Shown in pieces: positions 1 to 64,000 of a stretch of 64,000 nt of DNA. Under the pieces are notes generated by a model. It worked only from the letters and a program-made list of their open reading frames with translations, was not told where the DNA came from and made no database searches. Each line of letters starts with the position of its first letter. Position 1 is the stretch's first letter. Position numbers and translations under genes: made by a program. Origin of the DNA: a virus (lineage: Duplodnaviria > Caudoviricetes); IMG/VR virus record IMGVR_UViG_3300020463_000001, positions 32,001 through 96,000 of that record; one strand, given 5' to 3'.

Positions 1-2
1 GA

Positions 3-134
3 CGCCGTATCTTTTACGGAGGCAAGATCGAATTAGAGATTGAGTTGACAAAAGAAGTCAGCATCATGGGTACGATTCGTCCGGTTGGGACTATCATGCC
101 TGTTTACGCAGAAGAAATCGTGGAGATTGTGTAG
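3..134 (+). CDS. hypothetical protein, 5'-truncated
   Basis: Open frame from the window start (RRIFYGGKIELEIEL...EIV) ending in TAG at 132-134, overlapping the next start; read by hand. Confidence 0.6.
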   Translation, partial: RRIFYGGKIELEIELTKEVSIMGTIRPVGTIMPVYAEEIVEIV

Positions 135-400
135 TGATTAAGTCATCTAAAGGAACTCAATTAGAACTTTTTGCCATTTCTGGCGAACAAGATCAGAAAC
201 TGGAAGAATTTATTGAGTACGTTCTCGATTTTTACAGTCCTGAGTCTGAACTTTATCCCGAAATGCAATTCACTAGGGAAGAAGTTGTTGCTGGTTACGA
301 GGAACGACTTATTCGCCACCAAGAACATGAGTTCGAAGGCGACACTATAGACCGCGAATGGGTTCGCGACATCGTTTTAGAAATGCGAGAGGCAGCATAA
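134..400 (+). CDS. hypothetical protein (88 aa)
   Basis: ORF track; TAATG-coupled to the next gene. Confidence 0.75.
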   Translation: MIKSSKGTQLELFAISGEQDQKLEEFIEYVLDFYSPESELYPEMQFTREEVVAGYEERLIRHQEHEFEGDTIDREWVRDIVLEMREAA

Positions 401-612
401 TGTTTACTAGAGAATATCTCCGCAAAGAATTAGAAACTCTAAAGTCAGAAGGCAAAGAATTTGGTGGTGAATTTTATTACAAGGAAAATATACATTCTTG
501 TAATAAGAACTTAGTTTCTTTTTGGAATAAACAAGAACTAAGAGAAGAGATTCCGGAGATGGAATACTACACTTTAGACTCTAATCACGGGTTAGGATGG
601 GAGTATTCGTAA
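400..612 (+). CDS. hypothetical protein
   Basis: ATG at 400 overlaps the upstream stop (TAATG); part of track ORF 358..612. Confidence 0.7.
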   Translation: MFTREYLRKELETLKSEGKEFGGEFYYKENIHSCNKNLVSFWNKQELREEIPEMEYYTLDSNHGLGWEYS

Positions 613-851
613 TGGAAACAATTTCCGCTGGACAATTTGTCAATCCCCTTACAGTCACCAAACTTAAGGTATACGAAACCGTAGATGGTTCGGAGATTAT
701 TGCTGGATCATCTCGCGGGCCCAGTGGAACTTGGGTTGCCGTCTATGATTGGAACAAGGAAGATAATACGCTCTACCGCATATGCAATCTTACCTATTCA
801 GAGAACAAAACTCTGATCGAACTTGCGGATTCTCTTTATTACGGAGAATAG
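612..851 (+). CDS. hypothetical protein
   Basis: TAATG coupling at 610-614. Confidence 0.7.
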   Translation: METISAGQFVNPLTVTKLKVYETVDGSEIIAGSSRGPSGTWVAVYDWNKEDNTLYRICNLTYSENKTLIELADSLYYGE

Positions 852-853
852 TC

Positions 854-1117
854 ATGGGGAATATCATAGATTTCCCCGGCGGAGATAAACCGAAGACAGA
901 CGAAGATCTGACAGAAGAGGAAAAAAGATTAGAGGCCGAGAAGTATGAAACTTTTCTGCGATACATACATTCTATCCGCGAAAGAATCTATGCAAAGAAT
1001 GAATTGGATCGTCAAACAGCAGAAGTTTATATCGCAGCAATCAATACAATATTTCCAGAATTGAGAGAAGCGATTAAGTACGCAATGGAAACTGAGATTG
1101 ACTGGAAGAAAAAATAA
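854..1117 (+). CDS. hypothetical protein (MGNIIDFPGG...)
   Basis: GGAG SD before ATG 854; 'NIIDFP' start is typical of small phage proteins. Confidence 0.75.
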   Translation: MGNIIDFPGGDKPKTDEDLTEEEKRLEAEKYETFLRYIHSIRERIYAKNELDRQTAEVYIAAINTIFPELREAIKYAMETEIDWKKK

Positions 1118-1118
1118 A

Positions 1119-1307
1119 ATGGAAAGTATTTGGAAATGTTTTGAAGTTTTTGATTCCAAACCAGAACGAGCCCATCGTGTATTTGAACTCCAGAGATATG
1201 CAAAGAAGAAACATTTGACTCTCAAATATGAGTTAAAACAAAACGACAGAGATGTTGTTTTATATTATCAATTTTTTGAAAACAAGGAAGAAAGTCAGTA
1301 TAAATAA
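1119..1307 (+). CDS. hypothetical protein
   Basis: ATG immediately after the upstream stop. Confidence 0.65.
   Translation: MESIWKCFEVFDSKPERAHRVFELQRYAKKKHLTLKYELKQNDRDVVLYYQFFENKEESQYK
1299..1306 (+). promoter_or_regulatory. T4-type late promoter TATAAATA
   Basis: Exact gp55 consensus upstream of a non-coding tract and tRNA-Gly. Confidence 0.7.
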
Positions 1308-1310
1308 TAT

Positions 1311-1480
1311 GACAGAATCGGCGATAGAGTCGAATACTCAACCAGTGATTGCATGGAGTTCTGCAGACTCCACCTACTAGGCTAGACTTTTCGTTCTCCG
1401 TTTTATTAAGGAGATCCCTAGAGGTAACAATCGTCTGAGTGTTGAGGATGACCTGAGTAAGTCATCTAGGATAAAACTGC
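1311..1480 (+). ncRNA. candidate structured RNA upstream of tRNA-Gly
   Basis: No long ORF; hairpins GGAGT/ACTCC, TCTCC/GGAGA, GATGAC/GTCATC; follows a late promoter. Confidence 0.35.
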
Positions 1481-1488
1481 TCACTTTT

Positions 1489-1563
1489 GCGGGTATCGTA
1501 TAAAGGCTATTACGTCAGCCTTCCAAGCTGATCATCTGAGTTCGATTCTCAGTACCCGCTCCA
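1489..1563 (+). tRNA. tRNA-Gly (TCC)
   Basis: GCGGGTA/TACCCGC acceptor stem, anticodon arm TCAGC-cttccaa-GCTGA, TTCGATT T-loop, encoded CCA. Confidence 0.95.
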
Positions 1564-1579
1564 AAGAGAGACTTTTGTA

Positions 1580-1801
1580 ATGGATACAATTGAAAACCTG
1601 TTGAAGACCCTTAGTTTGGGCACAGCAAAAATCACTTACAAAACTGTCAACTCTGGTAGAACGGAGTCTGTGATCGGAACCATGAAAGGTAAACCGATGC
1701 ATCAGAATTCTACTAGTGATGTTATTGTGGTACAAAATACAGAAACTAAACAGTATCAAGATATACGAGTTTCTACAATAAAGGATTGGAAAAAAATATA
1801 G
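1580..1801 (+). CDS. small SH3-like WYL_2/DUF2693-type protein
   Basis: Pattern AKITYKT..GRT..VIGTM...VIVV..TETKQYQDIRVSTI resembles the T4-like WYL_2 fold. Confidence 0.5.
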   Translation: MDTIENLLKTLSLGTAKITYKTVNSGRTESVIGTMKGKPMHQNSTSDVIVVQNTETKQYQDIRVSTIKDWKKI

Positions 1802-1807
1802 AATAAT

Positions 1808-1970
1808 GAGGCGTCTGCGATTTGAGGAAATGCTCTATAGAGAGCCTGAGTCAATTGCCCCCTAGTACTTCAGAGATGGCATTAATCGTGTGGGCAACAC
1901 GGTTCCTGTACTACGCACTGAGGATAGGATACGACAAGTTTTCCGATGGGTTGGATTCCCATCCGCCTCT
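1808..1970 (+). ncRNA. tRNA-like 163-nt RNA (acceptor stem plus T-arm, large internal domain)
   Basis: 5' GAGGCG (1808-13) pairs with CGCCTC (1964-69), which directly follows GATGGG-TTGGATT-CCCATC. Confidence 0.55.
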
Positions 1971-1979
1971 ACCCTCTTT

Positions 1980-2055
1980 GCCGGTTTAGCTCAGCAGGTA
2001 GAGCAACTCACTTGTAATGAGAAGGTCGGGAGTTCGATTCTCTCAACCGGCACCA
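1980..2055 (+). tRNA. tRNA-Thr (TGT)
   Basis: GCCGGTT/AACCGGC acceptor stem, CTCA-cttgtaa-TGAG anticodon arm, TTCGATT, CCA. Confidence 0.95.
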
Positions 2056-2070
2056 AATATCGGAGATTCC

Positions 2071-2214
2071 GTGATCATATTACGAAAGTGTAAAAGGTGT
2101 GAGGAATTAAAAGATGTAGATCTCTTCGTTATCGCGCATTATTCACAACTCGGCCCAATACATGGTACAATATGTAGACAGTGCGACGAACCAACCAAAA
2201 CCCCACCCAAATAG
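2071..2214 (+). CDS. small Zn-ribbon protein (CKRC...CRQC)
   Basis: GGAG SD then GTG at 2071; two CxxC motifs. The track start at 2017 lies inside the tRNA. Confidence 0.6.
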   Translation: MIILRKCKRCEELKDVDLFVIAHYSQLGPIHGTICRQCDEPTKTPPK

Positions 2215-2263
2215 AGATTCTAAATACTTATTGATTATAAATTAAGAGTATAGGGAATCTATT

Positions 2264-2740
2264 ATGGAAAACGAACAAGGCTCTAAAAAGAAAGATACCG
2301 GAAACAACTCTTCGCATTTGACGATGCGAACGCTTATGAGTGCGGATAATGTTTTCTTTGACGATCCTAAAGTTAAAATAGAAAGAATTCCTAGAAATGT
2401 CGCTGACAAATATATTGTGAGAGTAAGTTATGAACCTGTGTGGGTGAATTCAACTGGCGACTTCAATTCAACTGGCGAGATAGAAGATGTATTTGACATC
2501 ACTAGACAAGTCAACCAAATTCAAACTATCTTTAAGATTATAGAAAGAGATGATAAGACATATAAGACTGGATACGAAGCATATGAAATGCATTGTCCTA
2601 CTCTTTTGAAAATCGGGAAAGAACTCAATGAAATGTTTGGAGTCTGGTTGCTATACGCAGTATCTAAAATAATCCATTCAAAGAGCGAAAATCATTATAA
2701 TTTATTATGCGAGGCCTGGGAACCATTGAATCACTGGTAA
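2264..2740 (+). CDS. hypothetical protein (158 aa)
   Basis: ORF track; GGGA SD. Confidence 0.75.
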   Translation: MENEQGSKKKDTGNNSSHLTMRTLMSADNVFFDDPKVKIERIPRNVADKYIVRVSYEPVWVNSTGDFNSTGEIEDVFDITRQVNQIQTIFKIIERDDKTYKTGYEAYEMHCPTLLKIGKELNEMFGVWLLYAVSKIIHSKSENHYNLLCEAWEPLNHW

Positions 2741-2746
2741 AAAAAC

Positions 2747-2775
2747 TTGACAACTGCAGATTAAATCTGTATAGT
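2747..2775 (+). promoter_or_regulatory. sigma70-type early promoter TTGACA-17-TATAGT
   Basis: Consensus hexamers, 17-bp spacer, A-tract upstream. Confidence 0.75.
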
Positions 2776-2985
2776 GTATTCTAAGAAATGAAAAAACCTC
2801 AATTTCTTTTTTGTTATTAATTATGAACGAGGTGGCTGCGGAACTATACCTTCCAGTTCTAAAATAAGGGTATAGGGTTGGTTGCCAAAAGACCGCGACA
2901 ACTGTGGGTGATAGAGACTTTCCTCTCTCCCTCATCAACGCTCTTGATCCCACATTGTCGCACTTATTAATATATAGGAAATTCG

Positions 2986-3168
2986 ATGTCTGACGATGAT
3001 GATGGAAAGTATGAAGGGCCTGAAATGTCTGATGAAGAATTACTTCTCATCAAAATGGCGTTAGACTTAGTTGCGAAGAAGAGAGAAAGAAGAGAAAAAA
3101 ATAATGTCGTACATATTGAGAGATGGAGAGATAAGAACAAAAAAGACGAGCTCCCCGAAGAAAGATAG
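2986..3168 (+). CDS. hypothetical protein
   Basis: AGGA SD; ORF track. Confidence 0.65.
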   Translation: MSDDDDGKYEGPEMSDEELLLIKMALDLVAKKRERREKNNVVHIERWRDKNKKDELPEER

Positions 3169-3406
3169 ATTTAATTTAGAACAAGACATACAACAATGCT
3201 GGTTTATTACAGAAGATATTGATTTGCTCATGGAGTATATTCTTGAAAATCCGAAGTATCCTATGTCTCCCCAAGTAGAAGATTACGTCGCGAATAAGTT
3301 GCTGGGAATCCGAGAGTTGTATGAAATGAGATTTGAAAGATTGTGGGATACATTCCTGCAGTGTTATAAACTAACTCCCTACGGAGAGGATGTTAATGAT
3401 AATTGA
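3104..3406 (+). CDS. hypothetical protein (DRFNLEQDIQQCW...LLGIRELYEMRFERLWDTF)
   Basis: Motif resembles a recurrent small protein of marine T4-like phages; start uncertain. Confidence 0.65.
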   Translation: MSYILRDGEIRTKKTSSPKKDRFNLEQDIQQCWFITEDIDLLMEYILENPKYPMSPQVEDYVANKLLGIRELYEMRFERLWDTFLQCYKLTPYGEDVNDN

Positions 3407-4523
3407 TGAGACGTTGAAGTATGACTTCGATGATGTTTTGATTAGGCCTAAAAGGTCTGCCCTTAAGTCCAGAGAAGATGTAGATCTTTTTAGACTTCAC
3501 ACATTTAGGAACTATGAGGTTCCCTCACAATACGCTCCTAACTATCCAGAGTTTCTTAAGATAGAAGATTTTCCTTGTTGTCTAGGTCGAGAACCAAATC
3601 AAGAATTCCAGTATAAGGGAGTTCCGATAATGGCTGCGAATATGGATGGAGTTGGAACTATGAAGATGGCATCGACTCTATCTCATTCTGGAATATTTAC
3701 TTGTCTCAAGAAAAATTATAGTGCAGAAGAATTAATAAATTTCTTTAATGAAGAAACTCACCTAACGGAATGTGTCGCAGTAACCATTGGAATGACTCTA
3801 GAAGATAAAGAGAAGTTGGAACGAGTATATTCTGAAACAAAAATAAAGTATGTCTGTATTGATGTAGCAAATGGATATACGGAAAGTTTCTGTGACTATG
3901 TAGAAGATATTCGAAATACGTTTCCACACTTAGTTATCATCGCAGGCAATGTTGCAACTGCAGACCAAACTGGAGAACTGATTCTCAGAGGAGCGGATAT
4001 CGTCAAGGTCGGTATTGGGCCAGGATCTGTATGTACAACTAGAATTAAAACTGGAGTCGGGTATCCCCAGCTCTCCGCAATAATAGAATGTGCGGATGCC
4101 GCACATGGTTTGGGTGGCCATATTATTGCAGATGGTGGATGCCGCACTCCAGCAGATATTGCAAAGGCATTTTGCGCTGGTGCAGATTTTGTTATGGTCG
4201 GAGGAATGTTATCTGGTCATAAACAAGGTTTAGAAGATGACGCAGAAATAACTGATGGTAATATCACATTCTACGGAATGAGCTCCAAGACTGCAAATGA
4301 AACTCACAACGGCGGTCTCAAAGACTATCGTAGCGCAGAAGGAAGAGAAGTATTGATAAAGTATAGGGGAAATGTAGAACCTACCTTACATGACATTCTG
4401 GGGGGTCTGAGATCTACCTGTAGTTATATCGGAGCAAAGACACTCAAGGATATGTCCAAGTGCTGCACGTTCATCCGTACTACTCGACAATATAATACGG
4501 TGTATGAGCAAAACACCATATAA
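3390..4523 (+). CDS. guaC: GMP reductase, E. coli GuaC type (start may be 3396)
   Basis: DVLIRPKRS, AANMD, IDVANGY, KVGIGPGSVCTTR, GYPQLSA, FYGMSS, YRSAEG, GGLRSTCSY motifs. Confidence 0.93.
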   Translation: MLMIIDETLKYDFDDVLIRPKRSALKSREDVDLFRLHTFRNYEVPSQYAPNYPEFLKIEDFPCCLGREPNQEFQYKGVPIMAANMDGVGTMKMASTLSHSGIFTCLKKNYSAEELINFFNEETHLTECVAVTIGMTLEDKEKLERVYSETKIKYVCIDVANGYTESFCDYVEDIRNTFPHLVIIAGNVATADQTGELILRGADIVKVGIGPGSVCTTRIKTGVGYPQLSAIIECADAAHGLGGHIIADGGCRTPADIAKAFCAGADFVMVGGMLSGHKQGLEDDAEITDGNITFYGMSSKTANETHNGGLKDYRSAEGREVLIKYRGNVEPTLHDILGGLRSTCSYIGAKTLKDMSKCCTFIRTTRQYNTVYEQNTI

Positions 4524-4526
4524 ATA
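4519..4526 (+). promoter_or_regulatory. late promoter TATAAATA
   Basis: Exact consensus ahead of the fibre gene. Confidence 0.8.
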
Positions 4527-4543
4527 GTTCTTTAGGAATTATT

Positions 4544-6700
4544 ATGGCCGAAGCATATAACAACACCGTAACTACTTTACCAGAAATCACGGAAGATTTT
4601 TTCGCGTTTCTTGTTGTGCCTCCGGTCACATATTTTCGAAATCTTCAAACAACGGCAAGAGGGGTTTTGAGAGAAGACAGCTTTCTCAGAGTAACATCTA
4701 CTCAAGAAGAAGCAGAAAGTGTTAGAACATATCTGAAAGATAACTATGGCGTAGACACGCAAGTAGTTCCCCTCTCAGTAAATTTTAGAGAGGATTCAAA
4801 CGTGACATTATCACTAAAAAGATTAGTAGACGTAGAAGCAATAGATCGCGAACCAGATATCGGAGATTTAATCCAATACACTGGTAATCGCATGTTAATC
4901 CAAGGAGTAGATTCTCCAAGATATAATTTTGGAAGAATAGATACTCAATACGTCGATGAACATCCATCAAATTTATACTACACCAATTCCAGAGTCTCTT
5001 CTCATATAGGAACAACGTCACTAGATACTTTAACTCCAGATGAAGGTGATAACTCGACTAAAGTTGCAACAACGCAATATACTGATAGAGCAATCGCTAG
5101 TCTGATAGATTCTGCTCCGTCTACACTAGATACACTCAATGAACTCGCAGCAGCAATTAATGATGATGCGGATTTCCATACAACGGTATTGAGTGCGAAT
5201 GCAGCACTTCAGACTGAATTGGATACTACTCAGGCGGGGGCTGGTTTAACCGGAACCGGATTATACGAAGAAGATTCTAATACAACCTATCTTCGAGCCG
5301 CATCATCACTAAAGAATGCCGATTCTCTTTTAGATTCAGCATTATTTTCAATAGCGCAAGATTTAGATAGGACGCAAGCATCCGTTGGTTTAGATAGTGA
5401 CGGGGCTTTCATTTCTTTCTCAGATACTAATTACATAGATACTGCAACGACGATGAAAGATGCGGATGAGAAATTAGATGCACAGGCGAAAGTAAACGAA
5501 GATGCAATCGCAAACGAAGCGGTAACAAGGCAAAATGCGGATAGTGGGTTACAGATAGAATTAGATACAACTCAATCCGGAGCAGGACTAAGTGTATCTG
5601 GCCAATATTTCGCAAATAATTCTAGTACTCATTTGACCGCAGCAACGAGTCTCAAAGATGCGGATAATAAACTTGATGCCGCGTTGGTACAAGAAACTTC
5701 TGACAGAGCATCTGCAGATACTACCTTACAAACTAATATAGATTCCGAGGCATCTACAAGAGCATCTGCAGACACCGCATTGGATACTAGAATAGATAAT
5801 CTCCACGCAGTCGCAAGCTCTGGAAGTTACAATGATCTAATTAATAAACCAAGTCTGTTCTCTGGATCTTATAATGACTTGTCCAATAAACCAAGTTTGT
5901 TCTCTGGATCTTATAATGACTTGTCCAATAAACCAAGTTTATTCTCCGGTAACTATAGTGACTTGTCCAGTAAACCAAGTCTTTTCTCTGGATCTTATAA
6001 TGACTTGACCGATGTTCCCGCTGGAACAGACCTAACTGGTTATGCCACAGAAACATATGTCAATACTGCAGTTTCTAATTTAGTAGACTCTGCCCCTTCC
6101 GCACTAAACACATTGAATGAACTGGCAGCGGCACTGGGAGATGATTCTAACTTTAGCACAACAATAACAAATGCCCTTGCAAACAAAGCAAATACTTCAG
6201 ATATTTTTTCTGGCAACTATAATGACTTATCTAATAAACCATCTATTCCATCCGCATATAGTTTGCCAACTGCATCTAGTAGTACAAAGGGGGGTATTAC
6301 TACCAACTATACAACAAACGGAAAAAATTACGCAGTCCAGATGTCTGGTACAAACGCATATGTAAATGTTCCTTGGGTTTCTTCTACTGGTGGCGGTTTC
6401 TCTGGTGCGTATGCAGATCTTACCGGAAAACCTACTATCCCTACAAATAACAATCAACTGACAAATGGTGCTGGATATATTACTTCATCAAGTATCCCAT
6501 CAGTTCCCACGCACACTAGTCATTTGACTAATAATTCTGGATTTATTACTGCATCAAGTATCCCATCAGTTCCTACAAATAACAATCAACTAACAAATGG
6601 TGCTGGGTATATTTCTTCGATCCCTGCAGCCACTTCCCAAGCATTGGGTGGAGTCAAAGTATCATTCAGTAATGGCAATCTGTATATTTCGACAACATAA
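4544..6700 (+). CDS. tail-fibre-like protein (718 aa)
   Basis: DSAPSTLDTLNELAAA motif x2, SGSYNDLSNKP repeats, NNNQLTNGAGYI repeats, C-terminal GGVKVS..GNLYIS. Confidence 0.8.
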   Translation: MAEAYNNTVTTLPEITEDFFAFLVVPPVTYFRNLQTTARGVLREDSFLRVTSTQEEAESVRTYLKDNYGVDTQVVPLSVNFREDSNVTLSLKRLVDVEAIDREPDIGDLIQYTGNRMLIQGVDSPRYNFGRIDTQYVDEHPSNLYYTNSRVSSHIGTTSLDTLTPDEGDNSTKVATTQYTDRAIASLIDSAPSTLDTLNELAAAINDDADFHTTVLSANAALQTELDTTQAGAGLTGTGLYEEDSNTTYLRAASSLKNADSLLDSALFSIAQDLDRTQASVGLDSDGAFISFSDTNYIDTATTMKDADEKLDAQAKVNEDAIANEAVTRQNADSGLQIELDTTQSGAGLSVSGQYFANNSSTHLTAATSLKDADNKLDAALVQETSDRASADTTLQTNIDSEASTRASADTALDTRIDNLHAVASSGSYNDLINKPSLFSGSYNDLSNKPSLFSGSYNDLSNKPSLFSGNYSDLSSKPSLFSGSYNDLTDVPAGTDLTGYATETYVNTAVSNLVDSAPSALNTLNELAAALGDDSNFSTTITNALANKANTSDIFSGNYNDLSNKPSIPSAYSLPTASSSTKGGITTNYTTNGKNYAVQMSGTNAYVNVPWVSSTGGGFSGAYADLTGKPTIPTNNNQLTNGAGYITSSSIPSVPTHTSHLTNNSGFITASSIPSVPTNNNQLTNGAGYISSIPAATSQALGGVKVSFSNGNLYISTT
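5819..6010 (+). repeat. 42-nt tandem repeat, about 4.5 copies (SGSYNDLSNKPSLF)
   Basis: Units start at 5819, 5861, 5903, 5945, 5987. Confidence 0.95.
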
Positions 6701-7368
6701 TGACTAAATTTCATTATAATAACGGAGTACCTACTAATGTTTACTACAATAACCAAGTGGTAAATAAAGTATTCTATACAGACGCAAATGGAAACAATAC
6801 CGAAGTGTGGCCATTAACTCCTGCTACCCCGACTACTCCTGTTGCCCCGACTACTTCAATTGGAACTGCATTGACTGAGGTAGAAGTAACCTCAACTGGA
6901 TCGGGTCAACCTTTTATGCGAATTATTGTGAATTTTTTGGAGAATGGATTTATAGAAATTCGATCTCAGGAAGTAACCGCAATATCTGGTCATTCATTAA
7001 ATACAACTCCGATGCACTCTTCGTCTATTGGATACAGCGAACCTGATCCAACAATGTTTATTCAAGAATCGATTCTTCGAGAATTTAAGTGGACAACATC
7101 CGCAGCATCTAGTTTTTCTGGTTATCAATTTAAGTGCAGCGATAACCAAGGTACGGGATCTTCTTTGACTGAAGGCGGAGTTCTATCTAACTTCGATAAT
7201 TATTATACCTACGCTTACCAAGGCCCAGGCACGTTGGGATTTGTGCAGCTTAGGTTAGATAAAAACGGAATGGGCGATGCATCAAACACACATAAGTTTA
7301 CAATAAAAGATCCAACTGGAAATGAGGCTTCATTTAGTATTGATTTTTCAATTGAGATATCAGCATAA
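6700..7368 (+). CDS. putative fibre-tip adhesin partner
   Basis: TAATG-coupled to the fibre; N-terminal 'VYYNNQVVNKVFY...EVWP', P/T linker, domain paralogous to the C-terminus of 47668..49557. Confidence 0.6.
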   Translation: MTKFHYNNGVPTNVYYNNQVVNKVFYTDANGNNTEVWPLTPATPTTPVAPTTSIGTALTEVEVTSTGSGQPFMRIIVNFLENGFIEIRSQEVTAISGHSLNTTPMHSSSIGYSEPDPTMFIQESILREFKWTTSAASSFSGYQFKCSDNQGTGSSLTEGGVLSNFDNYYTYAYQGPGTLGFVQLRLDKNGMGDASNTHKFTIKDPTGNEASFSIDFSIEISA

Positions 7369-7371
7369 ATA
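7364..7371 (+). promoter_or_regulatory. late promoter variant CATAAATA
   Basis: Precedes the endolysin SD GGAGG. Confidence 0.55.
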
Positions 7372-7395
7372 GTTTTTTAATCGGAGGATTATAAT

Positions 7396-7848
7396 ATGGG
7401 ATTTAATTTATCATCAAGATCATTGAAGAGACTAGACGGAGTTGATCCGGATTTAGTCCAAGTAGTAAAATATGCAATCAAAGAAACCAAGATTGATTTT
7501 GGAGTCATCGAAGGTGTCCGTTCTATTCAGAAACAAGAAGAACTGGTTGCTGCTGGTGCATCACAAACAATGAAGTCAAAACACCTAGAAGGTCGCGCAG
7601 TCGATCTCATGGCTTATATCGGTAGTCGCGGAAGTTGGGAACTCAATGTCTATGATGAAATCGCAGACGCAATGAAAATCGGTGCGGAGAAAGTTGGTGT
7701 TGCGATTCGTTGGGGTGCTGCATGGACTATCAGTGATATCGGTGACTGGGATGGAACGATGGAAGATGCGATGAACTCTTACATCGATACGAGACGATCT
7801 CAGGGTAGAAGACCGTTCATTGATGCCCCTCACTTTGAGTTAATGTAG
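7396..7848 (+). CDS. endolysin, peptidase M15C (L-Ala-D-Glu peptidase)
   Basis: LSSRSLKRLDGV, EGVRS..Q, SKHLEGRAVD, RWG, DAPHFEL zinc-ligand motifs. Confidence 0.9.
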   Translation: MGFNLSSRSLKRLDGVDPDLVQVVKYAIKETKIDFGVIEGVRSIQKQEELVAAGASQTMKSKHLEGRAVDLMAYIGSRGSWELNVYDEIADAMKIGAEKVGVAIRWGAAWTISDIGDWDGTMEDAMNSYIDTRRSQGRRPFIDAPHFELM

Positions 7849-7851
7849 GGA

Positions 7852-7908
7852 CTGTCATAATTCTGTAACATTTTTTTATATATAGTATAGTTGTCACAAT
7901 TTTGTAAC
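7852..7908 (+). promoter_or_regulatory. two Pho-box-like (OmpR/PhoB family) direct-repeat sites
   Basis: CTGTCAT-AATT-CTGTAAC (7852-69) and TTGTCAC-AATT-TTGTAAC (7891-7908); TATAGT at 7881-86. Confidence 0.65.
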
Positions 7909-7928
7909 AATTATATTAGGAGTAAAAA

Positions 7929-8012
7929 ATGTCTAATGTTGCCCTGCTACGGATTCTCAGTCCAATTGCACTTTTTATGGTGTCACCATTCATCTGCGCG
8001 ATGGTATTATAG
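7929..8012 (+). CDS. 27-aa hydrophobic peptide MSNVALLRILSPIALFMVSPFICAMVL
   Basis: AGGAG SD at 7918-22; below the ORF-track cutoff; read by hand. Confidence 0.55.
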   Translation: MSNVALLRILSPIALFMVSPFICAMVL

Positions 8013-8030
8013 TTATATCAACTATCACTC

Positions 8031-8054
8031 TTAGACCAAATCGGTCTAAAAAAA
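8031..8054. terminator. short hairpin TTAGACC/GGTCTAA followed by an A-run
   Basis: 7-bp stem; the U-tract is on the minus strand. Confidence 0.35.
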
Positions 8055-8077
8055 CTTAAATTATTTTCAAAAAGTCC

Positions 8078-8135
8078 TTGACATTATCTCTCAAATCATT
8101 CATAATATACCCAAGTTAGTTGATTTGAGAGATAA
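8078..8135 (+). promoter_or_regulatory. early promoter TTGACA-17-CATAAT with a 15-bp inverted repeat (PeSL-like)
   Basis: TTATCTCTCAAATCA (8084-98) / TGATTTGAGAGATAA (8121-35). Confidence 0.75.
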
Positions 8136-8138
8136 AAT

Positions 8139-8432
8139 ATGCGAATGAAAGGTATTCCAGAACTTCCCCAATCGATGATAAATCAGATGACTCGTAAAGA
8201 GGCTTCTCGGATTGTCAATCGATTCGGTGGATTCGAAGGTGCCTCCAATGGTTCCTATGAGATGCGCCTTAAGTATCTGATGTTGTGCGATAAGTACGGC
8301 GAAGAAAGTGAAAAGGTCGATGACTGGATCATGTACTGGAGGCGCGAACTCAACGCACTCATCAAGCTTCACACTCCCAGAACTCTTTGGGAAAAGATGC
8401 TTTCTAAAATTGGTATTCACATCAAGATATAA
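8139..8432 (+). CDS. hypothetical early protein
   Basis: First gene after the early promoter. Confidence 0.75.
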   Translation: MRMKGIPELPQSMINQMTRKEASRIVNRFGGFEGASNGSYEMRLKYLMLCDKYGEESEKVDDWIMYWRRELNALIKLHTPRTLWEKMLSKIGIHIKI

Positions 8433-8442
8433 GGAGACTTTT

Positions 8443-8796
8443 ATGGGTTATACCGCAAGCTTTGTGACTGGTCAGACTGGTCACTATTCAATCCAAGAGA
8501 TCGATGGTGATCTCTTTGACCTCACCAATATGCAAGTAGGAGAGATTGGAACTAAGTTCGAACTTCCCGAAATGAAGTTTTTCAAGTCGGTTCAGTTAAA
8601 TGAACTGATCAGTGTCACCAAGGCGTGGGCTGAATCTTGGAATCTTCTTGCAACCAAGGTTATGGAAGAGGGTGTGGAGTTGACTGAAACTGTCGAACTC
8701 TATCGCGAAGCTTCTTCCGGAACCAGAGGTTGGAAGTGCATCGAATTTGGCGGAGTCAAGTACGCCATCAAGAGTGGAAAGTACCTTATCTTATGA
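8443..8796 (+). CDS. hypothetical early protein (MGYTASFVTG...)
   Basis: AAGGAG SD; ATG 8443 within track ORF 8308..8796. Confidence 0.75.
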   Translation: MGYTASFVTGQTGHYSIQEIDGDLFDLTNMQVGEIGTKFELPEMKFFKSVQLNELISVTKAWAESWNLLATKVMEEGVELTETVELYREASSGTRGWKCIEFGGVKYAIKSGKYLIL

Positions 8797-9011
8797 GGAA
8801 GTTTCCCACTGATCTAGATCTCTATGAAGAATATAGAGATTTTGATCAACCGCCTAGTGCTGTGGATGACGCAGCACAGGCGATGATGGAGTCTGCGACT
8901 CCAGAAGAGGAAGAAGAATTGCCCACTTGGGGTGAGATCATGAGAGATTCAGAAACGTGGCCAATACTTGCTGTTATAGTATTGACTTTAATTTTAAACT
9001 TTACTTGGTAG
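8793..9011 (+). CDS. hypothetical protein with a C-terminal TM helix
   Basis: ATG at 8793 overlaps the upstream stop; WPILAVIVLTLIL. Confidence 0.65.
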   Translation: MRKFPTDLDLYEEYRDFDQPPSAVDDAAQAMMESATPEEEEELPTWGEIMRDSETWPILAVIVLTLILNFTW

Positions 9012-9014
9012 AAC

Positions 9015-9230
9015 ATGAGATATCGACAAGAAATAACGGAATGGGATGAGAGTGACGGAAAAGTTTCTAACCACATCTACATCACATCAGGCAGTTCTCT
9101 AATGGGGTATATCCCAGTAGGAACTAAAACTCCTAAATATTTTTCAAAGCCACCATCCAATTGGAGTGTTTCGCGAAGAAAATTTAGGGATCTTACCAAA
9201 AAGGAATTACTGGAGTTGGACTTAGATTAA
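9015..9230 (+). CDS. hypothetical protein
   Basis: ORF track. Confidence 0.7.
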   Translation: MRYRQEITEWDESDGKVSNHIYITSGSSLMGYIPVGTKTPKYFSKPPSNWSVSRRKFRDLTKKELLELDLD

Positions 9231-9248
9231 AATAATCTAAAAAAAGTC

Positions 9249-9300
9249 TTGACTCGACTCTCAATATATGAGAGAATAGCTCAGTAAGTTGATAGAGAGA
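9249..9300 (+). promoter_or_regulatory. early promoter TTGACT-17-GAGAAT (extended TG), second copy of the 8078 leader
   Basis: Shares AAAAAGTC-TTGAC, CTCTCAA and AGTTGAT..GAGAGAT..AAATATG with 8070-8141. Confidence 0.65.
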
Positions 9301-9309
9301 TCCAAAAAT

Positions 9310-9753
9310 ATGTCCAATGTTTATTCTGTAAGAGGCGGCCTGAAAGGTGAATCTGAGATCGCTAGGATTACAGTTGAATGGTGTGCAAAAAAACTTCTTT
9401 CAAGATTCAGAACTCTTGATATTGAAGTCATCTTTAAAAATTTTGCAGACGGAACTCATGCAGAATGTCATCATATCGACAAAAATGAGTTTGAGATTCG
9501 TATCCAGAAAGGTATGAAAATCTTTGATTTGATATCTGCACTTTGTCATGAAATGGTTCATGTTAAACAGTACGCTCGTAAGGAATTGCGAGATGTTTAT
9601 GATGGCCCTTGGCACGTTGGAACGATGTGGAAAAAGTCTCCGAAAAACTGGGATAACGTCGAGTACATGGAACAACCTTGGGAAAAGGAGGCATATCGAT
9701 TGGAAGTGCCTTTAGCAATGGAGTGTTTTTGTGAAGCACACTCTGATTTCTAG
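9310..9753 (+). CDS. putative Zn metallopeptidase (SprT-like, HExxH)
   Basis: ALCHEMVHVKQY and PWEKEAY motifs. Confidence 0.75.
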   Translation: MSNVYSVRGGLKGESEIARITVEWCAKKLLSRFRTLDIEVIFKNFADGTHAECHHIDKNEFEIRIQKGMKIFDLISALCHEMVHVKQYARKELRDVYDGPWHVGTMWKKSPKNWDNVEYMEQPWEKEAYRLEVPLAMECFCEAHSDF

Positions 9754-9763
9754 GAGAGAAAAT

Positions 9764-9928
9764 ATGACAGGTTTCGATGAATGGGTACTGATTATGTACA
9801 ACGAGAACTGCAAAGAAAGAATGCATTATCAACTTCCGCGTTTTGAAAGACTTCAAGATTATATTGAGGCAAATAAAGAGTTTTTGGAAAAGAAATATCA
9901 GGAGATCCTTGATGCGAAAACCCCATAA
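9764..9928 (+). CDS. hypothetical protein
   Basis: AGGAG SD; ATG 9764. Confidence 0.65.
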   Translation: MTGFDEWVLIMYNENCKERMHYQLPRFERLQDYIEANKEFLEKKYQEILDAKTP

Positions 9929-10469
9929 TTATTATGTAGCAATCTATGCAACCATAATCTTTGCAACTGTTTTCATAACAAATGCGGTTCATGGTGCGGA
10001 GTTAATCGAAGCAGAAGTTATATCTTCTGAGCCCGTATATTACGAAGTGGTTAATAAAAGACCACAAAGAATATGTAGGGATGTTTTGGTTCCTATTGAA
10101 AGATATCGTTCTGGTGGCGGAAGAATCGGTCAATCTGTAGAACGTGAATTCGGGTCTACGGGGGGTCTAGTTGGCGCTGTAATAGGTGGCGGTTTGGGGA
10201 GTAGAGTTGGTGAGGGTAAAGGTAAAGTCCTTGCTACGATCACTGGAGTCGTTATAGGTGCCCGTGTTGGAGATAGGGTAGAACAAAATCGCAGAGAAAG
10301 GAACGCAGAATACAAAACTGTGAACCATTGCGAGACTGTTTTTACTGAAGAAGTATTTCAGAAAGTGGACTACTATAGAGTTACTGTAGAGGTAGACGGA
10401 ATGTATACTACTACTAACTCCAAGAGGCAGCCAGGAGTTGGAAGCAAGATTAAGGTACTAATGAAATAA
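9912..10469 (+). CDS. YcfJ-like glycine-zipper 2TM envelope protein
   Basis: Signal peptide; GGLVGAVIGGGLGSRVGEGKGKVLATITGVVIGARVG; C-terminal YRVTVEVDG...QPG..I. Confidence 0.75.
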   Translation: MRKPHNYYVAIYATIIFATVFITNAVHGAELIEAEVISSEPVYYEVVNKRPQRICRDVLVPIERYRSGGGRIGQSVEREFGSTGGLVGAVIGGGLGSRVGEGKGKVLATITGVVIGARVGDRVEQNRRERNAEYKTVNHCETVFTEEVFQKVDYYRVTVEVDGMYTTTNSKRQPGVGSKIKVLMK

Positions 10470-10894
10470 TGTTTGGACGGAAAAGAATTATAATGGATAG
10501 GGACAATGTACGTCCCTATATGATCCGGTGGCAATTGATAAAAGATAAAACCAGTACCTTGGGAGAAAGCAGGGATTTGAAGTTTAACATTTATCTTCAT
10601 AAGATTATGTTATCTGATGAGCCGGTTCTTCACGATCATCCTTGGGATTACTTCACATTCATTCTCTGGGGCGGATACTGGGAACATACACCAGAAGGAA
10701 AATTCTGGAGAGGGACAGGTCATTGGAGATTTGCCAAAGCAGAATCTTTACACTGGATAGAAATTCCGGAAGGATCTTACGCACTGAGTCTCTTTATGAG
10801 AACTAAGAAAACTCGCACTTGGGGGTTTAATACCAACAAGGGATGGGTGGACTATAAAAAATATTTAACAGAGCGAGCAACAAATGGGTCTTGA
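10469..10894 (+). CDS. cupin-fold protein
   Basis: LHKI..SD..LHDHPWDYFTFILWGGYWE...LHWIE motif. Confidence 0.75.
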   Translation: MFGRKRIIMDRDNVRPYMIRWQLIKDKTSTLGESRDLKFNIYLHKIMLSDEPVLHDHPWDYFTFILWGGYWEHTPEGKFWRGTGHWRFAKAESLHWIEIPEGSYALSLFMRTKKTRTWGFNTNKGWVDYKKYLTERATNGS

Positions 10895-11093
10895 GTACGC
10901 AGAAAAAAATTGGAATACATTAACTCAGTTGATAAAACAAATTGAGTCAGATGGAAAGGAGAAGATTAAAGATTATACTGGAATGCATATAATCACAAAT
11001 AAGTTTACTTATGGTCTTGTTCATGGCCGTCTTAGTGTATATGACAAGAAAGACAATTTACTCAATCCCATAGTCGGTGATCCTTTGGAGTGA
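10884..11093 (+). CDS. hypothetical protein
   Basis: ORF track. Confidence 0.65.
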   Translation: MGLEYAEKNWNTLTQLIKQIESDGKEKIKDYTGMHIITNKFTYGLVHGRLSVYDKKDNLLNPIVGDPLE

Positions 11094-11186
11094 TTTTGGA
11101 TCGGGGTGTTGTTTCCACGCAACACTAGAAAGGTGAATAAACATCAAAATTATGTTCACATTTCACACTATTTTTACCTCCTTATT

Positions 11187-11194
11187 TATAAATA
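11187..11194 (+). promoter_or_regulatory. late promoter TATAAATA inside the palindrome TTATTTATAAATAA
   Basis: Consensus is readable on both strands. Confidence 0.6.
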
Positions 11195-11277
11195 ATTTCG
11201 TTACTCAGAGTAACGAAGTGACGTTACACAAAGTAACTCAACCCTATGTCTTAAAGGAGGCAAAAAATAAAACAAGA

Positions 11278-11427
11278 ATGAGAAATATTGAGGAAAATCT
11301 GGTAAGTCAACAATCTAACAGTTGGATTTTCACAGATAATTTCGGAAGAAAGTTAGAATATTTTATGTATATCGCGATTGGGTTTGGCCCATCTATCGCC
11401 GCGTTACACGCGCTAGGAAATATGTAA
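11278..11427 (+). CDS. small membrane protein
   Basis: C-terminal hydrophobic segment; start uncertain (track start 11152). Confidence 0.45.
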   Translation: MRNIEENLVSQQSNSWIFTDNFGRKLEYFMYIAIGFGPSIAALHALGNM

Positions 11428-11684
11428 TGATCAGAAGAATAATAATCTCTGCAGTTGCATTCATCACCCTGACAGGATGCACAACCTCGACTACCAGCGA
11501 TCTCTCCAGATATGGATTTTCGAATATAAGTCCACAAAGAGAGATGCTCGGTAAATGTCTAAGTAAATACGGTATTCAGTACAGAAAAAAGACAGGAAGA
11601 GACTTAGTTTTCATTAACGGATACAGCGTATTTGATTATTGTAGAGTAATAGTAGCTAACACAGATTTCGGTGTTGCTGGTTAA
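11427..11684 (+). CDS. lipoprotein
   Basis: MIRRIIISAVAFITLTG-C lipobox. Confidence 0.75.
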   Translation: MIRRIIISAVAFITLTGCTTSTTSDLSRYGFSNISPQREMLGKCLSKYGIQYRKKTGRDLVFINGYSVFDYCRVIVANTDFGVAG

Positions 11685-11708
11685 AACTCCATTTTATCTT
11701 CAGAACCG

Positions 11709-11739
11709 CCCCGATTTGGGAGACTGAATCGGGGTTTTT
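11709..11739 (+). terminator. rho-independent terminator
   Basis: CCCCGATT/AATCGGGG stem plus TTTTT. Confidence 0.75.
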
Positions 11740-11767
11740 CTAAAAAATAAAATACTAAATATTTTTC

Positions 11768-12364
11768 ATGTCAAATTTTAATGATAGACTTTTCTACAAA
11801 AGATTGAAATTGATAGAAGCTCCTCACAATATTCTAACGACTAAAGTGAAGAAATTCGATTTTAAATTATACGATGCTCCACAATTAAGCGTGGAGATGA
11901 TAGATATCATGTTATTTCACGCTGGTCGAGGTCTTAGCGCGAACCAACTCAACCTAGACGCTCGAATATTTGTTATGCAGAAAAGTTCTGGCGAATACAT
12001 TACAGCAATTAATCCCAAAATAATATCCAAATCCAAAAAGACTCAATTAGACACGGAAGGCTGTTTGAGTTACCCCAATATATTCTTAGAAATATCTAGA
12101 CCAAAATCTGTCGAAGTAGAGTATTATGACGAACATGAAAACAAAGTAACTGAGTTTTTGGCCGGAATCGATGCAAGATGTTTTCAACATGAATTAGATC
12201 ATTTGAACGGCGTTGTCTATACATCGAAGGTATCCAGTCTGAAACTGCAGAGGGCGAAAAATCGTGCGAAGAAACAAACGAAAAATAATTATACTATAAA
12301 TAATAGTAATATTATGGGGGTTCATAATGGAACTGGATCTAAAAACAGAATTCGAAAAATATAA
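11768..12364 (+). CDS. def: peptide deformylase
   Basis: GRGLSANQ, EGCLS, QHELDHLNG motifs. Confidence 0.93.
   Translation: MSNFNDRLFYKRLKLIEAPHNILTTKVKKFDFKLYDAPQLSVEMIDIMLFHAGRGLSANQLNLDARIFVMQKSSGEYITAINPKIISKSKKTQLDTEGCLSYPNIFLEISRPKSVEVEYYDEHENKVTEFLAGIDARCFQHELDHLNGVVYTSKVSSLKLQRAKNRAKKQTKNNYTINNSNIMGVHNGTGSKNRIRKI
12295..12302 (+). promoter_or_regulatory. late promoter TATAAATA within the def 3' end, upstream of the lipase
   Basis: Exact consensus 25 nt before the lipase ATG. Confidence 0.6.
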
Positions 12365-13121
12365 AACTATCGAAAAGATAGGTGAGTATTCTACATCTGT
12401 CGCTAAACAACTAGCACTCTTTTCAACCCTAGTGTACAAGACTGATAACAAGCACTTTCTAGAGAATGCGTTATCCGGTTACACTAAATCACACTTTAAA
12501 ACTTTTGATAACGATGGTACAGAAGCACTCGTAGTAAAGACTGGAACTTGCATTGTTCTTTCTTTTCGCGGAACTGAACCAACAGAACTCAAAGATATCT
12601 TAGCCGATATCAATATCATTCCAAAAAAATCCGAAGAAAGACAGGGGATTGTCCATAGTGGTTTCGCAGAAGCCCTAGATAAAATTTGGGATGATGTGGA
12701 ACTCTATCTGGACTCAATCCATGCGTCCGGAGATCTGGTCTACATATGCGGTCACAGTCTTGGTGGGGCTCTTGCGACTGTCGCAGCTGCTAGATCGAAG
12801 TATCTTTGTCAAGTGTATACTTATGGCCAACCTAGAGTTGGAAATAGGAAATATGCAAAGAATGTAAAATCAACTATCTACCGTCATGTACAAGGAGCTG
12901 ATATAGTTCCTGCCGTTCCGTTACCTATGCTTTTCTATAGACATATCGGAGACATAAAAGTGGTAGACAAACAGAAAAAAATAGTATACACTACAAAGTC
13001 TTTAATAAATTTTGATTGGATTAGATTTAAACTTATGGTAGGATCAATCTTTTCCAAAATACCGTTAATGTCATTGGTCAAAGACCACAACATAACGGAT
13101 TATTATGATAATATTGCATAA
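12327..13121 (+). CDS. class 3 lipase (alpha/beta hydrolase)
   Basis: SFRGT, VHSGF, GHSLGG nucleophile, TYGQPRVG, DIVP, C-terminal DH. Confidence 0.9.
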   Translation: MELDLKTEFEKYKTIEKIGEYSTSVAKQLALFSTLVYKTDNKHFLENALSGYTKSHFKTFDNDGTEALVVKTGTCIVLSFRGTEPTELKDILADINIIPKKSEERQGIVHSGFAEALDKIWDDVELYLDSIHASGDLVYICGHSLGGALATVAAARSKYLCQVYTYGQPRVGNRKYAKNVKSTIYRHVQGADIVPAVPLPMLFYRHIGDIKVVDKQKKIVYTTKSLINFDWIRFKLMVGSIFSKIPLMSLVKDHNITDYYDNIA

Positions 13122-13129
13122 GGAATAAT

Positions 13130-13372
13130 ATGCCAACATACACTTATATTTGCAATTCATGTAATTATAGATTTGAGAAAATGCTGAAAATATCCGAAAG
13201 AAAAAGACCTCTACAGGAACCATGTGAAACGTGCGGAGAAAATACAGTATCTCAAACTATATTGCAAGTGAATGTCGGCGATCCGATTGCATTAGGTGTC
13301 AAGAAGATACCAAAAGACTTTAAAGAAGGAGTTTTAGATAAAGCCAGAAAAGTGCCAGGCGCTGCGATTTGA
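13130..13372 (+). CDS. FmdB-family zinc-ribbon protein
   Basis: MPTYTYICNSC...PCETCG. Confidence 0.85.
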   Translation: MPTYTYICNSCNYRFEKMLKISERKRPLQEPCETCGENTVSQTILQVNVGDPIALGVKKIPKDFKEGVLDKARKVPGAAI

Positions 13373-13424
13373 GTTTTACATTATGGAATATTATGGGATG
13401 GTGCTTAACACAAGGAGCCATTTC

Positions 13425-14129
13425 ATGGGTAAACATAGAAGGAAAACTGCGAGGTTCGCATTGAACGAGTCACACTTTAATTTAGTTGACATTCATCCAA
13501 TGACCGCGAATCAGAGCAGAGTATTTGAAGACTTTGAAGACGGAAAACACCTGTTTTTACATGGTGTCGCTGGAACAGGAAAGACTTACATTTCATTGTA
13601 TCTAGCATCAAGAGAACTATTTGACTTAGGCCCGAGATATAAAAATTTAAGCATAGTAAGGAGTATTGTACCTACAAGAGATATCGGGTTTTTGCCAGGC
13701 TCGGAAGAACAAAAGATGGAAGTCTATGAGTCTCCATATAAATCAATCTTCTCTGATTTATTTTGCAGAGGGGATGCGTACCAACTACTGAAAAAGAAGG
13801 GTGCGATTAATTTCATGACTACCTCATTCATCAGGGGAGTCACATTAAACGACACCATCATTTTAGTAGATGAGTGTCAGAATATGAATTTCCATGAGTT
13901 GGATTCAATTATTACGAGATTAGGAAAGAATTGTAGAATTATATTTTGTGGCGATTTCAGACAAAGCGATTTCACCAAAACAAATGATAAGGATGGCATA
14001 CTACAATTCATGAATATTATGAAGAACATGACGGATGTAGGATTTACAGAATTCGAAGAACACGATATTGTGAGAAGTTGTTTTGTTAAATCCTATATAC
14101 TCAATAAATTGCAGGCTGGAATAGTCTAA
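13425..14129 (+). CDS. phoH: PhoH-like ATPase
   Basis: GVAGTGKT Walker A, IGFLPG, IRGVT, VDECQN, GDFRQSD; AGGAG SD before ATG 13425. Confidence 0.92.
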   Translation: MGKHRRKTARFALNESHFNLVDIHPMTANQSRVFEDFEDGKHLFLHGVAGTGKTYISLYLASRELFDLGPRYKNLSIVRSIVPTRDIGFLPGSEEQKMEVYESPYKSIFSDLFCRGDAYQLLKKKGAINFMTTSFIRGVTLNDTIILVDECQNMNFHELDSIITRLGKNCRIIFCGDFRQSDFTKTNDKDGILQFMNIMKNMTDVGFTEFEEHDIVRSCFVKSYILNKLQAGIV

Positions 14130-14139
14130 GGAGTTACCG

Positions 14140-14466
14140 ATGGGCGATTTAGTAGATGCAAGAGATGTATTCGCGGTTAGGAAACATATCAACGCAAAAG
14201 ATTTGGAAGGTATTCAGAATTATATGAAAGCAGAGGAATATTCTAGAAATATATCTCATAGTCTGATGGAGAATATCATAGACGCAATTGATCAGTCTGG
14301 ATTTAATATATCAGAAAGAAAAATGCTAGATGATTTGACGTTTATTAGTATGGCAATAACTGCCAGTCTGGATAGACAGTTAGGTGTGGATAATCAATTT
14401 TACGAACATATCGGAAAAATGATTAAGAAAATTAAGTCTGAGATAGTTAAGGCTGAAATAAAATAA
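14140..14466 (+). CDS. hypothetical protein
   Basis: AAGGAG SD; ORF track. Confidence 0.75.
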   Translation: MGDLVDARDVFAVRKHINAKDLEGIQNYMKAEEYSRNISHSLMENIIDAIDQSGFNISERKMLDDLTFISMAITASLDRQLGVDNQFYEHIGKMIKKIKSEIVKAEIK

Positions 14467-14479
14467 GGAGGCACATAAC

Positions 14480-14524
14480 ATGAATTGCAAATGCTGCGAA
14501 TGTTGTAATTGTGATTGTTGTTAG
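14480..14524 (+). CDS. 14-aa cysteine-rich microprotein MNCKCCECCNCDCC
   Basis: TAAGGAGG SD 8 nt upstream; 8 of 14 residues are Cys; fills the gap between two genes. Confidence 0.6.
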   Translation: MNCKCCECCNCDCC

Positions 14525-14531
14525 ATAAATT

Positions 14532-15254
14532 ATGTTTAATCATGTGGAGTTTGAGTCTGATGACTTTGAACTTAAAACTGTGAATGAAGATGGAAAAAGA
14601 TGGTATGTTACTGATAGTGGTGGGAGATATCCATCCATCACTACAGTAATTTCTTACTTTAGTAAGGCCGCCATCATGGCGTGGAGAAAACGAGTCGGAG
14701 AAGCAGAGGCAAATAAAGTCTCTCTCAAAGCATCTCGTAGAGGAACCAACGTCCACTTAATGTGCGAAGACTATATTAACAATCTTCCTACAAAAAAAGA
14801 AGCGATGCCAAGTGACTTAGAAATGTTTCATATTATGAAACCAGTCCTTGACGAAAGAATTGGAAATGTCTACGCTCAAGAGTATGCGATGTATTCCGAT
14901 CATCTGGGAATAGCAGGACGATGTGACTGTATTGCGGAATTCGATGGTAAACTGTCCATCATAGATTTTAAAACGTCTAAGAGACCTCTCAGTGCGTTTG
15001 GTGGAGAGAAATTAGACAAGTATCTGAGACAGGCCTCGGGGTATGCAGTGATGTTTGAAGAACGAACTAAAATACCTGTTTCTCAGGTCGTTATTATCGC
15101 TGCAGTAGATAATGAATTACATCCGGAAGTTCATGTCTCAAAAAGAGACAAACATATCGGAGATTTGATTGGAATGATTGATGAATATTATGTCAAAAAT
15201 GGTCTGACAAATAATAATAACCATCAATTAAAAAAAGGAATAATTGGGAAGTAA
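14532..15254 (+). CDS. PD-(D/E)XK exonuclease (Cas4-like, common in marine T4-like phages)
   Basis: YPSITTV, RGTNVH, IAGRCDCI, IIDFKTS, Y..Q..GYA. Confidence 0.88.
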   Translation: MFNHVEFESDDFELKTVNEDGKRWYVTDSGGRYPSITTVISYFSKAAIMAWRKRVGEAEANKVSLKASRRGTNVHLMCEDYINNLPTKKEAMPSDLEMFHIMKPVLDERIGNVYAQEYAMYSDHLGIAGRCDCIAEFDGKLSIIDFKTSKRPLSAFGGEKLDKYLRQASGYAVMFEERTKIPVSQVVIIAAVDNELHPEVHVSKRDKHIGDLIGMIDEYYVKNGLTNNNNHQLKKGIIGK

Positions 15255-15321
15255 TGATTTCCAAATATTCCTCATTTATTTCACGGTTTTTTGACGAAAA
15301 TCGGAAGGTGAGGTACTAAAT

Positions 15322-15567
15322 ATGTGGGTATGGTTAATTCAAGCTATCGCTGGAAGTATAATCGGAAGTGCTACAAGCAGTTGGTTTCAGAACACTGCAG
15401 CAGGGAAATGGTTCTTTGCAAAAGTATCTTCACTATACGACTGGGCCGCAGTGCGGTATAATTTAAAAGTCTTGGACGCAGAAGATACATGGAGAAAAAA
15501 GTATCCAAATGTTTCTGCTAAAATGGACGAATTAGAAAGTAGATTGGAGGCGCTAGAAGAAAAATAA
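15322..15567 (+). CDS. hypothetical protein with a hydrophobic N-terminus
   Basis: GAGG SD; ORF track. Confidence 0.7.
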   Translation: MWVWLIQAIAGSIIGSATSSWFQNTAAGKWFFAKVSSLYDWAAVRYNLKVLDAEDTWRKKYPNVSAKMDELESRLEALEEK

Positions 15568-15590
15568 TTCACAAATTAAGGACACTCACA

Positions 15591-15821
15591 GTGGAAAACT
15601 ACAGACAACTTCAAGCAAGTCTAACAGACCTCAATTGGGATGGAGAAGATTACGAAGAGACTGTCGTGATATTTCCGACAGAACGCAATATCAAATCCGT
15701 AAAATCGATAACATCAGATTATACTAAATACTTTGATGTGATTAAGAACGCTGTGAGAAACTCCGCCTCGGTGAATTATGATCCAGACCTAGAGCCTATC
15801 GCAGTCTTATCTACAAACTAA
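15591..15821 (+). CDS. hypothetical protein
   Basis: AAGGA SD; GTG start. Confidence 0.65.
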   Translation: MENYRQLQASLTDLNWDGEDYEETVVIFPTERNIKSVKSITSDYTKYFDVIKNAVRNSASVNYDPDLEPIAVLSTN

Positions 15822-15832
15822 TGTAGAACTTA

Positions 15833-15861
15833 TTGACAAACCCTTCGTTATGTTATATAAT
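15833..15861 (+). promoter_or_regulatory. sigma70 promoter TTGACA-17-TATAAT
   Basis: Perfect consensus. Confidence 0.85.
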
Positions 15862-15897
15862 TGTTGAGTTATTTAACATAGCACAGGAATATTGCAT

Positions 15898-16440
15898 ATG
15901 AAATTTACGCTTCTGTTTGCCGTGGCGTTGGGAATATTTACACCCAATAAAGTGGCTACTAGTGTTCTGGATAGAGATGCATCAATTGAAGAAGAAGTTC
16001 GATGTCTTGCAGAGAACGTCTACTTTGAATCAAGAAATGAGAGTGTTATGGGACAAATCGCTGTCGCATATGTTACTCTCAATCGTGTTTTTGCACCAAA
16101 ACATCCAGACACTATTTGTGGCGTAGTCCGTCAGGGAGAATACAAAGAATCTTGGAAAACTAGGGCAACCAAAGATCCAAATGATGCGGTATTCATCCCT
16201 GTAAAGGACAGATGTCAATTTTCTTGGTACTGTGATGGTAAATCTGACAAAATACTTGATTTGACTGCATGGAAAAGTGCAGTCAATGTAGCCGCAATGG
16301 TTACAGTCGAGTACGGATCAGAACGACATAGTGATCCTACAGACGGAGCATTATGGTATCATGCAGACTATGTTCAATCCAAATTCCATTCTAAGTTGGT
16401 CTATACCACTAAGATTGGAACTCACATATTCTACCGATAG
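15898..16440 (+). CDS. SleB-like cell wall hydrolase (Hydrolase_2)
   Basis: CLAENVYFESRNE, AVAYVTLNRV, TICGVV, CQFSW, DPTDGALWYH, HIFY. Confidence 0.9.
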   Translation: MKFTLLFAVALGIFTPNKVATSVLDRDASIEEEVRCLAENVYFESRNESVMGQIAVAYVTLNRVFAPKHPDTICGVVRQGEYKESWKTRATKDPNDAVFIPVKDRCQFSWYCDGKSDKILDLTAWKSAVNVAAMVTVEYGSERHSDPTDGALWYHADYVQSKFHSKLVYTTKIGTHIFYR

Positions 16441-16452
16441 GAAAAAACTAGT

Positions 16453-16677
16453 ATGCTAAAGACTATGACTCAGAAAGAGTTCAGCGAAGAAATTGAAAAG
16501 TATGTAAAAATATCAAGAGAATCTTACATGGATTCCGTTATTATGTATTGTAAAGAGAATGATATGGACTATGAGAATATTAATTCTCTTATGAGTACGG
16601 TACTCAAACAAAAAATACAATTTGAGGCGGAAAACCTCAACATGATGGCAAAAACTGCTAATCAATTACCCCTGTGA
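16453..16677 (+). CDS. 33: late transcription co-activator gp33
   Basis: FSEEIEK..V....SYMDSVIMYC.EN...LKQKIQFEAENLN; position before gp59. Confidence 0.85.
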   Translation: MLKTMTQKEFSEEIEKYVKISRESYMDSVIMYCKENDMDYENINSLMSTVLKQKIQFEAENLNMMAKTANQLPL

Positions 16678-17378
16678 GGTCGGGTCTGGTCATGGCCAGC
16701 AGAAAAATGGATGATTTTGAATGTTATAAGATGTTTATAGCAATGAAAAATCATTTCTCCACAAAAAACGACTCCTATGATTACATAAAATATCGTGGAA
16801 GAGTCTCTATACCCGAAAATACCTACCTAAAACGAAAAGATCGTGCGATTTTCAAGGATTTGAGTAAAAAATACACTCGCAAAGAGTTGGAAAATTACTT
16901 TTTATCTGTATTTCTGTCTTCTAACGAAAATGGAACAGCAATTGCGAGAGGAGAATTCTTGAATTCTTCGGATTTACTCTCAGAAGAGACTCAAGATTAC
17001 TATAAACTCTGGAAAACGAGAAATCAGAGTCTTTCGTATCTGTTTGAGGAAGATTTTGGTAAAATTATGGACTCTGCTTTGGAAAATCAGTTAAATTTTA
17101 ACGAAATTTTCGAATGTATCGACGGAGATTATCCTTTGGTCATGCAAATGGAACGTAGAGGATTGATTTCTATTGAAACATTAGTGATTTTAGACAAAAT
17201 TCTCGATTTTTTGGACAATGTTAAGATACAGGATACGATATACTGGCCAATATACAAACGAAAGTGTAAAAAGTACTCAGGATTTTTAGTCATAAATAAT
17301 AAAACCTATACTAAAAAGGTGAGGAAAATACTAATAGAAGATTATTACGAAGAGTATGGTAAATCACTAGAGAAGTAA
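16674..17378 (+). CDS. 59: helicase loader gp59
   Basis: ECYKMFIAMKNHF...YDYIKYRG...KRKD..F..LSKKY. Confidence 0.88.
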   Translation: MRSGLVMASRKMDDFECYKMFIAMKNHFSTKNDSYDYIKYRGRVSIPENTYLKRKDRAIFKDLSKKYTRKELENYFLSVFLSSNENGTAIARGEFLNSSDLLSEETQDYYKLWKTRNQSLSYLFEEDFGKIMDSALENQLNFNEIFECIDGDYPLVMQMERRGLISIETLVILDKILDFLDNVKIQDTIYWPIYKRKCKKYSGFLVINNKTYTKKVRKILIEDYYEEYGKSLEK

Positions 17379-17379
17379 A

Positions 17380-18720
17380 ATGCATTTAGCAGTAATTACA
17401 CTTTTGTCGGCACTTGCAATCAGTGGAGTCGCCGCTTATTATTCTATATTTGGATTGGCAAAGATATTTTCTGCAGCCGTTCTTCCAATTATCATTATGG
17501 GTGTTGTTCTTGAGGTAGGTAAACTCGTAACTGCATCTTGGTTATACCGAAACTGGAAAACTTGTCCATTATTGCTCAAGAGTTACTTTGTAAGTGCGGT
17601 AGTAGTCTTGATGTTCATAACATCTATGGGCATATTCGGGTTCTTATCGTCTGCACACATAGAACAGACATTAGGGAATCAAGAGAATCAATCTAAGATA
17701 CTCAGAGTAGAAGAAGAAATTCAACGGACAGATTATCTTATTGACGCATCCGAGGCAAAGATAAAAGATCTAGAGACTGCGGACATAGATTTCTCTGATG
17801 GGATACAGAGTCAAATAGATAGAGAACAACAACGAATCGATACCGCATATGAACGTGCGGATCCCCAAATAAAATCTCAAATGGCTATTATCGAAAGAGA
17901 GAATGAGATAATCGAAAATAGAGTCAAACCCTACAGAGATGAAATTGCAAATATCGATTCTCGCGTAGAACAACTAGACGAAGCCATAAAAGAGAATAAC
18001 GTAAGAATAATCCAAAGAATTGTCGGTACTATTGTTGATGGTTCTTATGGAGAAGAAACTGCATCTAAAGTAGACTATTTCAGAGATCAACAATTAGAAG
18101 AAAGAGACAAACTTCTGGAAAAAATTGACGAACTAAGAAACAAGGATAATCAAAATGTAGACTCCGCAATGGATCAAATTGCAGATATAAGAGAAACTGT
18201 GCGTCAGGAGATAACTGACTCCAATGCTCTCATACAACGTCTTAGATCGCAACTGGGTGCGCCTGTGAACGATAATAAATTAGAGTTGGTTGCAGAACAA
18301 AGAAATATTATAGATACCTTAGAAGACAAACTGGACGATCTGAACCTAGAAAAATTTGATCTGGAAACCAGTTATCGACAACTGGAAGCAGAAGTCGGGC
18401 CAATTAAGTATATTGCAGAACTTGCTATTGGGAATAACGCATCAGAAGAAGCATTAGAGAACGCAGTCAAGTGGATAATACTTCTTATCGTATTTGTATT
18501 TGATCCTCTTGCGGTACTTCTTTTGATTGCCGCGAATATGAACTTGGTGCAAGTTAAGAATGCAAAACTCGTAGAAGGGGGCATACTTGCCCATGTTCCA
18601 GATTTTGATGATGCGGAAAATGTACTAATGAAAACCTCTGATGGATGGCAGAGGCTTGATAGAACAGAGAAACGTCGAAGAGATCTCAACGAAACTTTGA
18701 AAGAAAATAAAGAAACTTAA
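17380..18720 (+). CDS. membrane-anchored coiled-coil protein
   Basis: Three N-terminal TM segments (SIFGLAKIF, LEVGKLVTASWL, ITSMGIFGFLS), long coiled coil, C-terminal TM (IVFVFDPLAVLLLIA). Confidence 0.8.
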   Translation: MHLAVITLLSALAISGVAAYYSIFGLAKIFSAAVLPIIIMGVVLEVGKLVTASWLYRNWKTCPLLLKSYFVSAVVVLMFITSMGIFGFLSSAHIEQTLGNQENQSKILRVEEEIQRTDYLIDASEAKIKDLETADIDFSDGIQSQIDREQQRIDTAYERADPQIKSQMAIIERENEIIENRVKPYRDEIANIDSRVEQLDEAIKENNVRIIQRIVGTIVDGSYGEETASKVDYFRDQQLEERDKLLEKIDELRNKDNQNVDSAMDQIADIRETVRQEITDSNALIQRLRSQLGAPVNDNKLELVAEQRNIIDTLEDKLDDLNLEKFDLETSYRQLEAEVGPIKYIAELAIGNNASEEALENAVKWIILLIVFVFDPLAVLLLIAANMNLVQVKNAKLVEGGILAHVPDFDDAENVLMKTSDGWQRLDRTEKRRRDLNETLKENKET

Positions 18721-18734
18721 GGAGAAATTATATT

Positions 18735-18959
18735 ATGCCAATAAAATATCAGAAAAGCGCGACAAACGTGAATCGACAAACAAAAAAGAAAACAATAAAA
18801 CATTATTATATGAAGAGCCTCAGCAAAGATGAGGTTTTGGACAAATACTATACAGCAAATAAACCGAAACTAAAACAAAAATTCCGAAATGAGTTAATCT
18901 CAAAGCGGGGTTTCACACAAGAATCTCTTCAACTTGCGGAAGCAAGTAGGGATAATTAG
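18735..18959 (+). CDS. hypothetical protein (MPIKYQKS...HYYMK)
   Basis: AAGGAG SD; upstream of gp32. Confidence 0.75.
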   Translation: MPIKYQKSATNVNRQTKKKTIKHYYMKSLSKDEVLDKYYTANKPKLKQKFRNELISKRGFTQESLQLAEASRDN

Positions 18960-18962
18960 TAG

Positions 18963-18991
18963 TTGACAAACCAATATTACTTTGGTATGAT
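18963..18991 (+). promoter_or_regulatory. sigma70 promoter TTGACA-17-TATGAT for gene 32
   Basis: Consensus with an extended -10 TG. Confidence 0.75.
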
Positions 18992-19053
18992 ACTACACAA
19001 TATCATAATGATGATATTAACATACAAAAATACTACGAATATAAGGAAATATA

Positions 19054-19959
19054 ATGTCGAATGCATTCGCAAAACTCAAAAAAGGAAAGGACTTCAGCAA
19101 GCTCACTGCTGAGTTAGAGAAGATCCAATCCCCCCAACAAACTTCTTCCAACAGGGATGATCGTTTCTGGAAGCCAACTACAGACAAAACCGGAAATGGT
19201 TATGCTGTAATCCGTTTCTTGCCGCCTCCTGCGGATGAAGATTTGCCTTGGGTTCGCGTCTTTACTCATGGGTTCAAAGGCCCAGGCGGTTGGTTCATTG
19301 AGAACTCTTTGACAACCTTGGGTAAGAAGTGCCCTGTCAGTGAAGCAAACACTGAATTGTGGAACACTGGAACTACGGAAAACCAAAACCTTGCGAGAGA
19401 ACGCAAGCGTAAGTTGAAGTATTTCTCAAACATCTATGTGGTGAGTGATCCCGCTCATCCAGAAAATGAAGGTAAGGTATTCTTATACCAGTTTGGTAAA
19501 AAGATCTTTGATAAGGTCTCTGACATCATGCAGCCTGCGTTTGAGGATGAAGAACCTACAAACCCATTTGATTTATGGGAAGGTGCGAACTTCAAGTTGA
19601 AGATTCGAACTGTAGACGGTTATATCAACTATGACAAGTCTGAGTTTGACTCTGTTAGTGCATTGTCTGATGATGATGAGGAATTAGAAGCAGTTTTTAA
19701 CAAAGAGTATTCTTTGCAAGAGTTTGTTTCTCCTGATTCATTCAAGACTTATGAACAGTTAAAGGAACGTCTTGATAGAGTTCTTGGTACTGTATCTGTG
19801 ACTAGGACTGCTGCAGAGGATATGGTTGAAGACACAATGGAAGTTCCATTCGCTGTCGAAACTCCGGCTCCTGCTCCTGCTAGGGAAAAGGTCGCAACCA
19901 TAGAAGATGAGGAAGATGATGCCTTATCTTACTTTGAGAAGTTAGCAAACGAGGATTAA
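19054..19959 (+). CDS. 32: single-stranded DNA-binding protein gp32
   Basis: DDRFWKP..DKTGNGYAVIRFLP, HGFKGPGGWFIENSLTT, FGKKIFDK, PFDLWEGANFKLKI, acidic tail. Confidence 0.97.
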   Translation: MSNAFAKLKKGKDFSKLTAELEKIQSPQQTSSNRDDRFWKPTTDKTGNGYAVIRFLPPPADEDLPWVRVFTHGFKGPGGWFIENSLTTLGKKCPVSEANTELWNTGTTENQNLARERKRKLKYFSNIYVVSDPAHPENEGKVFLYQFGKKIFDKVSDIMQPAFEDEEPTNPFDLWEGANFKLKIRTVDGYINYDKSEFDSVSALSDDDEELEAVFNKEYSLQEFVSPDSFKTYEQLKERLDRVLGTVSVTRTAAEDMVEDTMEVPFAVETPAPAPAREKVATIEDEEDDALSYFEKLANED

Positions 19960-19968
19960 TATCTCTCA

Positions 19969-19998
19969 GGGGCGAGGAAACTCGCCCCATTCTTTCTT
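19969..19998 (+). terminator. rho-independent terminator after gene 32
   Basis: GGGGCGAG/CTCGCCCC stem followed by a T-rich tail. Confidence 0.75.
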
Positions 19999-20000
19999 GC

Positions 20001-20085
20001 GGCGGGGTTCCCGAGCGGTCAAAGGGATCAGACTGTAAATCTGACGGCTATGCCTTCGAAGGTTCGAATCCTTCCCCCGCCACCA
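20001..20085 (+). tRNA. tRNA-Tyr (GTA)
   Basis: GGCGGGG/CCCCGCC acceptor stem, TCAGA-ctgtaaa-TCTGA, long variable arm, TTCGAAT, CCA. Confidence 0.96.
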
Positions 20086-20087
20086 TC

Positions 20088-20267
20088 TTATCCCTTCTTA
20101 TAAATCTTATAAGCACCATACAGAATCGCTGCGTATGCAATGTACGCAACAATAGATTTAACAAACAATACTGCAACGCCGGCGGCGATTAATACTGCTC
20201 CATCCCATGTAGAAGCTTCTCCTACTTTCTCTTTCAGTTTTGCTTTTAGATATTCTAATTGTAACAT
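20088..20267 (-). CDS. small membrane protein, holin-like
   Basis: AAGGAG SD before ATG 20267; EASTWDG motif followed by two TM helices. Confidence 0.55.
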   Translation of the reverse strand: MLQLEYLKAKLKEKVGEASTWDGAVLIAAGVAVLFVKSIVAYIAYAAILYGAYKIYKKG

Positions 20268-20277
20268 AAGATTCTCC

Positions 20278-22752
20278 TTATACTGCACCGGATAGTGCTG
20301 AGTTGATTTTGTTAAAGCTGTTTTCAGTATTGTATGCTTTTGTTGGAATTACAGTACTGCTTGAATTTGATACATTATTGTTAGTAACATTTGACAGATT
20401 ATTGAGTATGGGACTGATATTGGTCGCTGCAACTTTTTCTATCGCGTTCTCCTTCATGGTCATCGCGGCCGCATTCTTCATTCCGGCCGAAGGTGAACTT
20501 ATATTTCCTAATTCTTGCGTAGGAGCCCCAGAAACTTGTTGCATGGGTGTGGATTCTCTAGCAGGAATAACTGCACCCCCACTGTCTCCAACACTCTGAG
20601 AAGAACTCTGTGTTCCTTGAGCGAGTTCTGTGGGTATGATCGATACATTTGCGTTCTCAGGAGAAGATAAATCTGGTGAAATTCCTGTTACATTTTGGTT
20701 CACTGGGGTACTGGATCCATCTACAGAAACTCCATCTCTTATCGCAGTAACATTTTCTTGATTAGTATTTTCTGTTGTCGCTGGAGTTATATTTGATTGG
20801 GGTTCGTCATCTCCGCCGAAACCCAGAAAGTTTGATACACTATCTCCCACATTACCTATAGCATCTCCTACTTTTCCTGCAACTTCTTTTCCTGTTTCTA
20901 GTGCCTTTTGTGCTCCATCTTTTATATTATTTCCGACATTTTTTACGGCGTCCACGGGGCCCTTAATAATACCTAATACTTTTTCTACTAAGTTGCTAAA
21001 AAATTCTTTGATAGAATCAAATGCGGAACTTATCGCCCCGCTGACTTTTTCTGGAATTGATGAAATAAATTCACCAATCTTTTGAGGAAAATCTGAAGTT
21101 ATAAACGCAACTGCGGCAGCAATTCCAGCGCCTACTGCCATTATTTTTAATGCAACTGGACTGAACAACATAGAAAGAACTCTAGGAATTCCCATCAAAA
21201 ATCTCAAAACTCCCTTAAACATACCAATGCCACCGGCAATTGATTCAAATGCCCCCTTACTTTCTTCTCTTGATTCTTCTGCACTCTCTATCGAATCTTC
21301 TAGAAGAGATGATTGTTTTCTTTCTACTCGTAAATTTGCTTGGTCAGATCTCTTTTTTTCTCTTTGAGTTTCTATTGCACTGAGTTCTCCTTCCGATTGT
21401 TGAGACCCCAAATATTCTAATAAATCTCGTATCTCTTGAAGAAAGGGGGAACTCACAGGTACTTCAGAATCTCCGGAAGATTCTTCTGTTCTAACTGGTG
21501 TTATTTGTGGAACCTCAGACGAAGATTCTATTGTTTCTCTAGTGATACTTTGCTCGCCCGCAGCACCAGCGACAGTTTCTCTAGAAATATCAGACACATT
21601 GGATATATTATTATCTGCTCCTTCTCTGATAGTTGATACTTGAGAGGTATCTATAGTATTACTTTGTTCGCCCGGAGCTCCTGTAATAGTTTCTCTAATA
21701 GTTGATACTTGAGAGGTATCTATAGTATTACTTTGTTCGCCCGGAGCTCCTGTAATAGTTTCTCTAGAAGTATCAGAGACATTGGATACATTATTGTCTG
21801 CCCCTTCTCTTGTAGATGATATTCGAGTTGTGTCTGTAGATTGCCCAGAAATTTGAGTTATATCTGGCGCAGTTTGATTTGTTATTTGATTTACCTCTGC
21901 CGAGTCTGCTTCAATTTCTGTTATAGGAGAAACTCTTTCTTGGTCTGTAGGTTGCAAATCTAATCCTACACTGTCTCTCAGTTCCTGTATCCTTTTTTGT
22001 TCCGCTTGGGCGTTTTCTCTTTGTTCTTTTGCAATCTTGGATTGTTCTATAATTCTGTCTCTTTCTTCATTATAGATTTGTTCTCTGGTCTTATTAGCCT
22101 CTTCTGCCTTCTTTTGTATATCTTCTTCGGAGAGATTTAATTTATTTTGGACATCAGATTCTGAAATCTGTTCTCTCAGAATTCTTCTTTCTTCTGAATC
22201 AATTCTTTCCTGCTCTCTAAAAAGTTCTCTTTGTTTTTCTCTAATTTCTTTTTCTTGACGTTTCTTCTTTCTGAAATTTCGGAACGCAACTACCCCCTTT
22301 CTTACACTATCGCCCAAGAATTTAACTCCTAACGCAAGGATAGGACTATCGGAAACCACACCAGCGACTACCGCACTAATATTAGTTACGCCTTCAGTGA
22401 GAGTATCTGTAATCTTTGCGCCGACATCATTCATCAACGAAGAATCCGATTTAACTCGTTGGTCATGCATTTGGATTAGTGATTGAAATCTTTGTTTGTC
22501 AGAATCCCCGACTTCTTTGGAGTCTCCAATTAACTTTGCAATATTCGCCATTTCCTTTCTACTGGCTCTGCGCTCTTTTGCGTCCATGTCTCCCTGTTTT
22601 GATATCAGTTCTGATACTTGTCGCAGAGCCTCATTTGTGGTATTGGATTCCATTTCGCCAGAGGCTTTGTCTAGACTCTCAGACAGACCCCGATAGTCCA
22701 TATTTACGGATTCTAATTTATCGATTACTGAGTCTAGACTTGCTTCAGCCAT
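20278..22752 (-). CDS. gp29-like baseplate hub / tape-measure protein
   Basis: Coiled coil, low-complexity and amphipathic segments; lies downstream of gp26/gp51. Confidence 0.55.
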   Translation of the reverse strand: MAEASLDSVIDKLESVNMDYRGLSESLDKASGEMESNTTNEALRQVSELISKQGDMDAKERRASRKEMANIAKLIGDSKEVGDSDKQRFQSLIQMHDQRVKSDSSLMNDVGAKITDTLTEGVTNISAVVAGVVSDSPILALGVKFLGDSVRKGVVAFRNFRKKKRQEKEIREKQRELFREQERIDSEERRILREQISESDVQNKLNLSEEDIQKKAEEANKTREQIYNEERDRIIEQSKIAKEQRENAQAEQKRIQELRDSVGLDLQPTDQERVSPITEIEADSAEVNQITNQTAPDITQISGQSTDTTRISSTREGADNNVSNVSDTSRETITGAPGEQSNTIDTSQVSTIRETITGAPGEQSNTIDTSQVSTIREGADNNISNVSDISRETVAGAAGEQSITRETIESSSEVPQITPVRTEESSGDSEVPVSSPFLQEIRDLLEYLGSQQSEGELSAIETQREKKRSDQANLRVERKQSSLLEDSIESAEESREESKGAFESIAGGIGMFKGVLRFLMGIPRVLSMLFSPVALKIMAVGAGIAAAVAFITSDFPQKIGEFISSIPEKVSGAISSAFDSIKEFFSNLVEKVLGIIKGPVDAVKNVGNNIKDGAQKALETGKEVAGKVGDAIGNVGDSVSNFLGFGGDDEPQSNITPATTENTNQENVTAIRDGVSVDGSSTPVNQNVTGISPDLSSPENANVSIIPTELAQGTQSSSQSVGDSGGAVIPARESTPMQQVSGAPTQELGNISSPSAGMKNAAAMTMKENAIEKVAATNISPILNNLSNVTNNNVSNSSSTVIPTKAYNTENSFNKINSALSGAV
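21629..21766 (-). repeat. two perfect 69-nt tandem copies (RETITGAPGEQSNTIDTSQVSTI)
   Basis: Period 69 nt (21629 vs 21698); degenerate flanking copies. Confidence 0.9.
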
Positions 22753-23072
22753 TATTTTTCGCCGTTAAAGGATTTGTTTGATTTACTTGTTCCGGCATAC
22801 AGACCAAACCAGGCAGCACCCGCCCCAACAATCACTGAGATAAGACCGGATTGTTCCATAGATGGTGCTGGAAGATCCATATACCAAAGAACTGTTTTGT
22901 ATAATAAGAATATATATACAGATAAGAATAATCTTGGAAAAATTCTCCAAGCATCTACTGCAGCAGCAAGATGAATCATTTTTTTGTATGGATTACTTCC
23001 GCTGTTTACTGTATCTGTGTCAATTTCTAGATCTATTTTAACTTTTTTTGTTAAAGGTTTTTCTACTGCCAT
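22752..23072 (-). CDS. 2-TM membrane protein (DAWRIFPR), possible holin
   Basis: Two hydrophobic helices and charged termini. Confidence 0.55.
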   Translation of the reverse strand: MAVEKPLTKKVKIDLEIDTDTVNSGSNPYKKMIHLAAAVDAWRIFPRLFLSVYIFLLYKTVLWYMDLPAPSMEQSGLISVIVGAGAAWFGLYAGTSKSNKSFNGEK

Positions 23073-23081
23073 AATAATTTC

Positions 23082-23243
23082 CTATTTTTTCATTCTATCT
23101 TTTTCTTCTTGTAGATAGTTCAAGAGCATTGATACATAGATTTCTCTTTCCCACGGCATCATGTTCTCTAATTCTGTCAGACTATATTTATGGTGTTGCA
23201 TCAATGCGAAGTTCGTCTGATAGAGAGAATATAATGTTTCATG
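23082..23243 (-). CDS. 51: gp51-like baseplate hub assembly protein frame (first ATG at 23201; possibly reached by -1 frameshift)
   Basis: HETLYSLYQTNFALMQHHKYSLTELENMMPWEREIYV..L..YL.EE; absent from the ORF track. Confidence 0.8.
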   Translation of the reverse strand, partial: HETLYSLYQTNFALMQHHKYSLTELENMMPWEREIYVSMLLNYLQEEKDRMKK

Positions 23244-23251
23244 ATATAAAC

Positions 23252-23983
23252 CTATACGAAAAAATCGGTGATTCCTCGTAGTTTAAAGGTATTTGTCCAT
23301 CCACAATCAGGACATTTCACAACTGCATCAGTTACGCACTGAGGCATAGTCTCAAAAAAAGTATTTATCTTCTGAAACTGCATTTGCGACAAAGATTCTA
23401 GAAATTCAGAAACTTCTTCATCATTAGAATCCGCAATATCATAAACTTCATCGCCATCATAGATATATTCGATACAATTTTTTAACATTTTCATTGTATC
23501 TTCAAATGTATTCAGATTCTGAACACCCTTAAGGATTTTAAAATCTGGATACTTCATTATCACACCAATAGTATCTGTTAAATCAATTCTATTTGTATGA
23601 TCCTCATTATTTTCAATTTCAACATTGTCGAGATTGATATCAAATCTAACATCTTTCTCAGTAGTTGATCCGTCTTCGGAACCAGCCGGACAGTCATGTT
23701 TATAATTTAACTGTACGATGTTTCCTACAGACTTACTACGAATGTTGACAAACAAATACTCTATATCAAATGTCGCAAGACTTTCAATCTTTACGCCTTT
23801 GGTAATAATGCAGTTCGCAATAATTTGTTTTGCTGCATCTACTTGTTCTTCAACATCGTCTCCTTCGTTAGCCATCAATAGAATCTTTTCTTCCCTAACC
23901 AAAAAAGGTCTAAACTTGATTTTTTTCTTGGTTGACGGAATTGTAAGATTATAAGTTGGCGTATCTAACTTAGGTAGAGCCAT
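23252..23983 (-). CDS. 26: baseplate hub subunit gp26
   Basis: MALPKLDTPTY.LTIPSTKKKIKFRPFLVREEKILL, DIEYLFVNIRSKSVG, VIMKYP, C-terminal CPDC. Confidence 0.92.
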   Translation of the reverse strand: MALPKLDTPTYNLTIPSTKKKIKFRPFLVREEKILLMANEGDDVEEQVDAAKQIIANCIITKGVKIESLATFDIEYLFVNIRSKSVGNIVQLNYKHDCPAGSEDGSTTEKDVRFDINLDNVEIENNEDHTNRIDLTDTIGVIMKYPDFKILKGVQNLNTFEDTMKMLKNCIEYIYDGDEVYDIADSNDEEVSEFLESLSQMQFQKINTFFETMPQCVTDAVVKCPDCGWTNTFKLRGITDFFV

Positions 23984-24022
23984 TCTAATCTCCTATAATA
24001 AAAAATAAGTCACTACTATTAT

Positions 24023-24688
24023 TTAGTCTGACTTTCTCCACTTGCGATATGCCATTGTGACAGGTAAACTTGCAATTTCTTCTGATGCGTATGCGTAGGT
24101 TATCTGTCCAATAGAAATCGGGTATGCCTCTTCAAAGGTCACAGAATAATTTGAAAAGTGTTCTAGTCCTTTATCTTCTAAACTTCCAAGTGTTTGTTTA
24201 ACTTTATCTGTTGTAGACTGAGATTCATTTTGATTTGAAGTTCTATCATATGAGTAGAATGTACAGTCTTTGACGATATCATCGTAGTATGACACATATG
24301 CAGTTTTATAACTTATCGCCAAATCCATCCATGCACTGAAGAAATCTCTTTCTTTCAAATTTTTACTTAAATATACATTGAATGACAAATCTTCATATAT
24401 CATTCCGTATGCGGATTTTCTTGGTGGGCCATAATATTGAACTTCTTCTGTAGCGAGTTGTTTGCCAGGCAGTTCTAGATTATCAATCCTTAGAGTCAAG
24501 TTTTCTGTCATTCCATCTCTAAGAGTAGATGGAAGTCCATCTGGATACGGTATACTTAATGCATAAGTATTGGGTATTAATAAGTCATTAGATACTCTAG
24601 AAGTAAAATTGTCTATACTAAATTTTCCTCCTCTTTTGAGGATAGTACCTCCGTAAAGGTTACTACTTGTTGGTGAATTCCCTGCCAT
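24023..24688 (-). CDS. 54: tail tube initiator gp54-like
   Basis: LELPGK, FFSAWMD, FEEAYPISIG, VTMAYRKW (gp19/gp54 fold). Confidence 0.75.
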   Translation of the reverse strand: MAGNSPTSSNLYGGTILKRGGKFSIDNFTSRVSNDLLIPNTYALSIPYPDGLPSTLRDGMTENLTLRIDNLELPGKQLATEEVQYYGPPRKSAYGMIYEDLSFNVYLSKNLKERDFFSAWMDLAISYKTAYVSYYDDIVKDCTFYSYDRTSNQNESQSTTDKVKQTLGSLEDKGLEHFSNYSVTFEEAYPISIGQITYAYASEEIASLPVTMAYRKWRKSD

Positions 24689-24690
24689 TC

Positions 24691-25287
24691 TTATCCTCTC
24701 GCGGAATCAGACCAGACTTTACTCGCGCTGGCCTTTTTGAATCTTTGTACTGGAAGGAATATTGCAATATCCCATTCATTTGCGTCTATCGTCACAAAAC
24801 TACTTCTCATATTATTGTATAAGTATCTTTTAATGCATGGTTTAATTGTACTGAACTTACTTGCACCCTGTAAGACTCTGTATGATAAAGCAAGTCTAGT
24901 AGTGGAGTCGTAGTTTTTATTTGTAGCAATATTACTCAGACTATTCATGATCAACATTCTGTTTCTAGGAGATACATAATGCAAATTCATCCCCAGAAAT
25001 CCTCTAGGGAAGTAATCCACTGCGAATATCAACGGAAACTCATCGTAGTACGGCAATTTGTCCTTAAACTTCGGATCGTAATTATAGAAATACATTTTTC
25101 CTATCTGTGGAGTTGCTGCCTTTCTATCTGAGTCAGATAAAAGACTTCTCCTACCCGGCTGTCGGGACAATGCACTTGTTACTGCACTCTGTCTCACCTT
25201 TTTGCTAAACCACTCTCTAGCCGCCGATGAGTTCGGTTGTATACCCTTCTGGGCCAGTCGTTTGAGTAGTGGTCTAAAGTCTGCCAT
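24691..25287 (-). CDS. 2: DNA end protector protein gp2
   Basis: IGKMYFYNYDPKFKDKLPYYDEFPLI, FLGMNLHY, CIKRYL, W..AIFLP..RF. Confidence 0.93.
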   Translation of the reverse strand: MADFRPLLKRLAQKGIQPNSSAAREWFSKKVRQSAVTSALSRQPGRRSLLSDSDRKAATPQIGKMYFYNYDPKFKDKLPYYDEFPLIFAVDYFPRGFLGMNLHYVSPRNRMLIMNSLSNIATNKNYDSTTRLALSYRVLQGASKFSTIKPCIKRYLYNNMRSSFVTIDANEWDIAIFLPVQRFKKASASKVWSDSARG

Positions 25288-25300
25288 GTTCTATTTATGT

Positions 25301-26695
25301 TTATTTTCGATAAACTTTCACAGGAAGTTCAGTATAACCTCTGACAAATGATGAAAAAGTGCGTTTCTCTTCTCCTACAACCTCTATTCGATCAAATCTT
25401 TTCATAATTTCTTCCCAGAGAACCTTGAGTTGTAGTTCTGCGGTTCTGTTTCCCATACAACGATGGATTCCAAAACCAAATGATAAATGATTACGAGCAT
25501 TCTCTCTATCAATGATTAGATCTTCTCCATTGGGGAAAACTTCTTCGTCACGATTTCCGGAAAGATACCACATTAGTATCTGGTCATGTTTTTTGATTTC
25601 TTTGTCTCTGATCATGCAGTCATTGTTTGCGGTTCGTCTCATATATGCGAGAGGGGTTTGCCATCTAATAATTTCTGATACCATATTCGGTATCAATCCT
25701 AGATCTCCTTTTAGTTTTTCGTATTCTGACGGAAACAGGTTAAGTCCATGAACACCAGCAGTCATAGAATTTCTTGTAGTATCATTTCCTCCCACAATCA
25801 GTAGAATAAGATTACCTAGAAACTCCATTGGCTCCATATCTTTTGTGTGTTCTCCCTTGACCATCATAGAAACAAAGTCATTTGTGGGTTCTTTCTTTCT
25901 CATTTCCCAGATTTCGGTAAAATACTGAAGACATTCTACTAATTCGTCAATTCTTTGTTGTTCGGTATCGATAATTCCTGCGCCAGGCACTGCAGTCGCA
26001 ACATCAGACCATCGTGTTAACTTTCTGCGTTCTTCGAATGGAAAATCAAAGAGAGTTGCGAGCATTTGTGTAGTCAGTTCAATAGAAACTTTGTCTACCC
26101 AATTAAATGTCTCATCTTCGGGCAAAGAATCTAAAACTGCACCAGTCCTTTCTCTTATCATGGGTTCTAGTCCCATCATACTTCTCATAGAGACTACCGG
26201 AGCAACTGTTCGTCGTTGCAGATCATGTTTGGGCGGATCCATTGCGATAAACAAAGAGATATCTAACGAACCTTCTGGACGGGGACTTCCGACAGGATAC
26301 CCTATTGTTATCATTGGTTCAGAAGAAAACTCTTGGTGATTCATATCAACTTTTTTGATATCATCATATTTTGTCAATGACCAGAATCTTCCAGCAACTT
26401 CTGTCTCATTAAAGTGTATTGGATCTTCTTCTCTAAGTCTTTTAAACATTTCAAGACTTTTGTTTTCTTCAAAGAGTCTATTCCATACTGGGTTGAGTGT
26501 CTCTAGAGGAACATCGTATGCGGAAGGAATTTCACCAGTAAATTCATCTTGTTCTGATCCTGCTCTGGCAAATCCCGCAGCTGCAGCGGATTCTCTTTCT
26601 TCTAGTACCGCATAGTGTTCGCCATCATTGCCATTACTACCGATGACATCCATTCTTTTCTCATCTTCGTCTGTCCACATTGGTTCGTTGCTCAT
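25301..26695 (-). CDS. cytochrome P450, CYP153-like
   Basis: FIAMDPPKHD, VSIELTTQMLATLFDFP, LLIVGGNDTTRN, EIIRWQTPLAYMRR, SGNRDE, HLSFGFGIHRCMG; GGAGG SD. Confidence 0.95.
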   Translation of the reverse strand: MSNEPMWTDEDEKRMDVIGSNGNDGEHYAVLEERESAAAAGFARAGSEQDEFTGEIPSAYDVPLETLNPVWNRLFEENKSLEMFKRLREEDPIHFNETEVAGRFWSLTKYDDIKKVDMNHQEFSSEPMITIGYPVGSPRPEGSLDISLFIAMDPPKHDLQRRTVAPVVSMRSMMGLEPMIRERTGAVLDSLPEDETFNWVDKVSIELTTQMLATLFDFPFEERRKLTRWSDVATAVPGAGIIDTEQQRIDELVECLQYFTEIWEMRKKEPTNDFVSMMVKGEHTKDMEPMEFLGNLILLIVGGNDTTRNSMTAGVHGLNLFPSEYEKLKGDLGLIPNMVSEIIRWQTPLAYMRRTANNDCMIRDKEIKKHDQILMWYLSGNRDEEVFPNGEDLIIDRENARNHLSFGFGIHRCMGNRTAELQLKVLWEEIMKRFDRIEVVGEEKRTFSSFVRGYTELPVKVYRK

Positions 26696-26709
26696 AATGC
26701 CTCCATATT

Positions 26710-27150
26710 TTAACTATTTAGTTTGGGTAAAATATGTTTTTCGGTGATGATCTTAAAATCCCATCCCTTCATTTCGCAGTATTTCTCTGCGGCCTTCCAT
26801 TTTGCTTCATTGACACCCCAAGTCTTCATCTCATTGATATATCTTTTCTGATTTTTCTTTTTTCTGGGTGGTTTTGTTTCTCGATTTGGTTTGATTTCAA
26901 TCATACTAACTTTATCTTTCGTTTTTACTATAAAGTCTGGATAATATCTATGTATTTTATGATCTATGGGAGACAAATAGGGAATTACAATTTCTTCACT
27001 TGCCCATGAAAGAATGAGGGGATTTCTATCGCAATAGATCATAAATCTTCTCTCCCAACTGGAGCGATACACTATTTTCGATAGATCACCTATGTATTTT
27101 TTGGGATTCTCTGGAGTATATCTACCTTTGTAGGTAAATTTCCGCAACAT
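26710..27150 (-). CDS. 4: head completion nuclease gp4
   Basis: YKGRYTPENPKKY.GD...IVYRSSWE, WASEEI.IPY, HRYYPDF, IEIKP, NEAKW.AA. Confidence 0.95.
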   Translation of the reverse strand: MLRKFTYKGRYTPENPKKYIGDLSKIVYRSSWERRFMIYCDRNPLILSWASEEIVIPYLSPIDHKIHRYYPDFIVKTKDKVSMIEIKPNRETKPPRKKKNQKRYINEMKTWGVNEAKWKAAEKYCEMKGWDFKIITEKHILPKLNS

Positions 27151-27162
27151 TCAAAAACCTCA

Positions 27163-27193
27163 TATAAATAATAGGTGTAAATAATTATTTATA
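27163..27193. promoter_or_regulatory. divergent late promoters
   Basis: TATAAATA on + at 27163-70 and on - at 27186-93, between gp4 and gp48. Confidence 0.75.
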
Positions 27194-27213
27194 AAAAATA
27201 AAACGGACTAGTT

Positions 27214-28128
27214 ATGGCAGAAGAAACTACACAAACTAAGATGCGTGATACTGTAGAACGGGCGGTCGATAAAGCCAGATCGCCGACCACAAGTCTAAAA
27301 TTTCCTAGTAGGTTGGGAGAAGGGGGTACAGAACTTCAGAGTTTCATAGAATTTAGAATTCTAAAAGAATCTAACACTAGGGAACAGACACAAAAGAAAC
27401 TCATGGAAAGTTTTGGAAGGGGGGGTGAACCCGAAACCCCTGATCCGACAACCACTAAGATAAACACTCGCGTCGAATCTGGTTCAGTGATAAGTCTATT
27501 CATTCCCGAAAATCTTGCAACCCCTACTGCTGCACAGTATGATTCGCAGACAATGGGCTCAATTGGTGGTTCATTGACTAACCTAGTTGGAGGAAGTTTT
27601 GCAGACCTCAAAGATGTCGGTGCCGGAGGAAATATGGGGGCCACTGCGTTAAACGAAGTAGTACAAACAGCGGGCAATCTTCTCGGCGGTGGAGCGGGAG
27701 ATGTTATCAATCAGGCAGTTTTTAACCGAGCCGCAAATGCAGCAAAATATCTACTCTTCAAAGGAATAGATTTTAGAAAATTTCAATTTCAATATAATTT
27801 TGTACCACAAAATTTACAAGAGTCTAAAAATCTTGAAGAAATAATTAAGATATTCAGACAGGCAATGTTGCCAGATATTGTTTCTGTGGGGTTTTATGAT
27901 ATACCGCAATCTTTTCAAATCCAATATGTCATTAAAAAGGCAGATGGAAACCCTGCACCCATAATACATCAATTTAAACCATGCAATCTTGAAGAATGTA
28001 ATGTATCATATGGAGCGAATGGAAGATTCACTTTGACAGAGGCTGGTTATCCTGCTAATATTCAGTTATCTTTGACCTTTTCTGAAAATGAGCAGGTTAC
28101 GAGAAAAGATGTAGACGAAGGATTTTAA
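27214..28128 (+). CDS. 48: baseplate tail tube cap gp48
   Basis: LFKGIDFRKFQFQYNFVPQN..ES..I..IIK.FR..MLP, LTFSE. Confidence 0.85.
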   Translation: MAEETTQTKMRDTVERAVDKARSPTTSLKFPSRLGEGGTELQSFIEFRILKESNTREQTQKKLMESFGRGGEPETPDPTTTKINTRVESGSVISLFIPENLATPTAAQYDSQTMGSIGGSLTNLVGGSFADLKDVGAGGNMGATALNEVVQTAGNLLGGGAGDVINQAVFNRAANAAKYLLFKGIDFRKFQFQYNFVPQNLQESKNLEEIIKIFRQAMLPDIVSVGFYDIPQSFQIQYVIKKADGNPAPIIHQFKPCNLEECNVSYGANGRFTLTEAGYPANIQLSLTFSENEQVTRKDVDEGF

Positions 28129-28130
28129 GA

Positions 28131-28676
28131 ATGGCAGGTAAAAGTTTATTTAATAAGGTTCCCTATACAAACTATGACATATTTCTCAACAATAAAAATA
28201 GAGTTGTAAAGAATATATTTAAAGTTGCTCAAGTTGTAGAGAAATATCAAGTAGAACCATCATCTTCATATGAATATATCGTAAAAGACGGAGATACTCC
28301 AGAAATCATTTCTCAGTTATATTATGGTTCTCCTTTATATCACTGGACAATATTAGTATTTAATAATGTAATAAGTTTTTATGACGAATGGCCATTAAAT
28401 TCTTCTGCATTTGCAACCATGATAGCAGAAAAATATGGAGATGTCCTTACTGCAGAAACTACTCCGCACTGTTATGTACATAAAACGAATTCTACAAAAA
28501 TAAGTCCAGAAACTTATAATTTTTTTACCGAAGATTTTGAACGAACACAATATGACTTATATTCTAAGTTTGAATATGAGAATGAACTAAATGAAAAAAA
28601 TAGAGTTATCCGAGTCATAAGAGATGATGTTGTAGATGATTTTGTGAAAGAATATGAAAGAGTTATTAGGTTATGA
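28131..28676 (+). CDS. 53: baseplate wedge gp53
   Basis: YIVKDGDTPEIIS..YYGSP.YHWTIL.FN, EWP, YENELNE.NR.I.VI. Confidence 0.92.
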   Translation: MAGKSLFNKVPYTNYDIFLNNKNRVVKNIFKVAQVVEKYQVEPSSSYEYIVKDGDTPEIISQLYYGSPLYHWTILVFNNVISFYDEWPLNSSAFATMIAEKYGDVLTAETTPHCYVHKTNSTKISPETYNFFTEDFERTQYDLYSKFEYENELNEKNRVIRVIRDDVVDDFVKEYERVIRL

Positions 28677-29878
28677 AATTTGCTGGCCAGTATGATGTAA
28701 AAAGTTTTAAAGTATATCAAACTGAAGACATGGGAATTGATCTTGGTGGTGTATTTTTAGAATTATCAATTTATGAGAATATATTCTCTCAGAGTCTGTC
28801 TGTTCGGGCAACTATAGTGGATACTTATGATTTTATAAAATTAATACCCATTATTGGTCAAGAGTCGGTAGAATTGGAACTAGAAATGACATCTGAACCA
28901 GAAGAAGAGCCAATAGATCCAATAAAACTAGATTTGGTTATCTATAACATAACTAACATAGAACAAGAAGGAGAAAATATTACTTATGTATTAGATATGA
29001 CAACTAAAGATTTCATTACAAATTTTGAAAAAAGAATTTGCACTGGACACAGAGATGAGAGCTCGTCTTCAATAGTTAAGAGAGTGTTTGGAGAACTAAG
29101 TTCAAAAAAAGAATTAAACATTACTTCAAGTAACGACAGTCAATCTTTAGTAGTACCAAATATGACTCCCTTCAGGGCAATAAATTGGTTGAAAGATAAA
29201 TCATTTTCTGATACTTATTCTGCCCCCTATTATTTTTTCGAAACTGTTAATGAATATAGATTTAAACCTCTTTTGCAGATGGCAGAATCAGAATCTAAAA
29301 GGGAGTATGTTAAAGCAGTTCCAAACACAGAAAATCCCGCTGCAGAGGAAACAAAATTATTAGATTACTCAGTAATATCCAAATTTTCTGTATTGGATAA
29401 TATAACATCCGGAATGTATGCAACAAAGGCAAGAACTGTAGATTTAATAGGAAGAACATATGAACAGTTTGATCATAACTATTGGAAAAATAATTATTCC
29501 CCAAAACTCGCAGAGAATAAATTACAATCAAGTTCTGCATATAATTACTCTCCCACAAATGAATATTTACTTCCGGAAAACTTTCTCAATCCATATCAAC
29601 AGGATAAATTTTACCTACAGTCAAAAGCAAACGAACAAATATTCAAAAACTTTAAAATAAAAATAGATGTTTTTGGTGACAATCGAATTTCTTCTGGTGA
29701 CGTAATTAAATTAGTATTTCCAGAAATATCTCCGCCAGAAGACGAGAGAGGCAGAGAAGAAGATAAACATTATAGTGGAAATTGGTTGATAGTCGCAATA
29801 AAACATACCTTTGGGAAAAGAAACTACACCATGACTATGGAGTTAGTCAAGGATGGTTCCGGAGTCAGTTATGGATAG
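28673..29878 (+). CDS. baseplate hub protein, gp27-like
   Basis: IYENIFS..L, VPNMTPF.AI.WL, YFFET, GD.I, YSG.WL..AIKH; sits between gp53 and gp5. Confidence 0.7.
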   Translation: MKFAGQYDVKSFKVYQTEDMGIDLGGVFLELSIYENIFSQSLSVRATIVDTYDFIKLIPIIGQESVELELEMTSEPEEEPIDPIKLDLVIYNITNIEQEGENITYVLDMTTKDFITNFEKRICTGHRDESSSSIVKRVFGELSSKKELNITSSNDSQSLVVPNMTPFRAINWLKDKSFSDTYSAPYYFFETVNEYRFKPLLQMAESESKREYVKAVPNTENPAAEETKLLDYSVISKFSVLDNITSGMYATKARTVDLIGRTYEQFDHNYWKNNYSPKLAENKLQSSSAYNYSPTNEYLLPENFLNPYQQDKFYLQSKANEQIFKNFKIKIDVFGDNRISSGDVIKLVFPEISPPEDERGREEDKHYSGNWLIVAIKHTFGKRNYTMTMELVKDGSGVSYG

Positions 29879-30716
29879 TCTAATTAACTCCAACCTTATT
29901 TGGTGGCAAGGTACTGTTCAAGATGTCGATGATCCAGAGAAGATTGGACGAGTCAAGGTTAGGATATTTGGATATCATACAGAAGAAGTAGATATCGATT
30001 TATTACCTTGGGCTTCACCGATACTACCAATTACTTCTGCAAGTATTGGTGGTCTTGGAACATCTCCGACTGGTGTAGTTACTGGTGCATGGGTAATTGG
30101 TTTTTTTCGCGATGGGTCTTCTGCAGAAGATCCGATTATATTTGGTACAGTTCCGGGCAAACCACAAAATGAGATAAACAAAGAAAATAAATTTTCTGAT
30201 CCTGCTGGACTTTATCCTACAGAGAATAAAGATTCTTTGTTACCCAATGGTAGTGTTCTTAGGGAATCTGATGTCAATAGACTTGCGACTGGAGACAATA
30301 CTTCAGAGACGATTGTACAGGAAAAGAAGGATTCACTAGACTCAAAGTCAGGAGAACCATCCACACCATATGCGGCAGAATACCCACACAACAATGTAAT
30401 CAGTACTAAGTCAGGTCATCATGTGGAGTTCGATGATACGCCAGGCGCAGAAAGAATACACATCTATCATAAATCAGGAACATTCATAGAAATTCACCCA
30501 GACGGTACTACAGTTAAGAAGTCAAAAAGTGACGATTATGAGATAGTAGAGGGAGATAAGACAGTCCATATTACAGGTAATTATAAGATGATAGTAGATG
30601 GAAAAATTTCTGTTGATGTAGGTTCGTCTGCGGAGTATAAATATGGTGGAACACATAAAGTAAATTCGGGAGGAACTCACACGATTGAGGCCCCCAAACT
30701 AGACTTAAATCCGTAA
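29871..30716 (+). CDS. 5: baseplate spike gp5 (OB fold plus beta-helix, no lysozyme domain)
   Basis: WWQG.V.DVDDP..IGRVKVRIFGYH, LPWA, SGHHVEFDDTPGAERI. Confidence 0.92.
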   Translation: MDSLINSNLIWWQGTVQDVDDPEKIGRVKVRIFGYHTEEVDIDLLPWASPILPITSASIGGLGTSPTGVVTGAWVIGFFRDGSSAEDPIIFGTVPGKPQNEINKENKFSDPAGLYPTENKDSLLPNGSVLRESDVNRLATGDNTSETIVQEKKDSLDSKSGEPSTPYAAEYPHNNVISTKSGHHVEFDDTPGAERIHIYHKSGTFIEIHPDGTTVKKSKSDDYEIVEGDKTVHITGNYKMIVDGKISVDVGSSAEYKYGGTHKVNSGGTHTIEAPKLDLNP

Positions 30717-30722
30717 AACATC

Positions 30723-31154
30723 ATGGCATATTCAAACACATCATCAGAAAATAGAATTGGTTTGCTCGGGGGCGATCAGTATCTAGATATTGATTTGTCC
30801 TTTAAAAGAAACCCTATTACTAACGATGTAATGATGAAAAAAAATGTTAATGCGGTAAACCAGTCATTGAGAAATCTTCTTCTAACAAATAGATTCGAAA
30901 GACAATTCTCTCCATCTTTTGGGGGAAATATATACAATTCTTTATTCGAGCCCCAAGACGAATTTACGGCAAGAGATTTAGAAGATAGAATTTCTAAAAC
31001 TATTACTAACTTTGAAAAAAGAGTTCAAGTTGTGGGTGTTTCCGTAGAATATCCAGAACTCTACCAAAATTCGGCAAAAATACAAGTAGTTTATGTCTTG
31101 ATTGCAACTGATGAGGAAGTGACAACTACATTTACTATAGAGAGAGTAAGATAA
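30723..31154 (+). CDS. 25: baseplate wedge gp25
   Basis: Y.DIDLSF..NP.T.D, AV.QSLRNL.LT...ER.F.P.FG. Confidence 0.93.
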   Translation: MAYSNTSSENRIGLLGGDQYLDIDLSFKRNPITNDVMMKKNVNAVNQSLRNLLLTNRFERQFSPSFGGNIYNSLFEPQDEFTARDLEDRISKTITNFEKRVQVVGVSVEYPELYQNSAKIQVVYVLIATDEEVTTTFTIERVR

Positions 31155-33019
31155 TGGCAAGAACTATTCAAATATCAGATCTTGATTTTAAAGATATTAA
31201 AAGAAACATAATTTCATATATGAAGGCCGACTCGACTTTTTCGGATTACGATTTTGAGGCTTCTGGTTTGAATACTCTAATGGATATATTATCGTATAAT
31301 ACACATTACACTTCATATTACTTAAATATGGTTGCAAATGAAATGTTCTTGGATACTGCAAGAATCCGAGAGAATGTGGTTTCCAGAGCGAAAATGTTGG
31401 GCTATGAATCCAGATCTAATGTCGCCCCGAAAGCCGTTGTCTCAATTGTTATAGAAAGGGTTGGCCCGTTAGAAAGCGAAACATCTACTGTTCTAATTAA
31501 CAACGAATTCAAGTTTTCTGCAAACTTGGATGGTGTTTCTTATAATTTTTTTCCAGAAGTTCCGAGGTCTGCCCCAGTATTATCGTCCACTGTTGCAAAT
31601 GACGGAATTACTGTAACTACTCGATATTTTTTAGGAGACTTGGTTTTGGTGCAGGGAAATCCAGTCACAGAATTTTTTATAGTAGATACGACTAATCCAA
31701 ATCAAAGATTTATTTTGTCTAATGCAGATGCGGATACTTCTTCAATAAAAGTTACTGTGCGAGAAGATTTGACTACTGACGAATTTACAGAATTCAAAAG
31801 ACCAACAGATACTATGGATTTAAGTGATGTATCTACTTCCTTCTTTGTCCAAGAAGTCGAAAGTGGCTTATATGAAATATTTTTCGGAGACGGAGTATTA
31901 GGAACCTCGTTAGAAAGTGGAAATTTGATTACAGTTGATTATTTAACTACATCCGGAGCAGCTGCAAATGGCATTGCAAAAATAAATACCAGCGCTACAG
32001 ACACAGATTTCAAAATAACAGAATTAACTACCGTAAATAAAGTTTATGGGGGTTCAAATAAAGAAACTACAGATTCTATCAAGTTTTATGCTCCTAGAAC
32101 TTTTGAAGGTCAAAATAGAGCAGTAACAGTAAGAGATTACAAAACAATTATACCTAAGATATACACGCAGTCATCCTCTGTAAATGTTTGGGGTGGAGAA
32201 GACAATGACCCTCCCCAATTTGGAAGAGTTTATATTTCAATCAAACCAAATGACGGAAGTTATCTTACAGATTTCGAAAAAACCACGATACAAAATAGAC
32301 TCAAAACAGACTATTCTATATTAACCATTCTTCCAGAAATTATTGATCCAAATTATACAAAACTTCTTGTATCCACTAATGTAAAATATGATAATGAGGC
32401 TACTATTCTTGGAGAAGACGAATTAAAAACAATAGTTTTAAACACTATCAAAACTTTTAGTGATACTTTTATGAACGAATTTGACAATTACTTCAGATAT
32501 TCTAATTTCATCAGTGCAATTGATAATTCTAATGACGCAATAACCAATAATACTACTACAGTTAACCTTCAGATTGAAAAGAAGATAACATTAAATGCCA
32601 GATCTCAATATGTTTATAATTTTAATAATGAGATTGCTGTCGGATCGATATCTTCCACTGGATTCAAGTCTATGAACTCAAATAATCTTTTATATATTGA
32701 AGATACTTCTGATACTGCTCTCAAGTTTTACTATACAGATTCTAATGGAAAGAAAGTATATGTTGATACGGTGTCGGGAACGATAGACCACAAAAAAGGA
32801 AATATAATCCTAAACGATCTCACTATAATAGAATTAGAAAATAATTCAAGTCTTTTAAAAATAAAAATGACTCCAAAAGATCAAGATGTATTCCCTAGAA
32901 GAAATCAAATATTAGTTATCGATACACAAGAAGTATCAATAAATATGATGGCAGATACTGATGATTATAATAATAATTACGACATCACTACTCAAAGCGT
33001 AAGTATCATCAGAAGATAA
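31154..33019 (+). CDS. 6: baseplate wedge gp6
   Basis: LDFKDIK, DYDFEASGL..LMDIL.YNTHY, NEMFLDTA..R.NVVS.AK.LGY, QNRAVT..DY. Confidence 0.95.
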   Translation: MARTIQISDLDFKDIKRNIISYMKADSTFSDYDFEASGLNTLMDILSYNTHYTSYYLNMVANEMFLDTARIRENVVSRAKMLGYESRSNVAPKAVVSIVIERVGPLESETSTVLINNEFKFSANLDGVSYNFFPEVPRSAPVLSSTVANDGITVTTRYFLGDLVLVQGNPVTEFFIVDTTNPNQRFILSNADADTSSIKVTVREDLTTDEFTEFKRPTDTMDLSDVSTSFFVQEVESGLYEIFFGDGVLGTSLESGNLITVDYLTTSGAAANGIAKINTSATDTDFKITELTTVNKVYGGSNKETTDSIKFYAPRTFEGQNRAVTVRDYKTIIPKIYTQSSSVNVWGGEDNDPPQFGRVYISIKPNDGSYLTDFEKTTIQNRLKTDYSILTILPEIIDPNYTKLLVSTNVKYDNEATILGEDELKTIVLNTIKTFSDTFMNEFDNYFRYSNFISAIDNSNDAITNNTTTVNLQIEKKITLNARSQYVYNFNNEIAVGSISSTGFKSMNSNNLLYIEDTSDTALKFYYTDSNGKKVYVDTVSGTIDHKKGNIILNDLTIIELENNSSLLKIKMTPKDQDVFPRRNQILVIDTQEVSINMMADTDDYNNNYDITTQSVSIIRR

Positions 33020-33023
33020 TTAA

Positions 33024-36000
33024 ATGTCAAGTCCCAACTTAAAAAACATTTCTTCTATTGTTAAAGAATCTTTGCCCTTCCATATTAGGGAAGGGGAGTA
33101 CGATAATTTTGTAAAATTTATAGAACTATACTATGAGTGGTTGAGTCAAGATGGAAATCCTCTTGATGTTATGTCTGAAATTACAGAATATGGCGATCTC
33201 GACAAAACATTAGATATATTTGTAAATCAGTTCAAGTCTGAAATCGGTGCAGTATTTCCATCTGTTACAAGAATACGAGACAAAAATACAAATGCTAAAA
33301 TTCTAGGTGCCTTATTTAATTCTACCGTTCAGTCTAATTCAGAAAACGAAACATTCATTCAAGACACTTTTATGGGGAATGGAATAGTATCTGAATTTTT
33401 AATGTCTTATAGAGATCCTTCTTATTATTTCGGAAGAGATGTTTCTCCGTATGTTGCTGATCTAAAAGTCTATACAAATCCATCTAATCCATTTTCTGGC
33501 TCTCCTGCAACCGATTCTAGTCTGTTATCTTTTCCCAACGATTACACAGAGTTAACAGAAGGGACAGATTATTATTTAAATGACGATAGATTAGTTTTTG
33601 GAGAAGAAGATAATATTCTGGCTCCATTGAATGGAGTTTCTATTGTAGTAGTATTTCAGTTAAGGACGAATCCTACAACAACTCCAGATAAAAATATAGA
33701 AGAAGAAAAAAAGAAAAAATTTACAGATCAAAATCACTTTCTTAAACTACTTCGAGATTTTTATCAATCAAAAGGTTCTCAGAAATCTTTGCAATTTTTA
33801 TTCAGAGCATTTCTCAACGAAGATATTGATGTTTATTATCCGAAAGAAAATATTTTTAAAGTAAGTAATAATAGATGGGTTCAGAGTAAAAGTATAAGAA
33901 CGAATCCGAATACTACTTCTGCGGCTGGAACTCCTGTCAGAATTATAGGGGAAACGAGTTCTGCAATAGGGATAGTAGAATCTGAAATTAATTACACTCG
34001 TTCTAATTTCAACGTCAATGAATATTTTTTAGGAGATGTTTCGGGTGAATTTCAAGACCAAGAAAATGTTTTTGTCGAGATGGACGATGGAAGATTGGTC
34101 AGAGAACAGTTATACTCTTGCATTACTGGTTTTGAAGTAGTAAATCCTGGCAGCAATTATCCTAGAAATTTCGTTTTAGACTTTAATTTGGGAACGATTG
34201 GATCTGGCGTTGGATTTAGTGCAAAAATTAATAATACAACAACTGGAGAAGTTACCAATATAAATGTCAATACTGCCGGAGACAACTATATTACCGGAGA
34301 ATTTGTCGAGTTTGTAAATGATGGAACATTTGGATCTGGAGCCATAGGAAGGATATCGCGAGTTGGTGGAGTTGAAAGAGATTTCGATATTACATGGACT
34401 CAAAACACAAGAAATCCAAGTTATCCACAAGTGGTATGGGACATATCGGACTATCCAGATGCTGTATTTGATTCTCAAACTTCTAGAGAAGTAGAAGTTT
34501 ATCTGGTAAACAGAGATACTAGTTATGATGATGTTGTTTTATTATATGATTTCGATACGGTAAAATCGTCATCAATATTTTATGAGTTTAAAAATGATAC
34601 TAACAGTGATCGCCATAATGCGTATAGAGAAAATCCTTCTTTCGGATCCGCGATAGGTAACTTTAGTTTATCTCTAAGGGGAGATGGATATGTTAGAATA
34701 CCTACAGCTGCAAGTTATTTCCACGATATACCCTCATTTACAATAGATTTTTGGTATTATGGAACTGGAGGTTCAGATTCTGTCGTATTTGCATTTAACG
34801 GAATAGGCCAGAATGATAACGCAGATCTTTTTGTGATGCGTCACCTCGCATCCGGTCAGTTTGAGATGATTGCTTCTGATGGAGGTAATGTAAGAAGAGA
34901 TTATACTTCCCCCACTGATGTTCAGTTAACCCAATCGAATACTTGGAGACACGTTACAATATATTCTTCTGCCGCTGATGGGACTACGATATATCTTGAC
35001 GGAACAGAAGCAGCAGACTTTCCAGATTTAATTGTAGATATGAGAGAAGATGCAATTCTTACTATTGGCGCAGATAACGATGACGCAGATAGTGGTAGCG
35101 ATATGTCAACTGCATTTTTTGGTTCTTTTAGAATAACTAAAGGAAGAAGATTTACAGAATATCAAAATCAGACAACTGGAGCAATCCAAATATTTGGTTG
35201 GGATTTAGACCCCATTCAAGTTGCGAGAAGATTATCTGACTACCAGTTTTCAATTAGTTCTGTCAACAATACAATATCATTTATGGACTATAACACAGGA
35301 GGAGATTTAGTTCCTACGGCAATACCAGATTGGCAATCCTTACAACTTAAATTTAAGAACATTGGTAAAGGGCCGGTAGAAAAAATTGATTTGGTTACTG
35401 GTGGATCTGGATATGCAAGAAACCCATATGCATATATCTCCGATACTTCCAACGGTTATGTGTCCGGAGGTGCTGGGGCATCAGTATCGGTGACTGGTTC
35501 AAATATTGGAGGTATCGAAGGAATAACAATTCGTCAGGACTCATCAAATCCCTCTCAGGATGGTTTTGGCGTAGGGTACACAACTCCTCCCACAATAGAT
35601 TTAACTCCCATAGGAGACGGTATGGCGCAAGTAAATGTACTTACTGGGCCTCTATGTGTCAGAGAAGGGGCGTTTGTAGATGATCAAAGTTTTGCATCGT
35701 CCGATAACAGAATTCACGATGGATATTTGTGGCAAGATTACTCATATGTTGTAAGAGTTAACAGAGTTATTGATGAGTGGAGAGATCTTATCAAGAGAGT
35801 CATTCATCCTGCGGGCATGATGGTCTTCGGAGAAGTTACTCTTACTTCTAAGATTGAAGGAAAGAGGCTCAAGCAAGCAATTCTCTATTTATTCTACGAA
35901 ATCATCAAGAATGTCGATGTCACGATGAAGAACATGGACGGACTTGGAAAATGGACTGGCGGAACTGAACTTGACGGATCTGGAAATGTTGTCAATAAAC

Positions 36001-37238
36001 AAACTCCAGTCAACTCACAGGATTTGATGTCTTCCGGTCTTATCTTAGAGTACAATAATCGCCAATACAGTCTACATTCTCTTAGTGGAGTTTCAGACGA
36101 TACTCCAGTGGGCGCAACAGTCGATAAAGGAGAAGGTAGATACACTTTGATGGTCAATGCGGATGCCTCTGGTGGAGGGGCAAATAATTTTTCAGAAATT
36201 AATTACGTTGCATTAAATCATCATGATCAATTCTCCAAGAGTCAGAAACATTACTATGAAAGTGGTATTATCGGAAATTTCTTTACTTTCTACAATGTGT
36301 CAGAAGAAATAATAACTGGAGATGAACATAGAGTTACTCGTTCATTCGCTAAATTTGAAGTAACTAGTGCAGCCTCTACTGATCATTATATTTTACTTGG
36401 AGTTAATTTATTATCATCATATGGAGATCTTGATAATGATTTGAATACTCCGGGCAATACAGTAGAATTTAGATGGGATAAAGTTTCAAGGGGCAATGTT
36501 AGTCGGATAAATACTAATTGGGTAGGTTCTGTAAGAGATGGAGCAGATCCCAGAGATGAAAAGTTTATTGTAAATATCATTACTAGACAACAAGAGATAC
36601 CGAGTCTAGGAACATCTTACAGAAGTTTAGAAAGATTTAAGTTCTTTTTTGATACTACATTCTCATTTGATGACTTGATAAGATATCGTTTTAGTCCACA
36701 ACAAGAGGCATTAGATTCTCCATATCTTGCATATTACGGATATACTGGTGCGTTTAGAAATACTTCAATGGCAGGAAATCAGGTCACGTTAGTTCAGAAA
36801 GAAGATAAAACAAATGTATGGGGAGTTGTCCCAGTATTTTCGCAAAATAATTTTGTAGGTATTACTGATGGAACAGATCATGATTGGCCCAATACAACAA
36901 TACAAAAAGTAGAAGAATTATTTGAAAGAAATTATCACGCAGTTTTGGATTCTAGAATTACTTTAACTCCAAAATACTTGGTAATAACTGACGAAAATCC
37001 AGAAACCGATGGTCTGAGAGTTGCCGGAATGACAAATCTTTCTATTGAAAGATCTAAGTTCAGAGAAACTCCACAAGTATTAGACAACAACTTCGAAACT
37101 GTGAAAATAACAGACATAGATTCAAAATATCTGGAAAAAACAAATTTTGCACATGAAACAATTTTGAGTGTTTATGATACGAATAATATTCCATCTACAC
37201 TACAAGAACTAGAATCCTTAGTGCAATTGATAGATTAA
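33024..37238 (+). CDS. 7: baseplate wedge initiator gp7-like, with a LamG/ConA insert
   Basis: F..FIELYYEWL, FYQSKGS..S..FLFRA, QD..LWQDYSYV, IHPAGM..FGE. Confidence 0.82.
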   Translation: MSSPNLKNISSIVKESLPFHIREGEYDNFVKFIELYYEWLSQDGNPLDVMSEITEYGDLDKTLDIFVNQFKSEIGAVFPSVTRIRDKNTNAKILGALFNSTVQSNSENETFIQDTFMGNGIVSEFLMSYRDPSYYFGRDVSPYVADLKVYTNPSNPFSGSPATDSSLLSFPNDYTELTEGTDYYLNDDRLVFGEEDNILAPLNGVSIVVVFQLRTNPTTTPDKNIEEEKKKKFTDQNHFLKLLRDFYQSKGSQKSLQFLFRAFLNEDIDVYYPKENIFKVSNNRWVQSKSIRTNPNTTSAAGTPVRIIGETSSAIGIVESEINYTRSNFNVNEYFLGDVSGEFQDQENVFVEMDDGRLVREQLYSCITGFEVVNPGSNYPRNFVLDFNLGTIGSGVGFSAKINNTTTGEVTNINVNTAGDNYITGEFVEFVNDGTFGSGAIGRISRVGGVERDFDITWTQNTRNPSYPQVVWDISDYPDAVFDSQTSREVEVYLVNRDTSYDDVVLLYDFDTVKSSSIFYEFKNDTNSDRHNAYRENPSFGSAIGNFSLSLRGDGYVRIPTAASYFHDIPSFTIDFWYYGTGGSDSVVFAFNGIGQNDNADLFVMRHLASGQFEMIASDGGNVRRDYTSPTDVQLTQSNTWRHVTIYSSAADGTTIYLDGTEAADFPDLIVDMREDAILTIGADNDDADSGSDMSTAFFGSFRITKGRRFTEYQNQTTGAIQIFGWDLDPIQVARRLSDYQFSISSVNNTISFMDYNTGGDLVPTAIPDWQSLQLKFKNIGKGPVEKIDLVTGGSGYARNPYAYISDTSNGYVSGGAGASVSVTGSNIGGIEGITIRQDSSNPSQDGFGVGYTTPPTIDLTPIGDGMAQVNVLTGPLCVREGAFVDDQSFASSDNRIHDGYLWQDYSYVVRVNRVIDEWRDLIKRVIHPAGMMVFGEVTLTSKIEGKRLKQAILYLFYEIIKNVDVTMKNMDGLGKWTGGTELDGSGNVVNKQTPVNSQDLMSSGLILEYNNRQYSLHSLSGVSDDTPVGATVDKGEGRYTLMVNADASGGGANNFSEINYVALNHHDQFSKSQKHYYESGIIGNFFTFYNVSEEIITGDEHRVTRSFAKFEVTSAASTDHYILLGVNLLSSYGDLDNDLNTPGNTVEFRWDKVSRGNVSRINTNWVGSVRDGADPRDEKFIVNIITRQQEIPSLGTSYRSLERFKFFFDTTFSFDDLIRYRFSPQQEALDSPYLAYYGYTGAFRNTSMAGNQVTLVQKEDKTNVWGVVPVFSQNNFVGITDGTDHDWPNTTIQKVEELFERNYHAVLDSRITLTPKYLVITDENPETDGLRVAGMTNLSIERSKFRETPQVLDNNFETVKITDIDSKYLEKTNFAHETILSVYDTNNIPSTLQELESLVQLID

Positions 37239-37247
37239 AAAAAGTTT

Positions 37248-37255
37248 TATAAATA
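37248..37255 (+). promoter_or_regulatory. late promoter TATAAATA
   Basis: Upstream of gp8. Confidence 0.8.
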
Positions 37256-37288
37256 TAGGATTAGACAATTTTTAGAGGATAATGATCA

Positions 37289-38977
37289 ATGGCGGCAATA
37301 ATCACAAATAGACTCAGAATATTTAATGCACAGCAGTTCATTGAATCACTTTCAGAACAAACTCCATTGTGGGAGGGCGGGGTATCCTACTCCGAGGGCG
37401 ATGTGGTTTTATATCAATCAAACCTTTATATCGCAGTAGAGGCCGGTACTTCCGATATTAGTTTACCCCCAACACATACTACTGGAGTTTCTTCTGGTGG
37501 TTCGGTGTTGCGATGGGCATTCTATAATGTGTCACTTTACAACAACCTTTACTTGGGCATCGGCAAAAACACATCTTGGACAGATGACTCAAACCCCCCA
37601 ACCCCATCAGATTCAGTAAAAGAACACTATACAGTAAAAAACGACTTGATTGCAATGAAAAAAGTCGGAGAAGATACTATTACTCTAGCACTTCCTAGAA
37701 TTGACTGGGAAACTGGTAGTGTCTATACAATGTATGATGATCTAGATCCAGAAGAAATTATTCCAAATGGTTATGTCCTTACAGAAGGAAATAACCAATA
37801 TAATGTTTATAAGTGTATCAATAATTCTAAGTGGACGGATACTTCTGTCGGTGTAGCGCCAGTCGCATCAACAGTAAAACCAACAGGAACTTCTACAACA
37901 GATCTTATAGAAACTGGTGACGGGTATGTGTGGAAGTATATGTATTCTGTGCAGTTGGATAGAGCACTGAAATTTCTAACAAAAGATTATTTTCCAGTTA
38001 AGTATTTGACTGCACAGCCAACAAATACTACTTCAGCAGATTATGTACAGTACCAAGTACAACAAAGTGCAAAATCATCTTCTGGTGCAATTGACTTTGT
38101 TAAAATTGTAGACGATGGAGATGGTTCTGGCCACGCCGGAGGTAGAGGATATCTTCAAAATATGAATCATTCTGGAGTGACTATTGGTGCAACTACAACC
38201 TCATTTTCTTTCACTCCGTCTTCCAGCGATATGATTCAAAGAGCAACCGATGCCGGTACAGGAGGATATGACGATTATTCTCTAGTATTTATATCAGGAA
38301 ATACATCATATCAACAGACAATTTCTTCGTTCTCTTTTAGTGCTGGCCAAGTTGACATAACTTTAGACGGAGTATTTCCTGGCCTGACAGGATCACAAAC
38401 TGGTGATATTATTATTGCACCGGAAGTTCAACTTGCAGGAGATGGAACTGGAGCAACGGCATACGGATTGACCCAAGGAACTGAAATCGCAAAGGTAGTT
38501 GTCAGCAACGGCGGAAGTGGTTATACCTATGCAACTGCAACAGTTTTGCCGGCACTTTCCAGTGGAACAGAGTGTCAGGTTAGAGCAATAATGTCGCCAG
38601 GCGATGGACACGGATGCAACCCAGTAGAAGAACTTGGCGGTTACTATGCAATGGTTGCTCTTAAATTAGAATATGACGAACAAGATACTAGAAATGGAAA
38701 TACCGAATCTGTATTCCCTGTCGTATCTAGTTCTTTAAGTGGATTTGACCCAGTATTCAGACAGATTATAATACTATCCGATCCAGTAGACACTTCTACA
38801 AGTAAGATTGCATACAATACAACCTACAGAGGCCCTTCACATCCAGAATACGGAGATGGAAACTCTGAGTTTGACGTAAACGCCGGAACTGGTAAAGTTC
38901 TTTACATAGAAAACAGACAACCTGTTTCAAGAGCAGTAGACCAAATCGAAGATATTAAAGTAGTATTCGAATTTTAA
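37289..38977 (+). CDS. 8: baseplate wedge gp8
   Basis: MAAIITN..RI.NA..F, PRIDW..G..Y.MY, YKCINN, DGY.WKYMY, ISP..GHG, GKVLYIENR..R..DQ.EDIK.V.EF. Confidence 0.9.
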   Translation: MAAIITNRLRIFNAQQFIESLSEQTPLWEGGVSYSEGDVVLYQSNLYIAVEAGTSDISLPPTHTTGVSSGGSVLRWAFYNVSLYNNLYLGIGKNTSWTDDSNPPTPSDSVKEHYTVKNDLIAMKKVGEDTITLALPRIDWETGSVYTMYDDLDPEEIIPNGYVLTEGNNQYNVYKCINNSKWTDTSVGVAPVASTVKPTGTSTTDLIETGDGYVWKYMYSVQLDRALKFLTKDYFPVKYLTAQPTNTTSADYVQYQVQQSAKSSSGAIDFVKIVDDGDGSGHAGGRGYLQNMNHSGVTIGATTTSFSFTPSSSDMIQRATDAGTGGYDDYSLVFISGNTSYQQTISSFSFSAGQVDITLDGVFPGLTGSQTGDIIIAPEVQLAGDGTGATAYGLTQGTEIAKVVVSNGGSGYTYATATVLPALSSGTECQVRAIMSPGDGHGCNPVEELGGYYAMVALKLEYDEQDTRNGNTESVFPVVSSSLSGFDPVFRQIIILSDPVDTSTSKIAYNTTYRGPSHPEYGDGNSEFDVNAGTGKVLYIENRQPVSRAVDQIEDIKVVFEF

Positions 38978-39000
38978 AAATTAATTGATAGAGAAAGAGT

Positions 39001-42000
39001 ATGGCATCCAATTTTAATGTAACTCCATATTATGATGACTATGACGTAAATAGTGGATATCTCAAAATACTGTTCAAGCCGGGTAACTCTGTTCAAGCAA
39101 GAGAACTGACACAAATTCAGTCTATCTTACAACAACAGATTGCGAATGTATCAGACCACTTCTTCAAAGAAGGTGCGATGATCATTCCTGGCCAATCAGC
39201 GATTGATACAGATATAACTTTTTTAAAAATAGGTTATCAAGACAATTCTGTTACATACAACTCTGCTGCAGATTTTGTAGGCAGAGTAGTTGTCGGTTCT
39301 ACTACAGGAATTCGAGCTCTTGTTGTCCATGCAGAAAACGCAACAGGTTCCACGGATACCGATGATCCCGATACCCTCTATGTTAAATTTATTAGTGGTG
39401 CCGATGTCTCTGATTATTCTTCGGTAGATTTTGTTGAGGGAGATAGTATATCCTTCTTGCCGGAAGAAGTTCTCACCACAGAATCAATTTCTTCAATGAG
39501 CGATTATGCGTGTGAAGTAAAACCATCATCCGATACTTCAATTGGAAAAGGTTCCGTTGCATTTATTGAGTCTGGAGTTTATTACCTTCAAAAGCATTTG
39601 GTAATGGTGAATGACCAAAAAATAGTTCTTGATAAGTACTCGAATAAACCATCATACAAAATCGGTCTGCAAGTCAACGAAGCTTTTGTCACAAGTAATA
39701 TGGACAATACTCTCCTTGACAATGCACAGGGAACAACAAACTTTAATGCGCCCGGCGCTGATAGATATAGAATATCCCTAGTATTCTCTAAGCGGTCAAT
39801 TGACGAAGTAGACACAAGCAACTTCATTGAACTTATCAGTGTTCGTAACGGAGTTGTGGAATCTCATGTGAGAACTACCGAATACTCTGTCTTAGAAGAA
39901 ACTCTGGCAAGAAGAACTTATGACGAATCTGGAGATTATACAGTAAGACCATACCAGATAGATGTTAGAGAACTGTTAAATGAGAATGGCAACAGGGGTG
40001 TATCTACGTTATCGGACTTCGAATTTACAAACGAAGTGGATGCTAAAGAAATGGCCCGAACACGGTTTTTTGACGAACCAGATATGATTGACCTTGCAAC
40101 TGGAAATGGACAGGCTCACACTGCAACACCAAACGACAGAACAAAATATCCAGAACAAAATTTAGATTCTACTGGAACCATATTCTATCCGGGCAAAACT
40201 CACGATAGTTTAGTTTCCGCACTTAGAGGAAGATTGGCGATTGGAATTGAGCCAGGCAAATCATACGTTAGAGGATATGAATTAGAAACTTTGGTAACTC
40301 AATTTGTAGATTATAAGAAATCTAGGGATCACATACAAAAGAATAATGAATATCTTACAACAAAATTAGGAAATTTTGTTTACCTTACAGATGTCATGGG
40401 TCTGCCCATACCAAATCAAACAGTAGATTTATTGAATATTAATGTTGCCGGTAATACTCATGTTAAAATTGACGATGACCCGACATTTAATGCTTCCGAT
40501 GGATCTACCAGTGAGGGAAAATCTACTTACGATAAAAATCAAATAAGTGCCGACTTTTCTACATGGTCATCAAATAATCCTATCGGTTCTGATGTTATTG
40601 GTACTGCAAAGATACGATATGTCGAACATTACGCACATGACCAAGACTCAGATTATTTATCCGCAAACTTTGCGCCTGGCGTGTCGAATGATGACAGTGC
40701 AATCTACAAAGTATATTTGTACGACATTAAGATGGAAATTAATCCAAGAACAAACAGAGAATATTTGTTAAACGACTTGAGGTCGATAGAGTCGCAGTCT
40801 GTCGCTGGGGCGTTTAATTTATTTAACGGAAATATTTTGGTAGAATATACTCTAGTAGATCAATTATCTACTTTTGATAATAAGAATATCGTATATTCTG
40901 AGTATCAAGATTCTCTGGTTAGAGGAGTTGTATATCACAGCTCTTCTAATAAAATATTAGTAAAAACTTTAGGAGCAGGAAATCCAACTTCGGTGGCTGT
41001 CGGTGAGTTAAATCCAAGACTTTTTGAGAGCAATGAAGTAATACGAGAAGTTGAATATGATACTACCCCAGAAAATGCTTTCTCTGGTTCTGTTAATCAT
41101 GATATTGGTTTAACCCCAAACAACGCAAGAGTTATATCTCGCAATGTTATTTTTAATACTTCCGGTTCAAGTATTATAGACACCGGATCTGATTTTGTTA
41201 AAACTATTAGGTTTGTCGATGACGATAGCGGAAATTCCAGCGTAGATACTTCATATACGGTTCAAATGAAATTTGAAAATGTTTCGCAAGCGTATGGAGG
41301 TTCTGGTAGTCAAGTAGAATTAACTCTAGGAACAAACTCCAATCAAATATTTGGTTCCTTTAACGAAAAATATTATTTTGCATACACACCAACTACCGGA
41401 AGCGGAGAACCTGTAGTACATAAACTGACATCTGATAACGTGGTATTATCCACTGATGGAAATAATAGAGTTACTACTGCGTTAGTATCGATAGAAGATT
41501 TGTCTGCTGGCAATAATGTAGTAGTTTATGCTCCAGTAATTAAGACCAACGCTGCAGAAAAAACAAAAACTCTGGTAGAAAATCAAGTCATATTCCCATA
41601 TTCAGCAAGAAAGACAGATGGAACTTTTGTTGCGTCTGAAACATATGCGGCAAATCCATCTTCCACATGGTATTCTTTAGATCTGTATGGTACAAATAAT
41701 ACTGGATCAGTTTTCAACTCTAATACTACTGACAGTTTAGGAAATTCTCTCGCATTGACTTCTATTCAATTAGAACATTCTGATATATTTGAATTAACTG
41801 CAGTATATGATACCTGTACTGTTTCAAATGTAATCTATCAAATAGATTCTGTCGGCACTAAAAAATTCTACAATGAAATGACTGCAGCCGAGTTAAAGTT
41901 TGCTCTTGACGCATACTTAGAATACGAAGAAACAGGAGTTAATCCAACCGGATTTGCAGATGTTCCAGTAAAAATTGTAGACATAACTGACAGATATACT

Positions 42001-45000
42001 TTAGATAATGGCCAAAGAACTGGGATGTATGACATTGGAGATATTAAAATACAACCAGGCCAAAGCGAATGTGCTGGTCGAGTTGCAATCGTTTACTCTT
42101 ACTTTGATCATAGTACTGGAGGAGATTATTTCTCTGCAGATTCTTACACACACTCGACTTCTGGTATAGAATATTCACAGATACCAACATTTAAAGATAG
42201 TCGCTTATCCGATGTATTAGATTTTAGACCTAAGACTGTCAGTGCGGATTTATTTACTGAATATTCCCTAGCAACCCCCCTAAAGTTTGGCAAAGTGTCT
42301 ACTACTTCTAGCACGCCGCTGGATAACTCATATGTTATTGCAGATTATCGCCAGTATCTGCCAAGAAAGGATAAGGTATATTTGAGTAAAGAAGGAGATT
42401 TCTTAATAAAATATGGAGCTCCATCAATTTCTCCAAATTATCCAGAAGATCCAAATGACGGCATGGTTATCTATAAACTCGCAACGGATCCATACAGTCT
42501 AGGGACAGAAAGCATAACTGCAGAGATGTTGGATAATAGACGATATACTATGAGGGATATTGGCAAGTTAGAAAAACGAATTAAGACTGTAGAATACTAC
42601 ACATCATTATCTTTATTAGAAAAAGAAACAAAAGATATGGATGTTCTTGATGAAAATGGTCTGGATAGATTTAAAAACGGATTTGTTGTAGAACCATTTA
42701 CAAGTCATAATATTGGGGATGTTTTTGATACTCAATATAATTGTGCAATTGATGTAGTAAATAAAGAACTTAGACCAGTTTTTAATCAAAAGAATACTCC
42801 CATGAATTTTAATCAGTCGGAATCGACTCTTTATAGTATCAAAGATGGGATGGTTATGCTGCCATATTCTTCGGCCGTTCTTGCGGGACAAGGCAAATCT
42901 TCCAAAACAGTTTCGGTCAATCCATACGCGATAATGGGATTTAGGGGTTATGTTAAACTATTCCCAGAGCAAGATGATTGGAAAGACACTAATAGGGGCA
43001 ATGGTTCTCAAAATGGAGGCGTAGGAGGAGATTTAAATTGGCCTCCTTATGAATCGGATGAAGATGATGATTTGAGTGATGGTTCTCCAAAGGGATCTAG
43101 ACCAGAACAAAATTTCTTTATTAGAGAAAGAAACGTATTTTTCCATGCATCTGGAATGAAACCAAAGACAAGAGTATTTGCATACTTTGATGGAACTCCT
43201 GTATCACAATTTTGCATAACCACAAAAACTATCAAAGTTACTGGGGTATCTTCTGCAGATAATTTTATTCAAACATATGAATCAGAAATTATTGACAATA
43301 CTGGGGATATGACTCTGGTGAACAATCAGGGCCATGAAGTTAGAGTAGTGGGAATTCAGTACGTTGACGCAAGTAGTTTAAATTTTTATGTGATTGACAA
43401 TATCGACACAAACACTTTCACTGCCGGACAGGCTGTATTCTTAGTCGGGCCCAATTTTACCAACGGAATATCGCCAGGCAAATTTGCCTTAGAGACTGGT
43501 TCTAATAGTTCAACTCTAGTTACTGACGAATCTGGAAACTTAAGGGGTTTATTCGCAATACCAAATACGGAAGAAATGAGGTTTAGAACCGGAGATAAAA
43601 TATTCAAATTGTCCGATCAACAATCCAGTACAGCTTTTAGTCAAACAGAGGCAGAAGGACTTTACTCCGCAAAGAGTAAATTAGACTCTTCAAGTTCTAC
43701 TAGACAGGAAAGATATAGTTCTCAGTTCGTTCAGAGTAATGGTTCGGTAAGAAATCAAATTGGTGAAGGATCTAATCAATTTAATCCTATTGCACAAACG
43801 GTCATGACAGACAAGATTGGAGGAGCATTTCTTACATCAGTAAATATTTTCTTCTCATCAAAAGATTCGGTTATACCAGTAAGTGTAGAATTGAGAAATA
43901 CAGTTGGGGGGTATCCGGGCAAGACAGTTCTTACTAGAAAAACTTTATATCCTTCTAATGTATTGACTTCTTCTACCGGAAATCTTGCAACAAACTTTTT
44001 ATTTGACGCTCCAGTTTACATAGAACAAGGAGTAGAATATGCAATAGTCGTTTTGGCAGATTCGCAGGATTATAGTGTTCATGTTGCAAGACTTGGTGAA
44101 AATTCTCTAGATGGGACTGGAACTATTAGTAAACAACCATATAGTGGAGTATTCTTTAAGGCGGCATCAACTTCTTGGGCACCGGAACAAATGGAGGATA
44201 TGAAGTTTACTCTGTTTAGAGCTCAGTTTAATACTTCAGTAAGTTCTACATTATATTTTGAGAATAAGGGGACGGATAAGTTAGGATATCCTTCGAATAC
44301 CGTTCAGTTAGGAACATCTTCTATCGAAACATTCGCTGGATCTGACAATGTTCGATTTCATGTTCCCAACCACGATTTAGTATCTTCTGGTGGGTCGAAT
44401 ACACATTACTATGTGACTATTGCCGGACTCAATTCAAACGCAAGATATGGGGGAGATACAAATACAAACGCATGGTTGGGGTCTGAATTGAATGGAACTC
44501 ATGAAGTAGTTGCTACTACATTAAACACTTTCGATATATTGATGACCAATGTCAAATATGTCGGAGGAAACAGTATTGCAGGGACATCAAAGGCTTCTAC
44601 TCTTGCATCATCAGGAAGATTTAATCCATCTCCAGATTCTTCTGGGAAAGTTACTGCAGAGGTGAACTCTAAGTTTGATGTTTTAGTTCCTATAATACAA
44701 ACATTGCAATTACCACAGACAAATGTCACCTATTCGATGAAGACTACCAGCGGACAGTCCCAAGACTCAGATATGCCGACTGGCGTTAAAGATAGCTCTT
44801 GGACTAATTTTGTTCCAAATAAAGATATATCTTTCGATACCCCAAGAGCAGTGTATTCCCCATATAACGAAAATAATTTTGGAACAGGAAGCAGTAATTT
44901 TGAGAAAAAATCTCTTGCGTATAAGTTGACACTATCATCAACGCAAGATAATATATCTCCAGTAATTGATACCCAAAGGTTTAGTTCTACATTAATATCT

Positions 45001-45459
45001 AATGTGGTAAATTATCCCATATGGACTACGAATACAGATTCACAAGGAAATTCTACTGATACTTCTTCTAATTATACAGATTTTATATCGGAAAGACAAA
45101 ATACTGGAGGAACCGTAGAATCTAAGTATATTACTAGAGAAATACAATTAAATCAACCGGCAACATCATTTAAAATTGTGTTAACAATGCATCGCCCTCA
45201 AGATGCAGATGTCGATTTGTATTATAAGTTAAAAACTAGTGATAGTCAAGACTATCGAAAATTGAATTATGAATACATTTCTAGACCAGAGGGATACTCC
45301 CAATCTTCTATAGGAGTAGATCAGTTTACAGAATTTGATTATGATGTTAAGGGCCTAACTGAATTTTCATCATTTGGAATTAAGATAGTAATGCGAAGTA
45401 AGAACTCTGCATTGCCACCTAGAATAAAAGATTTGAGGATTATCGCTCTTGCGAACTAA
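39001..45459 (+). CDS. VrlC-like (DUF4815) large baseplate/structural protein
   Basis: NFNVTPYYDDY...ILFKPG.SVQARELTQIQSILQ, APGADRY, LARRTYDESGDY, RRYTMRDIG.LE.RI..EYYTSLSLLE. Confidence 0.88.
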   Translation: MASNFNVTPYYDDYDVNSGYLKILFKPGNSVQARELTQIQSILQQQIANVSDHFFKEGAMIIPGQSAIDTDITFLKIGYQDNSVTYNSAADFVGRVVVGSTTGIRALVVHAENATGSTDTDDPDTLYVKFISGADVSDYSSVDFVEGDSISFLPEEVLTTESISSMSDYACEVKPSSDTSIGKGSVAFIESGVYYLQKHLVMVNDQKIVLDKYSNKPSYKIGLQVNEAFVTSNMDNTLLDNAQGTTNFNAPGADRYRISLVFSKRSIDEVDTSNFIELISVRNGVVESHVRTTEYSVLEETLARRTYDESGDYTVRPYQIDVRELLNENGNRGVSTLSDFEFTNEVDAKEMARTRFFDEPDMIDLATGNGQAHTATPNDRTKYPEQNLDSTGTIFYPGKTHDSLVSALRGRLAIGIEPGKSYVRGYELETLVTQFVDYKKSRDHIQKNNEYLTTKLGNFVYLTDVMGLPIPNQTVDLLNINVAGNTHVKIDDDPTFNASDGSTSEGKSTYDKNQISADFSTWSSNNPIGSDVIGTAKIRYVEHYAHDQDSDYLSANFAPGVSNDDSAIYKVYLYDIKMEINPRTNREYLLNDLRSIESQSVAGAFNLFNGNILVEYTLVDQLSTFDNKNIVYSEYQDSLVRGVVYHSSSNKILVKTLGAGNPTSVAVGELNPRLFESNEVIREVEYDTTPENAFSGSVNHDIGLTPNNARVISRNVIFNTSGSSIIDTGSDFVKTIRFVDDDSGNSSVDTSYTVQMKFENVSQAYGGSGSQVELTLGTNSNQIFGSFNEKYYFAYTPTTGSGEPVVHKLTSDNVVLSTDGNNRVTTALVSIEDLSAGNNVVVYAPVIKTNAAEKTKTLVENQVIFPYSARKTDGTFVASETYAANPSSTWYSLDLYGTNNTGSVFNSNTTDSLGNSLALTSIQLEHSDIFELTAVYDTCTVSNVIYQIDSVGTKKFYNEMTAAELKFALDAYLEYEETGVNPTGFADVPVKIVDITDRYTLDNGQRTGMYDIGDIKIQPGQSECAGRVAIVYSYFDHSTGGDYFSADSYTHSTSGIEYSQIPTFKDSRLSDVLDFRPKTVSADLFTEYSLATPLKFGKVSTTSSTPLDNSYVIADYRQYLPRKDKVYLSKEGDFLIKYGAPSISPNYPEDPNDGMVIYKLATDPYSLGTESITAEMLDNRRYTMRDIGKLEKRIKTVEYYTSLSLLEKETKDMDVLDENGLDRFKNGFVVEPFTSHNIGDVFDTQYNCAIDVVNKELRPVFNQKNTPMNFNQSESTLYSIKDGMVMLPYSSAVLAGQGKSSKTVSVNPYAIMGFRGYVKLFPEQDDWKDTNRGNGSQNGGVGGDLNWPPYESDEDDDLSDGSPKGSRPEQNFFIRERNVFFHASGMKPKTRVFAYFDGTPVSQFCITTKTIKVTGVSSADNFIQTYESEIIDNTGDMTLVNNQGHEVRVVGIQYVDASSLNFYVIDNIDTNTFTAGQAVFLVGPNFTNGISPGKFALETGSNSSTLVTDESGNLRGLFAIPNTEEMRFRTGDKIFKLSDQQSSTAFSQTEAEGLYSAKSKLDSSSSTRQERYSSQFVQSNGSVRNQIGEGSNQFNPIAQTVMTDKIGGAFLTSVNIFFSSKDSVIPVSVELRNTVGGYPGKTVLTRKTLYPSNVLTSSTGNLATNFLFDAPVYIEQGVEYAIVVLADSQDYSVHVARLGENSLDGTGTISKQPYSGVFFKAASTSWAPEQMEDMKFTLFRAQFNTSVSSTLYFENKGTDKLGYPSNTVQLGTSSIETFAGSDNVRFHVPNHDLVSSGGSNTHYYVTIAGLNSNARYGGDTNTNAWLGSELNGTHEVVATTLNTFDILMTNVKYVGGNSIAGTSKASTLASSGRFNPSPDSSGKVTAEVNSKFDVLVPIIQTLQLPQTNVTYSMKTTSGQSQDSDMPTGVKDSSWTNFVPNKDISFDTPRAVYSPYNENNFGTGSSNFEKKSLAYKLTLSSTQDNISPVIDTQRFSSTLISNVVNYPIWTTNTDSQGNSTDTSSNYTDFISERQNTGGTVESKYITREIQLNQPATSFKIVLTMHRPQDADVDLYYKLKTSDSQDYRKLNYEYISRPEGYSQSSIGVDQFTEFDYDVKGLTEFSSFGIKIVMRSKNSALPPRIKDLRIIALAN

Positions 45460-45467
45460 TATAAATA
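45460..45467 (+). promoter_or_regulatory. late promoter TATAAATA
   Basis: Directly after the VrlC stop. Confidence 0.75.
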
Positions 45468-45470
45468 TTC

Positions 45471-45701
45471 ATGAAAGATATAAAAGATTATTTAATAGTA
45501 AAGGAAGATAGAACTCTGAGAAGAGATCCATATTCTGGTGCTATAATAAATTTTGATAATGGTGCGTATGTTAAATACATGAAAAAGTTGAAAAAGATTG
45601 AGATGCAAGAGAGGGAAATAGAAGGTTTAAAAACCGAAATAACGGAAATAAAGGGACTTCTGAATAAAATTTTAGAGAGCAAACAACATGGCAACATTTA
45701 A
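45471..45701 (+). CDS. small coiled-coil virion-associated protein
   Basis: L.RD..SGAIIN.D...Y..Y; usual neighbour of VrlC-like genes. Confidence 0.7.
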
Positions 45702-47661
45702 TTATCCAACAACAAACAATGTATTAAGGACTGATACCTTTGATGCGTGGAAGAATAAAACTAATGAGTTGAATTCTCACGGACTTTATATTGAGTCCTT
45801 GATAGGGAATTTCAATAACTTAAACACGGCTAATAAAACTATAGTCGGGGCATTCAATGAGATTCATGGCGAAACAGATGTAAACACCGCAAACATTGGA
45901 GATGTTGCCTCTCTTAATTCTGCATATACTTCTGCATCGAACCTTTCGACTGCGATGAATAATTTGTATACGACTGCAACAAATTATACCAATACACAAG
46001 TTGCAAACGAAGCAGCAACAAGACTTGCTGAAGATAATACTTTACAAAGTAAAATAGACACAATTGAAGTTTCTGCTGGATTGACCGGAAACGGCGGATA
46101 TATTCAACAATCAAGTCTCAGGTATATTGCATCTGCATCCAATCTTGCAGACGCAGATACAAAATTAGATCAATCACTAGATGCAACTCAACAAGAACTA
46201 GATGTTACTCAAAGTTCTATTGGAACAGAAGCAGACGGAACTTTACCTCTTTCTGGAAATTATATTTCCGGTACAGTTAAAGTATCCTTGAGCGCACTAG
46301 ACAGTCAAGTATATGTCAACGAAAATGCAATTGCAAATCTGAATGCATACGCGAATAGAATCCAAAATGAATTAGACGCGACTCAGAGTGGTGCCGGTCT
46401 TGGAAGTTCTGGAGGGTATATCGGAACAATTTCTGGTGCATCGACTCTATCACAGGCAGACACTATCCTACAACAACAAATATCTTCTAATGACAGTGAA
46501 CTGGCCAATCATGAAATTAGACTGCAACGAACCGCAACAACTATTAATTCTTTTTTAGGTGCAGCTTTAGGAGATACTCACAGTTACTCTGGAACAAATT
46601 ACATAGATTCGCAGACTGTCCGTAATGCTGTACAGTCTCTAGATACTGAAGTCAAACAGAATGAAACTCAAATAGGTATAATTCAGGCAAAGCCAGGGTA
46701 TGAATTCGATCCGACAACACTTCATCCTGTGGCGTTAAGTGGAGACTATGATGACCTCGATTCTGCAAATGTTCCTACAAATCTAAATGAGTTTACTAAT
46801 GGCACACCAGCAGAATATTTCTTAAAGAACACTAATAAATTAAGTGTATCAAATTTACCAAACGGTACAGTATATTCTGCGTCTGATGGATCTACTTCAA
46901 ATATTTCTGATGTTATAATAGATACTCTAACTCTAAGAATAGCAGGTTCTAGTCAAAACGTCAGTTTTGAAAATACTCATCCTAATCAGTATGTTCAAGA
47001 TGTATCTATGAGTGGAAACACTCTAACATTAACTGACAGGGATGGGACTACTACATCATACACTCCGTCATTTACTGATAATGATACCACATACACAGCA
47101 GAGTTGCCACTGAGTATCGACAGCAGCAATGAGATAAGCCTCGGTAAAATAGGAACTTCAAATCTTCCAACAGGAACTCTTTCTTCATTGCAACCACTTA
47201 CTTCCGTTACTGGAAATCAACAATCTGGAATTAGATTCGCAAGAAGTGGCATAGGCATGACAGATTTCTATGATACTCATCCCAGTGAATATATTAAGAA
47301 GCCTTCTAAAAGTGGTAATACTTTGACTTTGACGAAACAAGACGGAACTACCCTATCTTATACTCCGTCATTTACAAACACAGACACTACATATAGCCCC
47401 GGCACAGGAATTAATATTAACGGAACAGTAATAAGTACTTCCTTTACAAATACTAATACTTGGCATTCGAATACAAATGCCAGAGAAGGTTATGTTGCTT
47501 CCGGCAGTGGCCAATATAATAAAGTTTGGAAAACTAACTCCAGTGGCACCCCTGCATGGAGAAATCCCGATGATAGTACTTGGGGCGGTAAAAAGATATC
47601 AGTGGTTAGTTCTCTGCCTTCTTCTACAGATGCAAACACCATTTACTTCATCAAAGAGTAG
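45688..47661 (+). CDS. fibre / fibritin-like protein
   Basis: N-terminal [20 protein letters not shown] repeats, [18 protein letters not shown] repeats, C-terminal [17 protein letters not shown]. Confidence 0.75.
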
Positions 47662-47667
47662 TAAAGT

Positions 47668-49557
47668 ATGCCCATACAAGTACCAAATTCCAATGGCACA
47701 TTCAGTGACCTAAAAGAAATTTATGTCGGAAGAGATTCGATATCTCAAGTTTATTCTGGCAGTGATTTGGTATGGGCAAAAGATATTACGCAAGTAACTT
47801 TGCCTAATAGTACGAACTATAATACTAGTTTAAGAAAAAATTGGTTAGCCTATGATCAATGGAGAAATGAAACTGGAAAATGTTATTTTCAAATTAATGG
47901 TTGGGCAATTAATGAAATACAATGTCAGAATAAAAGTGTAGGAAACTTTAGCACTAGTTCGGGAGATGGAGTTTCTAGTAATAGTACATTCGAAACTAAT
48001 TATAAATCAAGCAATTACTTTACTCATGGAGGAAAAGATTATACCATTATAAAAGATCTTTCAGTTATAAATGGATATTTCCCTCTTACCTTTACATTTC
48101 AGACATATTGTCTGGGTAGCCCATCAGATAATAATATTAATAATTTATTTTTTATCACTACTGCAAATTCTACTTCAAATGGTCGATTGGATAAAGATCA
48201 AAGTATTGCATCTAATACTCCGTTGATAGTCAATCAACCGACTAACAGAATTGAACTAGATGATGTATATCTTTTACCAAACGATAATAGTCAAAGGAAT
48301 TTTACTATTGGTCAAAAAAATAGGTCAGGCACTTATAGGTTAGCTAACTATGAGGGGAGGAATCCACAGAATTATGATGTAAGACCACTTCCTTGGAAAC
48401 AAGGTAATGCCATGAATAGTGTTGGTGATGCAAATATAAATTCTCAGAGCGGAAGGGTTATTATTCTCGCTAATGACAGTGGTTTGGATGCATCAAGAGG
48501 TTTTAGAGATAATACTACAGACTACTGGGAAGGAACTTCAAATCCAGATCAATTCTCTTTTAACACTCAAATTTCTGTAACAATGATGGCAAAAAAGGAC
48601 GATTGGACGGATAAAGACATATCCTTCGTTCAAATATATTCTCGACAGGGCTCTGGTAGCAGACCTTCTTCGGAATTAGATTTTAATGATATAAAATTTA
48701 TGCAAAAAGTAAATTTCTGTCTATTAACTGAAAGTCAATATGTAGATAAAGTTTCTTCTAATAAGTTTACCAGAATTGTGCGGTCGAATTTACAATCATA
48801 TCCTCAACTTTCATTGCCAAAAACATCAGATAATTCTGTCAGACTGAGGTGGGAACCAGCTGCGCCGGAACCAGACACTGCTGGCACTACTCCTTCAGTC
48901 AGTACTCCTGTTGTAACCGAAACGGAGGATATTGTTTCTACATCAGATGTTAGATATATTACAAATAAATATACTCCCGTTGATGACAATTCTATCCAAT
49001 CCGTTACGATATCATTTCTTCCCGATGGATTTATTGAACTACAGGGCATGGCGAAAAAATCAATCTTATTTTCTGGCAACAACGCCAACAATAGAATAAT
49101 TGGAGGATCGACTATTGTAACTGTGAGTAATAAATTCAAATGGCATGAGGATGCTGGAACTTCGGCAATGACTGGGACTTACGAAGCTAAGGCAAGGCTT
49201 ATATCTGGCAAAAGAATTACTATGGCAGATAATCAATATAAGAAAATGACGATTGGTGGGAGTCAGGCAGTATATAGACTTTTCAGCAACGAAGAAGTAA
49301 AGACCCGGCTTCACATTGAAATTAGGAATGCTGATACTAGAGAAATAGTTGCGACTTGGAACCAAACTCTAGAGCTCAAATTGGATCCAGATAATAATAA
49401 CACTTCTAGTAATACAAATACTACAACCGAGTCTACTATCGCGGAAGATAATACTCAACAAGAAACTACTCAACAAGGAAAGTGGGTTCTTGTTCCCAAT
49501 CCAGATCGTGCATACCCCGATTTAGTATGGGTGCCAACTACGAAGGCACCTTCGTAG
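47668..49557 (+). CDS. putative fibre-tip adhesin / receptor-binding protein
   Basis: N-terminal IYVGRDSISQVYSGSDLVW, beta-rich body, P/T linker. Confidence 0.6.
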   Translation: MPIQVPNSNGTFSDLKEIYVGRDSISQVYSGSDLVWAKDITQVTLPNSTNYNTSLRKNWLAYDQWRNETGKCYFQINGWAINEIQCQNKSVGNFSTSSGDGVSSNSTFETNYKSSNYFTHGGKDYTIIKDLSVINGYFPLTFTFQTYCLGSPSDNNINNLFFITTANSTSNGRLDKDQSIASNTPLIVNQPTNRIELDDVYLLPNDNSQRNFTIGQKNRSGTYRLANYEGRNPQNYDVRPLPWKQGNAMNSVGDANINSQSGRVIILANDSGLDASRGFRDNTTDYWEGTSNPDQFSFNTQISVTMMAKKDDWTDKDISFVQIYSRQGSGSRPSSELDFNDIKFMQKVNFCLLTESQYVDKVSSNKFTRIVRSNLQSYPQLSLPKTSDNSVRLRWEPAAPEPDTAGTTPSVSTPVVTETEDIVSTSDVRYITNKYTPVDDNSIQSVTISFLPDGFIELQGMAKKSILFSGNNANNRIIGGSTIVTVSNKFKWHEDAGTSAMTGTYEAKARLISGKRITMADNQYKKMTIGGSQAVYRLFSNEEVKTRLHIEIRNADTREIVATWNQTLELKLDPDNNNTSSNTNTTTESTIAEDNTQQETTQQGKWVLVPNPDRAYPDLVWVPTTKAPS

Positions 49558-49599
49558 TTGGATCAGTCGTATAACATAGGATGTAAATAGAGATATAGT

Positions 49600-51576
49600 A
49601 TGGCAATAAAATTAATAAACAGTCTTAACGATTTGCCTAATTATGGTGTTTCTGTGTCTAGATCTGGGTTTACCAAACTCACAGATACTGGAGGAATCGA
49701 TAGCACTGGAGCAGTTTCTGGCGTGGGTCTCATGATGACTCTTGCATCAGATATGACTGCCAGCTGGCAACTATATAATGGAGATTCAACTCCAGACAAT
49801 AAAATACAATTGGTCGGTGTCGGAGATAATGCGAATACTGATGTTACTAAACAATTTTTTAATCAGTTGCCTATCAATTCTCAGACGTATTTCGGTCAAG
49901 CAAACTTCGGGCCAGTGGGAAATTTAAGACAACACGTTTTACTATTCGAAACAACCAACGAAATATTACCAAATCGCGGATCAGTATCTAGAGGAGTCGA
50001 TCAATCATATAGAGTAAGATTTGAATTTGATGAACGCCCCAGATTACATACAACAGATGTTGAATTTAATAGAGAACTGTATCAGTTAAATTTAAGACTG
50101 AGGTCTATGGGAAGAGCGCAGTATGTTGTCGGGTCTCAAATAAACGAAACCTCGACTTCGCAACATCAACTAGAAACCACTAAAGATGCAGATAATAATT
50201 TAGTTCATACTGGTTATACGTTCAACGGCACTTGGGCGGTATCCGATGGGATACCAAATTGTATGTATGGATGGATGAAAATTAATGTAGGTACATCAAA
50301 TCAACTTTTGAACAATGGAACTGTATTAGAATCGATATCGGGTAACGATGGTCTTATCACCCTAGAAAATGGATCTACTCTTACTACATCAGTTGTACGA
50401 ACTCCGGGCGAATTGGTAGATCTTCATTTTGAAGATGTGGTGATACCAGCACAATCTCTCGTTTTTCCATACGATGGTATTAATCAATATTCAGTGGGAG
50501 AAGTTATTTCTGGGCCTGGCGGAGCATCTGCTACTGTTCATAGTGTATCGACATCCTCTACAACTCAAAGTGTTACTTTTTCTGATTGGAATAACATCGA
50601 TTTTGATGAGGGGGAAACTATTACTGGCGCAAATAGTTCTTTGTCTCTTTCTTTAACTCTTGTTACTACACAAATAAATAGAAGTAAGAGATTTAGAAAT
50701 AAGAGAAAGGGAAAGGGTTGGTTCAAGAGATTTCCTAAAATTGGAACAAATCTTGAAGGAACTTATCCCATGTCATATCGATTAACTATGACAGAACGGG
50801 GATTTGTTTTATATATGTTTGATGATGCTGCCAGTGATCAATCAGATGATTATGCTTGGACTTGTGTTCAAAGAACTGTTGATAATACAGAGGGAACTAC
50901 GCCGTCAGACGAATCTACCAGATTTCCTGTCCATGTTCTATATTCTTGTTCCAGAGAAAGTGTATATGCGAGAGATTTCGGTGTATATTTCTCCGAGTCT
51001 GCCGCAAACCTTCAAACTGCAGAAACTGCAGTTAACAGTGTTTTTGATAATGAGGGGAATCAGTACACAGTAGATAGCCTAGGAAATGATAGTTTTTATA
51101 TTTTAAGTCCTTACGATAGAGAAGATTCTCTTGCAGATGAATTTACTGCAAAACTTATCTGGCGATTTGTTGCGAGAGAATTTGATATATTAAAACCTTG
51201 GGATGTTCATAAACTTGCGACTAAACACCAGACCGACAGTAATGCGATTATAAATCCTCTAGAACAGTTAGCAATCACTAACGACAATAGATTTGTAATT
51301 ACATTCCCAACTGGTTTGACAACGCAAAGATTTATGTATCCGAAAGAAGAAATAGACCTCATATGTTTTTCTTCTGCGGAGGTTGTGGCTGAAGGAAGTA
51401 ATGTTCCTATGAATACATATCTTCCTTCTGGAAACGCAGACAATAGAAGATATCAGGGAATGAGGTCAACTCTTGCTAATGGAAATGGCATGAGAATTAT
51501 GTTATTAGTGAACGGAAGACACATCTTTAACAGTGATGTTAACATTGGAACAGATACTTCCGCAAACTTAATTTAA
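49600..51576 (+). CDS. unassigned family, paralog 1 (658 aa), probably structural
   Basis: Shares ordered motifs with the next two ORFs. Confidence 0.75.
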   Translation: MAIKLINSLNDLPNYGVSVSRSGFTKLTDTGGIDSTGAVSGVGLMMTLASDMTASWQLYNGDSTPDNKIQLVGVGDNANTDVTKQFFNQLPINSQTYFGQANFGPVGNLRQHVLLFETTNEILPNRGSVSRGVDQSYRVRFEFDERPRLHTTDVEFNRELYQLNLRLRSMGRAQYVVGSQINETSTSQHQLETTKDADNNLVHTGYTFNGTWAVSDGIPNCMYGWMKINVGTSNQLLNNGTVLESISGNDGLITLENGSTLTTSVVRTPGELVDLHFEDVVIPAQSLVFPYDGINQYSVGEVISGPGGASATVHSVSTSSTTQSVTFSDWNNIDFDEGETITGANSSLSLSLTLVTTQINRSKRFRNKRKGKGWFKRFPKIGTNLEGTYPMSYRLTMTERGFVLYMFDDAASDQSDDYAWTCVQRTVDNTEGTTPSDESTRFPVHVLYSCSRESVYARDFGVYFSESAANLQTAETAVNSVFDNEGNQYTVDSLGNDSFYILSPYDREDSLADEFTAKLIWRFVAREFDILKPWDVHKLATKHQTDSNAIINPLEQLAITNDNRFVITFPTGLTTQRFMYPKEEIDLICFSSAEVVAEGSNVPMNTYLPSGNADNRRYQGMRSTLANGNGMRIMLLVNGRHIFNSDVNIGTDTSANLI

Positions 51577-51592
51577 GTGATGAAAAAAGTTT

Positions 51593-51600
51593 TATAAATA
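51593..51600 (+). promoter_or_regulatory. late promoter TATAAATA
   Basis: Upstream of paralog 2. Confidence 0.75.
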
Positions 51601-51636
51601 GTCAGATAAGTAAAATATGTCTCAAAGGAGAAAATA

Positions 51637-54600
51637 ATGCCTGTTGCAAGTGGATATAGTATTCAAAGAAATGAAATCATTAATATACCTCATCGTCAGC
51701 AATATGAAACCCATTCTGCTGAAGGTACAAAGAACCAGTTTTTCTTGAGGTCTAAGATTGATTTCGCAAGTAAAGATTGGGAGTGGAGCATCAAAGTTGG
51801 TGGTGTTCGCTATGATTTAGACAGAACAATCTCTCCTGCCTCTGTTACAAATGGAGGAAACTCCCAAAGAAATGCTCAGGGAGTTTCAGCGGCCAGCGGT
51901 ACTGCTTCTGGTAAGACTGACCAAGCAATTTGGGATTCTTCTACGGAAACCTATGCAGAAGGAGATACTGTTTCTGGATCTGGCGCGGTAAAGTTTGATC
52001 AGAGTCTTGGTGTATTCGGGGGCATCGAATTCGCACCAGAGTATACTCCATCCGGCAACGAAATCCTAGAGATTACATATCAAGAACATGAAACTCAATG
52101 GACTGGTTCCAGAGGCGGACTTCTTTTCCAACTTGCAAGTGATATGTGTATCCATCCGTATGATTCTCCAGAGATATTCAAGTATATGGGTTCCGCTAGT
52201 CCAATTGGACTTTCAGAGTCTTTTAGTGAGGACTTTAGTGAGAACCCAGCAACTAACACTGCTCAAGCGATTGAGGATGCTAGAAAAACTGCAAGAACTC
52301 CTAATGCGGTTTACAAACTTATTAGAGAACACTCAGTAACATATTCGGCTGTAGATATATCGGACTCAGATCCGTCCAACATTACTCCAAAAACATTAAC
52401 TAGTGATTTCCCATTTTCTATTGCTGATTTAGGAGACGGAGAATTCCGAGTATCTATTGCAGGAAGAGTTATCCAAGATGAATACTGGTCTGTTGAACAA
52501 AACTCAGATCGTTCTGTAACCATTAAGTTATTGGTTGCTTCTTCTGAATTCAACTGGGTATCTGACGCAAGTTCCGTCGAAGTTATTGTAGGTTTTCACT
52601 GGAAGCATTCACTCGCAGTTCCATTTGGTGCAAAGTTTGGGCCATTCGATCCTGACGGCGGACAAATCACATATACCAACCCGTCTTCTGGAAATAGAGC
52701 AACTATATTATTTTCTGATCTTGTCGATGATACCGATCCAGATAATCCGGTTGCGACTGGACTTAACACTGGTAAAACTCAATCTGCAGACTTAGATTTT
52801 ATCAAGTCAGGAGATCTGTTCCTACTAGAATTCAAAGATGACGAACAGTTTATCCCTGCGTTTAATCTGATTCACCCCAAACCAGTAAGTAATTCCAAAG
52901 AAGATGTTCTTGCTGCACTGAAACAAGTCACTACAAAATTTCTTGTAGAATCCGCAAGAGGAACTGACTTGCTATCAGATGACGAATTGACTCCGATCTC
53001 TACCGATCCAACATCAAATAAGACCAAACCACAAAACTGGAGAATTCGTTTTGAGTATAGTGGTGATGGTGCTCAGATTAAGGTCAATGTTGCAACAGAA
53101 TATCAACTCCTTGATGACATGACAATTACGCAAGGGCAAGGAAGAGATGGTGCGAAATATCCCATCTACAGAGAGCCGGGCGAATTATGTGATGTTTACC
53201 AAGAACCAAGTATTGGTCGAGGTGTTGTCACCAGAATTCAAAAGGCCAAGTCACAATTCTTTACAAGAGTTTCTAAATCTGAGGATGAGGTCGCAAGATC
53301 ATATCCAATGTCATATAGAATGACAGTAACCGACCACGGCATGGGATTGTTCATATTTGACCAAGCGTCAGTAGACCAAGATGATGATTATTCTTGGTTC
53401 GTTGTACAACGTCATGTTGATCAATCTACTGGACAACCAGAATTCTCAGGTAAGTCTCCTGTACACTGTGTATACTCGCCAACAAAACGACCAGTAGAAA
53501 TTAGTGATTTAAACACATATTACTCAACACAAGATGTTGCAGATCTTTCTAAGCCAAGAAATATCTTCGATAGTTTTGGTAGAGAATTAGAAACAGAAGC
53601 TCCTACAATCTTTGTAAATAGAGATCAGAGTTTCTTTAATGACTTTGTGAACGCAATTGACTTCACAGGAACATACGCTATTCCAGAAACTTCTGGTGGT
53701 CAATCGGTGTATAAAGATGAACTAGATGTTGGTTTTATCGGCGGTGCGGATGTCAGTGATGATATCGCAATACTATATTGGAATGATGGAGCAAGCGATC
53801 CCAAACCAATAAATGAATTACAAATTTTAGGATTTGAGAGATTAGGAAGATCTGGACAAGGAACAAATATCGGAAGGGTGGCCAATACTATTGGGCCATT
53901 TGCTACGGCGACAGCACCGTCTGTTTCGATTAATTCTCAAAATGGTGCAAGTTGGCAGACAAACCCAGCACAACAGACTGGAACACAACTTTCTGGAAAC
54001 GTAACATTCCCAGTTTCTGCATTAGAAGCAGTTTCTAATTTTGAAGATGCTACTAGTCAAACTCCGGGCCCGACTGCTACTGCTCCTGCAACTCTTTCAG
54101 ATTGGGACGATCCATCTTATGCACTCTTAGATATCCTCTTCAACGAAGTATCTGCAAACAGAGAAAAGGTATTTGAAAGTTTAGTAGTTGCTCTTGACGG
54201 AGTAGAAATCCTACGAGATCCTAACGCATATGTCCTTACATATGACGAATGGGTACGAAATGGAGATCCATCAACAGTACAAAGATTCTTAGAGGGTCTT
54301 GATAATGCTGGTGTTAAAAATTTTGGAACTAGCTTTAAGTTGCCGGAAAATTCTAGCAATGTCACTGCGAACTTTATCACTAACATTGGGAATGCGAAAA
54401 ACGAATCTAAGAGTACCAGTAGTCAGTCTGGAGACGATTATGATACTGACTTTGTAACTAATATACAAGGTCTAAATACAACAGCCTATCTAGTAATTTC
54501 TACAGATTCTGTTGGGTTGAGAGGTAAATTGCCAGGAGATCCAATCTTCTCAGATTACGGAACATCTCAGCTGAACTTGACTGCAGGGCCCAACAGGTAT

Positions 54601-55308
54601 CTGTATGACTTCTTCAACCAGACTCTGTACTTTAGAGACACACCAAGATCAGGTTCTTCGTTCTCTATGAAGTTGGTGAACTATAACTCATCTACTCCAT
54701 CACAGACCACATACATTGTGACGGTTCCGCCGGATAGAGATCTTCCGGATCGTAACCAAAACTCTGTTAAGACTATCAACAGGTTTATCGTAAGAGAAAG
54801 TGATGTATTGAAACCTTGGGATTATCATACTTCTGCAACAATGCATGAGGCAGATTCTAACTCAATCATCAACCCACAAGAGCAGTTGTCAATCACTCAG
54901 GATAGGGATTTCGTATTTAGTTTCCCAACTCAGTTGACTTCTCAGAGATTCTATTATCCTAGAAGTGAATTAGACTTGATTGCGATTTCTTCTGCTGACT
55001 TCTCTACACAGGCTGGTCACATTGAAATTGACAAGTATTCTGACTCTGACGGAAAGAACGGAACTCTATTTGTTGGCGCTAATCAAGAAGGTATCAATCC
55101 TACTGGAATTTCTGATAGTGCTGGGCCATTTAGGTTTGCAGCGCATACCGGGCCAGACAACAGACAGTACATCTGGAAGAAGAATAAGAGGAAGTATGAA
55201 GGTATGATGAGTACAGAACCAAATGGTAACGGTATGAGAGTGTTCTTACAGGTTACTGGTTCTAGTGTACGTTATAGTGATGTTACCGAAGGTGAAGCTC
55301 CAGCATAA
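51637..55308 (+). CDS. unassigned family, paralog 2 (1223 aa)
   Basis: YPMSYRMTVTDHG, WFVVQRHV, KSPVHCVY, VRESDVLKPWD, IINPQEQLSITQD, GNGMR. Confidence 0.8.
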   Translation: MPVASGYSIQRNEIINIPHRQQYETHSAEGTKNQFFLRSKIDFASKDWEWSIKVGGVRYDLDRTISPASVTNGGNSQRNAQGVSAASGTASGKTDQAIWDSSTETYAEGDTVSGSGAVKFDQSLGVFGGIEFAPEYTPSGNEILEITYQEHETQWTGSRGGLLFQLASDMCIHPYDSPEIFKYMGSASPIGLSESFSEDFSENPATNTAQAIEDARKTARTPNAVYKLIREHSVTYSAVDISDSDPSNITPKTLTSDFPFSIADLGDGEFRVSIAGRVIQDEYWSVEQNSDRSVTIKLLVASSEFNWVSDASSVEVIVGFHWKHSLAVPFGAKFGPFDPDGGQITYTNPSSGNRATILFSDLVDDTDPDNPVATGLNTGKTQSADLDFIKSGDLFLLEFKDDEQFIPAFNLIHPKPVSNSKEDVLAALKQVTTKFLVESARGTDLLSDDELTPISTDPTSNKTKPQNWRIRFEYSGDGAQIKVNVATEYQLLDDMTITQGQGRDGAKYPIYREPGELCDVYQEPSIGRGVVTRIQKAKSQFFTRVSKSEDEVARSYPMSYRMTVTDHGMGLFIFDQASVDQDDDYSWFVVQRHVDQSTGQPEFSGKSPVHCVYSPTKRPVEISDLNTYYSTQDVADLSKPRNIFDSFGRELETEAPTIFVNRDQSFFNDFVNAIDFTGTYAIPETSGGQSVYKDELDVGFIGGADVSDDIAILYWNDGASDPKPINELQILGFERLGRSGQGTNIGRVANTIGPFATATAPSVSINSQNGASWQTNPAQQTGTQLSGNVTFPVSALEAVSNFEDATSQTPGPTATAPATLSDWDDPSYALLDILFNEVSANREKVFESLVVALDGVEILRDPNAYVLTYDEWVRNGDPSTVQRFLEGLDNAGVKNFGTSFKLPENSSNVTANFITNIGNAKNESKSTSSQSGDDYDTDFVTNIQGLNTTAYLVISTDSVGLRGKLPGDPIFSDYGTSQLNLTAGPNRYLYDFFNQTLYFRDTPRSGSSFSMKLVNYNSSTPSQTTYIVTVPPDRDLPDRNQNSVKTINRFIVRESDVLKPWDYHTSATMHEADSNSIINPQEQLSITQDRDFVFSFPTQLTSQRFYYPRSELDLIAISSADFSTQAGHIEIDKYSDSDGKNGTLFVGANQEGINPTGISDSAGPFRFAAHTGPDNRQYIWKKNKRKYEGMMSTEPNGNGMRVFLQVTGSSVRYSDVTEGEAPA

Positions 55309-55355
55309 GGAGTTCCCCCTTCGTAATATCTCATAAATAATATAAAGAGGAAAGT

Positions 55356-58300
55356 ATGTCTTCGACTTTGAATTATCCATTTAAGTCTTCCGGATTTTCA
55401 GTACAAAGAAATGAAATACTTACTGTTCAACCTCCTTATTATACTCACCTATTACAAGGAGATGGGACATCAACTTCGTTTCCAGTTTATGCGGAAGAAG
55501 GAAAGAAACCAAATCTGAACTTATCAGACGTTCAGCAGTTTCGCGTGTTTCAAAACTCTGTCAATGGGCCAGAATATAGTTTAGATAATATAACTGGCGA
55601 TTCTTCTTTCTCAAACAACGGCGAATTCTATTATACTCCTCCGCAAACTTCAGATGATTCTGATAACGGAACTATAACATTTAGAACTGCTCCAGCTGGA
55701 GGATTAAAAATTCTAGTTCAATACTTTCCTGTAGTTAACTCAGGAAATGCTGATCCAGCAGGAATTCTTCAGAGTCTTGCGAAAGATTTAACATTACATC
55801 CATATCGAAATGATTTCTCTGAAGCATGGTCATCTAATCAACAGAAGAAATCTACTGCCACCATTAATCTTGCAACTAATTTTGTTGAACAGTCAGGAAC
55901 CATAACAGTAACTGATTCTGATGGGGCCTCAGTCAATTTTGATGCAAATGATGTCGGAAAAAGAATTAGAGAGAAATATGGATCTGGTATGTTTGTGATA
56001 GATTCTGTTACAGATAATGTTGCAAATATAACTGTAGTATCACCAAAGTCCGATTCCTCTACGACTTCTTATACAGAGGGAGAGTGGATGTTAATAATTC
56101 CTAGCTCTGATGTAGAACCTCAAGCATATAATATTATTTATCCGAGAGTACAAGATTCTGATATTACACATCCATCAATAAATTTTGATGGACAACAAGA
56201 TCACACCTCAGTTATGGATTGTATCAGAAGAATCGGGTCTGTATTTGTAGTAGAATCGGAAAAGGGAACAGACATTCTTTCCTCACTAAAAGACATTGAT
56301 TCTTCTAATACATTTATACCTACTACTGCCGTTGCTTCTCAAGTCGCACAGGAAAATCGAACACCACAAAAATGGAGAATGAGATTCTTTTATGATACTA
56401 GAGATGAATACATTCATGTAAATATTGGAACTAAATTTCAAATAATGGACGATGGAGATATATCTCAAACAGTAGGCAGGGATGGCATAACATCTGGCCC
56501 CACAAGAAATCCCGGCGAACTTTCCGATGTATACTATAAGTTTGACGAAAGAGGAAATAAAGCAAAATCTGGTTTTTATAGAAGACAAGGAAAGACTGAT
56601 ACAAATATCGCTGGAAGTTATCCTATATCATATCGACTTACTTGTTCGGATCATGGTACTGCGTTTTTTATCCAAGATCAAGCATCTATAGACGATGATG
56701 ATTATGCATGGTTTGTTGTGCAACGTCATGTCAATAATATTTCTGGTAAAATAGATCTGGAAGACGGAAAGTCTCCCGTTCATTGTGTCTATGCACCCTC
56801 TAAGCGTCCCACAGAGGCGTCCGATTTTAACATGGGTTTCTATGCATCATATTCATCACAAACCTTTGCTAACGGAAAGACAGTCATTGAAACAACAGAT
56901 TTGGGCCCAATCTTTAAAACTGATGGAACTCAACTAACACCAGAGACACCAATACAATTTACCATCGTTACTGACAAAGATCCAGTAGCAGTTTCTTCTG
57001 CAGGAACATCATACTATAGAGGAACAAGTTATAGAATCCCTCCTAGTGATTACGATCCAATTCACGAAATCAATATTGCAGATTATGCTTTGGGTTCTGG
57101 AAACTATGCACTTCCTCTTGGATCTAATTATACTACAAAGGGTGTTTATAACAAACTTATGCCACCCGATGTGGGACTTAATACTGCAGGCGATATGTTG
57201 GGATATCCAATTGGTCAGACAGGAACTCCAACTCCCAACGCACCAACTGATGCGATAGAAACTGCAGATCAGGAATTTGCGGTCATATCTTATGCATCAG
57301 CAGCAACATCTGGTATTCAATTATCTAATCCGGATGGGCTTAAATATGTCCCTAAAAAATTAAATACATTAAGTCTTTCTAGACAAGAACAACTGGGCCC
57401 AGCAGAATCTGGGTTATCTCCATATCAAGTTCAAATTTTCGACATTGATTCTGGGGGAAGTAATGGGTTAGCCGATCTTGTCGAAGGAATAGATTATAAT
57501 ATTGTAAAAGAAAATGATGAATACTGGTACTTTCAATTTGTCACAAAAGATACGGATAATATCATTCCTAATGCATACATATCTGATCTTGTTGAGGGCC
57601 CAAATATGCCCGGCGCAAATTCTTCCAATCCTAAATCTTTATCTAGGATGGGGTGGTATGATTCTTCTGGCATTTTAGTCGAACCAAGAAATGTTCTATT
57701 AAACGGGGCAATCATACCAAGCTCGCATTATACTATTGATCAGGAAATAAACTTCACAGTCAAGGTTGCGGCTTTTAATATTCCGGCAGGGTTCGCCTCT
57801 GCAGATCTTACTTTTGATAATGGAAATAGAACAGCATCTGGAGTATCTGTAACACAGACCGGAACACAAGGAGAGTTTGCAGTTTCTGTAGTAGTTAATG
57901 AATCAGACTCGACACCTTTCCCAATAGGTTCCAGTGTTATTATGGAAGACTCTGGAAACACTTATACGTTTATTGTTGACGAAGTTTCTACAACTATGGT
58001 AATAGATCCGATATTTAAATATGTTAGGGGCGATACTGTAGTACTTGGTAATAGTGATGTACTAGAAATTAAATCTTATTTCAGTCCAGAGAATACAAAG
58101 ATTATTTTATCTTATGTTTGGAATGGGGCTGGTTATCAAAACAAATATATCAATCCATTTGGAGGTTCATCACAAATAAGATCACAAACTCAGATTAAAC
58201 CTCTTTATGAAGTTAATAGGTTAGATGTTTTTGTAAATGGAGTAGAAATTAATTCTTCTCCGTATCCAAATGGGTATTTTATAGAATCTGATGGTGATGT

Positions 58301-59117
58301 AACATTTAGAGATATAAGTTTGAGTTTACAAAACGAATATGTCTACTCTATGCCTCAGGATACAATATATATTAAGAATGATTTAGTGAAGGGAGAACAA
58401 CTCAAATTCTCTTATGAAAATTATAATTCTGCAGAGGAAACGGACTCTTCTGCAGCATCTTATTTGTTGGAAATACCAGAAGATAGAGATATACCAAGTG
58501 CTTGGTCTAATTTGCACAAAGATACAATTGCAATATACAGATTTGTTGTGAGAGAAGATGATGTTCTTAAGCCTTGGGATTTTCATGTGTCTGCGATAAT
58601 TCCACAAATAGATAGTCCAGCTATTATCAACCCACAGGAACAATTGTCAATCACTCAGGATAAGACTTTTGTATTTACATTCCCTTCTCCTTTGACAACT
58701 CAGAAGTTTATCTATCCAAACTCTGAAATGGATTTACTGTGTTATTCTGGTGCAAGTTCATCTACCCTTGGAGGATTCACTAGTATTGGTACTGCAGCGT
58801 CTCCTAAATACGATCTGGATGGAAAACAAGTAAGTCTTGCAACTGACATCACTGGATCTTACAGTCTCGACAACGGAATTGGAGTTGCGCCTAGCGCATC
58901 ATCTGCGGGGGATTATACTTCTGCGAGTGGTGATGTTCTTAACTACAGAGACATATATTCTTGGCACACCGGAACTGACACATCAACAACTTCTGCATCT
59001 AGATCTTATGTGGGTATGCAATCTACACAAAGTTATGGAAACGGCATGAGAATATTCGTTCTAGTAAGAGGTGGGCCAATCAATCCTATATATTCGGATT
59101 TTGTTGTTAGGACTTAA
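55356..59117 (+). CDS. unassigned family, paralog 3 (1253 aa)
   Basis: Same motifs in the same order; CATAAATA at 55332. Confidence 0.8.
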   Translation: MSSTLNYPFKSSGFSVQRNEILTVQPPYYTHLLQGDGTSTSFPVYAEEGKKPNLNLSDVQQFRVFQNSVNGPEYSLDNITGDSSFSNNGEFYYTPPQTSDDSDNGTITFRTAPAGGLKILVQYFPVVNSGNADPAGILQSLAKDLTLHPYRNDFSEAWSSNQQKKSTATINLATNFVEQSGTITVTDSDGASVNFDANDVGKRIREKYGSGMFVIDSVTDNVANITVVSPKSDSSTTSYTEGEWMLIIPSSDVEPQAYNIIYPRVQDSDITHPSINFDGQQDHTSVMDCIRRIGSVFVVESEKGTDILSSLKDIDSSNTFIPTTAVASQVAQENRTPQKWRMRFFYDTRDEYIHVNIGTKFQIMDDGDISQTVGRDGITSGPTRNPGELSDVYYKFDERGNKAKSGFYRRQGKTDTNIAGSYPISYRLTCSDHGTAFFIQDQASIDDDDYAWFVVQRHVNNISGKIDLEDGKSPVHCVYAPSKRPTEASDFNMGFYASYSSQTFANGKTVIETTDLGPIFKTDGTQLTPETPIQFTIVTDKDPVAVSSAGTSYYRGTSYRIPPSDYDPIHEINIADYALGSGNYALPLGSNYTTKGVYNKLMPPDVGLNTAGDMLGYPIGQTGTPTPNAPTDAIETADQEFAVISYASAATSGIQLSNPDGLKYVPKKLNTLSLSRQEQLGPAESGLSPYQVQIFDIDSGGSNGLADLVEGIDYNIVKENDEYWYFQFVTKDTDNIIPNAYISDLVEGPNMPGANSSNPKSLSRMGWYDSSGILVEPRNVLLNGAIIPSSHYTIDQEINFTVKVAAFNIPAGFASADLTFDNGNRTASGVSVTQTGTQGEFAVSVVVNESDSTPFPIGSSVIMEDSGNTYTFIVDEVSTTMVIDPIFKYVRGDTVVLGNSDVLEIKSYFSPENTKIILSYVWNGAGYQNKYINPFGGSSQIRSQTQIKPLYEVNRLDVFVNGVEINSSPYPNGYFIESDGDVTFRDISLSLQNEYVYSMPQDTIYIKNDLVKGEQLKFSYENYNSAEETDSSAASYLLEIPEDRDIPSAWSNLHKDTIAIYRFVVREDDVLKPWDFHVSAIIPQIDSPAIINPQEQLSITQDKTFVFTFPSPLTTQKFIYPNSEMDLLCYSGASSSTLGGFTSIGTAASPKYDLDGKQVSLATDITGSYSLDNGIGVAPSASSAGDYTSASGDVLNYRDIYSWHTGTDTSTTSASRSYVGMQSTQSYGNGMRIFVLVRGGPINPIYSDFVVRT

Positions 59118-59132
59118 ACCTTAATAAATTAT

Positions 59133-59166
59133 CATAAATAAAAGGAGGCTTGTGTCTCCTTTTTTT
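59133..59166 (+). terminator. terminator hairpin overlapping late promoter CATAAATA
   Basis: AAAGGAGGC-TTGT-GTCTCCTTT followed by a T-run. Confidence 0.6.
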
Positions 59167-59182
59167 ATATCCAGAGAACCCG

Positions 59183-62100
59183 ATGGCAGATTTTAAAACA
59201 ATATTTTTATTTGAAGATTATGTCGCTACGGAGATTGGCGCACAACCTCAATCTGTCGGATCGAATGAAATTTTAGTTTCCGGCTTGGATGATTCCGTTG
59301 TACTGGTTTTTCAAAATGGATTTATGTATGTTGATGATATTTTCTGGGGAAATATCGTATCCGTACAAAATGGCGATAGGCTACGATTACAAGTTAATCA
59401 TCAAGTTATAAACGAACCAGTAGAATATGAAATACTGGTTCTAGAAAGATCTTCTGGGTTTGTCTTTGAGGTCACTGATTCCTTTACATGGAATGTGGAA
59501 ATAAATGATCCTCTGGCAAATGAACCGGCAAAATTTTCAACACAATCTTCCACCGACGAAAATAATAGAATATCAGACATTCTGACATCTATTGTTGCTT
59601 CGAGTTTATCAGAAGCGATTACTGCGAATAGAAGTTCTGCAACCTCTACATTGGGCCAAATAGAACCAGAATTAATTCTAGAAGTTTTACAAAAGGCTGG
59701 ATTTATAGAAACAGATACTTCTGGAGAAATAGATTTAAATTCTCTAAGTCAAGTATTTGACAGCTTTAGAGAAATTATAAACGATACCTCTAGAAATATT
59801 GTAGAAGATATTTTATCCGACGAAACTCTAATACAACAATTCACTTCAGATGCTGAAGAAAATTTAATAGTAGACATAGAAAATACTTCAGAACAATTAA
59901 AAGAATCATTCACAAATAGATTGAACGAAATGTTTTCTGAAGTATCAGAAACTACTTCCGTACAAACTACAGATACAGATGAAACTCAAGACATTTCTGC
60001 AATAGATTCTACTACTATTGCAGAAGAATCATCAATAACTTCAGAAACGACACAAATAAATGTTTCTGAATTGGTAGAAGAAAAAACACAAACACTGACA
60101 GAAACAAAAGAAGTATTACAATCAATTCAACAATCTGTGGACGAGAGTTCTGATGATGCGGATTTGTCTCAACAGGCGTTTGCAGAATTCTTAGAGTCAA
60201 CTGAAATTAATGATAAAGTTCTTGGAGAACTTTCTGAGTTAATTGATTTACAAGATCCAAAACCAATAGATGAATTAATTGAGAATGTTGAACAATCTAT
60301 ACAAACATTCCAAGATTTACAAGAAATAGAACAATCTAATCCTCAAGTATTTGTAGATATTCAAGAAGCACTAGGAATTAATGTAGATCCACAGTTTGAT
60401 GAAACATTAGATATCATACAAGAAAATACCCAGTTATTTGGTGAGTTGGATGATCTAATACAAACTAATTTACAATTATTCCAAACCTCATTAGAAACCG
60501 ACAGGTTTGAAGCGAAATCTTTCCATGAAATAAGGTCAATAGGTTTCAGAACTATAGATGAATTTAGTGATAGGTTGTTTGCGGAACGATCAGAAATAAT
60601 AGATGTATTGACAAAATTAGTTTCTGAATTTATAGAAGAAGCCCTGATAAAAACCTTAGTCACTGCTGAAGAAGAATTATTAGTCGATGCACTACAGAGA
60701 TTGTTTGGAGAAGAACAAGAATCCTTTGATTTAGAAACTATAAGAAGAACAGAGATAACAGACATAGATGATGTCTTCGCAAAAACTTTAATAGAAGAAC
60801 TAGAAAAACAATCAGAATTTCAATATGATTTAGCAGAGACAACTCTCTTAGATACTCTGGTCAATCTCAATATTGTAAGTTTCGTAGAAACATTCCTAGA
60901 GAATGTTCAAAATCTAATAGAAGATACTGATAAGGTTCAGTTACTAGATCAAACCCTTATATCAGAACTAGAAAATAATTTTGAAAGTTTAATAATAGAA
61001 TCATCTTTTGATGATATAATTGACGAATTGAAGGCCTTAGATTTTACTGAAGATGTCCCAGAGATACAGGATCTATTGAGGTTTGTATCTACAGAAGAAA
61101 GTGAATTTGTAGAAAATATTTTAAGATTATTTGATACCGACGATTCAATCAGTGGCGAATCTATAATAGAAGATGAAACTACCGAGAGTGTCACTGGAGA
61201 AGAATCAAGAGAGGAGGAAACTGACTCTATTGTTTCTGGAGAAGATTCTATAGGAGATGAAACCGACGAAACAATTTCATCATCCGATGTAATAGGAGAC
61301 GAAAGCACTCAGACTGTTACTGGAGAGGAAGAACGCGAAGAAGAATCTGATTCTACTATCTTCGGAGAAGATATTATAGGAGATGAGTCTTCTACCACAA
61401 CAGAAGGTACGGACACTGTTGGAGAAGACACACAATCATCTCAATTAGCAGAAGACGAATTAGGAGAAACTTCTCCAGAGATTGTAAACGCAGAACAAGA
61501 AGTAATAGATACAGGAGATTCTTCAGATGTTTCAGAACAAGAAGTAGTCGATACTGGTGATTCTTCAGATGTTTCAGAGCAGGAAATAGTAGATACTGTT
61601 GCTCCTCCAGATAACGCAGTAGATCCAATATCTGATGTTGGTATATCTTCTGATGAAAGTTTAGAAGAATCCTCCGATACTGTTGCTCCTCCAGATAACG
61701 CAGTGGATCCAATATCTGATGTCGGGTTATCTTCTGATGAAGCAGAAGAAGAAGCATCCGATATATCAGATCCAGCAGATGAAGTATTGGAAGATGCTCC
61801 GGATGTGTCTATATCTCCAGAAGATGCGATAGAAGTTACAGAAGACACTGCGATATCTTCAGATGTCGGTGAGGTAGATCCAAATGACACTGGCGATTCG
61901 GCAGATCTTGGTGAAGTTCAGCCAGATGACACTGGTGATTCCGCTGATGTCGGAGAAGTAGATCCGAGCGACACTGGGGATTCTGCTGATGTCGGAGAAG
62001 TAGATCCGAGCGACACTGGGGATTCTGCTGATGTCGGAGAAGTAGATCCAAATGATACCGGAGACTCTACTGATGTTGGTGAAGTAGATCCAAGCGACAC

Positions 62101-62614
62101 TGGTGATTCTGCTGATGTTGGTGAAGTAGATCCAATAGACACCGGAGACTCTGCTGATGTTGGAACAGAACAACCAACAGATACTGGAGATTCTGCGGAT
62201 GTCGTTGAAGAAACACCTTCTCAAATCGGCGATTCTACCAACGATTTTGAAGAAGACCCATCTATCGTGGGCGATTCTACAGATGTAGTCGAAGACGATC
62301 CAACAAACATAGGAGATTCTTCCGATGATGTTGAAGATGAAGTAAGTGAAATAACAGATGAAGCAGACGAAACTGAAACTGACGCAGGAAATATTAGTGA
62401 TGGTGCTGGTGAATCAGAGACTCCGTTAGACAATGCAGACGACGGACAAGATCCAGATGAGGTGAACGATGACTTTGAAACAAAGGGAATCATACAACTC
62501 CGAGACGGGACGATGACATTTTATAAACTAAGACCATTCAGAATCGCAACTTCTGATCAATTCATTGGGCCATTTATAGATAGACTTGGAATAAGTAGGG
62601 ATATAAGGTTATAA
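59183..62614 (+). CDS. very acidic large protein with a 14-aa repeat region
   Basis: ATG 59183 within track ORF 59150..62614; D/E-rich throughout. Confidence 0.8.
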   Translation: MADFKTIFLFEDYVATEIGAQPQSVGSNEILVSGLDDSVVLVFQNGFMYVDDIFWGNIVSVQNGDRLRLQVNHQVINEPVEYEILVLERSSGFVFEVTDSFTWNVEINDPLANEPAKFSTQSSTDENNRISDILTSIVASSLSEAITANRSSATSTLGQIEPELILEVLQKAGFIETDTSGEIDLNSLSQVFDSFREIINDTSRNIVEDILSDETLIQQFTSDAEENLIVDIENTSEQLKESFTNRLNEMFSEVSETTSVQTTDTDETQDISAIDSTTIAEESSITSETTQINVSELVEEKTQTLTETKEVLQSIQQSVDESSDDADLSQQAFAEFLESTEINDKVLGELSELIDLQDPKPIDELIENVEQSIQTFQDLQEIEQSNPQVFVDIQEALGINVDPQFDETLDIIQENTQLFGELDDLIQTNLQLFQTSLETDRFEAKSFHEIRSIGFRTIDEFSDRLFAERSEIIDVLTKLVSEFIEEALIKTLVTAEEELLVDALQRLFGEEQESFDLETIRRTEITDIDDVFAKTLIEELEKQSEFQYDLAETTLLDTLVNLNIVSFVETFLENVQNLIEDTDKVQLLDQTLISELENNFESLIIESSFDDIIDELKALDFTEDVPEIQDLLRFVSTEESEFVENILRLFDTDDSISGESIIEDETTESVTGEESREEETDSIVSGEDSIGDETDETISSSDVIGDESTQTVTGEEEREEESDSTIFGEDIIGDESSTTTEGTDTVGEDTQSSQLAEDELGETSPEIVNAEQEVIDTGDSSDVSEQEVVDTGDSSDVSEQEIVDTVAPPDNAVDPISDVGISSDESLEESSDTVAPPDNAVDPISDVGLSSDEAEEEASDISDPADEVLEDAPDVSISPEDAIEVTEDTAISSDVGEVDPNDTGDSADLGEVQPDDTGDSADVGEVDPSDTGDSADVGEVDPSDTGDSADVGEVDPNDTGDSTDVGEVDPSDTGDSADVGEVDPIDTGDSADVGTEQPTDTGDSADVVEETPSQIGDSTNDFEEDPSIVGDSTDVVEDDPTNIGDSSDDVEDEVSEITDEADETETDAGNISDGAGESETPLDNADDGQDPDEVNDDFETKGIIQLRDGTMTFYKLRPFRIATSDQFIGPFIDRLGISRDIRL
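61139..62482 (+). repeat. 32 x 42-nt (14-aa) register, core unit DSADVGEVDPSDTG
   Basis: Protein parses into unbroken 14-mers from DDSISG to DDFET; near-identical DNA copies around 61870-62200. Confidence 0.85.
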
Positions 62615-62615
62615 G

Positions 62616-64000
62616 ATGCCAGTATTTTTTGGATCCGGTAATATAATAACGAAAGCGAAGACAGTTCGTATGTCTTCATTTATCTATACTGAAGCTTCCG
62701 AAGTTGATATTACCTATGAAAACCACTTCAAAGAATATGTCATTGACATGGTTGATGGGTTTTCTGAGCGTCAAAATATTTACTATGATCCATTTAAATA
62801 CAGCGATTATCTTGACCGAGTTACTTCTACTTCATTTGATACCAAGGAAGTCTATAGTGGAGAAAGATACAATACATTTTTCAATTCCCCCGAGCATAAC
62901 TTGGAATATATTTTGGGATCTTCTTTTAATACAGAAGACAACACTAATCTTATAAACACCAAATATGTTTCGGAGATATATCAATCTCTGGATAATCTTC
63001 TTTCTACTGGAATGTCTTACGAAGAAGTAAGTGCAAAAATTCGAGTGCAATTGTTAGCATATTCATTTATGACTCTAGATGTATTTGAAAGAAAGAAAGA
63101 GTACGCTCTTAGAAATTTAAATATAGTCGAGGATCAAATAAAAGAACTTGGCGGACAAGATATAGAATCGAAACAATTACTTCAAGCACTTTATTTTAGC
63201 ACAAGTAGTCAAGATGTTAAATCCGCACTAAATCCTCTTGACGGAACTCTCAATTTAAATATTGTTACTGAACTATTTATTAAATCTAGACTAGAAGACT
63301 TCTCACTAAATAAGAGTTCGTTTATTTTAGATATAGAAGAAAGGGGAATATACAAAGAAATAGAAAGGGCCACTTTTGAAGAAACTGTTCCCATTCTACA
63401 AAATCCGGAAACTGGTCTTTACTATCTAGAGTTTAAAGATACGATAGAACAGATAGACGATTCTATGTTTTTTGATAACGATGTGGATAGAGTGTATGAG
63501 GCTCAGAATTTAATATACGGAAGTCCTAATGTAGAATATCATCCAATTAATAATTTCTTCCAAAGATATATGCCAAGACAAGCAGCATCAGGTGAACATC
63601 ATGAAATCATTTCGGATCTTGTAATTGAAACTGAATTTTATACCCAAGAGAAAAATGATATATTAATTAACCTAGAACCAAAGTATATCTCAGATAACGA
63701 CAAGACTTTTATTCGTAGTATATTCTATATTGAACTAGACGATTATCAGGATTATCTTGGTTATGTTCCATATGTTAAATCTTCTACAGATACTGCATAT
63801 ATTCCGGACGAACAGTTTTTACAAACAAAAGTTCACATCCCAGATAAGAATATCTTTAAGTTTAGATATGAAGAAATTAAGTTTGGTGGTAAATATGTGG
63901 TCACTGAGGCTGGAGAAGTATTTGTATTTTACAATACTATGGAAGCAAGATATGCCGGATACTATAAAGACTATGATACTCTTTATGAATACATCAATGA
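62616..64000 (+). CDS. hypothetical protein, 3'-truncated (MPVFFGSG..., over 460 aa)
   Basis: Translated by hand; the frame stays open to the window end. Confidence 0.75.
   Translation, partial: MPVFFGSGNIITKAKTVRMSSFIYTEASEVDITYENHFKEYVIDMVDGFSERQNIYYDPFKYSDYLDRVTSTSFDTKEVYSGERYNTFFNSPEHNLEYILGSSFNTEDNTNLINTKYVSEIYQSLDNLLSTGMSYEEVSAKIRVQLLAYSFMTLDVFERKKEYALRNLNIVEDQIKELGGQDIESKQLLQALYFSTSSQDVKSALNPLDGTLNLNIVTELFIKSRLEDFSLNKSSFILDIEERGIYKEIERATFEETVPILQNPETGLYYLEFKDTIEQIDDSMFFDNDVDRVYEAQNLIYGSPNVEYHPINNFFQRYMPRQAASGEHHEIISDLVIETEFYTQEKNDILINLEPKYISDNDKTFIRSIFYIELDDYQDYLGYVPYVKSSTDTAYIPDEQFLQTKVHIPDKNIFKFRYEEIKFGGKYVVTEAGEVFVFYNTMEARYAGYYKDYDTLYEYIN

Follow-up and report, generated by a model that had tools for sequence, protein, structure and literature searches.

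To our knowledge, almost every known fibre or spike of a phage is a trimer; the arm of Pseudomonas phage JBD30, made of stacked heterodimers of globular bricks, is reportedly a recent exception. So far, brick-built fibres are represented by this one siphophage structure. In JBD30, gp47 and gp48 are paralogous "tail fibre forming proteins", of which three heterodimers stack into each baseplate arm (Valentova et al. 2024, PMC11445458), while the arm itself protrudes and binds the receptor of the phage, i.e., the type IV pilus (PMC11445458). For the jumbo phage PaBG, the list of proteins found in CsCl-purified virions includes band 10 (gp261, 34.8 kDa), described as "Unknown", as well as the sheath proteins gp213 and gp76 (58 kDa) (PMC7412058 Table 1).

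Here, we compare with these systems three tandem genes found in an uncultured, marine, T4-like phage of the class Caudoviricetes, in a window that corresponds to the whole stretch of 64,000 nucleotides that was analysed. Together with a fourth copy beyond the window, these genes most likely encode late virion subunits, from which an appendage of the tail or baseplate that displays variable domains would be built.

Four paralogs of one family

The three genes of the window are the following:

49600..51576, + strand: paralog 1 (P0001), 658 aa, the smallest expanded member, with the core plus four modest insertions
51637..55308, + strand: paralog 2 (P0002), 1223 aa, with large insertions that split the core
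55356..59117, + strand: paralog 3 (P0003), 1253 aa, with large insertions that split the core

The first-pass annotation, made from the letters of the window, had described them as three giant paralogs of an unassigned family, with the same ordered motifs separated by unrelated insertions. Their paralogy is real, with BLASTP E-values (2e-36 to 3e-52) far past chance: P0002 and P0003 align in two collinear blocks (E 3e-52 and 1e-43), and P0001 matches P0002 at E 2e-36 and 1e-19. The three tandem copies thus stand, but a fourth paralog exists (P0063, 1998 aa, G000:C1:101390-107386), 5.4 kb past the end of the window and about 10 kb downstream of the trio. A four-way alignment of P0001, P0002, P0003 and P0063 features 73 invariant columns and recovers the motifs in identical order, first LA(S/K)D, WR.RF, (I/V)N(V/I).T..Q, R.PGEL, YP(M/I)SYR.T and DDY(A/S)W..VQR, then PVH..Y, RF..RE.D.LKPWD.H, IINP.EQL, FP..LT.Q and GNGMR; the insertions between them range in this alignment from tens to about 450 residues. 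As for the family, it turned out to be already catalogued, all four proteins matching PHROG 12249 (E 3.9e-49 for P0001, 6e-45 for P0002, 6.3e-35 for P0003 and 1.4e-37 for P0063). This PHROG holds 378 representative clusters, many of them minimal forms of 310-400 aa, and the core of the family spans roughly 320 residues. The HMM that we built for the family matches the paralogs at E 7.8e-124 to 4.7e-88, with P0002 at 9.9e-102 and P0003 at 4.7e-88, the latter split over two stretches of the core (residues 332-533 and 1039-1248). Other searches returned no match, whether Pfam on the four paralogs (even at E up to 1), phmmer and profile HMM searches of the paralogs against PDB sequences, or megablast of the 9.5 kb trio region against phage records.

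In the phylogenetic tree, the marine sequences fall into four well-supported orthologous clades, P0002 being found in a clade of its own orthologs, and the three genes of another record (L014; 682, 1421 and 1500 aa) correspond one-to-one to P0001, P0002 and P0003. The four marine paralog lineages are ancient. Tandem paralogs are the usual state of the family, as in L014, in Lu11 (gp246/247) and in the jumbo phage L016 (358 and 316 aa), and most jumbo-phage records carry the family at two places.

Short members in cultured jumbo phages

Cultured carriers comprise PaBG, Lu11, Erwinia and Dickeya phages, and Atu_ph07. The short members of PHROG 12249 (PaBG gp261, Lu11 gp246/gp247, and those of the Erwinia Y3 and Dickeya JA phages) belong to the same sequence family as the window proteins (E 1e-103 to 1e-114 with the family HMM, and down to 7.5e-141 with PHROG 12249), keep the order of the motifs and likewise lie in the tail module, where most of them stand in tandem pairs. 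Unlike the window proteins, they lack large insertions, being minimal cores of 316-396 aa, and they form a clade apart from the four marine expanded lineages. They are annotated as either "tail sheath" or "hypothetical".

PaBG, which apparently has a single copy of the family, links it to the particle. Computed from Met5, its homolog has a mass of 34,777.74 Da, versus 34,778.16 Da for virion band 10 (gp261), and the neighbours of the homolog match gp257 and gp263. Because of this exact mass and of the gene order, the homolog is gp261, and gp261, a member of the family, is a proven abundant virion protein. PHROG scans of the genes neighbouring the short homologs in PaBG and L016 gave nothing informative.

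Gene context and late-promoter-like motifs

The family lies in the tail module in every phage examined. In our genome, the trio sits in the tail/baseplate module, downstream of gp6, gp7 and gp8 and of a giant DUF4815 protein. It had been described as following the fibre genes, but none of its direct upstream neighbours (the DUF4815 protein of 2152 aa, then proteins of 657 aa and 629 aa) is a demonstrated fibre gene. Each gene had also been credited with a late-promoter-like motif of its own, for which the candidates are:

49582..49589, + strand: TGTAAATA, a one-mismatch variant 18 nt upstream of P0001; weak promoter candidate
51593..51600, + strand: T4-type late-promoter-like TATAAATA, 44 nt upstream of P0002; the sole exact copy among the trio
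55332..55339, + strand: CATAAATA (fits NATAAATA), 24 nt upstream of P0003

The claim thus holds exactly for P0002 and, with a variant, for P0003, but only as a one-mismatch candidate for P0001. Late-promoter motifs stand before P0002, P0003 and P0063, and TATAAATA is found upstream of P0063 as well as of the gp18, gp19 and gp20 homologs.

Predicted fold and pairing of the core

P0001, the only paralog folded, gave an AF2 model of good quality when a 113-sequence alignment was used (pLDDT 83.8, pTM 0.85). A first model, computed from 28 close homologs, was discarded (pLDDT 61, with the conserved C-terminal block left unmodelled); it had yielded in Foldseek a gp7-like barrel only. With the good model, the sole strong match in the PDB is JBD30 gp47 (8rk3_c/K), at Z 15.8 and rmsd 3.8 for 267 of 317 residues, over residues 17-638 of the model, the next whole-core matches having Z of at most 5. 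This match came from the exhaustive VIA-align search and not from Foldseek, which returned no PDB hit at E 0.001 or better; gp48 (8rk3_G), a weaker match than gp47, had a Foldseek probability of 0.84. A shape search of the ESM Atlas was of no use (all TM at most 0.35).

At the sequence level, neither gp47 and gp48 nor an alignment of 40 gp47 sequences gave any signal when compared with the family by hhalign (probability 0.1-0.2); gp47 and gp48 fall in phrog_687, not in PHROG 12249, and a search of our genome with phrog_687 gave no match. Since no sequence similarity was found, the link to gp47 rests on the comparison of one predicted model with one cryo-EM entry. The core of the paralogs is thus predicted to have the fold of the JBD30 gp47/gp48 bricks, and this modelled likeness may stem either from convergence or from very deep divergence, which the comparison does not separate.

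Beyond the fold, both systems feature neighbouring paralogous genes (gp47 and gp48 being adjacent in JBD30, versus three in tandem here), and the pairing of subunits in the JBD30 arm has a predicted counterpart in a short pair of the family (see below). They differ in that JBD30 is a small siphophage whose two genes come after the tape measure gene, whereas our locus belongs to a T4-type myophage baseplate with four paralogs, the cores of which are broken by insertions that reach about 1470 residues in the longest case.

The elements of the paralogs that matter here are:

50446..50679, + strand: small beta-barrel inserted in the P0001 core (residues 283-360), resembling a T4 gp7-type wedge domain
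51220..51339, + strand: predicted dimer-interface block of P0001 (residues 541-580), with motifs IINP.EQL.IT.D and FP..LT.QRF.YP, mapped from the L016 pair model
53554..54756, + strand: main insertion of variable sequence in P0002 (about residues 640-1040), flanked by motifs PVH..Y and RF..RE
54838..54957, + strand: predicted interface block of P0002 (residues 1068-1107), mapped from the L016 pair model
56853..58475, + strand: main insertion of variable sequence in P0003 (about residues 500-1040), in the same position as in P0002
58596..58715, + strand: predicted interface block of P0003 (residues 1081-1120), mapped from the L016 pair model

Pairing was modelled on the 358- and 316-aa proteins of L016, used as a stand-in for the window proteins, along with three controls. 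The complex score of the pair was 0.79, against 0.00 for the best of the three controls; at least 92% of the contacts are common to the runs, and the partners have a pLDDT of at least 89. Of 80 solved complexes, 58 attain this score mark, as do 2 of 110 mismatched pairs. The predicted interface is pseudo-symmetric, so that it does not tell homo- and heterodimers apart, and maps onto the best-conserved block of all four paralogs (IINP.EQL.IT.D and FP..LT.QRF.YP). For the short tandem pair, the prediction is therefore a dimer held together by the motifs that the family conserves best. A heterotrimer of the three window proteins, as envisaged in the first-pass annotation, is not indicated, because the paralogs number four and not three.

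A putative arm with variable domains

Conservation is very uneven along the paralogs, with 74-91% identity among orthologs in the cores and 19-30% in the insertions. The interface block is the most conserved stretch of P0001 (87-91%), and reaches 76-88% in P0002 and 74-77% in P0003. At the other extreme, the main insertion of P0002 has 20-49% identity (except for one island at residues 841-880) and many indels, that of P0003 has 19-49% identity and gaps of up to 46%, and the barrel is the least conserved part of P0001 (24%). The main insertions of P0002 and P0003 had no sequence match in Pfam or the PDB, and an Atlas feature search with that of P0002 gave no usable match.

Altogether, these data suggest the following mechanism. 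The core would be a self-associating building block, two subunits pairing through the predicted pseudo-symmetric interface of IINP.EQL.IT.D and FP..LT.QRF.YP; such pairs may stack on one another, giving an arm or fibre that is not a trimer and is anchored to the tail or baseplate of this phage, which has no recognisable gp9, gp10 or gp11. In the arm, loops of the core would bear the outward-pointing insertions, which evolve rapidly among related phages and whose probable role is to bind structures of the host surface. The idea of the first-pass annotation, a conserved core showing variable domains on a virion appendage that is probably hetero-oligomeric, fits the virion homolog of PaBG, the gp47 fold, the predicted pair and the identities of cores and insertions, whereas we infer the pairing of the window's own proteins, their stacking, their location in the particle and their binding to a receptor. 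On balance, we consider it probable that the paralogs are late virion subunits of one ancient family, with a brick-fold core that pairs with itself and stacks into a tail or baseplate arm carrying variable domains.

A bolder version is that the four paralogs together form a hetero-polymeric, non-trimeric arm through the pseudo-symmetric interface, which replaces the gp9-gp12 periphery on a T4-type baseplate and shows several thousand residues of exchangeable binding domains, brick-built fibres then being a widespread second architecture by which marine T4-like and jumbo myophages recognise their hosts; this we regard as possible but doubtful. If the same brick underlies the family, whose members make up hundreds of protein clusters of marine T4-like phages and also occur in cultured jumbo phages, the brick principle would be common, and many giant "hypothetical" late genes would become readable as cores with plug-in binding domains.

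Alternatively, the paralogs might be fixed parts of an enlarged baseplate periphery that replaces the missing gp9/gp10/gp11 network, without any stacked arm or fibre, the insertions serving as struts rather than as host-binding domains. Their position after gp6, gp7, gp8 and the DUF4815 giant in the baseplate module would agree with this, as would the lack of a recognisable gp9, gp10 or gp11 in the phage: neither gp9/10 (T4_gp9_10_N, PF07880) nor GP11 (PF08677) had a match anywhere in the genome, the GP11 search being weakly founded, as its query matched no control genome either. The P0001 barrel also resembles a gp7 domain, superposing on 9f4a (Z 9.4-9.5, 74 residues, rmsd 2.1) and on residues ~766-846 of the T4 gp7 wedge protein (5iv5_BJ, Z 8.8), for an overall range of Z 8.8-9.5 and rmsd 2.1-2.2 in VIA-align. 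Yet, the likeness is limited to this one inserted domain, the remainder of gp7 being unrelated, and barrels of this common type occur in translation factors too. Moreover, the insertions are the parts that change fastest and are richest in indels, a pattern that is usual for exposed domains interacting with the host but not for struts; the only relative in fold makes a protruding, pilus-binding arm (PMC11445458); and the gp47 family, too, has inserted sugar-binding domains (PA14 and F5/8 type C). A purely structural periphery thus appears unlikely compared with an arm displaying variable domains.

The "tail sheath" label

PHROG 12249 and RefSeq annotate the family as "tail sheath". At face value, the paralogs could then be extra sheath subunits or sheath-coating proteins, which might account for the "hairs" that some related jumbo phages bear along their tails; several carriers belong to a group termed "hairy Myoviridae" in the title of a reference of PMC7412058, and the PaBG homolog is present in amounts sufficient for a Coomassie band. 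The label is, however, very probably wrong, and we rejected a sheath identity on several grounds. First, Phage_sheath_1 (PF04984) and Phage_sheath_1C (PF17482) had no match in P0001-P0003 or P0063 at E up to 1. Second, the genome has its own gp18 homolog elsewhere, a 684-aa ORF (G000:C1:128093-130147) with both PF04984 and PF17482, and L016 likewise carries its own sheath gene beside its paralog pair. Third, the sheath of PaBG is made of other gene products than gp261. Finally, the top structural match of P0001 is a fibre brick and not a sheath protein. As to the sheath fold, sheath chains are absent among the matches listed for the P0001 model, which does not bear on families outside that list. 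Besides the label, the likeness to a T4 gp18-type sheath comes down to the general scheme of a conserved core with surface insertions, and a sheath or sheath-coating role is very unlikely. In practice, the label spreads from PHROG 12249 into RefSeq, so that some records already appear to contain two or three sheath genes.

Least probable of all is a virion protein of another place or role (e.g., head or neck decoration, or an ejected protein) with a coincidental likeness to gp47: the location in the particle is indeed inferred and no sequence link to gp47/gp48 was found, but the structural match (Z 15.8) covers 84% of the gp47 chain, far above any other, the context is a tail module in every phage examined, and the habit of tandem paralogy is common to gp47/gp48.

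Four Paralogs of One Phage Family

The three ORFs reported by the first-pass annotation were recovered at exactly the same places and sizes, and every motif it had listed is visible in a multiple alignment, in the same order and separated by unrelated insertions. Their homology is far beyond chance: pairwise alignment of P0002 and P0003 yields two collinear blocks (E 3e-52 and 1e-43), and that of P0001 and P0002 gives E values of 2e-36 and 1e-19. The paralogs number four rather than three, as our family search of the whole genome returned a further copy outside the window (P0063), and the family is not unassigned, since all four proteins match PHROG 12249.

Genes of the family in the source virus (window coordinates unless stated)
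49600-51576, + strand: P0001, 658 aa
51637-55308, + strand: P0002, 1223 aa
55356-59117, + strand: P0003, 1253 aa
G000:C1:101390-107386 of the whole virus record (L010:5390-11386), 5.4 kb past the window end: P0063, fourth paralog, 1998 aa

The core of P0063 is split between its first element, the N-terminal core helix (residues 12-63), and a remainder at 1532-2010, the two being separated by a single insertion of about 1470 residues. When 1.84 billion representatives were searched by profile, 378 clusters of the family were recovered, with many minimal proteins (310–400 aa) and others of up to 2481 aa. The tree, computed from core columns only, features a short-form clade, including the jumbo phages Lu11 and PaBG and the 278-kb metagenomic phage L016, and an expanded marine clade (support 1.00) composed of four well-supported lineages, one per paralog of our virus. 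The tandem triplet of the related contig L014 (682, 1421 and 1500 aa) pairs one-to-one with P0001, P0002 and P0003, which implies that the duplications are older than the divergence of these phages and that every copy was retained; such sequence relationships argue for distinct, non-redundant roles. Among orthologs, identity amounts to 74–91% in the core blocks and to 19–30% in the insertions, which also show many indels.

Predicted Fold

All AlphaFold modelling of P0001 was carried out without templates. The first model (28 close homologs) was poor, while 113 sequences including short forms led to a pLDDT of 83.8 and a pTM of 0.85. Foldseek retrieved nothing significant from the PDB with this model (the row for 8rk3 chain G has a probability of 0.84), and a BFVD search returned only family members (e.g., Atu_ph07 proteins) and no sheath. 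In an exhaustive VIA-align search, and again when it was repeated, a single row stood out, that of 8rk3 chain c (Z 15.8, rmsd 3.8, 267 of 317 residues aligned, across model residues 17-638), the next rows covering the core being at Z 5 or less. The chain lengths point to two proteins of Pseudomonas phage JBD30: gp47 (318 aa) for chain c and gp48 (307 aa) for chain G (305 residues). Accordingly, the conserved split core of the first-pass annotation is predicted to be a single compact domain bearing the insertions in its loops. One of these (residues 283-360 of P0001) is modelled as a small beta-barrel that resembles a barrel of T4 gp7 (Z 8.8–9.5).

In JBD30, gp47 and gp48 have similar folds, and each of the three bent baseplate arms, which grip the type IV pilus, consists of three gp47–gp48 heterodimers mutually rotated by 180 degrees (PMC11445458). 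The likeness to these proteins lies in the core fold predicted for P0001 and does not extend to sequence or profile: comparing the family alignment with gp47, gp48 and a 40-sequence gp47 alignment resulted in profile–profile probabilities of 0.1–0.2, and phrog_687, in which gp47 and gp48 fall, has no match in the source genome. For these reasons, the paralogs are not filed as gp47/gp48 family members, even though, judging from the model, they probably work like them. Some gp47-family homologs (456–474 aa) bear a PA14 or F5/8 type C domain, hence this brick family also hosts inserted domains of sugar-binding type.

Predicted Self-Association

Complex prediction was performed on a stand-in, the short tandem pair of L016 (358 + 316 aa), with a separate alignment per chain. 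The pair scored 0.79, against 0.00 for the best of three controls, with at least 92% contact agreement between runs and a partner pLDDT of at least 89. Of 80 solved complexes, 58 reach this mark, as do 2 of 110 mismatched pairs; these counts are approximate here, as custom alignments were used. The prediction thus supports binding within the pair, and recall of the solved 8rk3 complex by the predictor seems unlikely, since the pair has no sequence similarity to it. The predicted interface, formed by equivalent residues of both chains, maps to P0001 541-580, P0002 1068-1107, P0003 1081-1120 and P0063 1884-1923, i.e., the motifs IINP.EQL.IT.D and FP..LT.Q(R/K)F.YP; this block is the best conserved in each lineage and the part left unmodelled in the shallow-alignment monomer. 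Owing to its pseudo-symmetry, the L016 result does not separate homodimers from heterodimers; PaBG appears to have only one copy of the family.

Proposed Role in the Virion

The source is a distant marine T4-like phage, its record being 200,733 bp long with direct terminal repeats (the window is bases 32001-96000). Homologs of gp5, gp6, gp7 and gp8 lie at window 29.8–39 kb, gp6 being about 35% identical to that of Methylophilales phage Melnitz, Pelagibacter phage HTVC008M and cyanophages; from gp8, the gene order leads through a 2152-aa DUF4815 protein and two ORFs matching no known family to P0001, P0002 and P0003. Our favoured reading, which we regard as reasonably probable, is that the paralogs are late virion subunits, bricks that would self-associate into an appendage on the tail or baseplate, their loops displaying large, fast-evolving domains. 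Across the whole genome, no gp9/10 or gp11 domain (Pfam T4_gp9_10_N, GP11) was recognised, the GP11 search being weakly founded, although the phage does have homologs of gp5 to gp8. Its outer baseplate seems to be made of other parts, and such an appendage could fill the place corresponding to gp9/10 and gp11. Fixed baseplate struts devoid of any fibre role are the leading, though unlikely, alternative.

PHROG 12249 bears the description "tail sheath", and RefSeq has passed this label on to homologs in some 65 records of jumbo phages, so that Lu11, PaBG, Erwinia and Dickeya jumbo phages show two or three apparent sheath genes. We regard this identity as very probably wrong, on four grounds. 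None of the four paralogs hits a sheath domain of Pfam, even with E values up to 1 allowed; a separate normal gp18 homolog (Phage_sheath_1 and Phage_sheath_1C) lies at G000:C1 128093-130147, adjoining a gp19-sized gene; L016 has its own sheath gene near its short tandem pair; and the two experimentally identified PaBG sheath proteins are gp213 and gp76 (58 kDa) (PMC7412058). Counted from its fifth codon (Met), the PaBG family member weighs 34,777.74 Da, and band 10 of the published Table 1 reads "gp261, Unknown, 34,778.16 Da" (PMC7412058). The neighbouring ORFs (57,162.23 and 18,908.23 Da vs. published 57,162.97 for gp257 and 18,908.47 for gp263; PMC7412058) and the gene order relative to the gp numbering also agree, which identifies the family member as gp261. 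It thus belongs to the 14 proteins that Coomassie staining reveals in CsCl-purified virions, and is not a sheath; in PaBG, the RefSeq name contradicts the published virion proteome and looks like a propagated mis-annotation. A sheath or sheath-coat function for our paralogs is improbable, and some other virion location, with a coincidental likeness to the gp47 fold, more improbable still.

Promoters and Flanking Features

Each gene had been credited with its own late-promoter-like motif; the exact T4 late-promoter box occurs at P0002 only, P0003 having CATAAATA and P0001 a one-mismatch variant. P0063 is preceded by TATAAATA at -60. Since NATAAATA is rare (only 0.28 per kb on the same strand) and also found upstream of the fourth paralog and of the gp18, gp19 and gp20 homologs, late expression of the paralog genes is plausible.

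The DUF4815 giant (phrog_358; window 39001-45459), directly 3' of gp8, also stands 5' of the L014 triplet, the synteny being kept. Just 5' of P0001, a perfect 13-bp inverted repeat (CCAACTACGAAGG / CCTTCGTAGTTGG, 2-nt spacer, window 49534-49561) overlaps the stop codon of the preceding ORF (629 aa); no T-run follows, and the repeat may form a hairpin that stabilises RNA or resembles a terminator. The gene after P0003 (window 59150-62614), with CATAAATA ahead of it at 59133-59140, codes for a hyper-acidic protein of 1154 aa that contains long 14-residue repeats rich in Asp, Glu and Ser; its listed TTG start is probably wrong, the ATG at 59183 (MADFK...) being likelier.
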